From assembly GCA_002269645.1 (NCBI GenBank), contig NIVC01000278.1:186001-250000 (forward strand): a DNA stretch of 64,000 nucleotides. Reading direction: 5' to 3'. How positions within the stretch are numbered: the stretch's first letter is position 1; each line of letters opens with the position of its first letter. The DNA comes from Macrostomum lignano (taxonomy: Eukaryota). The notes under the pieces are model-generated. The model saw nothing but the letters and a program-made list of their open reading frames with translations, did not search any database and was not told the DNA's origin. The position numbers were made by a program, and so were the translations under genes. Below are positions 1 to 64,000 of this stretch, one piece after another.

Positions 1-586
1 CACCGCTACTTATCTGCCTGTTTACTCACTACTCACTGCCTCCACTGTGCTCATCGCCATCACTCACTACGTTGCGTCGCCATTGTATCCTTTGCCTGCC
101 ACTCGACTTCATCATTCTAATCACTTTCAAAACCATTGTTGCAGCCGCCAGTGCCCAGAACACTATAAGTTTTGCATTGACGTAACCAGTCTAATATTGA
201 TCTCGACAATAAATTAGCTACGGCAGTTTCCTGCCCTTATACGCCAAGTGCTCCGCTACACAATCCGCTTTGCAAGAATTGACTTCGATTCATTTTGGGA
301 CTACAACAACTTACGACAATTCTCGTCAACGGCCCTTTTAAGGGTCATTTCCTCTACGCCAATAACGTGACAGAAAAAATTGCAAACTCCACGGCAACAA
401 CATGCAGCAGTTAATTTTTTACAGCATAACCAAATCAGAAATATTTTCAATTCTTCATCATTGCAGACTGCTTATCAAGTGCAGGAGTGCTCTCTCTAGC
501 TACAATGTACATGCGATTACAGTCGCAACAGTTCCAATAATTTATGGTTTTTGTTGCGTTTTATATTCGAATTTTGGGGGCGCCTT

Positions 587-756
587 ATAAGACCTAAATT
601 TCACAACGCCTAAATCACATGACTTCACATCGCCTAAATTTAGGCAAGATGAAGTAGGATGCATTTTTCGTTATAGGCGTTATGAAATTTAAGCGATATG
701 AAATTTAGGCGTTGTGAAGTGTGGTAGTTTTAGGCGTTGTGAAATTTAGGTCTTAT
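587..756. mobile_element. Small foldback/MITE-like element with ~28-bp terminal inverted repeats
   Basis: ataagacctaaatttcacaacgcctaaa (587-614) is the reverse complement of tttaggcgttgtgaaatttaggtcttat (729-756); the interior contains further cgcctaaa/tttaggcg sub-repeats. No clear TSD. Confidence 0.65.
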
Positions 757-1227
757 GAAAGCGTTCCCAAATCTCACTCTCACTGTGTGTGAGTTTTGAA
801 CATGCAACTTTCGAACTCAACTTTGACAAATTATCATTTCAATCAGTTTTTTTAGTTTGTTACACAATAATTTGTTGCTTTTAATTGTTCCAATTTGAAT
901 TCTCGAAAGGTATTAGGAAAAATTTGAGCACGAGCACTAACTTTGACGAGATCAACCGTTTCTAACAGAAAACTACTGATCCTGATAGTCTGCACCGGCA
1001 TTTTCTGCGTAGTCTCGCCCTTCATCATCCTCTTCCTCCAGGTAGTCGAGCACCTGGTCTTCGCTGCAGCAGCTGCTGCCGTCATCTTCGGAGTACGCCG
1101 AGTACAGCGACGCAGACGATGAGGCCGGAGTTGAAGTCGACATCGGCGCAGCGTCGAATGCTCCGGCACTTTCGAAGGCCGACTCCGATACGCCGCCCAT
1201 CAGCGTTGGCGAGTTGCTCCTTGACCT

Positions 1228-2973
1228 CTACAGATCTCCAGCGGAGTAGAAATGTTCGTCATCGTCCGCTCTGGCGGCCAGCTGCTGCTGCTGCTGCAGG
1301 GAGGCAGCCGCTGCTGTCGCGGTAGCGTCACCACTGGACGCTTGAACCTCGTAGTCATCAGACTGGTTGTAGAGAATCTCTGACGGGAGGGATCGATTGA
1401 GTGGTTCCTGCTTGTGAGTCAGGTTGTCTACATTGGTAGTCTGTCCCATCGATAGCCTGTCCCATCGATAGCCTGTCCCATCGATAGCCTGTCCCATCGA
1501 TAGCCTGTCCCATCGATAGCCTGTCCCATCGATAGCCTGTCCCATCGATAGCCTGTCCCATCGATAGCCTGTCCCATCGATAGCCTGTCCTATCGATAGC
1601 CTGTCCCATCGATAGCCTATCCCATCGATAGCCTTTCCCATCGATAGCCTGTCCCATCGATAGCCTGTCCTATCGATAGCCTGTCCCATCGAAGGCAAAT
1701 CACTACCATATTCTCAGTTGGACTGCTCACCGCGATTCCTAGTTGGATCCTCCCTGCCAAGGTCTCCGTGATCGTAGTAGCCCACGCCAGAAGCTGCGCC
1801 CAGATTCTCCACCTCATCTCGGTAGCTCTCGCGTCTCAGCCGTTCGATTCGCTTCTCGACCAGCGGTTCCAGCCGGCTGGGAGCGGCAGCAAAGTCGCCG
1901 AAGCTGCTGAGTTCGTTGTCATCGACTTCGCTGTCGTCGAGCGAGTTCGACGTCTGATCTCTGCTTAGTGGATTTCGGAGAGCGGTTTTGTCTGTTTTGC
2001 TTGCGTGACTTCGAGATTCGCAATAGCGTTTTTTCGCGTTTCTAAAGCCTGTGTCCCAAGTCGCCAACCCTACATCGAAAGTTTGATGTCGAAAAATTAT
2101 TCTAGAGGCAAGTTATTCGGTTTAAAGTGCACGTTGATTGCTTGAAGGTCCGAGCTAACTTGGTGCTGGCGCCCCTTGGTGCTAAAGCCTCTTGGTGCTA
2201 AAGCCCCTTGGTGCTAAATTCCCTTGGTGCTGGCGCCTCTTGGTGCTAAAGCCCCTTGGTGCTGGTGCTAAATACCCTTGGTGCTAAAGCCCCTTGGTGC
2301 TAAATCCCCTTGGTGCTAAAGCCCCTTGGTGCTAAATCCCCTTGGTGCTAAAGCCCCTTGGTGCTAAAGCCCCTTGGTGCTAAAGCCCCTTGGTGCTAAA
2401 GCCCCTTGGTGCTAAAGCCCCTTGGTGCTAAAGCCCCTTGGTGCTAAAACCCCTTGGTGCTAAAGCCCCTTGCTGCTAAAGCCCCTTGGTTCTAAAGCCC
2501 CTTGGTGCAAAACCCCTCACTATCGCCAACACCTGCGCTTCCCTCCCCCAATAAAAAATCCTGCCTAATGCTTGGACAATGCACGTACAATGTACCTGCA
2601 AAATTAAGGCACAGTAGCGTAGTACAACAGCCTCCAAGACTTGATTTTATTTTCGTCAGTCACGCGCACATACTCTGCTTCAGCGATCCGTTCTCAGGTG
2701 CATGAACTGCACGAAAAGACTGCGCAATAGTCAAACACGACACTACAAATGACTCTAAGTACTTCTTTCTTACCGAGTGATATTGGCAAACTCTGCAACA
2801 CTGCCTTCTGCAGACTTCAGCAACTGCCGACCAAGTAGTGCTTTGGCATTGTCGACTGTTTCAGCCTGCAACTGCTGGCAGCTTTCGGCAAATGCCAGCA
2901 ACTCCTCGCGTCTGCTCTCCCGTCGCAGCTCTTCACGTTCGCGAATTCGTTGCACAAGCGCCGAGTTGCCCAT
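1228..2973 (-). CDS. Predicted 3-exon gene of unknown function (~220 aa, acidic/low complexity, MGNS N-terminus)
   Basis: Exons 2973-2774, 2041-1731, 1379-1228 join in frame through GT-AG introns (cg|gtaaga ... ctttag|a; g|gtgagc ... ccgtcag|ag). No recognisable domain; start codon uncertain. Confidence 0.5.
1441..1692. repeat. 16-bp minisatellite (ctgtcccatcgatagc), 15 full copies plus a partial, intronic
   Basis: Direct reading; it produces the GQAIDGTGYRWDRLSM pseudo-ORFs. Confidence 0.95.
2160..2510. repeat. 16-bp minisatellite (ttggtgctaaagcccc / ttggtgctggcgcccc); same family as 55817-56289
   Basis: Direct reading; the reverse complement matches the 55.8-56.3 kb array. Confidence 0.95.
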
Positions 2974-3506
2974 CTCGATTTCAGACGCGCCTGCGGAGCC
3001 GTTTGACTTTCTCTTATACGGCAACCTGCTTGATCCAATGTATTTTTATAGGGCTTATATGGGGCAGAAAAGCCATAAGGGTGTGAAGCTGGATTGGAAC
3101 TGGCTTGTTTACTTCATGGCTGGCTGGCAGAAGTCACGCGCGCACCTGTGTGTGCATGCGCAGCGCCTTTCACTTTTCCGGTCGAGTTTTAGCAGCGAAA
3201 CAGCGCGTGTTTTTCTCTTTAATCAAAAAGTACAACGGTTTTAAATGAAAAAGAGCCTTGGATTTGCCTAGCAAATAAACAAATTCAGACATTGAAAAAC
3301 TGATGGCATCAGCAAAATTTTTCTTCAACGTCAAACCAGCTGACTTTTGCTAATTTTCTTTAGATTTTGAACTAAAAGCAAGCAAATGCACTTCCAAGTT
3401 TGTAGCCAACTTTAACAAACCCTTAACCTCCTAGTAACAATTAAATCGACATATTTCCTCTCCAGTTTACAAGGAGTATCCAGTACATCTGTCAACCTAC
3501 TAGCCG

Positions 3507-6500
3507 TCATCTTCGCAGCATGGCTTCCACAATGCTCAGGTAGTCTCCTCGAACCCACAAAGTATCCCAGTCGAAAAATTTGCTCAGATTCAGCCGTTGC
3601 CGTGTGGTCGCCGACAGCAGAGTGTAGTTTCTCCTCGCGAAGAACTCAACAATCGAGCGGTAGTTCGGACTCTCAGACGCCGGAATTGAATGACTCGCCC
3701 GCCACCACTCCATCTGCACTACCACAATGCGATGCTCACTGAAGAGTCGCTGGCCCGTACTCAGGAAGATGTTCTCGCTGGTCTCAATGTCAATCTTTGC
3801 CACAACCAGGTCTGTTGAAATCAGCGGCAGGAGGTCGTCTCCGGTGGCTGTCATCACGGGCACGGTGTCGGTGGCCCAGAAGCCGCCTTCCGCATCTAAC
3901 TTATTCTCGGCGCCGGCTCCTCCTACGTTGCAGAACTTTGTAGAGAATTGCAGGTAGCGCAGACCGACCCGGTCGGAGAAGTAGGCCCACACGAGGGCCA
4001 GTTGAGGATCGGGTGAGGGCAACCGCATGGCCGAAGCTGCCAGACGAATCCGAGCCAGGTTGCGCAAATTCGCGTCCACCGCCACCGTGGTCAGACCGGC
4101 GTCACGTGCAGACAGGCTGTACACTCCAATGTTGCTCCCCACGTCCAGGAAGGAGACGGTGCGGCCTTTTCCTTTCAAATTGAGGCTGATGTGGATCAAC
4201 TGATGGACAAGGACCGGCTCCCAGGTGTGTCGTCTGGTAATCGTTTGGGAGATAAAGTCGTTTTTGTAGCCGTAAATTGGTATCAAACGATTCGTAGCTC
4301 TGTTATGAAGCTTCAATTGAACTGCTAGTTTGGATACTTCCTGCAATTTTAAGCGAGTTTTAATGCTTGCATGTAGTTATAAGATACTAAACCTATCACT
4401 TCTAGTGCTGCTTAGTGAAAAGTCATGTCTGCAGAGCAGATCGGTGGTAAAAGTGCCGCGAGTGATTCCGTGAGCGTTGACATTAATTTTGGAGCTTTGT
4501 GCACTGAAATTGGCCAGTGATCGAGTGGTTGTGCTCAGGACAGAATTGCCGTCAGTGCTGGTTGTGGAGGATTTGTTTTAATTCGGATATCCTCTTCAAA
4601 GGCTTTCCGTACGCGATGCTTTATGACCAACGACTACTCAAGTAACATATATATAGGACGCTACACTCGAACTCTATGGTAAATGTTTTGAAGGCAACTT
4701 TTCGCCGAAAAAGACTACAGAAATAGGAGGTTTTAATTTTTTCAGCACTAAAATTGTTATTGTTCCCTTTTGTCTATGGTTTCCGGCATTCATACTTGCG
4801 GTAACAATTTAATTGTTTGTCGGCTTTTTTCGATTGTTGCCGGATTTCAGACGAATGTATTTGGCTATCAAAACAAGGAACAACAATAGCAACACGGCGA
4901 AAGTGTTTCATAGTCACAAAAAGTTCTTAAGAACAAACCGATCGAATCAATTGTTTTACTTTCCGTAAAAGTTGAATGTGCAGTTGTGGAACTGACCACC
5001 ACAGAGGCTTCTCGGCAGGTCTTGGCCGCCCTCGGGTGCTTTCATCAGCTCGCCTCTATCAGACCCAGTTGTCACACTTTCGATGGTGGATTCCGCATCG
5101 TCGTCAATCTTGGTGACTTTGGACCCATAGGCAGCCAGACAAGCGCTCATTCGGGCCCTTGAACTGTCGGAACCTTGCCACGTGAAGCTTCCGTTGCGTC
5201 TCGGTCGATTTCGGCACTGAGTCACTCTCAAGTCGGTCCAACATTTCCAGATCTTCGCTACCTAGCTCAGGCAGCCCGTTGGAACTGGACGACGCATCCA
5301 GGTTGTCCATCTCCAGAACGTAGCGCGTGCTCGACTCTCGGGTGACAAAAGCCAACTCGTCCGTGGAGAGTCCACATATTTCTCCGCCAGGAATGTTTGC
5401 GTAGCGAATCATAGCTACTTTTCCTATTTGCACTCCGAATAGGAGAATTAATTCAAGCTCAAAATCAACTTGAGAATTAACTCATGGCAGCCAGGCTAGC
5501 TGTCTTCACTGTCCTTTAAATTTGCCATAAACGATTAATTATCTCTACAACCCTTTCATTTAGAGAGCAACTAAATTTGCCATAGACGATTGATTATCTC
5601 TACAACCCTTTCAAAGCGCATTCCGGCAACAATCGCATTTCATACTCAGCATCCGCACTATGTCTGGGCCATAGACAAGGGAAGTCAAAAGGGTACAATA
5701 ATGACATGTACCGATTTTTTTCGGCAGCAATTGCGTAAGCTGAAGCCGCTACGCCGTTACATTGCTTTTGATAGGAGGCAGATCCAGTGTTCATCTTTTG
5801 ATTTGTTGTGCCTTTCTTATTGCTCTATCGATATTCATAAAGCTTTTCGTTCAGAAACAGTTTTAAAGGCAGGTTTCACCAGAAAAATACACTACGGAGA
5901 TAGGAAATTTCACGATTTTCAACACTAAAACAGTGATTGGGTCTCTTAACAGTGTCAGAGAAAGTTCTAATCACATTATTTTTGTGCCTCAAATGCTGCT
6001 CTAACGACGCATTAAACGATTTTTCATGTTAAATTGGTCTGTCACTTGAAAAAATGTTTAAAGTTAATGACAAGACCAATTTAACACGAAGAATCGGTTA
6101 ATGCGTCGTTAGAGCAGCCTGTGAGACACAAAATAGTGTGATTAGAACTTTCTCTGACACTGTTAAGAGACCAAATCACTATTTTAGTGTTGAAAATCGT
6201 GAAATTTTGAGCTTTGTGTCTTATTGTATAAAAAAATCAATTCGACAAATCGAACCTTCATCACCGCTGTCGGCAAACTGTCAACCAGTCGGCACAACGG
6301 GAATCGCCCCCGACGGATATTGTAGGCTGGGAAGTTTTCAGCGGCGTCAACTTTTCGACACAGATTCCAGCGCAGAGAGTCGTCTTCGAGGAAGTTCAGC
6401 GTCGATAGCTCCTGGTGGTAGTCGCAGCTGGGAGGTCTGACTGGTCTTAGAGGTTTCACGGTAGGAACAGGAACAGTAGTGGTGCGGAAATTTCTCATTG

Positions 6501-6666
6501 CTGTCGTCATCCTTGACTGAGTTGTTGTTTGATTATTTGCTAAGCATGCTCTCTGTTGATAATTTTGGTTCTTTCTGACCGTAGAAACGATGCAAATGGT
6601 CGATATGCTGACAATCAGGGCTAAAAAGGCCAGTTTGATTTGGGCAACCAAATTTTGGCGCACCAT
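3507..6666 (-). CDS. FkbM-family (Methyltransf_21-like) SAM-dependent methyltransferase with N-terminal signal anchor, 2 exons (6666-6256, 4340-3507), ~414 aa
   Basis: Exon 2 has motif I FLDVGSNIGVYSL, AVDAN and VAKIDIETSE typical of FkbM enzymes. Exon 1 has a hydrophobic stretch (LAFLALIVSISTICIV) and a T/P-rich stem. Phase-0 join aag|gttcga ... ttgcag|gaa is in frame. The exon pairing is inferred. Confidence 0.75.
4763..5760 (-). mobile_element. Internally deleted Crypton-like (tyrosine recombinase/DUF3504) non-autonomous element
   Basis: ORF pieces MLDRLESDSVPKSTETQRKLHVARFRQF and RARMSACL...FHNCTFNF resemble the N- and C-terminal parts of DUF3504 proteins, without the catalytic core. Nested inverted repeats 4765-4779/5669-5681 and 4831-4844/5622-5635. 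It interrupts a repeat seen uninterrupted at 28.4-28.56 kb. Confidence 0.5.
5761..5930. repeat. Dispersed AT-rich repeat family member (other parts at 4686-4762; contiguous copy at 28385-28563)
   Basis: ataggaggcagatccagtgttcatcttttgat..tgttgtgccttt..attgctctatcgatatt..aaagcttttcgttcagaaa is shared with 28477-28563; tacactacgga.atag is shared with 28416-28430. Confidence 0.8.
5905..6207. repeat. ~300-bp near-perfect palindrome (foldback element)
   Basis: aaatttcacgattttcaacactaaaa...tctcttaacagtgtcagagaaagttctaatcac is mirrored by gtgattagaactttctctgacactgttaagaga...ttttagtgttgaaaatcgtgaaattt; arms ~140 bp. Confidence 0.9.
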
Positions 6667-6986
6667 TTCATGGAGAAATGATAAAAACTACAGGTTACCT
6701 CCGGTATGCACCTAGCAGTTTATCAGAGTAGACTTGAATGCGTCTTTATATGAACCTTAATGGAACGAACAGGTGCATAAATTGTGGGCTAGAATTGACT
6801 GGCAGCCAGCGATTCAGCTGGGCTCTGAAAAAAATTTGAGCAGATCGGCATTTCCACAGCTTTCTAGATTGCAATTATGACGAAAATAACAGAGACTCAT
6901 TTTTAGCATTGAACTGATAGCAGCAGAAGACAACAACTTTTAACAAAAACACAGTCGCTATTATTTTGTTTACTGTTCACATTATG

Positions 6987-7562
6987 CAGGGTTTTTTATC
7001 GCCATGGATTTCATGGTTGAGGAGGGGACTCGAAGCCAAGAATTGACTAAATTCCTGCATTAGTTTGAGAATCGGTGTTGTCAGCACTCATTTTGGGGCC
7101 GCAGGCACTCATTTTGGCGCCGCAGGCACTCATTTTAGCGCCGCAGGCACTCATTTTAGCACCGCAGGCACTCATTTTAGCGCCGCAGGCACTCATTTTA
7201 GCGCTGCAGGCACTCATTTTAACGCAGCAGGCACTCATTTTGGCGCCGCAGGCACTCATTTTGGCGCCGCAGGCACTCATTTTAGCGCCGCAGGCACTCA
7301 TTTTGACGCCGCAGGCACTCATTTTGGCGCCGCAGGCACTCATTTTGGCGCCGCAGGCACTCATTTTAGCGCCGCAGGCACTCATTTTGGCGCCGCAGGC
7401 ACTCATTTTGGCGCCGCAGGCACTCATTTTAGCGCCGCAGGCACTCATTTTAGCGCTGCAGGCACTCATTTTGGCGCCGCAGGCACTCATTTTGGCGCCG
7501 CAGGCACTCATTTTAGCGCCGCAGGCACTCATTTTAGCGCCGCAGGCACTCATTTTGGCGCT
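6987..7562. mobile_element. Degenerate, truncated copy of the hAT MITE at 24633-25325, including its 21-bp minisatellite (7087-7562, gcaggcactcattttggcgcc)
   Basis: tcgccatggatttcatggttgaggaggggactcgaagccaagaatt resembles the reverse complement of 25277-25318; the repeat unit is the reverse complement of the 24.77-25.2 kb array. Confidence 0.75.
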
Positions 7563-7947
7563 GGCAGACAGGTGCAAAAACAGACTGACACAGAGACACA
7601 CACTTGGACAGAATATTAAGATATTATATAAGGGCAATTAACAGATTAATAAATTTGTTATTCCAGCGTTTTCCGAAATAAAACCGGAATCTGCCAGTAA
7701 GCATGCAGTGTCAGGTAAATTTACTCCGTGCAGTGAGCGACATTGACAAAAAATGTTGCTGAGTAAAATTTTACCAAATTTCCTGGGAATTCTCTGACTT
7801 TTCTCGCTTAAGTGGGCCAGCTGGACAAATACAACACTTTCTGACTATAGTTGTTTCTTGTTAATCTGCTATAATTGCTGCACGGCTCAAATTAAGTGAA
7901 AACTGTTGCTGGCTAATTGTCGCCCTTAATAATTATTTTGTCTTGAG

Positions 7948-8030
7948 CGGGGGTCCGCAAGCTCCGGCCCGCGGGCCACATGCGGCCTGCAAAGCCTCTC
8001 TATCCAGGCCTCCGGTCCTTTTGAAGCTGC
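7948..8030 (+). mobile_element. Isolated hAT-Charlie-type terminal fragment
   Basis: cgggggtccgcaagctccggcccgcgggccacatgcggcc resembles the recurrent CAGGGGT..CAAACT..GGCCCGCGGGCC..ATGCGGCC end of Charlie-like elements; no partner end found. Confidence 0.45.
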
Positions 8031-8059
8031 ACAATGGCAATCCGTCCCGCTTAAGGTTT

Positions 8060-9280
8060 GTGTCTCTTCTCAGCTCTCTTCTCTCTCATCTCCCCTTCTA
8101 CCTTTTATCTCATGTCGCTTATCTCCCCTCCCCTCTTCCTCTTCTCTTTCCTTTTCTCTCCCCTTCTCTCCCTTCTCTCCTCCTCTCCCTTCTCTCCTCT
8201 TCTCTCCCTTTCTCTCCTCTTCTTTCCCTTTCTCTCCTCTTCTCTCCCTTCTCTCCTCCTCTCTCTTCTCCCCTCTTCTCTCCCTTCTCTCCCTTCTCTC
8301 CCGTATCTCCTCTTCCCTCCCTTTCTCTCCTCTTCTCTCTCTTTCTCTCCTCTTCTCTCCCTTCTCTCCTCTTCTCTCATTTCTCTCCTCTTCTTTCCCT
8401 TCTCTCCTCTTCTCTTCCTTCTCTCCTCTTCTATCCTTTCTCTCCTCTTCTCTCCCTTATCTCCTCTTCTCTCCCTTATCTCCTCTTCTCTCCCTTTCTC
8501 TCCTCTTCTCTCTCTTTCTCTCCTCTTCTCTCCTTTTCTCTCCTCTTCTCTCTCTTTCTCTCCTCGTCTCTCCTTTTCTCTTCTCTCCCTTCTATCCTTT
8601 TCTCTTCCTTCTCTCGTCTTCTCTCACTTCTCTCCTCTCCTCTCTTCTCTCTCATCTCCTCTTCTTCCTTCTTTTATCTCATGTCGCTCATCTCCTCTCC
8701 TCCCCTCTCCTCTTCCTCTCTTCTCTTTTCTTTTCTCTCCCCTCCTCTCCCTTTTCTGCTCTTCTCTCTCTTTCTCTCCTCTTCTCTCCCCTTCTCTTCT
8801 CTCCCTTTTCTCCTCTTCTCTCCCTTCTCTCCTCTTCTCTCCCTTCTCTCCTCTCTTTTATCTCCTCCTTTCTCCCTTCTCTCCTTTTCTCTTCCTTCTC
8901 TCCTCCTTTCTCCCTTCTCTCCTTTTCTCTTCTTCTCTCCTCCTTTCTCCCTTCTCTCCTTTTCTCTTCCTTCTCTCCTCCTTTCTCCCTTCTCTCCTTT
9001 TCTCTCCCCTCCTCTCAATTTTCTGCTCTTCTCTCTCTTTCTCTCCTATTCTCTCTCTTTCTCTCCTCTTCTCTCCCCTTCTCCCCTTCTCTTCTCGTCT
9101 CCCCTCTCCTCTTCCTCTCTTCTCATTCCTTTTCTCTCCTCTTCTCTCCCTTTCTCTCCTCTTCTTTCCTATCTTCTCTTCCTTACTCAATTTCATCCCT
9201 CCTCTCCTTTCCTCTCCGCTCTTTATTTTTTCTCTCATCTCTCCTATCTCTATTCCCTCCTCACTCCCCTTCTCCGGCTC
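8060..9280. repeat. CT-rich (polypyrimidine) low-complexity tract
   Basis: Degenerate (ctctc/ttctc)n; source of the 527-aa and 423-aa S/L/P/F pseudo-ORFs. Confidence 0.95.
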
Positions 9281-9556
9281 GCAATTTACGGTTCGTTTTT
9301 GTTTTTCTGCTTTTTTGTCCCCCCCTTGAACCGTGCGCAGTTTATGTCAGTGCAACATTCGTGTAGAGGCTCTCGAGAATTCAAATTTGTTCAAACCGTA
9401 TCGAGTACGTATACAAATAAGACCGAACCAGCAGCTCTTTCTTATCAGATCTCGAGCGAGAGAAATTTTGTTGTGAGAAATATTTTTTTAAGTAATTTAA
9501 CTAAAGAGTTTTATGCTGAGCGATAGCACAAGCTGCTCATATACTGCTCATAGGCC

Positions 9557-10051
9557 ATGGCCTCACCCCAGCAGCCCACCGTGTTTCTACTCGCCTACGA
9601 CAACAGTGAGAACAGCCAGGCGGCTCTGAGCTGGTTCGCCAGACTCAATGCTGAAAGAGACACTCGACACCAGCTGGTGATCTTTTATTCAGTTGAAGCC
9701 CCGCCGCTGCCTCGCGGCAACACGACCTTGAAGATGTCCAAGACAGAGCTGTACACCCAGCTGATGCAAGAATCGTCAGCCCAGATCGACAGGGTGCGCA
9801 AACGCTGTTTGGCACTCTGCCAACAGTTGGGCTTGCCAGCAGACTCCGTTAAGTTCATTGACAAGTACGAAGCCGAACCGGGCAAGGCGATTGTTGCCAT
9901 GGCAACAGAACTAGACGCTGCCGCCATTCTAATGGGCACTCGCGGATTGAAACGACTTCAACGAACCATGCTCGGCAGCGTATCGGACTATGTTGTTCAC
10001 CATGCGCACCGGCCAGTGATTGTGGTGCCGCTCACCCACACAAATGGATAG
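9557..10051 (+). CDS. Universal stress protein A (Usp domain), intronless, 164 aa
   Basis: N-terminal FLLAYDNSENSQAALSW and C-terminal MGTRGLKRLQRTMLGSVSDYVVHHAHRPVIVVP with the G-2X-G-9X-GS ATP-binding motif; gccATGg context. Confidence 0.92.
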   Translation: MASPQQPTVFLLAYDNSENSQAALSWFARLNAERDTRHQLVIFYSVEAPPLPRGNTTLKMSKTELYTQLMQESSAQIDRVRKRCLALCQQLGLPADSVKFIDKYEAEPGKAIVAMATELDAAAILMGTRGLKRLQRTMLGSVSDYVVHHAHRPVIVVPLTHTNG

Positions 10052-10462
10052 AAATGGAAACTCATTTAAACTACTAGTAGTAGCTTACAAGCTATATGAA
10101 TTTGATTTAAGATATCGAATGGCAGCAAAGTTGCGCACATCTTTCAACAGGCAAATACTAATTAACACCGTTTATTTATTACAGACACTTAGTAACTGAT
10201 TTACATTAGCGTTAAACTGAATAAATATTTGACGGACAGTATTTGATCACATATTATAGACATTGACTTCCTTTCTCAGGGATTCAATTCGGTTATATTC
10301 AAGTATTTTTCAGGATAATCGTTATGTTAATTTTTATGTAGCTACATGTACTTTTATAAATCCATAACAAGTCCATGTTTAATCTTCTACATATATATAT
10401 ATATACCTGCTCAGATCAATACATTGTATCTATATTGGGGCAATTCTGTCTGAAACAATGAT

Positions 10463-10998
10463 AAATGGCTATGAATGTTTATGAATATTTATGAATATTT
10501 ATGAATATTTATGAATGGTTATGAATGGTTATGAATGGCTATGAATGGTTATGAATGGCTATAAATGGCTATGAATGGTTATGAATGGCTATGAATATTT
10601 ATGAATATTTATGAATGGTTATGAATGGTTATGAATGGTTATGAATGGTTATGAATGGTTATGAATGGCTATAAATGGCTATGAATGGTTATGAATGGCT
10701 ATGAATGGTTATGAATGGCTATGAATGGCTATGAATGGCTATGAATGGCTATGAATGGCTATGAATGGCTATGAATGGCTATGAATGGCTATGAATGGTT
10801 ATGAATGGCTATGAATGGTTATGAATGGTTATGAATGGCTATGAATGGCTATGAATGGCTATGAATGGTTATGAATGGCTATGAATGATTATGAATGGTT
10901 ATGAATGGCTATGAATGGCTATGAATGATTATGAATGGTTATGAATGGCTATGAATGGTTATGAATGGCTATGAATGATTATGAATGGCTATGAATGA
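10463..10998. repeat. 10-bp tandem repeat atgaatgg(c/t)t
   Basis: Direct reading. Confidence 0.95.
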
Positions 10999-11651
10999 AA
11001 CGGAAGTGTCCTGATTTCTGAGAACAACTTTGACGGATTCCCGAGTCTGTTGATAAGCTTGTAACAGTAAGGCATGGATTTAATAGAAATAGGTTCTTCA
11101 CATGATTATAGTGGATATCTGCTAAAATACGATCTGTATACTGCAATCTACGGCCACAAACGTCGTTCACGGAGCTCCTGGCCATAGACATTCAAGACGG
11201 ACATCAATTGCTGGTCATTATCGGTCGACCCGCAAAAATCACACGAGTCATGCTCAGTAGGTCATAGACAATTGGGGTCATGCTCAATAGGTCATAGGAG
11301 ATGTAGTACATGTAGCTCATAGACAAGCATGATCATAACTCGCACATGTAGGGTAGCTGTGAAGAATCGGTCATAAACAGTACATGAATTCATCGAGCAA
11401 ATTAACAATAGCATGAAACCTACGAACCCCATCTCACCTTCTATTTTACGCCCTTTCCCCTGATCTTACCCTCACCACAATCTCACCCAAGTTTCACCAG
11501 AATCTCACAAAGATGGGGGCAAAGCGACATGACATATGCATGAATTATTAATTCTCCGATATACGCCTGCATGCAGCCTACCAGAAAATTATGATAACTT
11601 TGCTGGATATGAAAGGGTAGAGAGAGAAGAGTAAAGAAGACTGTCATATCA

Positions 11652-12948
11652 AACAGGAGACTCCCGTGTCTAACAGGAGACTCCCATGTCTAACAGGAGA
11701 CTCCCATGTCTAACAGAAGACTCCCATGTCTAACAGGAGACTCCCATGTCTAACAGGAGACTCCCATGTCTAACAGGAGACTCCCATGTCTAACAGGAGA
11801 CTCCCATGTCTAACAGAAGACTCCCATGTCTAACAGGAGACTCCCATGTCTAACAGGAGACTCCCATGTCTAACAGGAGACTCCCATGTCTAACAGGAGA
11901 CTCCCATGTCTAACAGGAGACTCCCATGTCTAACAGGAGACTCCCATGTCTAACAGGAGACTCCCATGTCTAACAGGAGACTCCCATGTGTTGTGTTCTA
12001 ATTAACACAGAGAGTTTCTTTGATTGAAGCTTTTGAGTTCAGAGATACACATCTCGCTCACAATATATTTATAGAGGTGAAACTCCTACTTGCACGTTGC
12101 ATTGCCAAATCGATACGCAATCACCTACTCATTCTAGTCTGAGTACAATATACGCCCACGCATTCAATAAGGTCAATAGTTAATTGTTAGTGGTCAGTTC
12201 ATTGCGCAAGCATTGTCAGTCACAACACCATGTCTAACAGGAGACTCCCATGTCTAACAGGAGACTCCCATGTCTAACAGGAGACTCCCATGTCTAACAG
12301 AAGACTCCCATGTCTAACAGGAGACTCCCATGTCTAACAGGAGACTCCCATGTCTAACAGGAGACTCCCATGTCTAACAGGAGACTCCCATGTCTAACAG
12401 AAGACTCCCATGTCTAACAGGAGACTCCCATGTCTAACAGGAGACTCCCATGTCTAACAGGAGACTCCCTTGTCTAACAGGAGACTCCCATGTCTAACAG
12501 GAGACTCCCATGTCTAACAGGAGACTCCCATGTCTAACAGGAGACTCCCATGTCTAACAGGAGACTCCCATGTCTAACAGGAGACTCCCATGTCTAACAG
12601 GAGACTCCCATGTCTAACAGGAGACTCCCATGTCTAACAGGAGACTCCCATGTCTAACAGGAGACTCCCATGTCTAACAGGACACCATGTCTACTAGGAG
12701 ACTCCCATGTCTAACAGGAGACTCCCATGTCTAACAGGAGACTCCCATGTCTAACAGGAGACTCCCATGTCTAACAGGAGACTCCCATGTCTAACAGGAG
12801 ACTCCCATGTCTAACAGGAGACTCCCATGTCTAACAGGAGACTCCCATGTCTAACAGGACACCATGTCTACTAGGAGACTCCCATGTCTAACAGGACACC
12901 ATGTCTAACAGGAGACTCCCATGTCTAACAGGACACCATGTCTAACAG
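11652..12948. repeat. 20-bp minisatellite (gagactcccatgtctaacag) interrupted by a solo LTR
   Basis: Direct reading; 17-bp variant units (caggacaccatgtcta) appear after 12670. Confidence 0.95.
11989..12227. mobile_element. Solo LTR, 239 bp
   Basis: Termini TGTTGTG...CACAACA (perfect 7-bp inverted repeat) with 5-bp TSD CCATG (11984-11988, 12228-12232). Confidence 0.9.
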
Positions 12949-13619
12949 CAAAAGTGTGCATTCAGTTTAAATCCATACTCTGCTATCTAGAGTAGTCTCA
13001 AAAGTGCTTTCCCACCAAATTCGGTCCAAATGAAAGCAAAAATGCGGTTTTATTCTCATTTTCCTGCTCAAAACAGCGGCCGAGGTGGCTGAGCAGCCCT
13101 CATGCCCCGCCATTGTCTCAGTTCAATGCAATGCGAAGCCACTGCAAACATTTATTTATGTAAATTTCACAGTGCACTGAGTGAGCACAGACTCAAGTGT
13201 CTGCCAGCATCATTGATGCAGCATCTGCTGTTCAAATGAGATGCACAGAATGGCTGATGCTCGTTCGAACTCACTTTTGTGCAGATGAAGCAACAAGCCG
13301 CACCACCCAGCCTCCAGGTGAGCACATTGCTCAGCTGTCCACAGACTCTCTCCGAGCTCGAGTCTCCCCCATCGCCATGGCAACTGGAGAAGCTCTGCAG
13401 CGTCTGTGCAGTTAAGGGCTCTGCACATCTCCTGCTCACTGCGTGAGGGGCCGAGCCGTGAGGCAGCCTCAGACCTCATGACACTCTGCAAGCCCTTTGA
13501 AAACAATGGCCAGCTTCACTGCATGCCTGCTTCATCAGCTCTGCCTTCCCCGCACTGTTGTGTGCATTGCACTGAGTGAGGCTCAGAAATGACGCTGCGA
13601 AATATTGATATATGAAATG

Positions 13620-14703
13620 GGACACAGCGGGTCACAGCAAGTCAGGACACAGCGGGTCACGGCAAGTCAGGACACAGCGGGTCACGGCCGGCAAGTCAGG
13701 ACACAGCGGGTCACGGTAAGTCAGGACACAGCGGGTCACGGCAAGTCAGGACACAGCGGGTCATTGTGGCAAGTCAGGACACAGCGGGTCACGGCAAGTC
13801 AGGACACAGCGGGTCACGGCAAGTCAGGACACAGCGGGTCACGGCAAGTCAGGACACAGCGGGTCACGGCAAGTCAGGACACAGCGGGTCACGGCAAGTC
13901 AGGACACAGCGGGTCATTGTGGCAAGTCAGGACACAGCGGGTCACGGCAAGTCAGGACACAGCGGGTCACGGCAAGTCAGGACACAGCGGGTCACGGCAA
14001 GTCAGGACACAGCGGGTCACGGCAAGTCAGGACACAGCGGGTCATTGTGGCAAGTCAGGACACAGCGGGTCACGGCAAGTCAGGACACAGCGGGTCACGG
14101 CAAGTCAGGACACAGCGGGTCACGGCAAGTCAGGACACAGCGGGTCACGGCAAGTCAGGACACAGTGGGTCACGGCAAGTCAGGACACAGTGGGTCACGG
14201 CAAGTCAGGACACAGCGGGTCACGGCAAGTCAGGACACAGCGGGTCACGGCAAGTCAGGACACAGCGGGTCACGGCAAGTCAGGACACAGCGGGTCACGG
14301 CAAGTCAGGACACAGCGGGTCACGGCAAGTCAGGACACAGCGGGTCACGGCAAGTCAGGACACAGCGGGTCACGGCAAGTCAGGACACAGCGGGTCACGG
14401 CAAGTCAGGACACAGCGGGTCACGGCAAGTCAGGACACAGCGGGTCACGGCAAGTCAGGACACAGCGGGTCACGGCAAGTCAGGACACAGCGGGTCACGG
14501 CAAGTCAGGACACAGCGGGTCACGGCAAGTCAGGACACAGCGGGTCACGGCAAGTCAGGACACAGCGGGTCACGGCAAGTCAGGACACAGCGGGTCACGG
14601 CAAGTCAGGACACAGCGGGTCACGGCAGGTCAGGACACAGCGGGTCACGGCAAGTCAGGACACAGTGGGTCACGGCAAGTCAGTACACAGCGGGTCACGG
14701 CAA
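13620..14703. repeat. 25-bp minisatellite (ggcaagtcaggacacagcgggtcac), ~43 copies
   Basis: Direct reading; gives the GHGKSGHSGSRQVRTQRVTASQDTA pseudo-ORFs. Confidence 0.95.
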
Positions 14704-15356
14704 GCCAAGCGGTGGCTGTATATTTAACTGAGAACTCTTGAGTAAGCACTGGACTTCCTGCTCCAACAGTTGCTAATAAAAAGTCAGTCCAAAAATCAAA
14801 TACAAAACTCAGTTCCGGAAAAAGCGCCAAACCGGTGGCAGAAAAATGTGAAAAATTCTCGGCAACAGAAAATCTGGAGTAGGCATTGAGCAGTCTGAGC
14901 AGATTGGGGAAATTGTGATTAGCTTTTTGCCAGAGTTTCAAAATCAACATTGATCAGCTTGAATCTGACATAGCACTCGAGTGAGCACAAAAATGTCTCA
15001 GTAATTGAAAGGAGCAACCGGTAAAACAAACCCGGCAGTCAAATAAATAAAAGTTGAATTCCGAATCGCAGACGAATAAACAAAACTGTGATTGGATAAT
15101 TGATCCGGGCATCGGGAAGCAGCAGGGTGATCGATAGACAAAACGATAACTCAAAATTCAAAATCAGTGGACATAATGAATTAATGAATAGATATAATAC
15201 AAAATTCAAAATTCAAAATCTAAATGAGCAGAATGAGCAGTTCGAACAAACAAAGCAGCCGGATAAGCAAAAATGGCAATCGGATAAACAAAGAGGGCTA
15301 AAGAACCTCCCGCTCCAAGAGCCGCTTCGCCCCTTCACAGCCCAGCGCTCTCGCAG

Positions 15357-18300
15357 TCACGATGAGGCACTCAGGAAGCTGTGCCGCAGCAGCTCCGCGG
15401 TGTCCGCTCGCTTCCTCGGGTCATAGTCTACGCACCTGAGGTAGAAGTCCTTCAGGCCGGCTGAGAACCCGTCCGCAATCCGAGGCATCGCCCGCCCTCC
15501 GCACCTCAGCACGGCGATCCTGAACTGCTGAACGTTCGCGTCAGGAGGCTGCATGGCCGTCAGCTCATACACGGTGCAGCCGAAGGCCCACACGTCGGTC
15601 TTGGCTGAGTACGGAATCGAACCGCCCTCGCCCATGAACAGCTCGGGCGCCATGAAGTAGGGGGTGCCTTTGGGATCGACGCCTGTGCTCAGGCCGCAGG
15701 TGCCGACGATCTCCTTGGCGAGGCCAAAGTCGATCAGCTTGATGACGCCTTTGCTGGTGAGCATCGCATTGGAGCTCTTGATGTCACGGTGCAAGATGGC
15801 GCCCTCCGGCTGGCAGTGCAGGAAGTTCAGGCCTGAGCAGATCTGCAGGTGGAGCAGTTTTGAGTAGTCATGAGACCCCATACCTGCTCCCACCCACACT
15901 GATCCCACACTGAACCCACAATGATCCCACACTGATCCCACACTGATCCCACACTGATCCCACACTGAACCCACAACTGATCCCACACTGATCCCACACT
16001 GATCCCACACTGATCCCACACTGATCCCACACTGATTCCACACTGATCCCACACTGATCCCACACTGATCCCACACTGATCCCACACTGATCCCACACTG
16101 ATCCACCCATGCCAGGCAATGCCAGAGAACTCAGAGACGCACCTGTCTGGAGAAGTCCCTGACCCCGGACTCCTTGAACGGCTTGTTCTGACGCTGCATC
16201 AGCTCAAAGAGGCTGTGACCCGAGACCAGCTCGGTGAAGATGTACAGCCCATCCGACTTCTGCTCGCACTTGAGGAACTGCAGAATGTTGGGATGCGAGA
16301 GTCGCTTGAGGATCTCAACTCCCCGCTTCTCCATCTCGACGGCTTTCTGCAGCTTCCCCGATTGGCCGGTGCCGCTCAGGGGCAGCACCTTGACAGCCAC
16401 CGTCTGGTTGAGGTCTGTTAGGGCCTTGTACACCTCACCGAATCCGCCACGGCCGATGAGCTGCTTCTTTTCGTCCTGCAGGATGAAGTCCCAGTCGGTG
16501 AAGCTGGGGTCCAGCTGCTTCTTGGCGCTGAATCATGAAATGTAGGAATTCGATGAATTTTGAGTTGCTTGGGGCTTTCTGAGCACTTTGGAGTCACTCA
16601 GCCTTCTGCGTCACCACCCTTCTGCGTCACCGCACTTCTCCGTCACCACCCCTCTGCGTCACCACCCTTCTATGTCACCACCCTTCTGCGTCACCACCCT
16701 TCTGCGTCACCTGTGGCGCTATATATGGCGCGATCGGGAGATTGCGGGCCACGAAGAGATTGGAGGCTCTCAAATCATTCAAGTGCCAATATTTTGAACA
16801 TCACACCAAATACATTCCTAATAAAATCGGAGAGTTTGAAACTTCGGAGACTTTGATGGCACTTGAACTCGCTGATGCTTTGATGCAAATTGAGCTATGG
16901 GTGGGGGTTGGGGCCCATTAGGAGACTGGGGGCGCCATGGGGAGCTTCACTGTCAGATTCATGACGCCCTCGCTTGACTGCGGCGCTGCTGAGAATTTCA
17001 GGGCGCCGATCATCAAAGCGCAATGAAATTTCGCCAAACAATATTTTCAGTATTTTCAGTGTCAAGCAGCAGTTCTCAGTCAGGACTCACCCAGCTGAGG
17101 CGGCAGTCGGCGCTGAGCTGCCAGCGGGAGGCCGAGAGGCTTCGAGCCGCCGCTGCGTGGAGGAAATCCAGGCCCGCTTTGCTGACTCGTCTGCGTCCCG
17201 CCACTGACTCTCAACAACATCAGCCGGTGTTTCGCCATCCTTGTTCTTCAAGCTGAACATTTCGGCTCCGATTTGGTCAAAAATGAACTGAAGAGAGTCG
17301 ACTGGCTGCCACTGAGCGGCCAAATGGACGGCCGTGTAACCGTATTTGTCAGGAACTGTGAGACAGTCGCTGCCGAGCTCCTTCACCAGCCACTTCAGAT
17401 TTGAATTGTCAGACTTCTTAGCAGCAAAGTGAAATGTTCTTCTATCACCATCTCCCTTCAGCCGAAAGCAGTCAGTTCCAATCTGTCTCTTGATCCACTC
17501 CAGCGACTCGATGCCCTGATGCTGAGCGGCCAAATGGACGGCCGTGTCACCGGATCTATCAGGAACTGTGAGACAGTCGCTGCCGAGCTCCTTCACCAGC
17601 CACTTCAGCATTGAATTATCAGACTTCTGAGCAGCAAAGTGAAATGCTGTTCTATCCAAAAATCCCTTCAGCCGAAAGCAGTCAGTTCCGATCTGTCTCT
17701 TGATCCACTCCAGCGACTCGATGCCCTGATGCTGAGCGGCCAAATGGACGGCCGTGGTATCGTATTTGTCAGGAACTGCGAGACAGTCGCTGCCGAGCTC
17801 CTTCACCAGCCACTTCAGCATTGAATTTTCAGACTTCTGAGCAGCAAAGTGAAATGCTGTTCTATCCAAAAATCCCTTCAGCCGAAAGCAGTCAGTTCCG
17901 ATCTGTCTCTTGATCCACTCCAGCGACTCGATGCCCTGATGCTCAGCGGCCAAATGGACGGCCGTGTCACCTCTAGAGTTAGGAACTGTGAGACAGTCAC
18001 TGCCGAGCTCCTTCACCAGCCACTTAAGCATTGAATTGTCAGACTTCTCAGCAGCAAAGTGAAATGCTGTTCTATCCCTAAATCCCTTCAGCCGAAAGCA
18101 GTCAGTTCCGATCTGTCTCTTGATCCACTCCAGCGACTCGATTCCCTGATGCTGAGCGGCCAAATGGACGGCCATGTCACCGTATTTGTCAGGAACTGTG
18201 AGACAGTCGCTGCCGAGCTCCTTCACCAGCCACTTCAGACAAGAGTTGCTTTTTCTGTTCATAGCGGCAAAGTGAGCGACTGCCCTTCTCCATCCACTGA

Positions 18301-18649
18301 CAATTCTCAAGCAGCCTTTGCTTCCCTTCTCTTCAACCAGCTCCATCCAAGATTCGTCCTGATGCTGGGCAGCCAAATGCACTGGAGTCTGCCCTCTACC
18401 ATTTCCATGTGTCAGACAGTCGCGTCCGAATCTGTCAATCAGCAGCTCCAGGCACGACGTACTCACAGGCTTGCAGGCCACGTGATGGGCCAGCGGCATG
18501 CAAAGCTCTTCAAAGGGAAAGTTTTGCTTGTCGAAGCCGCCCACCTCCAGCCAGATGTTGCTGCCGACCTCACCGCACAGTCGCTGCAGCTCCTCGCTGT
18601 CTCCAGCCTCCAGCGCCGCTCTCAGCTTCCGCTTTATCTGCGTTGCCAT
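15357..18649 (-). CDS. Ankyrin-repeat + STE/MAP3K-like Ser/Thr kinase, 3 exons (18649-17091, 16527-16143, 15842-15357), ~809 aa
   Basis: Exon 1 has ~11-12 ankyrin repeats ([18 protein letters not shown]). Exons 2-3 have [30 protein letters not shown] and DVWAFGC. Splice joins gg|gtgagt..ttcag|c (phase 2) and cag|gtgcgt..ctgcag|atc (phase 0) keep the frame. Confidence 0.9.
15893..16104. repeat. 11-bp minisatellite (gatcccacact) in kinase intron 2
   Basis: Direct reading. Confidence 0.95.
16601..16711. repeat. 16-bp degenerate tandem repeat (cttctgcgtcaccacc) in kinase intron 1
   Basis: About 7 copies. Confidence 0.85.
17321..18240 (-). repeat. Coding 210-bp tandem repeat (70 aa, two ankyrin repeats), ~4.4 units
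   Basis: caaatggacggcc recurs at 17321, 17531, 17741, 17951 and 18161. Confidence 0.95.
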
Positions 18650-19254
18650 GGCTGCACTGCTTCTCCTAGCAGCGCTTCTCTGCCGATCTGCTGTCTGCCG
18701 CAGCTGTTCCACACGGCTTCAAACTGAGTGCTTTGCTCTTCTTCAAGCGAATTTGCTTGCCAGCTCAGCAGCAGCAGCAAAAGTGCCGCTGTCACGGACT
18801 GAAATCTCTGAGCTCTCCCTGTGCAGAGAAATTTGTTTAAATGGACTGAGGCCGATTCTCTTCTCTGACCCAGCGGCTGTGTTTGAGGCCTGATTGGGTG
18901 CCAGGGGGCCCGGCAGCTGCTCTGCTCAGCGGGGTGAGAGATGCAGGAGCAGTGAGATGCTGCGAGCTCTGCTGAGTTAAACAATGAGAGCTGACTGTGG
19001 CTGCGTGCTCGGCATAGCAAGTGCATTGTCAGTGGGCAGGGGTGGGGCAGCTGAGAAACGAGGGGAGAGAGATGGAGAGGGGAGGGAGGGCAGAGCTGAG
19101 GCCTGGAAATCAAGCGGAGCTCTCTGACGATTTTCAATTCAGTTTGCAATTGTATGGCAAATATTTTGCAGAAAAATGCTTATAACTGAGGATTTTCTGT
19201 TGATGAACTCGAAACAGATGGAGAATGGTCGGTTGGGCTTGCCAGCGACACTTT

Positions 19255-19445
19255 ACATCAGTATCTAACAGGTGACATCAGTATCTAACAGGTGACATCA
19301 GTATCTAACAGGTGACACCGGTATCTAACAGGTGACATCAGTATCTAACAGGTGACATCAGTATCTAACAGGTGACATCAGTATCTAACAGGTGACACTA
19401 GTATCTAACAGGTGACATCAGTATCTAACAGGTGACATTGGTATC
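19255..19445. repeat. 20-bp minisatellite (gtatctaacaggtgacatca), left part
   Basis: Direct reading; continues at 22868-23293. Confidence 0.95.
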
Positions 19446-22400
19446 TGTTGTGAATTGAACTCCGGCTGAAGTATTTAACTCATGAGCTTAAGATTCCTTA
19501 TATTTCTTATTTGAGAGAGATCAGAAGGTGAGCTCTAGGAACTTTGGGCTGGGTTAATTACCATAGAAGAAACTGTAGCGATAGAATGCTTAGAGGCGAT
19601 TAGTGCAAACAAACGGCATAGAATAACGAACTTAAACTTATATAAACTATAGTGCATCTCAGTGTGCGATACACCACATGCCCCTCCCTATATTCAGAAG
19701 ATGTCAATTGGAACAGTGAAGTCGTTTCATGTCGTTTCATTAGTTTCGCGTTTTTTTTCAACCCTCCTCGGATACCAGTTTAAGGCACAAAGCGCTCATG
19801 AGCGGATCGGTTTCTGAGGCTCCTTCTCAGCTGAACGGCTTCTTCAGGCACGGGTGTCTGAATCCCTGCGACTGGCTCGTTTCCGGTTTCTGGCACGCTG
19901 TTAGTCTCATCTTCGTCCTCCATCTCGAATTCCGATGGCCGGGTGGCCATTGGGGCAAGTTGATTCGTGCTTGCAAGGCGAAGCCCATCGTCAGCGAGGA
20001 TCCATGCCGTGTTTTGACCTGCCGTCATCACGAACTTTGCCGGGTTGCCGACTGAGGAGCTGCTTGGCGCATAGATCACGCTGTCACCCTGTTCGAAGTT
20101 GGTCACCACCGGGACTCTGAGTCGCCGTCCAAAAAGAATTTCGGCTGGGCAGCAGCCCCGCGAAGAGGCTGAGTTTCTGTGGTGCAGGAGGACCTTTTGC
20201 AAGAAGCGGCTTACTCCATGTGTGTAATTTTTTCAGACCAGGCCCTTAGTGCGGACTTGACGGTCTGAACGGCCCTTTCTGCGGCTCCATTCGCCTGCGG
20301 GTAATAGGTGGGTGACTCGAGCTTCTTGGCACCATTGGCGCGGAGCCACGATGTGAGCACTTCAGTGGTGAACTCTGGGGCGTTGTCCGAAACCACCAGC
20401 TCGGGGACGCCGAACCGTGTGAATACGGTACGCAGGCACTGAATGACTGAATCAGCTGTGCGATCGCGGCAAGGAAAGGCTTCTATCCAGCCGGAAAAGG
20501 AATCCACGATGACCAGGATGTTTCCAGCGCCTTTTACGTATGCCCAGTCCATGTGTACGCGCTGGAACGGATACGTTGATGGAGGCCAGCGATCCCTGTC
20601 GTGGCCGAGTTGAGGCCGAAGCCTGCAGCAGTCTGGACAGCGTCGAACAAACTGGGCAACGTCCTGTTGCATTCCGGGCCACCAGCAGCTAGTAGACATT
20701 AGACTGTGCGCTGCATGCATGCCCGTGTGCGTGTCGTGAATGGCATCGAACGCGGCCTTGCGCAGTCTTGGTGGAATGAAGACTCTTCTTTGCATGTAGA
20801 GTAGTCCATTTTCTAGCGTTAGTTTGTTTGAGACTTTTTTGAACTGCGCTTCTGCCTGGCTGCAGTTTCGCCAATCGCCTTGGCGGACGCGATTGAGAAT
20901 TCTCTGGGTGAGCGCGTCTAACTCCATCTCCGCTGTGATTCGTTTAGCGTCGATCACAGGTGATTCAAATGCGATTGAATTAATCGTCTCGAATGTGGCC
21001 TTGTCGTCTGATGAGCTGTCATCGAATCTGAGTCTGGATAAGGCATCTACGTGTGGAATGCTACTGCCACATGCATACTGAATTCGGTAATCAAACTGCA
21101 TCAGGTACAAGGCCCAGCGTCCAATTCGGGCTGAGGCATCCACTGGGACGCCGGATCCGGAGCCAAAAAGTCGGATGAGCGGTTGATGGTCTGTGCGTAT
21201 TGTGAATGGTCGGCCATGGAAGTAGTGCTTCAAGCGTGCGATGGCCCAAACAATAGCCAAGGCCTCCCGCTCGATGTTAGAATAATTGGATTCAGCGGAG
21301 GACAGGCTACGTGACACGTATATCACGGGATGGCCATCTTGTGTTGCCACGGCGGCGAGGGCTCCTTTGGAAGCATCAGTGGTCAGCGTCAGTTCCTTTG
21401 TCAAGCTGTAGGGCTGGACCACAGGCGCTGAAGCGATTTCCAGCTTTAGGCTCTCGAACGCTTTGGAACACTCCCCCGACCACACGAACGGAACGCTTGC
21501 TTGTCGTAGTCTATTAAGCGGTGCAGTTTTGCCTGCAAAGTTTGGGATGAGGCGGCCGAAGAAGTTTACCAAGCCAAGAAAGTGAGCGAGCTCTGATTTA
21601 TTTGCTGGCGGGCACACATGGCGAATTTTCTCCACTAGGCGATCATCGGGCTGAATACCAGCCGCGGATATTCGGAAGCCCAAGAACGAAACCGAATCGC
21701 AATAGCTGATGCTTTTCGCTTCGTTGATAGTCACGCGCTTCTCAGATAGACGCGTTCGCACAGCAGCGAGGCGCTTCTCCAGCGTGGGTTTGTCTGGCGC
21801 GTGAATGAGAATGTCGTCTTGGTAGATAAGCAGTCCTTTGATGTCTCCTAGAATGGATTCCATGGTGCGTTGGAAGATGAAGGAGGCGTTCTTCATCCCC
21901 ATTTGCAGCCGATTGACACGATAGAGCCCGCGGGACGTGTTTATTACCGATAGGTCTCTCGCGGCTTCATCAAGCTCGATCTGCCAGTACGCCGAACGTA
22001 GATCGACTGTGGCGAAAGTTTTGGCGTTCTTTAGCTTGGAGAACATGGTCTCGATGTGTGGAATGGGATATGAGTCTGATTTGATCTTCGAATTGACGTG
22101 CACGCTGTAGTCCGCGCACATGCGGAGAGTTCCATCCTTCTTCTTTACCCACACTACGGGCGAAGCGTAACTAACCGGACCCTCTGTTGGCTCGATGACA
22201 CCAAGTTGGTGGAGGCGATCCAGTTCTGCGCTGATTTGGCTTTCTAGGGCGAGTGGCACAGCACGAGCGCGGCAAAATTGTGGTTTAGCACCGTCCACCA
22301 GTTCCATTCGGGCCTTAACGCCTCGGATACAGGGCAGAGGTTCGACGGCAGTTTTTTCTGCTTGAACATCGCTGGCATGGAAGACACCGTCAGACTCGAG

Positions 22401-22867
22401 GAGGTCGCGGCCAAGCAACCCGTACGTCTTTTCCGAAGAGACTACAATCAGTTCCACTGGTTGAAGGCGTCCTCGTAGCTCCACAGTTGCAGTCACTTTG
22501 CCAAGCGATTTCATGACGTGCCCGTCGAAGGCCTCCAAGCGCCGATTGGAACGCATGAGTGGTGGCTTACCCAGCAGAGCCCACTGCGCACTGGAGAGCA
22601 CGGAGACTGATGCTCCCGTGTCGATCTGCATTTTGAAGGGCTTATCGTTGATGATGCGCACAGTCTCCATAGATACTTCAATCGAATTGAGCGCATCGAT
22701 GAGATGCAGTACGTCTGTTTTTTGTTGGGCGGAATCTGAATCCTCCTCACAAGTAGTCGTGTAGTGCATGGATCGAGACTTACAAACAGTACTGAAGTGG
22801 TTTTTCTTTCCACACTTGGAGCAGCTTTTTCCGAAAGCCGGGCATCTGCCTTCAGGGTGTGACTGAA
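19446..22867 (-). mobile_element. Ty3/Gypsy LTR retrotransposon, 5'-truncated: end of gag, pol, PPT and 3' LTR (19446-19678)
   Basis: CCHC knuckle CSKCGKKNHFSTVC, protease IDTGAS, RT IYQDDIL, RNase H (TDAS, EREALA, TDH), integrase HHCC and DDE. Purine tract tagggagggg just before TGTGGTG...CACAACA LTR. One frameshift near 20211 (integrase C-terminus continues in ORF 19780-20202). Confidence 0.95.
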
Positions 22868-23293
22868 GTGTGACATTATAGTATCTAACAGGTGACACTA
22901 GTATCTAACAGGTGACATCAGTATCTAACAGGTGACTTCGGTATCTAACAGGTGACATCAGTATCGAACTGGTGACATCAGTATCTAACAGGTGACACTA
23001 GTATCTAACAGGTGACATCAGTATCTAACAGGTGACTTCGGTATCTAACAGGTGACATCAGTATCGAACTGGGGACATCAGTATCTAACAGGCGACGCCA
23101 GTATCTAACAGTTGACATCAGTATCTAACAGGTGACATCAGTATCTAACAGGTGAAATCAGTATCTAGCAGGTGACATCAGTATCTAACAGGTGACATCA
23201 GTATCTAACAGGTGACATCGGTATCTAACAGGTGACATCGGTATCTAACAGGTGACACCAGTATCAAAGAGGTGACACAAGTACCTAACAGGT
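22868..23293. repeat. 20-bp minisatellite (gtatctaacaggtgacatca), right part
   Basis: Direct reading. Confidence 0.95.
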
Positions 23294-24171
23294 CTTAAAC
23301 AAATATAATTACAATGAATATTTATCACAAAAAGAGCAATCGAATAAACAAAACAATCAATCAGATAAACAAAAAGGTCAATCGGATAAACAAAAATGGC
23401 TTAACTCAATGCAGAGTGAAATATCTAGTGTTTTATTATCTGTGCACGATACTGCATATTTCTGATAAAATGCAACGCAGTTGTAAGCTACAGTTATAGA
23501 CATAAGGAATTTAGAATATATATCATTTTTAGTACATGGGAAATCATACTAAGGGGTTGGGGGCGAAGCCCCCTCATTCTTCACCGTACCGGTAGACAAC
23601 ATTTATCTTCTTTGTGACCGTCAAGCCATCTAATGAAGGAGAAGATCACTGCTCGATTCATACCTCTTTAATTTAGCTCCTCAACTTCAAACACGATTTA
23701 ATTTGATCCGCCTAAAACTGCAGCATACACAAAATGTCAGACGAAAGACAGTTATTAAATCGTCTGGTTGACTAACAGGTGGACACCAAGACTCATCACA
23801 GTCTACTAGCGACATGCGCTACTCAACTCTTATCAGTCTGGTGGTGGGCGTCAACTCAATTTTAACTTCAATAACTGCTCCGTCGTTATTAACGATTGAT
23901 TTTAAGTACGCTATGGTAGTGTGACTCCATTTTGGTGTGACTGGAACAAACTATATTGTTATTTAACCATGCGTCACCCTCAAAACTCGTGCGTTACTTG
24001 TACAAAAGCCGGAAGATTTTAAAAAATCTAACCCTGAGTTTTGTGTCTATGGCAAAAATAACATCCCGGAAACATGCACCAACGCTGGGACTTTAAGCGT
24101 TCGATACGAGCTATCAACAGACAACTTCAAACTCTGGTTTTATTTATAAACAGTTTGCCCTCATATTCGAC

Positions 24172-24594
24172 ATGCATGGAGCAGCGACAACACCGGACAG
24201 CCAGCAAGTTTCACGCGTTACTCGTCGTCGTCACAGCAACACGGCAGTGAGTTCCAACAACCAGCTGATCGACAGTAAACTTCGCCAACTCATCGCACGA
24301 TTTCTCCAACGCTGGGAGCGCCTGCACGCCCGTTCAATGGTGGAATTCGTCTGCAACACTCTGTCGAACGAGCCTAACGTGCTGGCGGCCGTACAGCAGG
24401 CCACCGCCGACCTGCTGCACTTGACTCCCGGTCCGGACGACAACTTTCGACGGGAAGCGTTGAAGCGTCAACTTCACGCGATTGTCGCTCGCGTGCCCGA
24501 CTGGCTGCACGAACTGCTGTCGGAGAGGATTTGTTTGACCGCTGAGATGCAGCCGACTTATAGGCAGAGTGACCGGGTTAATGCGGATTCTTGA
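24172..24594 (+). CDS. Possible coding segment of unknown function (140 aa, helical, GC-rich)
   Basis: ATG-to-stop ORF with exon-like composition against AT-rich flanks; no recognisable domain. Confidence 0.3.
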   Translation: MHGAATTPDSQQVSRVTRRRHSNTAVSSNNQLIDSKLRQLIARFLQRWERLHARSMVEFVCNTLSNEPNVLAAVQQATADLLHLTPGPDDNFRREALKRQLHAIVARVPDWLHELLSERICLTAEMQPTYRQSDRVNADS

Positions 24595-24632
24595 ACTACT
24601 TCTTGATCAAGAAAGGTCTGAGAATGGATCGC

Positions 24633-25325
24633 CAGGGGCGTTGCCACTGGTGGGGGGGACAGGGGAGCCAACGTTTTATCCCCCCCCACTCCCCTTTGTT
24701 AACCTGTTATGAAAATAAATAATTTAGCTTCGGCGCCACAAAATAAAACATAGCGCGCCTGTAGCACCAAAATTGTGCCTGCGGCGCTAAATTGAGTGCC
24801 TGTGGCGCTAAAATGAGTGCCTGCGGCGCTAAATTGAGTGCCTGTGGCGCTAAAATTGTGTCTGCGGCGCTAAAATGAGTGTCTGCGGCGCTAAAATGAG
24901 TGCCTGTGGCGCTAAAATTGTGCCTGCGGCACTAAAATGAGTGCCTGTGGCGCTAAAATGAGTGCCTGTGGCGCTAAAATTGTGCCTGCGGCACTAAAAT
25001 AAGTGCCTGTGGCGCTAAAATGAGTGCCTGTGGCGCTAAAATTGTGCCTGCGGCACTAAAATAAGTGCCTGTGGCGCTAAAATAAGTGCCTGTTGCGCTA
25101 GAATGATGCTAGCGGCGCCAAAATGAGTGCCTGCAGTGCTAAAATGAGTGCCTGCAGTGCTAAAATGAGTGCCTGCGGCGCTAAAATGAGTGCCTGCACA
25201 AATTGGCAACACTAATTCTGAAAATGAATGTAATTTTCAAGTAGGAACTTATTAGTCATGTACATGTACATTTAAAATTCTTGGCTTTGTCCCCCCCCAC
25301 CATAAAATCCATGGCGACGCCCCTG
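24633..25325. mobile_element. Non-autonomous hAT element (693 bp) containing a 21-bp minisatellite (~24770-25198)
   Basis: TIRs caggggcgttgcca / tggcgacgcccctg and a perfect 8-bp TSD tggatcgc (24625-24632, 25326-25333). Confidence 0.9.
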
Positions 25326-26466
25326 TGGATCGCGGAGGTTCTAAATGTCTTATGCAAGGGCTGAGTCTTTCATATAGGAGGGCATACAGTGTGGGTTCAA
25401 CCATATTGTATTAACAGTGGTAGGTATTTTCTGCAATAATATCGGGGCTAATTCCCAACCCTCTTCCGACGTGTAGCTTTTAACCAACCCCAAGAAGAAT
25501 TTGGCGAACGTTAGCTGCCCTGTATTTCCTGGGTTCCGAACATCTCAGCTTGAGCTAGATGCTACAATCGTAGTTGTATAGGCTTTATAGTTACTGTCAC
25601 AGATCCTGTGTGTTGCTTTTACCTGTAGCTCCACAAATCTATTGACCTCGTTCCTTCAGAGAAAGTTTAGTTGTATTGGTAGAAATGAGAAGTTTCTAAG
25701 TTTATCTTATTTTAACAAATATGTAATCGAATTTTCCGTGTTACATAGAAACTAACACCTAAGGGAGTGCTAATTATATTTCGTGTTATAGTCTATATTG
25801 TCTTTACTTACACAACTTTACTTACATATACATTAATAAATTGCATCTACATGTATTGCCGACATAGTATTTGAGTTTGCATCCTACTAACTAACCTACT
25901 CACCAAAGTAGTGACATACGCTTGTAAATGAAATCTTATTATAGGCTTTATATCATTTCTGATCATTTAAGTACTTTGAGCGCAGTACTTCGCCTTTAAC
26001 TACAGGGAATCACCTTTTACAAGCTCATATTGTTTGTTTTTGTGCTTATGTACACCATAGCAGACAGTTTGTAGACCGACCCAGACTCTTTCTCCATCTC
26101 TGTCTGTCTTGAGTACTTTAGAGGGCAAAGCATTTCGTATCTCTACACCCGCTTGCATTCACTAATACCCCAAAGGCCGTTAGAATCAAAGCGCGCGACG
26201 GCAGGTAAAGACCGCGGCCGGGACCAATTGCATCTGCTGGAGGTCTCGCGCAAAACCTGCTTTGAAACTCTCTCTCCATCTCTCTCTCTCTCCTCTCGCC
26301 CTTTCTAGGGCAGTGTTATCCATGAAGCAATCGACACCCAAAGCTGAAAAAGCCTAGCTACTATAAAAGAAACTGACCATCAAATAAGCAAGCAAAAAGT
26401 TTTTATACAAGTATATGCGCGCTAATTATCTTTCTCAGTTTGAAAATAAAGTATGTCAGTTTTCAG

Positions 26467-26726
26467 TTCTGAGCAGGATCTGCAACAACAGCAGAAGTCT
26501 GTCGGACAGAAACGGACCTTCAACTTGTCAAAGCAGCCACCAACTCTGCTCAAGGACTACTGCAACTGGCACGGTGGCTCGCACCTGCCGGCCGCCGAGA
26601 GTGGTCGCGTCAACGCCTGGCATCGATCGTCGTATAGACCGCATCCGGTACCGCACAGGGAATCTGATGGCGACTTTTTCAAGGGACAGGTCTGCGTTTT
26701 GTTGCCTTCGACTAACACAGACACCA

Positions 26727-26814
<88 letters not shown>

Positions 26815-26815
26815 C

Positions 26816-26894
<79 letters not shown>

Positions 26895-26895
26895 C

Positions 26896-26931
<36 letters not shown>

Positions 26932-27054
26932 CTAAGACAGACATTAGGACACAGACATACAGACAGACATTAGGACACAGACAGACAGACAGACATTAGG
27001 ACACAGACAGACAGACAGACAGACACAGACACACACACAGACAGACAGACAGAA

Positions 27055-27135
<81 letters not shown>

Positions 27136-27182
27136 GGCAGACAGGCAGACAGGCAGACAGACAGACAGGCAGGCAGACAGGC

Positions 27183-27255
<73 letters not shown>

Positions 27256-27256
27256 C

Positions 27257-27342
<86 letters not shown>

Positions 27343-27343
27343 C

Positions 27344-27431
<88 letters not shown>

Positions 27432-27869
27432 CTCTGACAGCATCAACTTCTCCAAAAAACCTTGCAGACGAGTCTCTCACTGACGCCCAACGCCTTGCTA
27501 ACGGCTCGCTATTACACAACTCACAAAAAGAAGCAATTTCCTGCTGGAGCTGCTTCAGCCGGACAACCCGATGATCAGGCGATGCCACCAGCTGAATCGA
27601 GCGGTTTCTGCAAGCGCTACCCGTTCAGCCAGGTAATCTATTCGAACGTGCTGACACAGCCGGATAATTCCACTTCTACCGGCATCAACAAAGCCGGAAA
27701 ATCGACTTATCGACAACCAAGTTTCGTGCTCAAGCGCCGAGTAGCGCGCGAGCGGAGCAGCGTCTCCGGCCCGCTGGACCGGGCGATGAGCAGCGACAAC
27801 TCCAGCGAGCAGGTGGTGAGGAAGGCGATCACCCAGCTGCGCGACGCGATGCACCTGCCACCGAAGTAA
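26467..27869 (+). CDS. Two exons (26467-26689, 27441-27869) of an unknown gene; 5' part not identified
   Basis: ttttcag| acceptor, cag|gtctgc donor and ctgacag| acceptor join in frame (...DFFKGQ|HQLLQKTLQ...MHLPPK*). Confidence 0.5.
26724..27430. repeat. (CAGA)n microsatellite filling an intron
   Basis: Direct reading. Confidence 0.97.
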
Positions 27870-28384
27870 TTGACTCGATTCGTTGATTGCATAATGTTAG
27901 TTTTGAGCAATTGAGATTTTCTTGTATGAGTTTTGCGTTACTTCTACCTACGTGTAAAATGAAACCAATTACCAATGCTATACACACATTAAACTTTACA
28001 CACTACCGGTACAAATTTATGAAGAACCAAGATTATTCATCGTTGTACTTTCATTATTACCGAAAAAAATTGAAAGGACGTGAGACATCAATCATACAAC
28101 ACGTCAATTATACAATTATCCCGCACGGCTACATCAATTATACAACAAGACATTCGAAGTTCAAGACAGTACGTTGAGATGCAAGTAAGTGGCATAAGTC
28201 AGTTAACTATCCTTTCACAGCCCAACTGTACGAGTTTACACTGTAATTTACATGTACATACCAGTGCGCTCTTGCCGCGATCGACGTACATCTGAACCCC
28301 CAAGCAAGAATGAAGGCATGGTGCTGAGTGCCACTGCCTAAGCAAGGACGACTTAAGTAGGACGGGAAACCTCGCTTCTTAGAA

Positions 28385-28563
28385 AATTTTTGAAGACACT
28401 TTTTTCCCGAAAAACTACACTACGGAAATAGTAGGAAATTTTCATTTTTTCAGCACAAAAATTGCTATTAATTTTAATAGGAGGCAGATCCAGTGTTCAT
28501 CTTTTGATATGTTGTGCCTTTTTTATTGCTCTATCGATATTTGTAAAGCTTTTCGTTCAGAAA
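28385..28563. repeat. Contiguous copy of the dispersed repeat that is split at 4686-4762 / 5761-5860
   Basis: Sequence identity described for 5761-5930. Confidence 0.8.
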
Positions 28564-31259
28564 ATTATATTTCTATGTTAATTTTTTATTCACTTTACTT
28601 ACATACAGTGAAGATGTAGTGAGTTTGGTCACTTCAGGCTCCTGCATTCAGGTTGCTAAGTTTGACATTCCGCACAACAAGACATCATGTACCGGTATAT
28701 CCGAAATAATATATTTACCAAAATTTAAATTTTGCTGCCTTGATGCTTATAATTATTATAATGCGCACATAAGTATTCGTTATGCTCTAATTATCATGAT
28801 AACTGGAAATCGTCGCTTTGCGCTACTTTGTTTTTTTTCAGCTTTCTTGGGATAGACTAAGAAGAAAAAATTTATAATTTAAAATTAGTGAATCTTTGAC
28901 AGAATTTTCGATCGATCTTTCAAAATTAAGCGCGTAAAAATTTCTTCCCGGCTACGCTACCAGTTAAATTATGTTTCAGCCTTTTCAGAATGCTTTTTCT
29001 GCACTTCTATAATGCTTGAAACTATACAGACTATAGCTTAGAGCCTATAATAGACTTACATTATAAGCTAGTTTACAGTATCTACCATGATATGAAAACG
29101 TGAAACATTCATTTATTATTAGTAGGGGCCTACATGAGACGCTGAGAGAAGGCCCTAATTATTTGTCGAATACTCCAATATTAGGTGATAAGGTTGTGTA
29201 AAACTTGTGTTGGCTGACTTTCATTAAATTAGATTGGCCTGGTTTACTTAGGACATTTTACTCTTATTAAAATATAGACAGGCTGGGCACATAGTGCTAG
29301 GGCCTAAATTCAATGGTTTCTTAATATAGCATTTGCATGTTAGTTAAGCTGGCTGCTGGCATAAATAATAAAACAGCTTCCTGTGTTAAATTATTTTTCA
29401 TTTAAGTTTGCTATTTTAAATATTTTTCAGCTACAACTGCCTGCAATGCAATGCAATGGCTCGGCATCCACCTGCAGGCTGCACTGCACTGGCAACAATA
29501 GTTCTAATCAGTGATCTTCAAGACAATAACTAACCAAATTGTACATGATCTAAAAATTTTGCACCAAGAGCTAGTATAGGAATTGATGGGCTCTTCATTT
29601 GGCAATTTTTGACTTTCTTGCTCTAAATTATTTTATGATGAATTTCAGTTTGTGGCAATAAGACAAGTAAAAAATGTATAAATAAATGTTCAAAAAGTCA
29701 CAGGGCAGGGTAGTAGTGGATGAGTAGAGGACTAGCAGACACCATCAACATAGTCCTGACCAGCTTGACATTGATAACCACACTGATAGGCCTAGCCTAG
29801 GCAATGTGGGCATGCTATGGAATTGCGCAGTAGGCCATAGATTGCAAGCCATTCAATTTCTATCTCATTAGTTAGGTATGTCAGCTCCTAATACTAATAG
29901 TTTATGTCTAGGTCATGCAGCTCAATTGTGGGCCTTAGAAGGGCAGGGTTGACAATAAACCATGGTGCCTATAGTTAGTTGGCTTGCTTACAATTGATCA
30001 GCTGAAAAAATGCGTAAAATAATTTAGAGTAAAAAGTAAAAAATCGCCCTTCATTCTTTAAGGCTACAAGGCTCATTCCATATAAGATGGACATATTTGG
30101 AAAATAGAAAAAAGTCAATATTTTTGCTTGCCATTGCTTAATTAGCCTATTTTTTTACCAAATGTTTATATTGTGCAATATATACAATCTAAGAATAAAG
30201 GAATGGTAAAATGTTGGATTAATATGTTATCAATTGGCAAAAAGTCATTTTTGTAAAAATTTGGACATTTTTCGAAGCAAAAGACATCATTAAGATTTTG
30301 TACCTTTTAAAAACAAATAGAAAGCTTTTGAAGGTTGAAACAAACTATAGATAAAAGTATAGTACTTGCATCATCAGATAAAAGCATTGGTGACCAAATA
30401 ATCTATTATATTTTTAATGTATTAGTACCTCAAAGTTACTGAATTGACAGAAAAAAATATGTTACGACCATAATGTTACGACCATAAGGCTGCCTTTTCT
30501 TTTGTATCTTTGTTGCCTTTTGAGTTTATATATTCTAATAAAAGAGTATGATTTCTAAAGATGTTCTTAGTCAAATTTTAAAAATGTATTGCAAAATATC
30601 AAAAATGAAAAATGTTATAAGACTTTTACCTTTTAGTTTCTATATGTCAAAAATCCTGTCGTTACGACCATAAGTGTCATTTAAGGTTTAATAGCATCTA
30701 TACTAATGATGATATCTATATGAAACTCTATAAATATATTCTAGACAAAATAATCTTTCATTTAAAATATTGGTTTAGTATATTCTATTATTAGATTTCA
30801 TTTTATAAGTAAAAATAACCTGTCATGTTACGACCATGCTTATATGGAATGAGCCACAAGGTGTTTTTCTATAATACTGTAGAATCAATTTGGGAACATC
30901 TTAACAAAAATCAATTTAACATAAGAAATTGCATTTATATGCTAGTTAAGCCTATGGCTTATAAGCAAGCAATAAAATCTAAAATAAATCGCCTCCTCTG
31001 CCTCTCCGCCCGCCACCCCTCAGAATCCCATGAGCTTTGGGGTGGGAGGAAAAATGTATACATTTAGAGCCTCTTTGCATTGTCTATGGTAAAAAGTAAA
31101 AACTCTAACTCTAGGAACTACACACAAGGCCTAGAAACTACACAGAGAATAATCTCTATATAGTATATACTAGATCAAGCCAATATTCCACTGTCTTAGA
31201 CAGAGGGCATTGAAATTCAGCAGTAAACTAATAAATATAGGTTTGTGATAAACCCAAAT

Positions 31260-32050
31260 AGAGACTTGGCCATTGCTTAGATTAACCTCAACATTAAGAA
31301 ATGGAAGTTTTTGCCTCTTATCTTAATGGTGAATTGGATGTTGCTGTGGGTCAAATTCAAAGCTAGAAAAAAACTCTTGGTGCTTAGCCTGATCATAAAA
31401 AATGACAAGTATGTATTATCAACATAATGATTATAGAAAGTTGGGGCATACCCAAGAGATATCCACTTAGTTTCCCAGTGTGCCATGCAAACATTGGCCA
31501 GAGTAGGAGCAAGAAGGCTTCCCATGGCATAGCCATCTATCTGGCAATAATATTTGTCATCAAACAAGAAGATGCCAGAGATAGCAAAGCCTCTAATAAC
31601 TTTTTAAATACCATCTTTAGTAACCCAGGCAGATTTAGATTATACATATGATCAGTGGCAAGATCAATAGCTAGCTTCAAAGGTATATTGGTAAAAAGTA
31701 AAGTCACATCAAATCTGCAAAGAAAATCCTTACTTTTTGGACTGATTTGACTCAAGGCTTGAAGGAGCTGGCAATTGGAATTGATAAACAAATATTATTT
31801 GGAAACACTGTAGTTAAACAAAAAAATAAGGGTGGAAATTTGAATTCAGTTTATTTTCTAAGAAAGAATAAGTTTCTACATCACACGGTTTGATCAGAGA
31901 ATCCAGGGATCTAACAAGTTCATACTCAGCAGTATTAATCAGACACAATCAGTCTCAGGGGTTTGTCAGGTTTATGAACCTTACAAAAGCCATACAGCTA
32001 GCCAGGTTGGCTGTCACTAGGCATTAATGCACTTCAGAATCTCATTGCTA
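31260..32050 (-). pseudogene. Degraded Penelope-like element reverse transcriptase
   Basis: Frameshifted pieces LYGFCKVHKPDKPLRLIVS, FDVTLLFTNIP, YYCQIDGYAMGSLLAPTLANVCM and HYVDN match PLE RT motifs. Confidence 0.85.
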
Positions 32051-32354
32051 AGATGCTGCTTGGCATGGGTCCTCAAATAGGTCTGATCTGAAGAAATCTC
32101 TCAGCCTTAAAAAACAGGGCTACAACATAGTACATGTATGTATATATTATCTATATAAAAAATTAAAAAAAATCAAGCCTCATTAAAAATAACTTGGTAA
32201 TTATTAATTTAGTTATAGATAATTGATATCATGTCATTTTTATTATATTTATATGCTATATATAGCATATGTATGTAAATAAATAGCTGAGCATTAAAAT
32301 TATTAACAAATTTATGTTACTGAATATTTGCAGGTAGCCAAGGCTAATGGAGCA

Positions 32355-35300
32355 ATGGCTGATGGGGACCCAGCTCTACCATTGTCCTCTGCTGAGGCTG
32401 ACACAGCCAATGAGATTGAGCAGCGATTGCTGCATCAGCTTAGTCAGTTGCAATCTAGTCAGTCTGACCAGTCTGAAGCCACAGACATTGGCCATCTCCT
32501 AGAAGAGGCCTTACAGTGCCTGCGAGACCAGTCTCCTCTACATCAGTCATCTGCTGCTCTGGTTGAAGCCTCAATGGACTGCCTGGTCACCGCGGTTCCA
32601 GACCAGTGGATTGAAAAGTGTCGCCAACTGGCTGGGCTGGTGTTTCGAAAAAATCGCGAAGCTATGGTGCATAGTTTAGCGAGCCAGGTGCCGTTCTATG
32701 CCAGGTAAGTGATTAAGCTTTAAGATAATTCGTTTGACAGCACTATAGATCATTCATAATGCAACCATCTAGATCCTCAGTAATCTCCCCTCTAGATCAT
32801 TCATAATGCAACCATCTAGATCCTCAGTAATCTCCCCTCTAGATCATTCATAATGCAACCATCTAGATCCTCAGTAATCTCCCCTCTAGATCATCACTAA
32901 TCTCCTCTCTAGATCCTCACTAATCTCCTCTTTAGATCCTCAGCAATCTCCCCTTTAGATCAGTAATCTCCTCTCTAGATCCCTAGTAATCTCGCCTCTA
33001 GATCTCAAAAATCTCCCCTCTAGATCCTCAGTAATCTCCCCTCTAGATACTCAGTAGTCTCCCCTTTAGATCCTCAGTAATCTCCTCTCTAGATCCTCAG
33101 TAATCTCCTCTCTAGATCCTCAGTAATCTCCTCTTTAGATCCTCAGCAATCTCCCCTTTAGATCAGTAATCTCCTCTCTAGATCCCTAGTAATCTCGCCT
33201 CTAGATCTCAAAAATCTCCCCTCTAGATCCTCAGTAATCTCCCCTCTAGATACTCAGTAATCTCCCCTCTAGATACTCAGTAATCTCCCTCTAGATCTTC
33301 AGTAGTCTCCCCTCTAGATCCGTTGGAGCTCAACCTTTGATCTCATCGCCATTCCAGAGACGCCCAGCCAGACCGAGTGATTCTGCTTCTTCGCGTTGCT
33401 CACGGCGTCCTTAGCGACGGCGGCGGGGTCGGAGGTGGAGGAGGCGGCGGCTTCTCGAGCTCCCCATTGGACATGGCATTTGCCAGATGCGTACGAAAGA
33501 ATCTGACGGATCTACTTCGCCGTTGCTGCGACGCAGCCAATGCTAATGAAAATTCTCAACAGATTAGCCATGTCGAGCCGGGGTCAAATGAAGGTCAAAT
33601 CAATCTGCTAAAATCGGCGGCCGAACTGTGCGACTTAGCCAGTCGAATTGACAATTTAAATTTGATCGATTCTGACGCCTGCTGCGTGGCGATAGTCCAG
33701 TGCCTCGGCGAGGTCCATCGGTTGCCATGGCAACTAGCCATATCCTGTTTAGATCAGTTTAATCGATTATTAACCATACTGTGGGCTGGTAATGATCGGG
33801 CTATTTACCAGTCATTGGAGATGCTGTTTGCCAAACTTGCTGCCTGTCTGCCTGAGAAACCAAATTCAATCTATCGTGGCCAATTGATAGCGCTGAGCTT
33901 GAGAAATGTTCCTATTGGCATTGTGCCGCTCTGCTGCGATAAGGTGGCTGAGAAGTGAGTCTGTTTTGATTCTCAGTGTACTTTTTATTATTGTTTGGCC
34001 CTGGGACAGGTTAAAAAGAGAGGTTACTCTCATTGATTGACAGGTGATAGAGATGTTGATCCCATTGATTGATTGACAGGTGATACAGATGGAAATCCCA
34101 CTGATTGATTGACAGGTGATAGAGATGGTAATCCCACTGATTGATTAACAGGTGATAGAGTTGGTAATCCCATTGATTGATTGACAGGTGATAGAGATGG
34201 TGATCCCATTGATTGATTAACAGGTGATAGAGTTAGTAATCCCATCGATTGATTGACAGGTGATAGAGTTGGTAATCTTATTGATTGATTGGCAGGTGAT
34301 AGAGTTGGTAATCCCACTGATTGATTGACAGGTGATAGAGTTGGTAAACTTATTGATTGATTGGCAGGTGATAGAGTTGGTAATCCCACTGATTGATTGA
34401 CAGGTGATAGAGATGGTAATCCCATTGATTGATTGACAGGTGATAGAGATGGTAATCCCATTGATTGATTGACAGGTGATAGAGATGTTAATCCCATTGA
34501 TTGATTGACAGGTGATAGAGATGTTAATCCCATTGGTTGATTGACAGGTGATAGAGATGTTAATCCCATCGATTGATTGACAGGTGATAGAAATGGTGAT
34601 CCCATTGATTGATTGACAGGTGATAGAAATGGTGATCCCACTGACTGATTGACAGGTGATAGAGATGTTGATCCCATTAATTGATTGACAGGTGATAGAG
34701 ATGGAAATCCCACTGATTGATTGACAGGTGATAGAGATGGTAATCCCACTGATTGATTAACAGGTGATAGAGATGGTAATCCCTTTGATTGATTGACAGG
34801 TGATAGAGATGTTAATCCCATTGGTTGATTGACAGGTGATAGAGATGTTAATCCCATCGATTGATTGACAGGTGATAGAAATGGTGATCCCATTGATTGA
34901 TTGACAGGTGATAGAAATGGTGATCCCACTGACTGATTGACAGGTGATAGAGATGTTGATCCCATTAATTGATTGACAGGTGATAGAGATGGAAATCCCA
35001 CTGATTGATTGACAGGTGATAGAGATGGTAATCCCACTGATTGATTAACAGGTGATAGAGATGGTAATCCCTTTGATTGATTGACAGGTGATAGAGATGG
35101 TGATCCCATTGATTGATTAACAGGTGATAGAGTTGGTAATCTTATTGATTGATTGGCAGGTGATAGAGTTGGTAATCCCACTGATTGATTAACAGGTGAT
35201 AGAGTTAGTAATCCCATTGATTGATTGACAGGTGATAGAGTTGGTAATCTTATTGATTAATTGGCAGGTGATAGAGTTGGTAATCCCACTGATTGATTGA

Positions 35301-38300
35301 CAGGTGATAGAGATGGTAATCCCATTGATTGATTGACAGGTGATAGAGATGTTAATCCCATTGATTGATTGACAGGTGATAGAGATGGTAATCCCATTGA
35401 TTGATTGACAGGTGATAGAAATGGTGATCCCACTGACTGATTGACAGGTGATAGAGATGGTGATCCCATTGATTGATTGACAGGTGATAGAGATGGAAAT
35501 CCCATTGATTGATTAACAGGTGATAGAGATGGTGATCCCATTGATTGATTAACAGGTGATAGAGTTGGTAATCTTATTGATTGATTGACAGGTGATAGAG
35601 TTAATAATCCCATTGATTGATTGACAGGTGATAGAGATGGTGATCCCATTGATTGATTAACAGGTGATGGAGTTAGTAATCCCATCGATTGATTGACAGG
35701 TGATAGAGATGGTGATCCCATTGATTGATTAGCAGGTGATAGAGTTAGTAATCCCATTGATTGATTGACAGGTGATAGAGATGGTAATCCCACTGATTGA
35801 TTGATTGACAGGTGATAGAGTTGGTAATCCCATTGATTGATTAACACGTGATAGAGTTAGTAATCCCATTGATTGATTGACAGGTGATAGAGTTGGTAAT
35901 CTTATTGATTGATTGGCAGGTGATAGAGTTGGTAATCCCACTTATTGATTAACAGGTGATAGAGTTGGTAATCGCATTGATTGATTGATTGACAGGTGAT
36001 AGAGTTGATAATCCCATTGATTGATTGACAGGTGATCTCAGTACCTTGTGCCTTACGTACACACGCAGATACGCAGCAGACAAGGCCGCCTATGAAGCCA
36101 TCCTGGACTCCGTACTGCACAGCCTTCGCTATCCTGGTCACGGCGCGGTCGAGAGCGGCTGGCTTCTTTACCTGCTTAGAGCGGCGCTTCGCTACAACAA
36201 AACAATGATGTGCCTGAGCTACATGCGCTCCAGACTGGACACCGTGGCTGATCTATTGATCTCTAAGCCAAGCAGGTCCCCGGCGTTGACTGTGTTCGAC
36301 TTTTTTGTCCTGACTAATCGGCCCGGTGTGGAGTTGGCAAGGTGAGTTGTTTGTGTGTCGCCACACATCCTCAATTACCCCAGTTAATGCTGGGTCTTGC
36401 TCAAGGACACAAATTGTTCCTGAGTTAGATCCAGAATCGAACCCCCGACCTTCCAGTTGAGAGTCTGGCGTTCTGTAAATAACCACTAGGGTACATTTAT
36501 AACCCCTTGAAAGACTGGCATTTGATATAACAGGCATCATAAACTCGTATCAGCCAAATATCTCATATTTGCGCACCTTTAAAACAGGAACTGCTTAAGA
36601 GACCGGCTGTTGCCAGCTCTGTCTGAAGGCGAGCCCGACACTGAGGCATTGCGAGATCTTGCTGAACTGGCTTGGGCAATGCGACTTATCTGTAAAAGGA
36701 AGAACAAGGTAGGACTACGGTTTGTGTTGCTCATTACTGTGGTTTATTGTTCACTGTGTTGGTCATTGTCAGTAAATTGATCATTCACTGTTGGTCATTG
36801 TCAGTAAATTGATCATTCACTGATGGTCATTGTCAGTAAATTGATCGGTCACCGTTGGTCATTGTCAGTAAATTGATCATTCACTGCTGGTCATTGTCAG
36901 TAAATTGATCGGTCACCGTTGGTCATTGTCAGTAAATTGGTTATTCACTGCTGGTCATTGTCAGTAAATTGGTCATTCACTGCTGGTCATTGTCAGTAAA
37001 TTGGTCATTCACTGCTGGTCATTCTCAGTAAATTGATCATTCACTGCTGGTCATTGTCAGTAAATTGATCATTCACTGTTAGTCATTGTCAGTAAATTGA
37101 TCATTCACTGCTGGTCATTGTCAGTAAATTGATCATTCACTGCTGGTCATTGTCAGTAAATTGATCATTCACTGCTGGTCATTGTCAGTAAATTGATCAT
37201 TCACTGCTGGTCATTGTCAGTAAATTGATCATTCACTGCTGGTCATTGTCAGTAAATTGATCATTCACTGCTGGTCATTGTCAGTAAATTGATCATTCAC
37301 TGCTGGTCATTGTCAGTAAATTGATCATTCACTGCTGGTCATTGTCAGTAAATTGATCATTCACTGCTGGTCATTGTCAGTAAATTGATTATTCACTGCT
37401 GGTCATTGTCAGTAAATTGGTCATTCACTGTTGGTCAGTGTCAGTAAATTGATCATTCACTGATGGTCATTGTCAGTAAATTGATCATTCACTGATGGTC
37501 ATTGTCAGTAAATTGGTCATTCACTGTTGGTCAGTGTCAGTAAATTGATCATTCACGGTTTCTCATTGTCTATAAATTGATCATTTACTGTTGGTCATTG
37601 TCAGTAAATTGATCATTCACTGATGGTCATTGTCAGTAAATTGATCATTCACTGTTGGCCATTGTCAGTAAATTGATCATTCACTGATGGTAATTGTCAG
37701 TAAATTGATCATTCACTGCTGGTCATTGTCAGTAAATTGATCATTCACTGTTGGTCAGTGTCAGTAAATTGATCGGTCACTGTTGGTCATTGTCAGTAAA
37801 TTGATCATTCACTGATGGTCATTGTCAGTAAATTGGTCATTCACTAGTCATTTACCCGTCATTCCCATCACTGCCCAGGCCAACCGTCTGCTCCCTGGGC
37901 GACCTCAACAAGCGGCCGCCAAGCTAATTCCTGTTTCTTCGACAGACTCAAGCTCAGAGCCAGACGACCTGTCAATCACTGAAGAATTTTTCGGCCCAGT
38001 TGGCAGCCCGCTGCGCTGTCTGACTGAGCACTTTGCCTCGCCAGATCTGAGCATCCTGCGACGGAGGCTGCATGATCACAACATCAACCAGCTGGTTGCT
38101 GCCGCTACAGCGGAGGCCAATGCGGCCGCTGCGGCTTCCATTGCTTCCGCGGCCTCTCCATCATCTGCTGTGGCAGCATCTAGCTCTGCAGTTCCAGCTT
38201 CTCTGTGGCAGGTGAGGGTGCTTGTCTGCTTTCAGGCTGATTTTGTCTGTCAACAGTGAAAATGAAAGTGTCATTATTAGGCTGCCAGATTTCATAAATT

Positions 38301-41300
38301 CTTTTCTGATCGCTGATTAATCAGTCACACCCACCCCCATATTCCCCTCTCTGATCGCTGATTGGCCAGTGGCACCCACCCCCAGATTCCCCTCTCTGAT
38401 CGCTGATTGGACAGTCGCACCCACCCCTAAATACCTCTCTGATCGCTGATTGGCTAGTCACAGCCACCCCTAAATTCCTCTTTCTGATCGCTAATTAGCC
38501 AGTGACAGCCACCCCTAAATTTCTCTCATGAACCCGCAGTCTCGCATCAAGCTGGACAGAGTTCCGGGCCGCCTCGGTCTGCTGAACCTCGGCAACACCT
38601 GCTACGCTGGCGCGGCCATCCAGCTACTGTCGGCCTGTGCTCGACTCTACGTCGATCTGCCTGAAGCGCTGGCTCAGGTTGCGGAGTCGTCTGCGACCGC
38701 TACCGGAGCCCCTGGTAGTTCTGGTAGCTCTGATAGTAGAGCCCGTGGGCCTACTGTAAGTGGGCCTTTTTTAATGAAGGTTTTTATAAAGCTTACTGTC
38801 ACACCCTACGATCATATCTTACTGTCACACCCTACGATCACATCTTACTGTCACACCCTACAGTCACATCTTACTGTCTCACCCTTCGGTCACATCTTAC
38901 TGTCACACCCTACGGTCACATCTTACTGTCACACCCTACGGTCACATCTTACTGTCACACCCTACAGTTACATACTATTGTCACACACGTCAAATCATAC
39001 TGTCACAACGGGTCACATCTTACTGTCACTCCCTACAGTCACGTTTTACTACCAAATCTTTCTGTCAAATCTTACGGTCACATCCTACTGGTTACTGTTA
39101 CACCCTACGATCACATCTGACTGTCACACTCTATTGTCACTTTCCAAATTATTTCATTATAGTCACGACTCACGTGATTACTTAGAGTTAATTCCACCTA
39201 ATCATTGAAAATTTTCTCAATCCACATTCTCCCCTCAGGTCAGCGAGCACCTGGTCAATCTGCTCCGTCGCATGTCTCCATCTCTTGACTCCGTGGCCCC
39301 CGCCTTGAATCCTCACGCCTTCCTGCTCCGCTCCCGACCGGTGTACATGAGCCACGGCAGTCAGCAGGACTCCGCCGAATATCTTCTACACGTGATTGAC
39401 AGCCTGATAGAAGAGGAGAAATCGATTGGACCACAGCTGGACGAATCCAAGCGGTTTGTTGCCCGTTGTTTCAGCGGCCGTCTGGGCGTGCATTTGCGAT
39501 GTAAAGCTGCCGGTCACTCGGTGCGAACCACAGCCCCATTTGTCACTCTGCATTTGGCGTTGCGCAAGCATTTGGAGAACAGCGTGTCCCAGATGCTGGC
39601 TGACTATCTGCAGCCCGAGATGCTTGATGGAGACGACAAGCTGCTGTGCGCTGAGTGCAATGATAAGGTGACTGTTTTACTGTGCTGATTTCCCATCCTT
39701 AGAGGGGATGGAATTTCTTATCCTCATCAGAGGTTGGATTCCTCATCCTCCTCATCAGAGGTTGGATTCCCCATCCTCATCAGAGGTTGGATTCCCCATC
39801 CTCATCAGGGGTTGGATTCCCCATCCTCATCAGAGGCTGGATTCCCCATCCTCCTCATCAGAGGTTGGATTCCCCATCCTCATCAGGGGTTGGATTCCCC
39901 ATCCTCATCAGAGGCTGGATTCCCCATCCTCCTCATCAGAGGTTGGATTCCCCATCCTCATCAGACGTTGGATTTCCCATCCTCAGAGATTAGATTCCCA
40001 TCCTCATCAGGGTTTGGATTCCCCATCCTCCTTATCAGAGGTTGGATTCCCCATCCTCATCAGACGTTGGATTTCCCATCCTCATCAGACGTTGGATTTC
40101 CCATCCTCAGAGATTAGATTCCCATCCTCATCAGGGGTTGGATTCCCCATCCTCATCATAGGCTGGATTCCCAATCCTCATCAGAGATTGGATTCCCCAT
40201 CCTCATCAGAGGCTGGACTCCCCATTCTCCTCATCAAAGGTTGGATTCCCCATCCTCCTCATCAGAGGTTGGATTCCCCATCCTCATCAAAGGTTGGATT
40301 CCATCTCCTCATCAGAGGTTGGATTCCCCATCCTCCTCATCAGAGGTTGGATTCCCCATCCTCATCAAAGGTTGGATTCCATCTCCTCATCAGAGGTTGG
40401 ATTCCCCATCCTCATCAGAGGCTGGACTCCCCATCCTCCTCATCAAAGGTTGGATTCCCCATCCTCAGAGATTAGATTCCCATCCTCATCAGAGGTTGGA
40501 TTCCCCATCATCATTAAGTTGGATTCTCCATCATCAGAAGTTGGATTCCCCATCATCAGAAGTTGGATTCCCCATCCTCATCAGAGGTTGGATTCCCCAT
40601 CCTCAGAGGTTGGATTCCCCATCACCTGAAGCTTAGATTCCCCATCACCTGAAGCTTGGATTCCCCATCACCTGAAGCTTGGATTTTATCACCTGAAGCT
40701 TGGATTCCCCATCCTCAGAGGTTGGATTCCCCATCACCTGAAACTTGGATTTTATCACCTGAAGCTTGGATTCCCCATCCTCAGAGGTTGGATTCCCCAT
40801 CCTCAGAGGTTGGATTCCCCATCACCTGAAGCTTGGTTTTTTTCACCTGAAGCTTCGATTTCCCATCCTCAGAGGTTGGATTCCCCATCACCTGAAGCTT
40901 GGATTTTATCACCTGAAGCTTGGATTCCCCATCCTCAGAGGTCGGATTCCCCATCACCTGAAGCTTGGATTTTATCACCTGAAGCTTGGATTTCCCATCC
41001 TCAGAGGTTGGATTCCCCATCACCTGAAGCTTGGATTCCCCATCACCTGAAGCTTGGGTTCCCCATAACCTGAAGCTTGGATTCCCCATCACCTGAAGCT
41101 TGGATTCCCCATCACCTGAAGCTTGGATTCCCCATCACCTGAAGCTTGGATTCCCCATCACCTGAAGCTTGGATTTTATCACCTGAAGCTTGGATTCCCC
41201 ATCCTCAGAGGTTGGATTCCCCATCACCTGAAGCTTGGATTCCCCATCCTCAGAGGTTGGATTCCCCATCACCTGAAGCTTGGATTCCCCATCACCTGAA

Positions 41301-41851
41301 GCTTGGATTCCCCATCCTCAGAGGTTGGATTCCCCATCACCTGAAGCTTGGATTCCCTATCACCTAAAGCTTGGATTTTATCACCTGAAGCAATAAATCC
41401 AACACCGCAGGTTGAAGCTGAGAAGCAGCTGAGTCTGCAGAGCCTGCCCAACTGTCTCCTGCTGGTGCTGCAGCTGTTCCACTTCGACTTCGCTGCTCGT
41501 GTGGCCTCCAAGGACACCCAGTCCACTGTCAGGCTGGAGCCCAGGATCCATGTACCATTGGAGCAGCCGACTGCGGATGAGGCTACGCCATCACCAAGCA
41601 TCCAGCAGGTGCCGTATCGCCTGGAGGCGTTCGTGGTGCATCACGGAATGTCCCTGCACAGCGGTCACTACACTGCCGTTTGTCGGCATAGCAACCGAGA
41701 AAGTGCTGCTACTGCTACTACTACTGCTCAAGACTGCTGGATCCACGCTAATGATGATTGTGTGACAAAGACCAGTCTTGGTGAATGGGGCTGCAGTGGT
41801 GGTGGTCACTACAAGACTCCTTACATACTGCTCTATGTAAGAGATGACTAA
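32355..41851 (+). CDS. Ubiquitin-specific protease, USP35/USP38-like, 8 exons (32355-32704, 33358-33954, 36042-36341, 36588-36708, 37879-38211, 38540-38755, 39239-39667, 41411-41851), ~928 aa
   Basis: Cys box GLLNLGNTCY, QQDSAEYL, zinc-finger C residues, His box VVHHGMSLHSGHY, HANDD and TPYILLY. Long helical N-terminal region. All seven GT-AG joins keep the frame. Subfamily is inferred from architecture. Confidence 0.88.
32742..33320. repeat. ~22-bp degenerate minisatellite (ctctagatcctcagtaatctcc) with 47-bp higher-order units at its start; USP intron 1
   Basis: Direct reading. Confidence 0.9.
34031..36036. repeat. 33-bp minisatellite (cattgattgattgacaggtgatagagatggtaatcc-type), ~60 copies; USP intron 2
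   Basis: Direct reading; 11-aa periodicity in the antisense pseudo-ORF. Confidence 0.97.
36358..36490 (-). mobile_element. Internally deleted tRNA-derived SINE copy in USP intron 3
   Basis: Reverse complement contains cctagtggt..ggtcggggttcgattc..aacaatttgtgtccttgagcaagac..cagcattaactggggtaattgagg. Confidence 0.8.
36756..37848. repeat. 32-bp minisatellite (tgctggtcattgtcagtaaattgatcattcac); USP intron 4
   Basis: Direct reading. Confidence 0.97.
38310..38520. repeat. ~41-bp tandem repeat (ctgatcgctgatt..cagt..cacccacccc), 5 copies; USP intron 5
   Basis: Direct reading. Confidence 0.85.
38791..39135. repeat. ~26-bp degenerate tandem repeat (ttactgtcacaccctacggtcacatc); USP intron 6
   Basis: Direct reading. 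Confidence 0.85.
39689..41390. repeat. Composite minisatellite (ggttggattccccatcctcatcaga grading into ttggattccccatcacctgaagc); USP intron 7
   Basis: Direct reading; unit type switches near 40620. Confidence 0.95.
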
Positions 41852-42127
41852 CTGACTCACTGACTGACTCACTGACTCACTGACTGACTCACTGACTGAC
41901 TGACTGACTGACTGACTGACTGACTGACTGACTGACTGACTGACTGACTGACTGACTGACTGACTGACTGACGGACTGACTGACTCACTGACTGACTCAC
42001 TGACTGACTTACTGACTGACTCACTGACTGACTCACTGACTGACTGACTCACTGACTGACTCACTGACTGACTCACTGACTGACTCACTGACTCACTGAC
42101 TGACTCACTCACTCACTGACTGACTGC
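41852..42127. repeat. (TGAC/TCAC)n microsatellite starting at the USP stop codon
   Basis: Direct reading. Confidence 0.95.
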
Positions 42128-42482
42128 ATCGCTCACTAACTAAAATGCCTAACCCAATGATATCCAGTTAATTGGACTTGCGTTACAAAAATTGCTTCCC
42201 ATAATTTGTTGTAGAAGATTCTTGATAACTGTTAGTGACTTTCTATTATTGATTCAGTGCTCCTGACTTTCAGAGTTCTTTTTTGCGCACTGTATACTAC
42301 TTGAATAAATAAGTACACGAGAGTGCAGGTTTTGTTATAAACTTTTTTGTGTGCCAACTTAAGACTTCGATTTTTTTATGTGCAAAATTTTATTGCTTAG
42401 GTGTTTGGGCCGTGCTAGTGGCACTATTAATTTAACTACTATTAGTAGTACCTTAAGACTTATTGCTAAATAGTCTTCTTAA

Positions 42483-42524
42483 TACTCACTACATCTACAA
42501 CAACAACTACTACTACCACTTCTT

Positions 42525-42591
<67 letters not shown>

Positions 42592-42681
42592 TACTACTAC
42601 TACTTCTACTACTACTACTACTTCTACTACTACTACTACTTCTACTACTACTACTTCTACTACTACTACTACTTCTACTAC

Positions 42682-42713
<32 letters not shown>
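42483..42713. repeat. (TAC)n trinucleotide repeat with TTC interruptions
   Basis: Direct reading; the poly-Tyr and poly-Val ORFs are artefacts. Confidence 0.95.
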
Positions 42714-42794
42714 GTTGATTTACCATCAGGTAACTAATTTGTAGCCGTACCAGTAACTAAAAAAAAATCTATTCAAGTTTCAATGCATTATTGC

Positions 42795-45700
42795 ATGGAT
42801 CCGCAGCAGACGCAAGAGGACTCGCCAGAAGAAGGCGTTTCTGCTTCTGCAGCAGCAGCAGCAGCAACAACAGCAGAAGCAGAAGCAGCCGAGACCAGCG
42901 TTGGGAAACCAACTGAGCTGCCAACAGCTGCAGAATCAGTTGATGAAGCTGCTTCTGCTGCCCAGACTCCGACAGAAACTGCAACAAATGCAAACAAAGA
43001 AGAAGACCGGCAAACTGAAAGCGAACCGCGAGCGGAAGAAGTACAGCAGCAGCAGCTACAACTAGAAGAAGAAATAGAAGAAGACAGTTCAAAAGAGCCG
43101 CAACCATCTCCTTCGCCGCCTTCTCCGCCGCCTCCGCCGCCTCCTCCAGCAGCTCAAGAGCGGCCATCTGAGGTCAGCCCCGGTGGCGGCAGCTTCCAAC
43201 ATCGCCTCACAGATCCTTGGTCTCCACTGCCAGATGAAGCCAGCAGCGCTCCAGCAGCCTCAGCTGCCCGACTCTCCCGTCGGGAGCGTTACGAAGACAG
43301 CGAAGCAGCTGCTGCCGCCGAAGTCGACGAAGAGATGTCCGGTTATAGTGGCCGGAGATCTCCGAGTCCGGCCGAACGGGCCATCCGCTTGGAGGCGGCC
43401 AAAAACAGCATCTACGCGATGCTCGGCCGGCCCGCCTCGGCCTCACCGTCGCCACCCCCGCCGCCAGCTGCCGCAGCTGCGGATCTGCCAGAATTCGACT
43501 ACGAATCATTGCGACGCGACTTGGACGAGATTCAAAGCCGACTGGCCGAGCGGCGCTTTCTCAATGGCGGCGGCGGCAGCGGAGGCAGCGGCAGCTCGCC
43601 AGTCAGGCTGAAATGGGACTACGGGGCGGATATTGGAGCGGATGGAGATGGCGGAAATGGAGGCGGAGGCGGTGGGAGCGCCGTAGCTGACGAGTCAACT
43701 CGGCAGCGTTACTACGAGACGCATCATCAATCTGAGCCTCCAGCTGCCCAGCCTCCTCAACATCAACAGCAGCAGCAGCATCATTCGCAGCCTCAGCTTC
43801 ATCATAGAGGCTATTACCGAGGCGACGAGGCGACATTTCTGAGCAGCCCGGATCCCGAAGATCCTGAAAATGCTCGCTATTATCGGCCCCAGGCCCGGCG
43901 GCAGTACCAGCTTCATCAGTCTGGTGGCGCTACTCAGGGCACCGCCCAGTATCAGCGTCTGCTAGATGAGGCGGAGGCTGCAGATCGCGGCTTGCGTCAG
44001 CGACTAAATGGCAGTGGCAGAGTTCAGCGCTCAGCCACCGCTCCTGAGGGATTCTACTATTATGATGAGAACAATGATGAAGCTGGAGACCGCCGGCAGG
44101 AGGAGGCTGAGCCTGCAGTACCTGAAGATGATGATGATGAAGAAGAAGAGACCCGAGAGTCGACTCACCCAGGCTCAAATGATGCCGTGCCGCCCAGGTT
44201 TCCTCGCGAAGCTTTCGGCTCGTCTCGGGTTGGCCGCAATGGGGGAGGAGGCGGCGGCGGAGCTACGGAGGATGACGTCACTTCCTTGGACGACACTCCG
44301 CGGGCGGCGGCTACTGCTGGCGGCTCGTCTGCTGATGCCCAGCTGCAGCAGGTGAGTCAGATGTGGGAGCTCAGTTGCAAGAATCGCTATAGAGTCATTG
44401 CGAACAGCTGCTCACTGGTGACTCTGGGGGGGGGACTCTTGTGACTTTTTTAACGACTCAAAAGCCTAGTGGTCAGAGCGTCGGACTCACGACTTGAAGG
44501 TCGGGGGTTCGATTCTTGACTCACTCGGAACAATTTGTGTCCTTGAGCAAGAGACTCAAACTCTGCATTGCTTCAGTTCACCCAGCTGTAAAATGGGTGC
44601 CAGCATTAGCTGGGGTAATTGAGGCTGTGTGTGGCGACCCCCTCTCCAAGTCCTTCGTACTCAGCCTTCAGATGCGCCGCGCAATAGCTGCGGCTGAGCT
44701 GTCGGTTGCACATCTGGCCATTAGGGCAGGTGTAATAAATTATTATTATTAATTGATAACGACTCAAACAACTGTAATGAGCCTGTTTGAGTCGCGAGTG
44801 CTTCTAAAGTCATTATAGAAGCGTCAAACTGACCCAGGCGACTCTTTAGCGACTTGTACCGCGACATCTCGTCGTTCCTAGAGTCGTCTAGAGTCATTGA
44901 GACGCCTCTTGGCCTGGTTGCCACCATAGAAAGTCAGGACCGCTGTACATCCTGTGTGAGCTGACTGCAGTAACTTCCTCACTCTCCATCTCAAACATCT
45001 CGCGCCCGCAGGCCTGGGAGAAATTCCAGCGAGCCAGACGACCCCGCGGCCTTCGCCAGCTGCTGGCGGACCCGCTGCCAGCCGTTCTCGGCCGGGTCGA
45101 CCCGACCTCGCTGACTTCCAACTCCTCATCGGCCGATCGTCGCCAGCCTCGCCGAGACGACTTGAACAAGGACGACGAGATCGAAATTGACGATGTGGAT
45201 GTCGATGATGCCGATTTCGACGCGCCGACATCGGACGTGAGCGACCTGGACGCGCAGACGCTCCGTTTGCAGGCGCTGCTGCTTCGCCAGAAGGAGAAGC
45301 TGATGGAGGCGCGCGCGGCGGAGCGGAGGCGCCGGGAGCGGATTCGAATTCTACAGCGCCTGCTGTGTGAGCGCGGCTCCGGTTCCGGCTCCGGTTCGGG
45401 TGTCGGCGACGGCAGCGTCGTTCGACGTCGCGTCGGTGCAGCTCCGAAGCCGATTCTCGCCGGCGGCGGTCAGCAGCAGCAGCAGCCGCGCAAAACCGTC
45501 ACGATAACAACCCGAGGCCGGCATGACTTCAACTCCAATGCTGACCCGACAACAATCAGCGCCTCGGCGGCAGCGGAGGACAGCGAAGATCTGGAAGACG
45601 ACGACGACGAGTCCTGCGGCACGGTGACTCCGCTGCCGACAGATCGGACCGATGCTACTCAGACTCTGGACGAGCCCACTCTGCCGCACAGCATGAGCAG

Positions 45701-46457
45701 CGTAGGCCGGCGAAGGCAGCAACAGCCTCAGCCGCCGCCGCCGCCGCACCATGAGCGGCCGGACGAGATCGATCAGATTTTTCTCCGAGCCAATCGGTCG
45801 GCCAAAATCGCTCCCCGAGGCCTGGCCTGGTTCCTGCCTGTTGAGCGGCAGAAAGCGACATCACAATCGACTCCGACTCCGCCTGAGCCTCAAGAATCCC
45901 GACGGAGGATTATTGAACTGGAAGATGAGGAGCGTCCAGATGAGCAGCAGGAGGAGCAGTCAACCAGCCAACCGACCAAACAACTGCAGGACGCCTTCAA
46001 CCAGCGAATGTCGGATTTTGTTAGTCGAAGCCGGGCCAGACAGCGGCGAGTCCGGCTGGCTGCCGAGGAGCGACAGGTGGTGGCGGACCTGGAACGCGAT
46101 CGGCTCCAGCTGTTCGCCTCTCCAAGGCTGGCCGCTGCCCCGGCCGCTGAACAGCAGCGACCGACTTCGGCGAAGCTGCCCCCGACCAAGACCTGGGCAT
46201 ATCGGCTCAAGGTGCGGTCGCCAACCAGGAATTCTGCCGCTCCTGCTGGGCAGCAGCAGCGGAAACAGCAGAAGCGCAAGCCTGTGCTGATTGTCAATGG
46301 CGGCGGCGTGAAACGCTGGCCAGAGACAGTTGCGCGCGAGGAGGCCGAACGTCGGGCAGCTCGACTGAGGAATAACAGGCTGAGACAGCAGGTGTACGGC
46401 GAGAGGCTGCTCAGGAATGTGCTCAAACGGAATGGCGGCTGGAGGGCTATTGACTGA
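42795..46457 (+). CDS. ALMS1: ALMS-motif centrosomal/basal-body protein, ALMS1-like, 2 coding exons (42795-44351, 45012-46457), ~1000 aa
   Basis: C-terminal LQDAFNQRMSDFVSRSRARQRR...WPETVAREEAERRAARLRNNRLRQQVYGERLL fits the ALMS motif, and the upstream GLAWFLPV recalls the SWFVPV motif of ALMS1. Join cag|gtgagt..ccgcag|gcc is phase 0. CEP295 and FATS share the motif, so orthology is tentative. Confidence 0.7.
44463..44750 (+). mobile_element. tRNA-derived SINE with CORE-like central domain and (tta)n tail
   Basis: A box agcctagtgg, B box ggttcgattc, core tgtgtccttgagcaaga..ctcagttcacccagctgtaaaatggg; related copies at 36358, 55398 and 60341. Confidence 0.88.
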
Positions 46458-46477
46458 TTAATTTTGTTTTTGTGTGC

Positions 46478-46995
46478 TCAGGCTCAGGCACGCCAGTGTG
46501 CTCAGGCACTCGCCAGTGTGCTCAGGCACTCCCCCAGTGTGCTCAGATACTACCCAGTGTGCTCAGGCACTCCCCAGTGTGCTCAGGCACTCCCCCAGTG
46601 TGCTCAGATACTACCCAGTGTGCTCAGGCACTCCCCAGTGTGCTCAGGCACTCCCCCAGTGTGCTCAGATACTACCCAGTGTGCTCCGGCACTCCCCAGT
46701 GTGCTCAGGCACTCGCCAGTGTGCTCAGGCACTCCCCCAGTGTGCTGAGGCACTTTCCAGTGTGCTCCGGCACTCCCCAGTGTGCTCAGGCACTCCCCAG
46801 TGTGCTCAGACACTGCCTAGTGTGCTCAGGCACTCCCCAGTGTGCTCAGGCACTCTCCAGTGTGCTCAGACACTCTCCAGTGTGCTCAGGCACTTTTCAG
46901 GCTGCTCAGGCACTCCCTAGTGTGCTCAGGCACTCCCCAGTGTGCTTAGGCACTCCCTAATGTACTCAGACACCAGTATGCTCACTGCTCACTCT
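46478..46995. repeat. ~20-bp minisatellite (ccagtgtgctcaggcactcc) just 3' of the ALMS1-like stop
   Basis: Direct reading. Confidence 0.95.
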
Positions 46996-48069
46996 CCCTA
47001 GTGTGCTCCGACACGTCTATTGCGTTCTCCTAGCTGTCTTAGTTATTTATTTGTCTACCTTAATCTGTCACTCATTTTCGGAAATCTTCCCTAATTTGCA
47101 CAACGAAGTTAATTTAAAATATTAACCATACATTGCTTACGTGTTTAATTGTTTGCTAGATTATAGAATACTCGTAGACCGTAATGAATATTTTCTACAA
47201 CATGTGATCTAGGTTTTCGCGGGTACTGTAACTAAATGCTGTGCATACATTTTACGAGTATATAGTACTTGTAACCGTGTCTGTTTCATGTTTATCCGAA
47301 TTCATTTTTAGAGCTGGATTCCCAATTAATAGATATCAATTCACTTTGCCACAATGTTTAAGCCATGTACTCAAACAAAACATGGTTTGTCTTTTTTAAT
47401 TTCAGATTTTATGTAGTTCTTCGCTGTCATTGGCTGCTTGTTGCACTACTCACAAATGCTGCGATCAGTAGTACAGTAAGTGTTCTCCCCAATTATGGTT
47501 ATTATTAGTTAAAATTACTACAATTTCAGTGCTTCATGACCTGAATTCATTCCATTAACTTGCGTTTTTAATATCTCTGTTTATTGTCCTTAGGTTCGTG
47601 TAATTGCGAAAATCCGTCCATATCAGAGTACAAACTGTTATATATGCTGCCTGTTGGTTTAGTGCTATATGTTTTGCATCATATTTTCAAAATTATATTT
47701 GGCTGTGGAAAAAACTCATTCTTAAGTTCATTGTTTTGACTTGTGCTTGCTTTAAAATATGAAATCTGTATTTTGTTACTGAGCTGTGCTCTCACAGGCC
47801 GCATGTGTGTTCGGGTACAATGTACCTTGTAGCTGGTAACCACTATTCATTATCTTTTATTTATCTGATTTATTGTTATCGAGTTAACAAAGTTTTTTTA
47901 AAACAAAAGGGACATTCGCTTTTCTATTTTATTTTTTAGCCAAATATACGCTTGTACTGCCCATTTGTTGACAAGTTGGGTAATTTCCTGAACTAGAATT
48001 GAATTGTCTGGTGCTGTTATTACAGTTTTGCATTTTTACTGGTATATTCTTTAGACAATACGTGTTGAA

Positions 48070-48391
48070 ATGGGTTTTATTGTCAGGCCTGATTTAAAGT
48101 GGCTGGCTGGACTGTTGGGGTTTGGGGTTTTATTGCCGTGCCTGATTTGAAGTGGCTGGCTGGGCTGTGGGGGTTGGGGTTTTATTGCCGTGCCTGATTT
48201 GAAGTGGCTGGCTGGGGTTTGGGGTTTTATTGCCGTGCCTGATTTGAAGTGGCTGGCTGGCCTGTGGGGGTTGGGGTTTTATTGCCGTGCCTGATTTGAA
48301 GTGGCTGGCTGGGCTGTTGGGGTTTGGGGTTTTATTGCCGTGCCTGATTTGAAGTGGCTGGCTGGGCTGTTGGGGTTTGGGGTTTTATTGC
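48070..48391. repeat. ~50-bp G-rich tandem repeat, ~6 copies
   Basis: ggggttttattgccgtgcctgatttgaagtggctggctgggctgttggggttt repeated. Confidence 0.9.
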
Positions 48392-49285
48392 GACAGGATT
48401 ATACTACTTTAGAACACCTGGAAAGCAGCTTGCAATTAATTATAATTGATTAAACTAATCTAATAAATTAGGAGACTGCATTAAAATATTATTCTGGTGT
48501 TGATGATGGTGTAGATCAGTTCGCATTCTGAGAGTCCGTTTTGAGCGAAGCTGCCATTTGCTCCAAGATGCTTCATTTTGTAAATTATAAGTATGCAGCT
48601 GTCAATGTGTCGGTTTCGCAGCTGGCATTTTCCATCGCCCCCCCCCTCAAAAAAATACAAACAAATTCCAGCTCTCCAGCAGCACTGCAGAAGCAATATT
48701 TCCTCTCCTCGCGTGCTTCCTCCCAAAAAATCGGCCTTAAATTTCCATATCTACTTGGGGACTGCTACTTCACCCCAGAAGAGACTCTTATTTCGTTTCC
48801 TCGCACAAGATGAGGCGAAACGCCAGATAAAAAAGGCTGAATGCTACACGCGACCGGTTCTGTTCTTCCGCAACAAAATGGCGGCCCCAATATTTCTAAC
48901 CCAAGCGAAAAAGGCAATGCAAGTTTGTTGCCTGCCATCCCCCCTCCCCAACCTATATTGCAAAGTCTTAAACATAACCTTTTGTCGAAGGGACTGCCTA
49001 CTTCAATAGCATCGGATATGAAGCGGTGGCATTGGTGACTGCGCGCTTCTGAATTGCGCTCACACACTTACGGCACCTGGGCCTATTCGTAATTGCACTT
49101 TCTGCGGCCCGCCCGCAAATCTCAGGATATCCGTCACACCTGCAGAGGCACCTGTGCCACCTTTCAGCCAGGAAGTCAGGCTCATAAAATTTTTCAATAT
49201 TTCGTGCTGAAGTTAGAGTTCAATAATAAAATAGGAGCCCGTAGAGGTTTATGACGGTCTCGCACTCTCATCGCCGACAGTTGCT

Positions 49286-52200
49286 CACTTGGGAACTGAC
49301 ACAGTCTCACTTGGGAACTGACACAGTCTCACTGGGGACTGACACAGTCTCACTTGGGACTGACACAGTCTCACTTGGGACTGACACAGTTTCACTTGGG
49401 ACTGACACAGTCTCACTCGGACTGACACAGTCTCACTTGGGACTGACACAGTTTCACTTGGGACTGACACAGTCTCACTTGGGAACTGACACAGTCTCAC
49501 TGGGACTGACACAGTCTCACTGGGGACTGACACAGTTTCACTTGGGACTGACACAGTCTCACTTGGGAACTGACACAGTCTCACTGGGGACTGACACAGT
49601 CTCACTTGGGACTGACACAGTCTCACTTGGGACTGACACAGTCTCACTTGGGACTGACACAGTCTCACTTGGAACTGACACAGTCTTATTGGGACTGACA
49701 CAGTCTCACTTGGGACTGACACAGTCTTATTGGGACTGACACAGTCTCACTTGGAACTGACACAGTCTTCTTGGGACTGACACAGTCTCACTTGGGACTG
49801 ACACAGTCTCACTTGGAACTGACACAGTCTTCTTGGGACTGACACAGTCTCACTTGGGACTGACACAGTCTCACTTGGGACTGACACAGTTTCACTTGGG
49901 ACTGACACAGTCTCACTTGGGACTGACACAGTCTCGATTGGGACTGACACAGTCTGACTTGGGACTGACACAGTCTGACTTGGGACTGACACAGTCTCTC
50001 TTGGGAATGACACAGTCTGACTTGGGACTGACACAGTCTCGCTTGGAAATGACACAGTCTGAATTAGAACTGACACAGTCTCGCTTGGGACTGACACAGT
50101 CTCACTTGGGACTGACACAGTCTCACTTGGGACTGACACAGTCTCACTGGGGACTGACACAGTTTCACTTGGGACTGACACAATCTCACTTGGGAACTGA
50201 CACAGTCTCACTGGGGACTGACACAGTCTCACTTGGGACTGACACAGTCTCACTTGGGACTGACACAGTCTCACTTGGGACTGACACAGTCTCACTTGGG
50301 ACTGACACAGTCTCACTTGGAACTGACACAGTCTTATAAGGATTCAATTTCATATGCATGTAGGCCTTAGGGACTATTTAGGGACTATCGTAGGAACTAT
50401 TAGGAATATGACTTAGGATTTAGGAAATTAGGGAATTGCATTGTTATCAGAGCGTGGTGGAGTGTAGCAGTTGTGGACAGCTGCACTCTTACAAAAAGCC
50501 ACAAGTGCTTGATGACGGCATTGCAAAGGGCGAGTGCAGGCCGCCGTAAAAGTCTGCTTCCACTTTAGAGGGGTTGTATGCCTTTATGTGGGGCGGGGTT
50601 CAATTACATTTTTTAACAGAGGCATTTCAGGAATCGCACGAGAAAGGGGAACCGTGAGAATCGGCCGGAATTGCGCGGTGGGTGGAAGACGTGGGAAATG
50701 ATAACGCAGACAGTTTCACAGGGACTTCATCGGGGAAATTTACTATAAATAAGCGAGGGGTTAAATGCTAAAAACTTTACCCTTTTCTCACTCTCTTTTC
50801 ACTCTCTTTTAAACGCCTTGTATTAACTTTTGGATTGCTTAATAGTTTGCAAATCACGACGACCGCTTCTGCAGACACCTGTGACCGGAGGGTAAGACTG
50901 AGCACTGACATGACTATAGATTTATGAATATTAGCGTATCGGTCTCAGACCAGGTAGATAGGCGTAATTTATATATATATATATAATAGATTAATAGGAG
51001 TATTTGAGTAGCTTAGTTATACCGTAGTGTCTCAGACTTGTTCTCCCTGCTTGTAGCTCGCTTATTTGCTTATTAATACAAACGTTGAAAATGCAGTAGT
51101 AAATATAATTATATGGTTGATCGGTAAATAACATCCAAGCATATTCTACCTCGTTTGAGTCACTATTAATCATATGTAAGGTTCTTAGTTTGCGGCCAAC
51201 TAGGAAGCTTATAAGTCTCACTTGGGACTGACACAGTCTCACTTGGGACTGACACAGTCTCATTTGGAACTGACACAGTCTCACTTGGAACTGACACATT
51301 TTCACTTGGGACTGACACAGTCTCACTTGGAACTGACACAGTCTTATTGGAACTGACACAGTCTCACTTGGAACTGACACAGTCTCACTTGGAACTGACA
51401 GTCTCACTTGGAACTGACACAATCTCACTTGGAACTGACACAGTCTCACTTGGGACTGACACAGTCTGACTTGGGACTGACACAGTCTCACTTGGGACTG
51501 ACACAGTCTCACTTGGGACTGACACAGTTTCACTTAAGACTGACACAGTCTCACTTGGGAATGACACAGTCTGACTTAGGACTGACACAGTCTGAATTAG
51601 AACTGACACAGTCTCACTTAAGACTGACACAGTCTCACTTGGGAATGACACAGTCTGACTTGGGACTGACACAGTCTCGCTTGGGACTGACACAGTCTGA
51701 CTTGGGACTGACACAGTCTCGCTTGGAATGACACAGTCTGACTTGGGACTGACACAGTCTCGCTTGGAACTGACACAGTCTGAATTAGAACTGACACAGT
51801 CTCGCTTGGGACTGACACAGTCTCGCTTGGGACTGACACAGTCTCGCTTGGAACTGACACAGTCTCGCTTGGAACTGACACAGTCTCACTTGGAACTGAC
51901 ACAGTCTCGACTGACACAGTCTCACTTGGAACTGACACAGTCTTCTTGGGACTGACACAGTCTCGCTTGGGACTGACGCAGTCTCACTTGGGAACTGACA
52001 CAGTCTCAAATTGGAACTGACACAGTCTCACTTGGGAACTGACACAGTCTCACTTGGGAACTGACACAGTCTCACTTGGAACTGACACAGTCTCACTTGG
52101 AACTGACACAGTCTCACTTGGAACTGACACAGTCTGACTTAGGACTGACACAGTCTGACTTGGGACTGACACAGTCTGAATTAGAACTGACACAGTCTCG

Positions 52201-54509
52201 CTTGGGACTGACACAGTCTCACTTGGGACTGACACAGTTTCACTTGGAACTGACACAGTCTTATTGGGACTGACACAGTCTCAATTGGGACTGACACAGT
52301 CTTACTTGGAACTGACACAGTCTCACTTGGAACTGACACAGTCTTCTTGGGACTGACACAGTCTCGCTTGGGACTGACACAGTCTCACTTGGGAACTGAC
52401 ACAGTCTCAAATTGGAACTGACACAGTCTCACTTGGGAACTGACACAGTCTCACTTGGGAACTGACACAGTCTCACTTGGAACTGACACAGTCTCACTTG
52501 GATTTGACACAGTCTCACTTGGAACTGACACAGTCTCACTTGGAACTGACACAGTCTGACTTGGGACTGACACAGTCTGAATTAGAACTGGCACAGTCTC
52601 ACTTGGGACTGACACAGTTTCACTTGGAACTGACACAGTCTCACTTGGAACTGACACAGTCTCACTTGGAACTGACACAGTCTCGCTTGGAACTGACACA
52701 GTCTTCTTGGGACTGACACAGTCTCACTTAAGACTGACACAGTCTCACTTGGGACTGACACAGTCTCGCTTGGAACTGACACAGTCTTATTGGGACTGAC
52801 ACAGTCTCACTTGGGACTGACACAGTCTCACTTAAGACTGACACAGTCTCGCTTGGGACTGTCACAGTCTCACTTGGAACTGACACAGTCTCAAATTGGA
52901 ACTGACACAGTCTCACTTGGAACTGACACAGTCTCACTGGGAACTGACACAGTCTCACTTGGAACTGACACAGTCTCACTTGGGAACTGACACAGTCTCA
53001 CTGGGAACTGACACAGTCTCACTTGGGAACTGACACAGTCTCACTGGGAACTGACACAGTCTCACTGGGAACTGACACAGTCTCAAATTGGAACTGACAC
53101 AGTCTCACTTGGAACTGACACAGTCTCAAATTGGAACTGACACAGTCTCACTTGGAACTGACACAGTCTCACTGGGAACTGACACAGTCTCACTTGGAAC
53201 TGACACAGTCTTACTTGGAACTGACACAGTCTCACTGGGAACTGACACAGTCTCACTTGGGAACTGACACAGTCTCACTGGAACTGACACAGTCTCAAAT
53301 TGGAACTGACACAGTCTCACTTGGAACTGACACAGTCTCACTGGGAACTGACACAGTCTCACTGGGAACTGACACAGTCTCACTGGGAACTGACACAGTC
53401 TCACTGGGAACTGACACAGTCTCAAATTGGAACTGACACAGTCTCAAATTGGAACTGACACAGTCTCACTTGGAACTGACACAGTTTCACTTGGAACTGG
53501 CAAAGTCTGGCTTGGAACTGACACAGTCTCACTGGGAACTGACACAGTCTCACTTGGAACTGACACAGTCTCACTTGGGAACTGACACAGTCTCACTGGG
53601 AACTGACACAGTCTCACTTGGGAACTGACACAGTCTCACTGGGAACTGACACAGTCTCACTGGGAACTGACACAGTCTCAAATTGGAACTGACACAGTCT
53701 CACTTGGAACTGACACAGTCTCAAATTGGAACTGACACAGTCTCACTTGGAACTGACACAGTCTCACTGGGAACTGACACAGTCTCACTTGGAACTGACA
53801 CAGTCTCACTTGGGAACTGACACAGTCTCACTGGGAACTGACACAGTCTCACTTGGGAACTGACACAGTCTCACTGGGAAATGACACAGTCTCAAATTGG
53901 AACTGACACAGTCTCACTTGGAACTGACACAGTCTCACTGGGAACTGACACAGTCTCACTGGGAACTGACACAGTCTCTTTGGGAACTGACACAGTCTCA
54001 CTGGGAACTGACACAGTCTCAAATTGGAACTGACACAGTCTCAAATTGGAACTGACACAGTCTCACTTGGAACTGACACAGTTTCACTTGGAACTGGCAA
54101 AGTCTGACTTGGAACTGACACAGTCTCACTTGGAACTGACACAGTTTCACTTGGAACTGGCAAAGTCTGACTTGGAACTGACACAGTCTCACTTGGAACT
54201 GACACAGTCTCACTTGGAACTGACACAGTCTCACTTGGAACTGACACAGTCTCACTGGGAACTGACACAGTCTCAAATTGGAACTGACACAGTCTCACTG
54301 GGAACTGACACAGTCTCAAATTGGAACTGACACAGTCTCACTTGGGAACTGACACAGTTTCACTGGGAACTGGCAAAGTCTGACTTGGAACTGACACAGT
54401 CTCACTGGGAACTGACACAGTCTCAAATTGGAACTGACACAGTCTCACTTGGGAACTGACACAGTCTCACTGGGAACTGGCAAAGTCTGACTTGGAACTG
54501 ACACAGTCT
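49286..54509. repeat. 21/22-bp satellite (ttgg(g)aactgacacagtctcac), ~4.3 kb of repeat, split by an insert at 50335-51213
   Basis: Direct reading. Confidence 0.97.
50335..51213. mobile_element. 879-bp solo-LTR-like insert with non-canonical TATAAG...CTTATA ends
   Basis: 5-bp direct repeat AGTCT (50330-50334, 51214-51218) from the satellite unit; 6-bp terminal inverted repeat; internal TATA box (ctataaataag, ~50743) followed by a CT-rich stretch; no convincing ORF. Confidence 0.6.
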
Positions 54510-55074
54510 ACAGCAGTCTGGCATCAGGGGCAGTCACAATTCTGTTCGTTCTTTATAAGACTCAAAATGAAGCGTCAGCGTGTCCTTTTTTACTAGCTCG
54601 GGTGAAAACGTACAAACAATAATTACATAGCAACCAAGGTCGTATCATCTCTCTCCTCCTTCACCTGCAGGCCTCTCCGTAAAACAAGCCAATAGTCAGG
54701 CATCCGCGTATCCGTTTTATCCGTGTATCCGTGTATCTCCCAATTGCAGTTCATCATATCTCAGGCCGTTGCTCAGTTAAAAAAGACGAGAGCAAATAGT
54801 CGATTTTCGCTGCTCTACCAAACCCCGTAGCATCCTCCCGGTTTTCTCATTGTCTGTTCGGAGAGGGTTGGGGAGGGCAGGTGTCCACTTTTCACACAAT
54901 TTTATGTCCTATAGTTTTGCGCCCTTTGCCAGACTAGAAACACTCTGGTCGTTAGGTCTGTGATTGGCTGAGGTCTGTCATTGGCCTTCCATCATTTCTA
55001 GCGCGTAAAACATTAAAGCCACTTAAATCCGATCATTGATTCTGAGAGAGTTGATTTTTGGGTGTCATTCTAAA

Positions 55075-58000
55075 ATGCCGGTCGAGCACCTGTTCTACCT
55101 GCTGTCCCTGGCCTGGCTGCTTGTGAGCAGTCGGGCTGCTACAAGTTCAGCAAATAATAACTGCGGCGAAATGAAGCAGTCGGTCTCCAGAAACTGCTGT
55201 CAGTGCAGAGACAGTGACAGGTATATGCTGAGGAATCGATTATTTTTCTTGCTAGTGCAAACAAGGTCAACTAAGAGAGAGAGAGACAGAGAGCGTGTGT
55301 CAGGATAAATCAAATTTAATTTTGGAAACCTGAATTTTGACGCCCCCCCCCCGATTTATTCCAACTGGGTGGAGTTTTAATTGTGGAATTGTAAGCCGCC
55401 CTAGTGGTGGGGTAATTGAGGCTGTGTGTGGTGACCCCCCCCCAGTCCTTGGACTGGGGCTGAGCGGGGTTGCACAACTGCCTATTAGGGCAGGTGTAAT
55501 CAATTATTATTATTTTGAAGTACATAAACTTCTGCAACTTTTGTGGGTGCTCAGAAAGGCTCTGCAGTGCGCAGTTCGTGTGCATCTTACAAGTGTGCGT
55601 ACGTTATTGCTCAGGGGTCAGTGGAGTGGGCCTGACTGCACCATCAATAAAATGCCTTTGCAGCCGAAGAGTCGGGCTCGACAGCGCCAGGACTCCCGTG
55701 TTTAGCATGATGAACAACTTTATTGCCCCGCCACACCTCATCACAGGTGAGTTTACGGATTATTGCAGCTTGTTTTATTATTTGACTTAGCCAGGATTTT
55801 TCATTAGGGGCCACGCCCAAGGGGCGCCAGCACCAAGGGGCACGAGCACCAAGGGGCGCCAGCACCAAGGGGCGCCAGCACCAAGGGGCGCCAGCACCAA
55901 GGGGCGCCAGCACCAAGGGGCGCCAGCACCAAGGGGCGCCAGCACCAAGGGGCGCCAGCACCAAGGGGCGCGAGCACCAAGGGGCTTTAGCACCAAGGGG
56001 CTTTAGCACCAAGGGGCGCCAGCACCAAGGGGCGCCAGCACCAAGGGGCGCCAGCACCAAGGGGCGCCAGCACCAAGGGGCGCCAGCACCAAGGGGCGCC
56101 AGCACCAAGGGGCGCCAGCACCAAGGGGCGCCAGCACCAAGGGGCGCCAGCACCAAGGGGCGCCAGCACCAAGGGGCGCCAGCACCAAGGGGCGCCAGCA
56201 CCAAGGGGCGCCAGCACCAAGGGGCGCCAGCACCAAGGGGCGCCAGCACCAAGGGGCGCCAGCACCAAGGGGCGCCAGCACCAAGGGGCATCAGACAACT
56301 GATTGGACCCCATTTGCCTTTACTTTCCACGGGTTGCATGCAGGTCTCTATACTGAAGCCTCACAGCACGTAAAAGTACAAACACGCTTTAACATTCCAG
56401 GCCGGCCAACTGTAGTTGAAATCGGCATCTATGTCAACACGTTCGACTCTGTTAATGTGGAGTCCATGGTGAGTCTGACCAGGGATCCAATCATTTTTAT
56501 CTGAAATGAGCCATCAGACTAAGTAAAGACACCAACCACGGCGCTAATGCAAACATTAGCATTGCGCCTCTGTTGCGCAAACGAACAAACTTATGAAGCT
56601 ATGAAGTCAGAGATATTGCCAAAAGTCATACGCTGAGACTGAGACATCATTTGAATTGATTACCAATGGAGGGTGTACACAGAGCTCACAGCTATCCTAA
56701 ATCTGATTGATTCTGGATATATGAGCAGCGGAAATGCCTAGGTGGCGAGGCTGCTGCGATCGTCTCTCGACGAAGCTGTAATCTCCAGCTGGGAAGAAAG
56801 AAAAGCTCTCTACTCATATGAGTAGAAGTTATTGATTGACTCGCTGTTGGGGAGAGAACCGCTACACACACACTCTCTCTCTCCTCGTATCGCGACCTTT
56901 CTGGCATCTTATAGAAAGTGGCGACTTTGATTGCTATAAGCTGCAAGCTGGAGAATTCGTCACTCTGGTCCACTTGACTGTCCTGAGCGGTCAGGCAGGC
57001 TGCAGAGAAGCTCAAACCAGCCATATAAATCGCTAGAGAGATGGAGAGACATAATATAAACCTAGCTATTCCCATTTATAATCCGTGCCCCCATCCCGCG
57101 GCTGCCGCCACATGACTAGGGATGTAGTGAGCGGTGCCTCTGTCCACCCCATCCTGCCCCTTGCTCAAGGCTAATTAAATTTTTATTAAATTTGGCCTAC
57201 GCTCAGATGAGACGCTCAAATGCACACAAATCTGCAGCTCCCGGCATGGTAGTTTTGTGTGTGTTGTGTTTTTCATACTAATCTTCCCAGATAAACGGTT
57301 TGGTTAACGTATATATAAGGCTAATTTGTGTAAGAAAATGTATTTATACAATAAAATTTAAATCGAAAAAAGCAGCAACTATAGGGAAGAAAAATCGATT
57401 TTTTTTAATCAGTCTCGAATCTTTTCTTAAAAGTATTTTTGTCCTTAGAGATTTCTAATTTCTAACCGAACTTTTGTGACGGTTGCTCACATGTACTTCT
57501 AAAGCTTTCAGAACTATTAACGACTTGTGAAAAAAGCAAAAACCTTGAGCAGCTTTCTTCAGCTTTAAAATATTCAGTCTTAAAAGTTCAGACTCTAAAC
57601 TTGATCTTTCAATCAATCACGTATGGACATAAACACAAACCATGTTTAGTATATAGGACTAGCAATTAAGACCCCCTTGGGGGACCTGGACTACATTCTA
57701 ATTACCCGTTAAAATGTTGGCTACATTTCCCCTGGTTCATCCGGTCCAGTCCTTCAGGTCATCTTCACTGCCTTTTCGGTCTATTGATTCTTCTTTCACC
57801 TTCCATTGCTCTCCTTGAATACAAAAACCTTGTCATAGCTCCATTCCTCGTCTGATGTCCAAAATATTTTAGATTTCTCAGCTTAATAATCTCCGCAGAT
57901 TCTGGTTCCAAACCCAGGCATTTGACGTCTTTTTCTCTTTTCATGAAATCCTTAGCATTCTTCTGTAACATTTCATTTCGAACGCTTTGGGTGTCTCCAT

Positions 58001-61000
58001 ACTTTTCTTCCCCAGAGTCCAGCTTCTTCCCCAGAGTCCACCCATAGAGCAGTGTCCCCCATGTGACCGCCTTTGTAATCTTGGGGCGATTATTCAAACC
58101 GACTCCTTTGAGCCGCGAAAGCTCTTCAAGCCCTATCATTGAGCTGGTTGCGACGCCAATTCGGATTCTGATCTCTTCCTCCGATGTCCCATTCTCCATG
58201 ATGGTTGCCTCCAGATACTTAAACTTTCTTCACCTGTTTCAATTCTTCTCCATCAATCACAATGAGTTATATATTAAATATATATTGGAAGACGTATGAG
58301 GGGAGACCCCTTGCGCGCCTATATGGAGCACGTCCTGGAGTAAAACTTGAGCCCCTCTAATTTCCTCCGCGACAGGACTACAGCATCCAAATCTTCCTAA
58401 GGCTGTCCTGGATCGACAGGCGACTGTCCTACAATGTCACCGACATGCGGGGTCACGGCGTCCCGCAGCCGCTGCCGCAGTTCCAGACCGCCCAGCCTCC
58501 GACTGCTCTGAACGACACCACAGGCCTGACCATTGATCCCCGCCTCATCGACGAGATCTGGCTGCCGGATATCATCTTCATGAACGAGAAGCAGGCCAAA
58601 TACCACGACATCACCATCCCCAACAAGCTGCTCAGGATCAAGCCTAACGGCGAGGTGTACTACTCTAGCAGGTCTCGGAAACTCATGCCTATATCCATGT
58701 CCCATTATGACCCCAGCTTGAGCCATAGACTAATCTCAGGAAACTGCATTCAATTTTGCTACAACTGCGACCTATAGTTTGCCCAAAGATGACTGTCATT
58801 CAGTCAAAGTTTTCGACCAGCTCTTGACACACCTCTGGACGTACGTTTGAGTATGGTTCCACTTAGCTCGCTTAGCTGGGTTGATAAAGGATGAATATGG
58901 CGGCAGGAAGTGGCAGTTGTTGGCAATTCTCGCTCCTTTCATATCTGTCTCTGGTGCTTGGCTTGCTCTGAGCAAACTAGGTCGCAAAAAGATAGATTAT
59001 TTTTACATTTCTAATATTCAATCAAACACCCCTTAATCTGCAGGATTAGCCTTCGTCTTGGCTGCCACATGGGGCTCTACAGATTTCCGCTGGACACGCA
59101 GACTTGCGAGATCATCATGGAGAGCTGTGCGCGATGCTGCTTTCATCTATAGGGAATTGCTTTATAGAAGAGAGAATAACAGATACAGGGATTTTAGCAA
59201 AATATTTCAAGATCCCTGTCCTATCTCAAGTTATATCTCAGCCTTAATATCTCATTCCTATGTCAGTTTTAAGTCCCATCTCAGTCCAACTTCCATCTCA
59301 GTCTCAGTCCCATCCCAGTCTCAAGTCCCATCTCAGTCTCAAGTCCCATCTCAGTCTCAAGTCCCATTTCAGTCTCAAGTCTCATCTAAGTCTCAAGTCC
59401 CATCTCAGTCTCAAGTCCTATCTCAGTCTCAAGTCCCATTTCAGTCTCAAGTCCCATCTCAGCCTTAAATTCCCATCTCAGTCTCAAGTCCCATCTCAGT
59501 CTCAAGTCCCATCTCAGTCTCAAGTCCCATCTCAGTCTCAAGTCCCATCTCAGTCTCAAGTCCCATCTCAGTCTCAAGTCCCATCTCAGTCTCAAGTCCC
59601 ATCTCAGTCTTAAGTCCCATCCCAGTCTCAAAGTTCCATCTAAGTCTCAAGTCTCATCTAAGTCTCAAGTCCCATCTCAGTCTCAAGTCCCATCCCAGTC
59701 TCAAGTCTCATCTAAGTCTCAAGTCTCATCTAAGTCTCAAGTCCCATCTCAGTCACAAGTCCCATCCCAGTCTCAAGTCTCATCTAAGTCTCAAGTCCCA
59801 TCTCAGTCCCGATACCCCAGTTGCATCTCACACTCGATTTCAGATACTTATGCACACTCACAAGGAGAACTTTATTAACAGATCTAGACAGAAACCCAAT
59901 TTTAGGCTGACATCTTGACAGAATTTAAAAATGTATTCACAATAAATGTCAAAGCAAAATATTATCAGGTCATCCACGAAGCCCGAAGAAACATCCTTGA
60001 AAGTTAAAGTTAGCAAGACTTCGATAACCACTCAGAGCAAGCAGTTCAAAATTTGCTGATCACGAAATTTCAGATCGATTCACCAGACAAGAGCTGCGAC
60101 TGCGCTGGCGACCGGAGAAACCCTTCGAGATTAACAAAAATTTCCACCTGCCCCAATTTGTGCTGACTAATTGGAGTACGACGAGCTGCGATACCGAATA
60201 CATTTCTGGTCAGCTGATTTTGCTTTCAAAATGCTCACATTATTTTAGTATACTAGACTAGCAGTTAAGACCCCCTTCGGGGGGCTTGTACTTTATCTAC
60301 TAATTTACGTGTTAAACTGAAGGCTGCATCCAGATAGAAGGGGCTTGTAGCCTAGTGGTAGGAGCGTCGGACTCACTACTGGAAGGTCGAGGGTTCGATT
60401 CCTGGCGCAATCGGGACAATTTGTGTCCTTGAGCAAGACACTTAACTCTGCATTGCTTCAGTTCACCCAGCTGTAAAATGGGTGCCAGCATTAGCTGGGG
60501 TAATTGAGGGTGTGTATGGCGACCCCCCAGTCCTTTGACTGAGCAGCCGTACGTAGCCTTCAGATGTATCTGCCTATTAAGCTAGACTAGCACACCCCGC
60601 TTCCCTCTGGGGGAAATCAAATTTACATGTAGACATAAAGAAGCAATACTTAAACAAATAAATATTGTGTAAAAACAGCATAAAACAGAAACTCGACCAA
60701 CTTTAGTTTTGATAAGTCTGCAGCATAATGGATTTTTGCCCTCTACACGGGACACATTCCCTAGGGAAAGAGTATTAATATACCAGTAATGTCCGCCATT
60801 TACCCATAGCACAGTAAATCACTGTTTGCTCTGAGAGTGGAGAAGAGACTACAGTATTAGGGAAAGCAGGAAAGTCTGGGCCACTGTATGAGAGCGCCTG
60901 CCCGCGTACGTACATCAGTGCGAGTGTGTTGTGCGTTCTGGTTGTCGGTCGATTGTCGGCTTGCTTATACAGGAAACAGGAAATGTATGATTTATACAGG

Positions 61001-63793
61001 AAATTAATCCTGTTAAACAGGTATTTTACGATAGTTAAGCGTGTTGATCTGATCATATTTATTCAATTTCCTGAATTTGAAATGGAAACGAGATTTGATT
61101 GAGCTAAAAAGCGGAAAGTGTTCTGACAGTGGAATAATAGGGATAGGGAAGTCAGGAAAGTCAGATAGGGAATAATAGGGAACAATAGAAAAAGGAAATT
61201 GAATAATATTTAGTCGGCAAAGAAGATGTGGAAGAAGGTTAGTCAATACGCGCTCGTAATAAAATATAAGAAAGATGAAGAATGGTAGGAAGAGGGAGAG
61301 GAAAAAAGGGGGAGAGGGAAAGAGAGGGAGAGGAAGAGGGAGAGAAAGGGGAGAGGGAGAGGAGAGGGAGAGGAGAGGGAGAGGAGAGGGAGAGGGAGAG
61401 GGAGAGAAAGAGGGAGAGAAAGAGGGAGAAAAAGAGGGAGAGGGAGAGAGAGGGAGAGGAAGAGGGAGAAAAAGAGGGAGAGGGAGAGGAGAGGGAGAGG
61501 AGAGGGAGAGGAGAGGGAGAGAAAGAGGGAGAGGGAGAGAGTGAGAGAAAGAGGGAGAGGAAGAGAAACAGGGAGAGGAAGATGGAGAAAGAGCGATGCA
61601 GAAGGGAGTCTCAAGTACTCAATTACTCGCTCGCTCTCCCCTCCCAGGCGAGTACCCCTGCCTGAGGGTGCAGTTCGTGCTCCGCAGGGTATTCGCGGTG
61701 TACCTGATCCAGTACTACGTGCCCAGCACTCTCATTGTCATCCTGTCCTGGGTGTCCTTCTGGATCAGCATTGAGGCGGTGCCGGCACGGATCTCGCTGG
61801 GTGAGCAGCTCCCCGACTGCCCGCCTGAGTGGCTGGGTTTTTTGGGGAGAATGGAACAGCTGTGTCGTCTTGTACAGTCACCTCTAAGGCATAGTGCTGT
61901 GCGCTACTAGTACCTTCCAGCTCTCCCCTCTCCCTCTCACTTTCTGCTTCTCACCCTCTCCCTCTCCCTCTCACCTTCTGCTTCTCACCCTCTCCCTCTC
62001 ACCTTCTGCTTCTCACCCTCTCCCTCTCTCCTTCTGCCTCTCACCCTCCCCCTCTTCTTCTCACCTGCCTCTCACCCTCTCCCTCTCCCTCTCACCTTCT
62101 GCTTCTCACCCTCTCCCTCTCCCTCTCACCTTCTGCTTCTCACCCTCTCTCTCACTTTCTGCCTCTCACCCTCTCCCTCTCACCTTATGCCTCCTACCCT
62201 CTCCCTCTCACCTTATGCCTCCTACCCTCTCCCTCTCACCTTATGCCTCCTACCCTCTCCCTCTCACCTTATGCCTCCTACCCTCTCCCTCTCACCTTAT
62301 GCCTCCTACCCTCTCCCTATCACCTTATGCCTCCTACCCTCTCCCTCTCACCTTATGCCTCCTACCCTCTCCCTCTCACCTTATGCCTCCTACCCTCTCC
62401 CTCTCACCTTATGCCTCCTACCCTCTCCCTCTCACCTTATGCCTCCTACCCTCTCCCTCTCACCTTATGCCTCCTACCCTCTCCCTCTCTCTCACTTTCT
62501 GCCTCTCACCCTCTCCCTCTCACCTTATGCCTCCTACCCTCTCCCTCTCTCTCACTTTCTGCTTCTCACCCTCTCCCTCTCCCATCTCTCCCTCCTCCCT
62601 CCGTCTCACTCCCTCTAGTCCATTATTTCTCTATCATTTTCACTGTACGAAATTCGCACTCAAAGGTACGAGCTAATCCCTGCATTTCTTAATCCCCGTA
62701 GTTCCAATAGTCTGGCTTTTGCACTTTAAAAACTATCACCAACTTATTTCGTATTTTCTTAATTCGTTTTAACTCGAATGGGGATCACTCGAGCGGTCAG
62801 TCTGTCACATCCGGACTTTAAAAGGCTTAAAAAGCATTTCTGAAAAGTGGCACAGAGACCGTGTGTGCATATTAATCCAATCAGTTCAAGACGTCTGACA
62901 GCTTAAGATCTGGTCGGCAAAGTTCTTACTATTTTCGAGCAGCGAAGGCTTAACTTTAACAAGATAAAAAACTTGAGTTATTGACTCAGTGCGGGGGCTG
63001 GCGGCTTGGATTACTCTGACTTCTGTAGGACCTCCGCTTTACAGTGTCAGTTAAGACAGACAGGTAGCCGTGTAGTATTTGAATTTCTGACAGCGTCTCT
63101 TTTACTTTTGCCTATAGTCAAATATTTGCTTGGCCGATTTCACCAGCTGGTTAAAGGGTTCTAGGATCCTCCTAGTCTGTGGGACTGAGCAGTACTCAAG
63201 CAGCTGTTCTTTGTTTTCATAATTCATAATCCGATCACATTTCATAATTCATAATCCAATCATATTTCATAATTCATAACCCAGTCATACTTCATAATTC
63301 ATAACCCAATCATATTTTATAATTCATAATCCAATCATATTTCATAATTCATAACCCAGTAATATTTCATAATTCATAACTCAATAATACTTCATACTTC
63401 ATAATCCAAAAGTTCATCTCTAACACTAATTCATAATCAATTTCCAGCTCATTCACACTCCAAAATAACTCATTCACTGAAGCACTCATGCCTCAATCCT
63501 CAGGCGTTATGACCGTCCTATCAATGACCACCCAGTCAATGGGACTGTGGATGACTCTGCCAAAGGCGTCCTATATCAAGGCCATAGACATCTGGATGGG
63601 CGTCACGGTGATGTACGTGTTCGGGGCCATGGTGGAGTTCGCGATGGTGAACACGATGGCCAGGAATGAGATCCGGCGTGTGACAACCCGGGTGAGAAGG
63701 GCAGCGGCGGCAGCCAAGACGAACAATGGATCGGGGAACCCGGATGGAGATGAGGTTGGTGCAGACGGCGGGACGGCGTTTACTCCGATGATG
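55075..63793 (+). CDS. Cys-loop ligand-gated anion channel subunit, glycine-receptor-like; exons 55075-55220, 55664-55746, 56401-56468, 58376-58671, 59044-59126, 60074-60208, 61648-61800, 63504-63793; M4 exon lies beyond the window
   Basis: Signal peptide; [13 protein letters not shown]; [14 protein letters not shown]; [12 protein letters not shown]; Cys loop [15 protein letters not shown]; second loop-C disulfide ([12 protein letters not shown]); M1 [17 protein letters not shown]; PAR anion motif; M2-M3 [13 protein letters not shown]. All joins are GT-AG and in frame. Confidence 0.92.
55398..55513 (+). mobile_element. 3' fragment of the tRNA SINE
   Basis: ggggtaattgaggctgtgtgtggtgacccccc...ttagggcaggtgtaat.aattattatt matches 44611-44750. 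Confidence 0.8.
55817..56289. repeat. 16-bp minisatellite (agcaccaaggggcgcc), same family as 2160-2510
   Basis: Direct reading. Confidence 0.95.
57760..58235 (-). pseudogene. 3' fragment of an RTE-like LINE reverse transcriptase
   Basis: [36 protein letters not shown] matches the C-terminal RT/thumb region of RTE-type LINEs. Confidence 0.75.
59270..59808. repeat. 18-bp minisatellite (agtcccatctcagtctca)
   Basis: Direct reading. Confidence 0.95.
60341..60580 (+). mobile_element. tRNA-derived SINE copy with intact-looking head
   Basis: gggcttgtagcctagtggtaggagcgtcggactc...gggttcgattcctgg followed by the CORE-like domain. Confidence 0.88.
61283..61590. repeat. GA-rich low-complexity tract
   Basis: Direct reading. 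Confidence 0.9.
61917..62610. repeat. CT-rich 28-bp minisatellite (ctcaccttatgcctcctaccctctccct)
   Basis: Direct reading. Confidence 0.92.
63219..63440. repeat. ~25-bp AT-rich tandem repeat (ttcataattcataatccaatcatat)
   Basis: Direct reading. Confidence 0.85.
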
Positions 63794-63834
63794 GTGAGTC
63801 ACCTGTGCTGCCCTGTGTGTACATCTTGAGGCCA

Positions 63835-64000
63835 CCTGTGTACATATCTAAGCTACCTGTGTACATATCAGCTACCTGTGAACATATCTAAGCTACCCGT
63901 GTACATATCTAAGCTACCTGTGTACATATCTAAGCTATCCGTGTACATATCTAAGCTAACTGTGTACATATCTAAGCTACCTGGGTTAAGCTACCCATGT
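63835..64000. repeat. 21-bp tandem repeat (tgtgtacatatctaagctacc), runs off the window
   Basis: Direct reading. Confidence 0.85.

Follow-up and report, generated by a model that had tools for sequence, protein, structure and literature searches.

Arrays of internally conserved repeats whose contact residues are hypervariable mark the fastest-diversifying NLR-like receptors of fungi and bacteria. The highly internally conserved (HIC) ANK, TPR, or WD repeats of fungal NLR/STAND proteins (HET-E/D and the PNP_UDP-NACHT-ANK proteins of Podospora) are near-identical in tandem, vary in number, evolve in concert, and belong to large lineage-specific repertoires. Within ANK repeats of fungal NLRs, positive selection is limited to the hairpin and the inner-helix face, and in some fungal NLRs the effector domain is a protein kinase (Dyrka et al., 2014, PMC4986451). 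Homogenised repeats are rare in animals, at about 0.8% of repeats belonging to the ANK, TPR, and WD classes (PMC4986451), and the concerted evolution of metazoan repeats, likewise rare, has been tied to host-parasite conflict (PMC5100051).

Other described systems resemble such receptors in part or join ankyrin repeats to a kinase fold. RNase L, the vertebrate 2-5A sensor, carries nine N-terminal ANK repeats that serve as its ligand sensor, followed by a pseudokinase and a KEN RNase through which it acts. Synthetic DARPins repeat an identical scaffold and limit diversity to a few positions of each repeat, among them x2, x3, x5, and x13, the canonical ANK ligand-contact positions. The animal proteins ILK, TNNI3K, RIPK4/ANKK1, and DAPK1 combine ANK repeats and a kinase in one cytosolic polypeptide, with the repeats first in ILK and TNNI3K and the kinase first in RIPK4/ANKK1 and DAPK1. 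Here we describe a gene family of the flatworm Macrostomum lignano with diversifying, internally conserved repeats in the style of fungal NLRs; new here is that they occur in an animal and are fused straight to a kinase.

Results

The gene lies at 15357..18649 on the minus strand of the window (the whole 64-kb stretch of contig NIVC01000278.1 that was analysed), and its three exons encode 809 aa. Our spliced model has no residue differences from the annotated protein BOX15_Mlig013667g1 (PAA86484.1; P0286), and exact comparison identifies the window copy as g1. Exon 1 (1559 bp, start ATG at 18647-18649) encodes an N-terminal part made up of N-cap helices and of two diverged ANK repeats that do not belong to the homogenised array (aa 1-137, 18239..18649), the array itself (17312..18238), and an end portion (17091..17311) with a diverged C-terminal capping ANK repeat marked by a 34-residue segment, a helix, and a disordered linker rich in Ser, Pro, and Ala. 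It joins the two kinase exons in frame through canonical splice sites: intron 1 (16528..17090, phase 2) runs from GG/GTGAGT at 17091/17090 to ttcag/C at 16528/16527, and intron 2 (15843..16142, phase 0) from CAG/GTGCGT at 16143/16142 to ctgcag/ATC at 15843/15842. Exon 2 (16143..16527) opens with a family-specific juxta-kinase motif of 10 residues, LDPxFxxWxF, followed by the kinase N-lobe with a 12-residue segment and the alpha-C Glu; exon 3 (15357..15842) encodes the kinase C-lobe, marked by a 20-residue segment, and ends in the stop codon TGA at 15357-15359. TRF found a 16-bp minisatellite in intron 1 (16593-16711) and an 11-bp minisatellite that fills nearly all of intron 2 (15893-16104). 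Tandem repeats make up 36% of the window, and the gene is preceded, 1.5 kb upstream, by an intact Ty3/gypsy pol ORF.

The fusion of an ankyrin array to a kinase, proposed in the original prediction, is borne out by the Pfam matches (Ank_2, 6e-39; Ank_4, 9e-39; Pkinase on both kinase exons), by the phase-matched canonical splicing, and by the identity to the annotated protein. Matches to Cmr2_N, ParB-CE, YutD, and DUF1612 fall on repetitive sequence and were rejected as chance. From N- to C-terminus the protein consists of a solenoid of about 12 ANK repeats, of which eight and the start of a ninth form the homogenised part, the disordered linker, the LDPxFxxWxF motif, and a Ser/Thr kinase. AF2 models the solenoid as regular paired helices (pLDDT >90), the N-terminal part as helices with pLDDT mostly 75-95 apart from one low block at about residues 40-50, and the linker (residues 506-523) at pLDDT <50; with a pTM of 0.54, the model is silent on ANK-kinase contacts. 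No signal peptide or TM segment was found in the 809-aa protein, and it is predicted to be cytosolic, in agreement with the intracellular location first proposed.

The kinase retains all its catalytic motifs (G-loop, VAIK Lys, HRD, DFG, and APE, as read in a 23-residue segment and MAPE), from which activity is predicted. Its best PDB sequence matches are STK25, SLK, ASK1, MAP3K2, MST, and PAK (about 30% identity, E ~1e-35), and Foldseek aligns the domain with the SLK, STK25, MST, and ASK1 kinases at TM 0.75-0.85. The 60 best PDB matches listed are mostly of the STE group, with NEK kinases and PKR in addition and no TKL kinase among them, and a TKL ANK-kinase of the ILK or TNNI3K type was rejected because of this absence. 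By these matches the kinase is STE-group and SLK/ASK1-like. The label "MAP3K-like" in the original prediction was too specific, since STE20 kinases (SLK, STK25, MST) and ASK1/MAP3K5 match equally well. The kinase shares a GTPYFMAPE-type activation segment with ASK1/MAP3K5 and MAP3K2 as well as with SLK/LOK/STK25/MST, without evident orthology to any one subfamily, and the LDPxFxxWxF motif in front of the kinase is specific to the family.

TRF recovers a single array at 17312-18238 with a period of 210 bp, 4.4 copies, and 92% matches, each unit encoding 70 aa, or two 35-aa ANK repeats. Where five near-identical units had been described, the near-identity holds and the count does not: there are four complete units (18238-18029, 18028-17819, 17818-17609, and 17608-17399) and a fifth cut off after codon 29 (17398-17312). 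The four full units, spanning 280 aa, are pairwise 89.0-95.2% identical in DNA and 84-91% in protein, which places the array within the definition of HIC repeats (at least 85% identity over at least 100 aa), at its border for the most divergent pairs. All the peptides quoted for the units are present, in hairpin 1 (DKYGDM, NSRGDT, DKYDTT, DRSGDT, DKYGYT), hairpin 2 (FRDRTA, FLDRTA, FLDRTA, DGDRRT), and the end of helix 1 (AAQH, AAEH, AAQW and AAEK, AAQK, AAKK). Non-synonymous variation among the four full units affects 15 codons (14, 17-22, 29, 53, 54, 57, 58, 64, 67, and 70), and silent variants occur at six (1, 10, 17, 32, 43, and 67), one more than the "about five" first estimated.

This variation is concentrated on the predicted binding surface. 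The register was set by aligning the repeats with NOMPC, ankyrin, and espin in HMMER, where GDTAVHLAA corresponds to GxTPLHLAA. The 12 binding-surface codons of the unit, fixed before testing, are those at which aligned PDB DARPin sequences differ: exactly x33, x2, x3, x5, x13, and x14. Seven of these 12 codons vary among the four full units, against 8 of the 58 others (Fisher p=0.0023), and across 33 units from nine paralogous genes the eight codons of highest entropy all fall inside the pre-specified set (p=5e-8). The variable positions are x2, x3, and x5 of the beta-hairpin and x13 at the end of helix 1, while x14 and x33 hardly vary; hairpin 2 also varies in length (GGFWK, GGLLD). The entropy ranking, the Fisher test, and the DARPin comparison thus agree with the proposal that the variable codons are the hairpin and helix-1 positions randomised in DARPins. 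We infer that these sites lie on the concave face from the alignment register and DSSP rather than from measured coordinates, and each paralog would present its own predicted binding surface on a common scaffold.

The locus is one of dozens of paralogs rather than single-copy, contrary to an outcome that had been named as refuting the proposal. The same ANK-kinase architecture with open frames is found at at least nine loci on different contigs, with 2-13 units per gene, and no further family copies lie within the 64-kb window. Scaffold divergence is 0.022 within genes and 0.042 between genes (permutation p<0.0005), the nucleotide divergence of the scaffold between units being about 2-3%. Identical cassettes of 18-21 nt (DSRGDT, GDDDRTA) are combined differently in genes on different contigs, which bears out the proposed shuffling of units and cassettes. 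These patterns indicate that unequal crossing-over or gene conversion maintains the uniformity of the array, and that it also alters unit number and shuffles cassettes between units and between genes. In a second subfamily (P0016) there is a separate homogenised array, whose hairpin and helix-1 sites are again the variable ones, and the juxta-kinase motif is kept in distant subfamilies. The closest copy we compared, g2 on NIVC01000085.1, is 99.3% identical to g1, and their arrays (0 of 927 nt) and first introns have no differences; since the two arrays are identical, the diversification appears to be evolutionary, with no sign of ongoing hypermutation. The annotated proteins of some paralogs hold fewer units than the genomic ORF (P0003 has 4 and L002 has 13), so repeat copy numbers in gene models are unreliable.

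Selection was assessed by pairwise Nei-Gojobori dN/dS for each site class of the pre-specified set. Surface dN amounts to 0.35 for the window gene and to 0.43 when all 33 units are taken together, with values of 0.33-0.48 across genes, against a scaffold dS of 0.02-0.075 (a ratio of 4.7-21), although such pairwise rates are approximate on recombining repeats and multi-nucleotide cassette differences, which account for 11 of the 31 codon-pair differences counted for the window gene, inflate per-codon distances. Within the surface class dN/dS is 1.1-7.2, where surface dS is itself raised (0.06-0.31), which means that the signal partly reflects the retention of old diversity and not new substitutions. 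Surface dN is 2-4 times kinase dS, which ranges from 0.02 to 0.3 between paralogs. The kinase, with dN/dS of 0.41-0.44 across the nine genes and all nine ORFs intact, is under purifying selection, and the N-terminal part (aa 1-137) has dN/dS of about 0.7-1.5 between paralogs. The differences at the surface had been described as mostly non-synonymous, and dN is indeed well above dS there, the value of 1 or less that had been named as refuting the proposal not being observed. Approximate as the rates are, they point to positive diversifying selection that keeps x2, x3, x5, and x13 different in every repeat.

The family corresponds to orthogroup OG0000013, with 39 M. lignano sequences and members in three other Macrostomum species, and was absent from all other taxa searched; it is genus-wide, having been seen in Macrostomum only. 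Expression is annotated for the orthogroup as a whole, not per transcript (Brand et al.): OG0000013 is up in regenerants of two species, has a mixed response to social condition, with some members responding in octets versus isolated worms, and is annotated with no enrichment in gonad (testis, ovary), tail, germline, or neoblasts. An exact-protein look-up in sequencing-run assemblies returned the genome record only, and a transcript contig without introns, P0132 from a public sequencing run, has ANK repeats and kinase in one ORF. The papers searched (by gene ID and by Macrostomum with ankyrin, immunity, or kinome) contain no description of the family, nor is it listed in the supplements of the TIM29 paper, in keeping with the original statement that nothing of the kind was known in animals.

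Discussion

The likeness of these genes to fungal NLRs holds for the evolutionary regime and fails for the architecture. A NACHT/NB-ARC module (NOD) is absent, Ank and Pkinase being the sole credible Pfam families and AF2 showing no extra domain, and NLR identity was rejected on this ground; the ANK array instead sits at the N-terminus with a direct link to the kinase, the genes belong to an animal, the homogenised unit is a 70-aa double repeat, and variation in unit number is known here among paralogs. RNase L was the sole Foldseek match covering both domains, with an rmsd of about 21 Å and TM 0.25-0.29, and because this superposition is poor the similarity appears to be architectural only. 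RNase L differs further in being single-copy, in its non-homogenised repeats, in having a small nucleotide second messenger as ligand, and in its pseudokinase; a KEN protein of the RNase L/Ire1 type was rejected, as there is no KEN domain and the protein ends four residues after the kinase. Unlike DARPins, the arrays are natural and germline-encoded, and their 35-aa repeats alternate in two types. The known animal ANK-kinases differ in being conserved and single- or low-copy; their repeats are heterogeneous, and their kinases are of TKL or CAMK type.

We propose, at roughly even confidence, that the product of the locus is a cytosolic "recognition kinase", an intracellular recognition receptor undergoing diversification, whose sensor and immune roles we infer. 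The ligands of the variable ANK face would be proteins that are diverse and evolve fast, with pathogens, symbionts, or selfish elements as their most plausible source. Ligand binding could turn the kinase on through clustering and trans-autophosphorylation, on the model of RNase L, which is activated by ligand-induced dimerisation, or of ASK1-type kinases, or alternatively by release of ANK-mediated autoinhibition, and the kinase would then feed a stress/MAPK-type pathway; the germline-encoded family, which numbers 39 or more M. lignano sequences, would constitute the repertoire. The role of non-self sensor given to the protein in the original prediction is purely conjectural. In its fullest form, which we offer only tentatively and regard as possible but doubtful, the proposal is that Macrostomum has a germline repertoire of "natural DARPin" ANK-kinase receptors, selected and reshuffled, that sense proteins of pathogens or selfish elements and signal directly through an STE kinase of their own, without a NOD.

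The ligands could instead be endogenous, a reading that we consider rather unlikely: the variable faces may recruit different self substrates or scaffolds to the kinase, the paralogs being sub-functionalised for signalling, or they may track fast-evolving reproductive proteins, with conflict inside the genome or between the sexes as the source of selection. ANK repeats serve generically as protein-protein modules, the natural ANK-kinases ILK, TNNI3K, and RIPK4 bind self partners, and M. lignano is a hermaphrodite with strong sexual conflict. The response of some orthogroup members to social and mating conditions points the same way, and reproduction-related genes of Macrostomum evolve fast (PMC7336406). 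However, OG0000013 lacks any testis, ovary, tail-region, or germline annotation, and ordinary sub-functionalisation fails to predict that omega should rise well above 1 at contact positions only, in genes whose scaffold is homogenised and whose cassettes are shuffled. The arrays might also recognise retroelement or endogenous-virus proteins as sensors or restriction factors, a special case of non-self sensing that we regard as improbable. Arms races with transposable elements leave the same selective signature, in a genome that is extremely repeat-rich, as the window illustrates, and the pol ORF lies close to the gene; yet the proximity of a single retroelement is probably coincidence, and germline enrichment is missing where control of transposable elements would matter most.

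Other explanations deny that the diversity is adaptive or that the gene is real. We give little credence to a young tandem expansion in which the surface is unconstrained and gene conversion skips mismatched hairpin codons. Such a history would fit the youth of the paralogs (judging from kinase dS), the many recent M. lignano duplicates, of which g1 and g2 are an example, and the raised surface dS, which is expected if conversion skips divergent codons. But neutral sites cannot outpace the synonymous rate, and surface dN exceeds kinase dS by the factor given above and scaffold dS 5-20-fold; moreover, the same positions are hypervariable in the independent subfamily P0016, and the kinase is constrained with all ORFs intact. 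Mis-assembly of the repeats, or ANK and kinase exons that belong to separate genes, is very improbable: the shortfall of units in some annotated paralogs would be its natural consequence, but the same architecture recurs with open frames on different contigs, g1 and g2 do not differ in their arrays, the splice junctions are canonical and phase-matched, and the P0132 transcript joins both parts in a single ORF.

If the recognition-receptor proposal is true, these genes would represent a previously undescribed kind of innate immune receptor in animals, convergent with fungal HIC-NLRs. The HIC regime itself operates here in a bilaterian and is attached directly to a signalling kinase, not to a NOD. 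No animal homogenised repeats tied to such a receptor logic were found in the literature searched. Flatworm immunity is poorly understood, and M. lignano is an established laboratory model, which should put ligand hunts, knock-downs, and challenge experiments within reach. Should the ligands prove to be endogenous, the family would still be a natural experiment in DARPin-style binder diversification.

Gene structure and kinase

The repeat array lies within an intact three-exon gene on the minus strand, BOX15_Mlig013667g1. TRF reported one long-period array in the window (17312-18238; period 210, 4.4 copies, 92% matches), enclosed by a 541-codon minus-strand ORF whose start ATG is read at 18647-18649. 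By splice-site reading, intron 1 runs from a textbook donor (GG/GTGAGT at 17091/17090) to an acceptor (ttcag/C at 16528/16527) that brings the frame back, and intron 2 from CAG/GTGCGT at 16143/16142 to ctgcag/ATC at 15843/15842, both on the minus strand; the introns are mostly minisatellite (15893-16104, period 11; 16593-16711, period 16). In the 809-aa product, Ank-family Pfam matches cover residues ~50-480 (E ~1e-39) and each of the two downstream exons matches Pkinase; the protein has no signal peptide or transmembrane segment, and a Pfam search of it found no NACHT, NB-ARC, or KEN domain. Weak Pfam matches on the repeated unit to Cmr2_N, ParB-CE, YutD-like, DUF1612, and Muramidase (17087-18652, residues ~208-285) were rejected as chance: the gathering score is passed by no more than two, Cmr2_N (33.5 bits against a cutoff of 25) and ParB-CE (27.9 bits against 23), and in both cases only through summed repeat scores.

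The catalytic motifs of the kinase are intact ([23 protein letters not shown] and GTPYFMAPE). Its best PDB sequence matches (E ~1e-35) are STE20 kinases (STK25, SLK, MST3/4, LOK) and STE11 kinases (ASK1/MAP3K5, MAP3K2), and Foldseek matches it to SLK, LOK, ASK1, and MST4 at TM 0.75-0.85. The kinase is thus of the STE group; the narrower 'MAP3K-like' label of the original prediction is possible, not established. The only Foldseek match across both domains is RNase L (~650 aligned columns; rmsd ~21 A, TM 0.25-0.29), a likeness of architecture (an ankyrin (ANK) sensor with a kinase fold) by analogy and not homology. The locus is a real gene of an expressed family, in which an ANK solenoid is joined to an active-looking STE kinase.

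Variable codons coincide with ligand-contact positions

Every peptide motif quoted in the original prediction is found in the array, and the repeated units are real, though they number 4.4 and not five: after four full 70-codon units, a fifth breaks off past its codon 29, where a diverged C-terminal capping repeat takes over. A unit comprises two ANK repeats of 35 aa, and the four full units are 89.0-95.2% identical in DNA in pairwise comparison, with non-synonymous variation at 15 codons (14, 17-22, 29, 53, 54, 57, 58, 64, 67, 70) and silent variants at 6. The register was set by aligning GDTAVHLAA on the canonical GxTPLHLAA (HMMER, against NOMPC, ankyrin-1/2, and espin). Before the family variation was viewed, we chose as surface codons the DARPin-randomised positions x33, x2, x3, x5, x13, and x14, which are unit codons 16, 18, 19, 21, 29, 30 and 51, 53, 54, 56, 64, 65; the independent PDB DARPins E3_5, D12, and R12 mutually differ at exactly these positions.

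Variable codons in the window gene fall on 7 of the 12 surface codons versus 8 of the 58 others (Fisher p=0.0023). Across the 33 complete 210-bp units of nine genes (the window gene and eight close paralogs, L001-L008), the eight codons of highest entropy (53, 19, 54, 29, 18, 64, 21, 56) all belong to the pre-set surface set (hypergeometric p=5e-8); aligning 33 units from 13 proteins at the protein level gives the same pattern. An AF2 model built on a 17-sequence family alignment (mean pLDDT 85.8, >90 over the solenoid) places codons 18, 19, 21, and 52-56 in loops leading into helix 1, codon 29 at that helix's C-terminal end, and codon 64 directly after the helix (DSSP). The assignment of the variable sites to the concave face rests on the register and established ANK geometry rather than on a measured surface. 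Outside the array, two N-terminal ANK repeats (aa 1-137, window 18239-18649) also differ from those of L001-L008 chiefly in their hairpins (for example [10 protein letters not shown], RTVDRWEQTV, and RIANEDGKTV across paralogs), with a region-wide dN/dS of ~0.7-1.5.

Selection and concerted evolution

Nei-Gojobori estimates, which here are pairwise counts on recombining repeats, give the window gene a surface dN of 0.353 and dS of 0.103 and a scaffold dN of 0.034 and dS of 0.075, a ratio of surface dN to scaffold dS of 4.7. The corresponding values for all 33 units are 0.428, 0.199, 0.043, and 0.076 (ratio 5.6), and for the single genes L001, L002, L003, and L006 they are 0.42-0.48, 0.07-0.41, 0.021-0.041, and 0.020-0.051 (ratio 9-21). 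The kinase exons of the nine genes served as the control, with dN/dS of 0.41-0.44 (dS 0.02-0.31) and ORFs intact in 9/9. Codons at contact positions therefore outpace the synonymous sites of every part of the gene, against a conserved kinase. At 4.7-21 times scaffold dS, surface dN bears out the predicted excess of non-synonymous change at these codons; diversifying selection is limited to canonical ligand-contact positions. Of the 31 codon-pair differences within the window gene, 11 are multi-nucleotide cassette differences, and the raised surface dS means that part of the signal is old diversity kept against homogenisation rather than new substitutions. Either source implies selection for diversity.

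When only the scaffold is compared, units of one gene diverge less in nucleotides (0.022) than units of different genes (0.042; permutation p<0.0005). Unit number is 2 in L004, L005, L007, and L008, 3 in L001 and L006, 4 in the window gene, 5 in L003, and 13 in L002, and in all nine genes the array stays within one open exon. Identical nucleotide cassettes are common to genes on different contigs: that for DSRGDT occurs in L001, L002 (4x), L003, and L006 (twice), and that for GDDDRTA in L001, L002, and L006. Since these cassettes occur in differing combinations of hairpin 1 and hairpin 2, recombination within units is required, in agreement with the proposed unit shuffling. The family thus shows homogenisation of the scaffold, change in copy number, and shuffling of cassettes. 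In a more distant subfamily, the protein P0016 carries a homogenised array of its own (7 units), in which hairpin-2 and helix-1 sites vary. Some annotated proteins have fewer units than their genomic ORFs (P0003, 4 versus 13, L002 10001-16022; P0004, 4 versus 5, L003; P0008, 2 versus 3, L006), probably through collapse during transcript assembly, so published protein lengths for the family appear unreliable.

A second copy of the window gene, on contig NIVC01000085.1, is collinear with window 12851-20591 at 98.7-99.3% identity through gene and flanks. The pair could reflect a recent duplication, segmental or of the whole genome, or else haplotypes left uncollapsed. The two proteins differ by T64S, D526N, and G577R; at the DNA level the 927-bp array has 0 differences, the rest of the exons 5, and a 797-bp stretch of 5' flank 14. 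Because the arrays are identical, nothing in this comparison points to hypermutation or to diversification of a somatic type, and the diversity is evolutionary, between paralogs.

Genomic surroundings

The window is eukaryotic DNA with a very high minisatellite content: tandem repeat makes up 36% of 1-64000, nearly all of it with periods of 10-36 bp, including ~247 copies of a 21-mer at 49284-54509. An intact-looking Ty3/gypsy pol ORF (20211-22898, minus strand; protease, RT, RNase H, integrase) lies upstream of the gene, ~1.5 kb from its start, with a 20-bp minisatellite of the same consensus in rotated phase on both sides (19255-19446 and 22880-23293); either the element inserted into the minisatellite or the repeats are part of its termini. 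The alignment of the second gene copy reaches into this region (19255-23293). On the plus strand are ORFs with a universal stress protein (Usp) domain (9557-10051; Pfam E=5e-23) and an ALMS motif (45162-46457; Pfam E=5e-11); a 553-aa ATG ORF at 42783-44444 has no Pfam match.

Family distribution and interpretation

A word-indexed search returned ~30 M. lignano relatives; beyond these, at E=1e-33, the matches turned into generic kinases. The non-repetitive half (ANK cap, linker, kinase) was also put through an exhaustive HMMER scan; the ten matches looked up with >40% identity over that half were all M. lignano, bar one transcript from a public-run assembly, and the next tier comprised multi-kinase proteins of a generic kind from birds, oomycetes, and protists. 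The family corresponds to OrthoFinder group OG0000013 of Brand et al. 2020 (PMC7336406, Additional file 4), which includes Mlig013667.g1, has 73 sequences (39 M. lignano, 18 M. spirale, 10 M. hystrix, 6 M. pusillum), and is not discussed in their text. In the databases searched, this large expansion is confined to the genus Macrostomum. An older branch (P0122, P0133, P0132) has ordinary heterogeneous 33-aa ANK repeats with the same juxta-kinase LDxxFxxW motif and kinase; within the family, homogenisation is thus a derived state. In P0122 (M. lignano, 1180 aa) the kinase domain is present twice in tandem; P0133 and P0132, the latter a run-assembly transcript, are on loci L010 and L011 (runs SRR28338164/3). 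Family members form loose pairs 60-70 kb apart on one contig (L001 with the second copy of the window gene, NIVC01000085.1; L002 with L003, NIVC01000558.1), and a separate 385-aa ANK-only gene adjoins the L003 member (31072-33050).

Array diversity could also arise neutrally, through sexual conflict, or through control of transposable elements. A neutral origin is difficult to square with a surface dN far over every dS estimate. Sexual conflict and transposable-element control are both weakened by the absence of gonad and germline enrichment in orthogroup-level annotation: Table S5 of Brand et al. 2020 (PMC7336406) assigns OG0000013 to no testis, ovary, tail-region, neoblast, or germline class. 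In the same table, members are partly up and partly down in octets versus isolated worms, expression is higher in regenerants than in adults in two species, and mean protein divergence is 1.05.

The evolutionary regime of this array is already described for the highly internally conserved repeats of fungal NLRs, including ANK repeats with selected concave-face sites (PMC4986451). In metazoan domain repeats concerted evolution is rare, and its link to host-parasite conflict speculative (PMC5100051). The original prediction knew of no animal counterpart, and we found no description of this ANK-kinase family in the literature searched. Relative to the fungal proteins, what is new is the bilaterian animal host, the direct fusion of the array to an STE kinase without a NOD module, and a homogenised module that is a 70-aa double repeat. 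In Macrostomum, the variable ANK face would bind diverse ligands, which may be non-self, and binding would regulate the kinase, perhaps by releasing it from autoinhibition or else, as in RNase L or ASK1, through clustering and trans-autophosphorylation.
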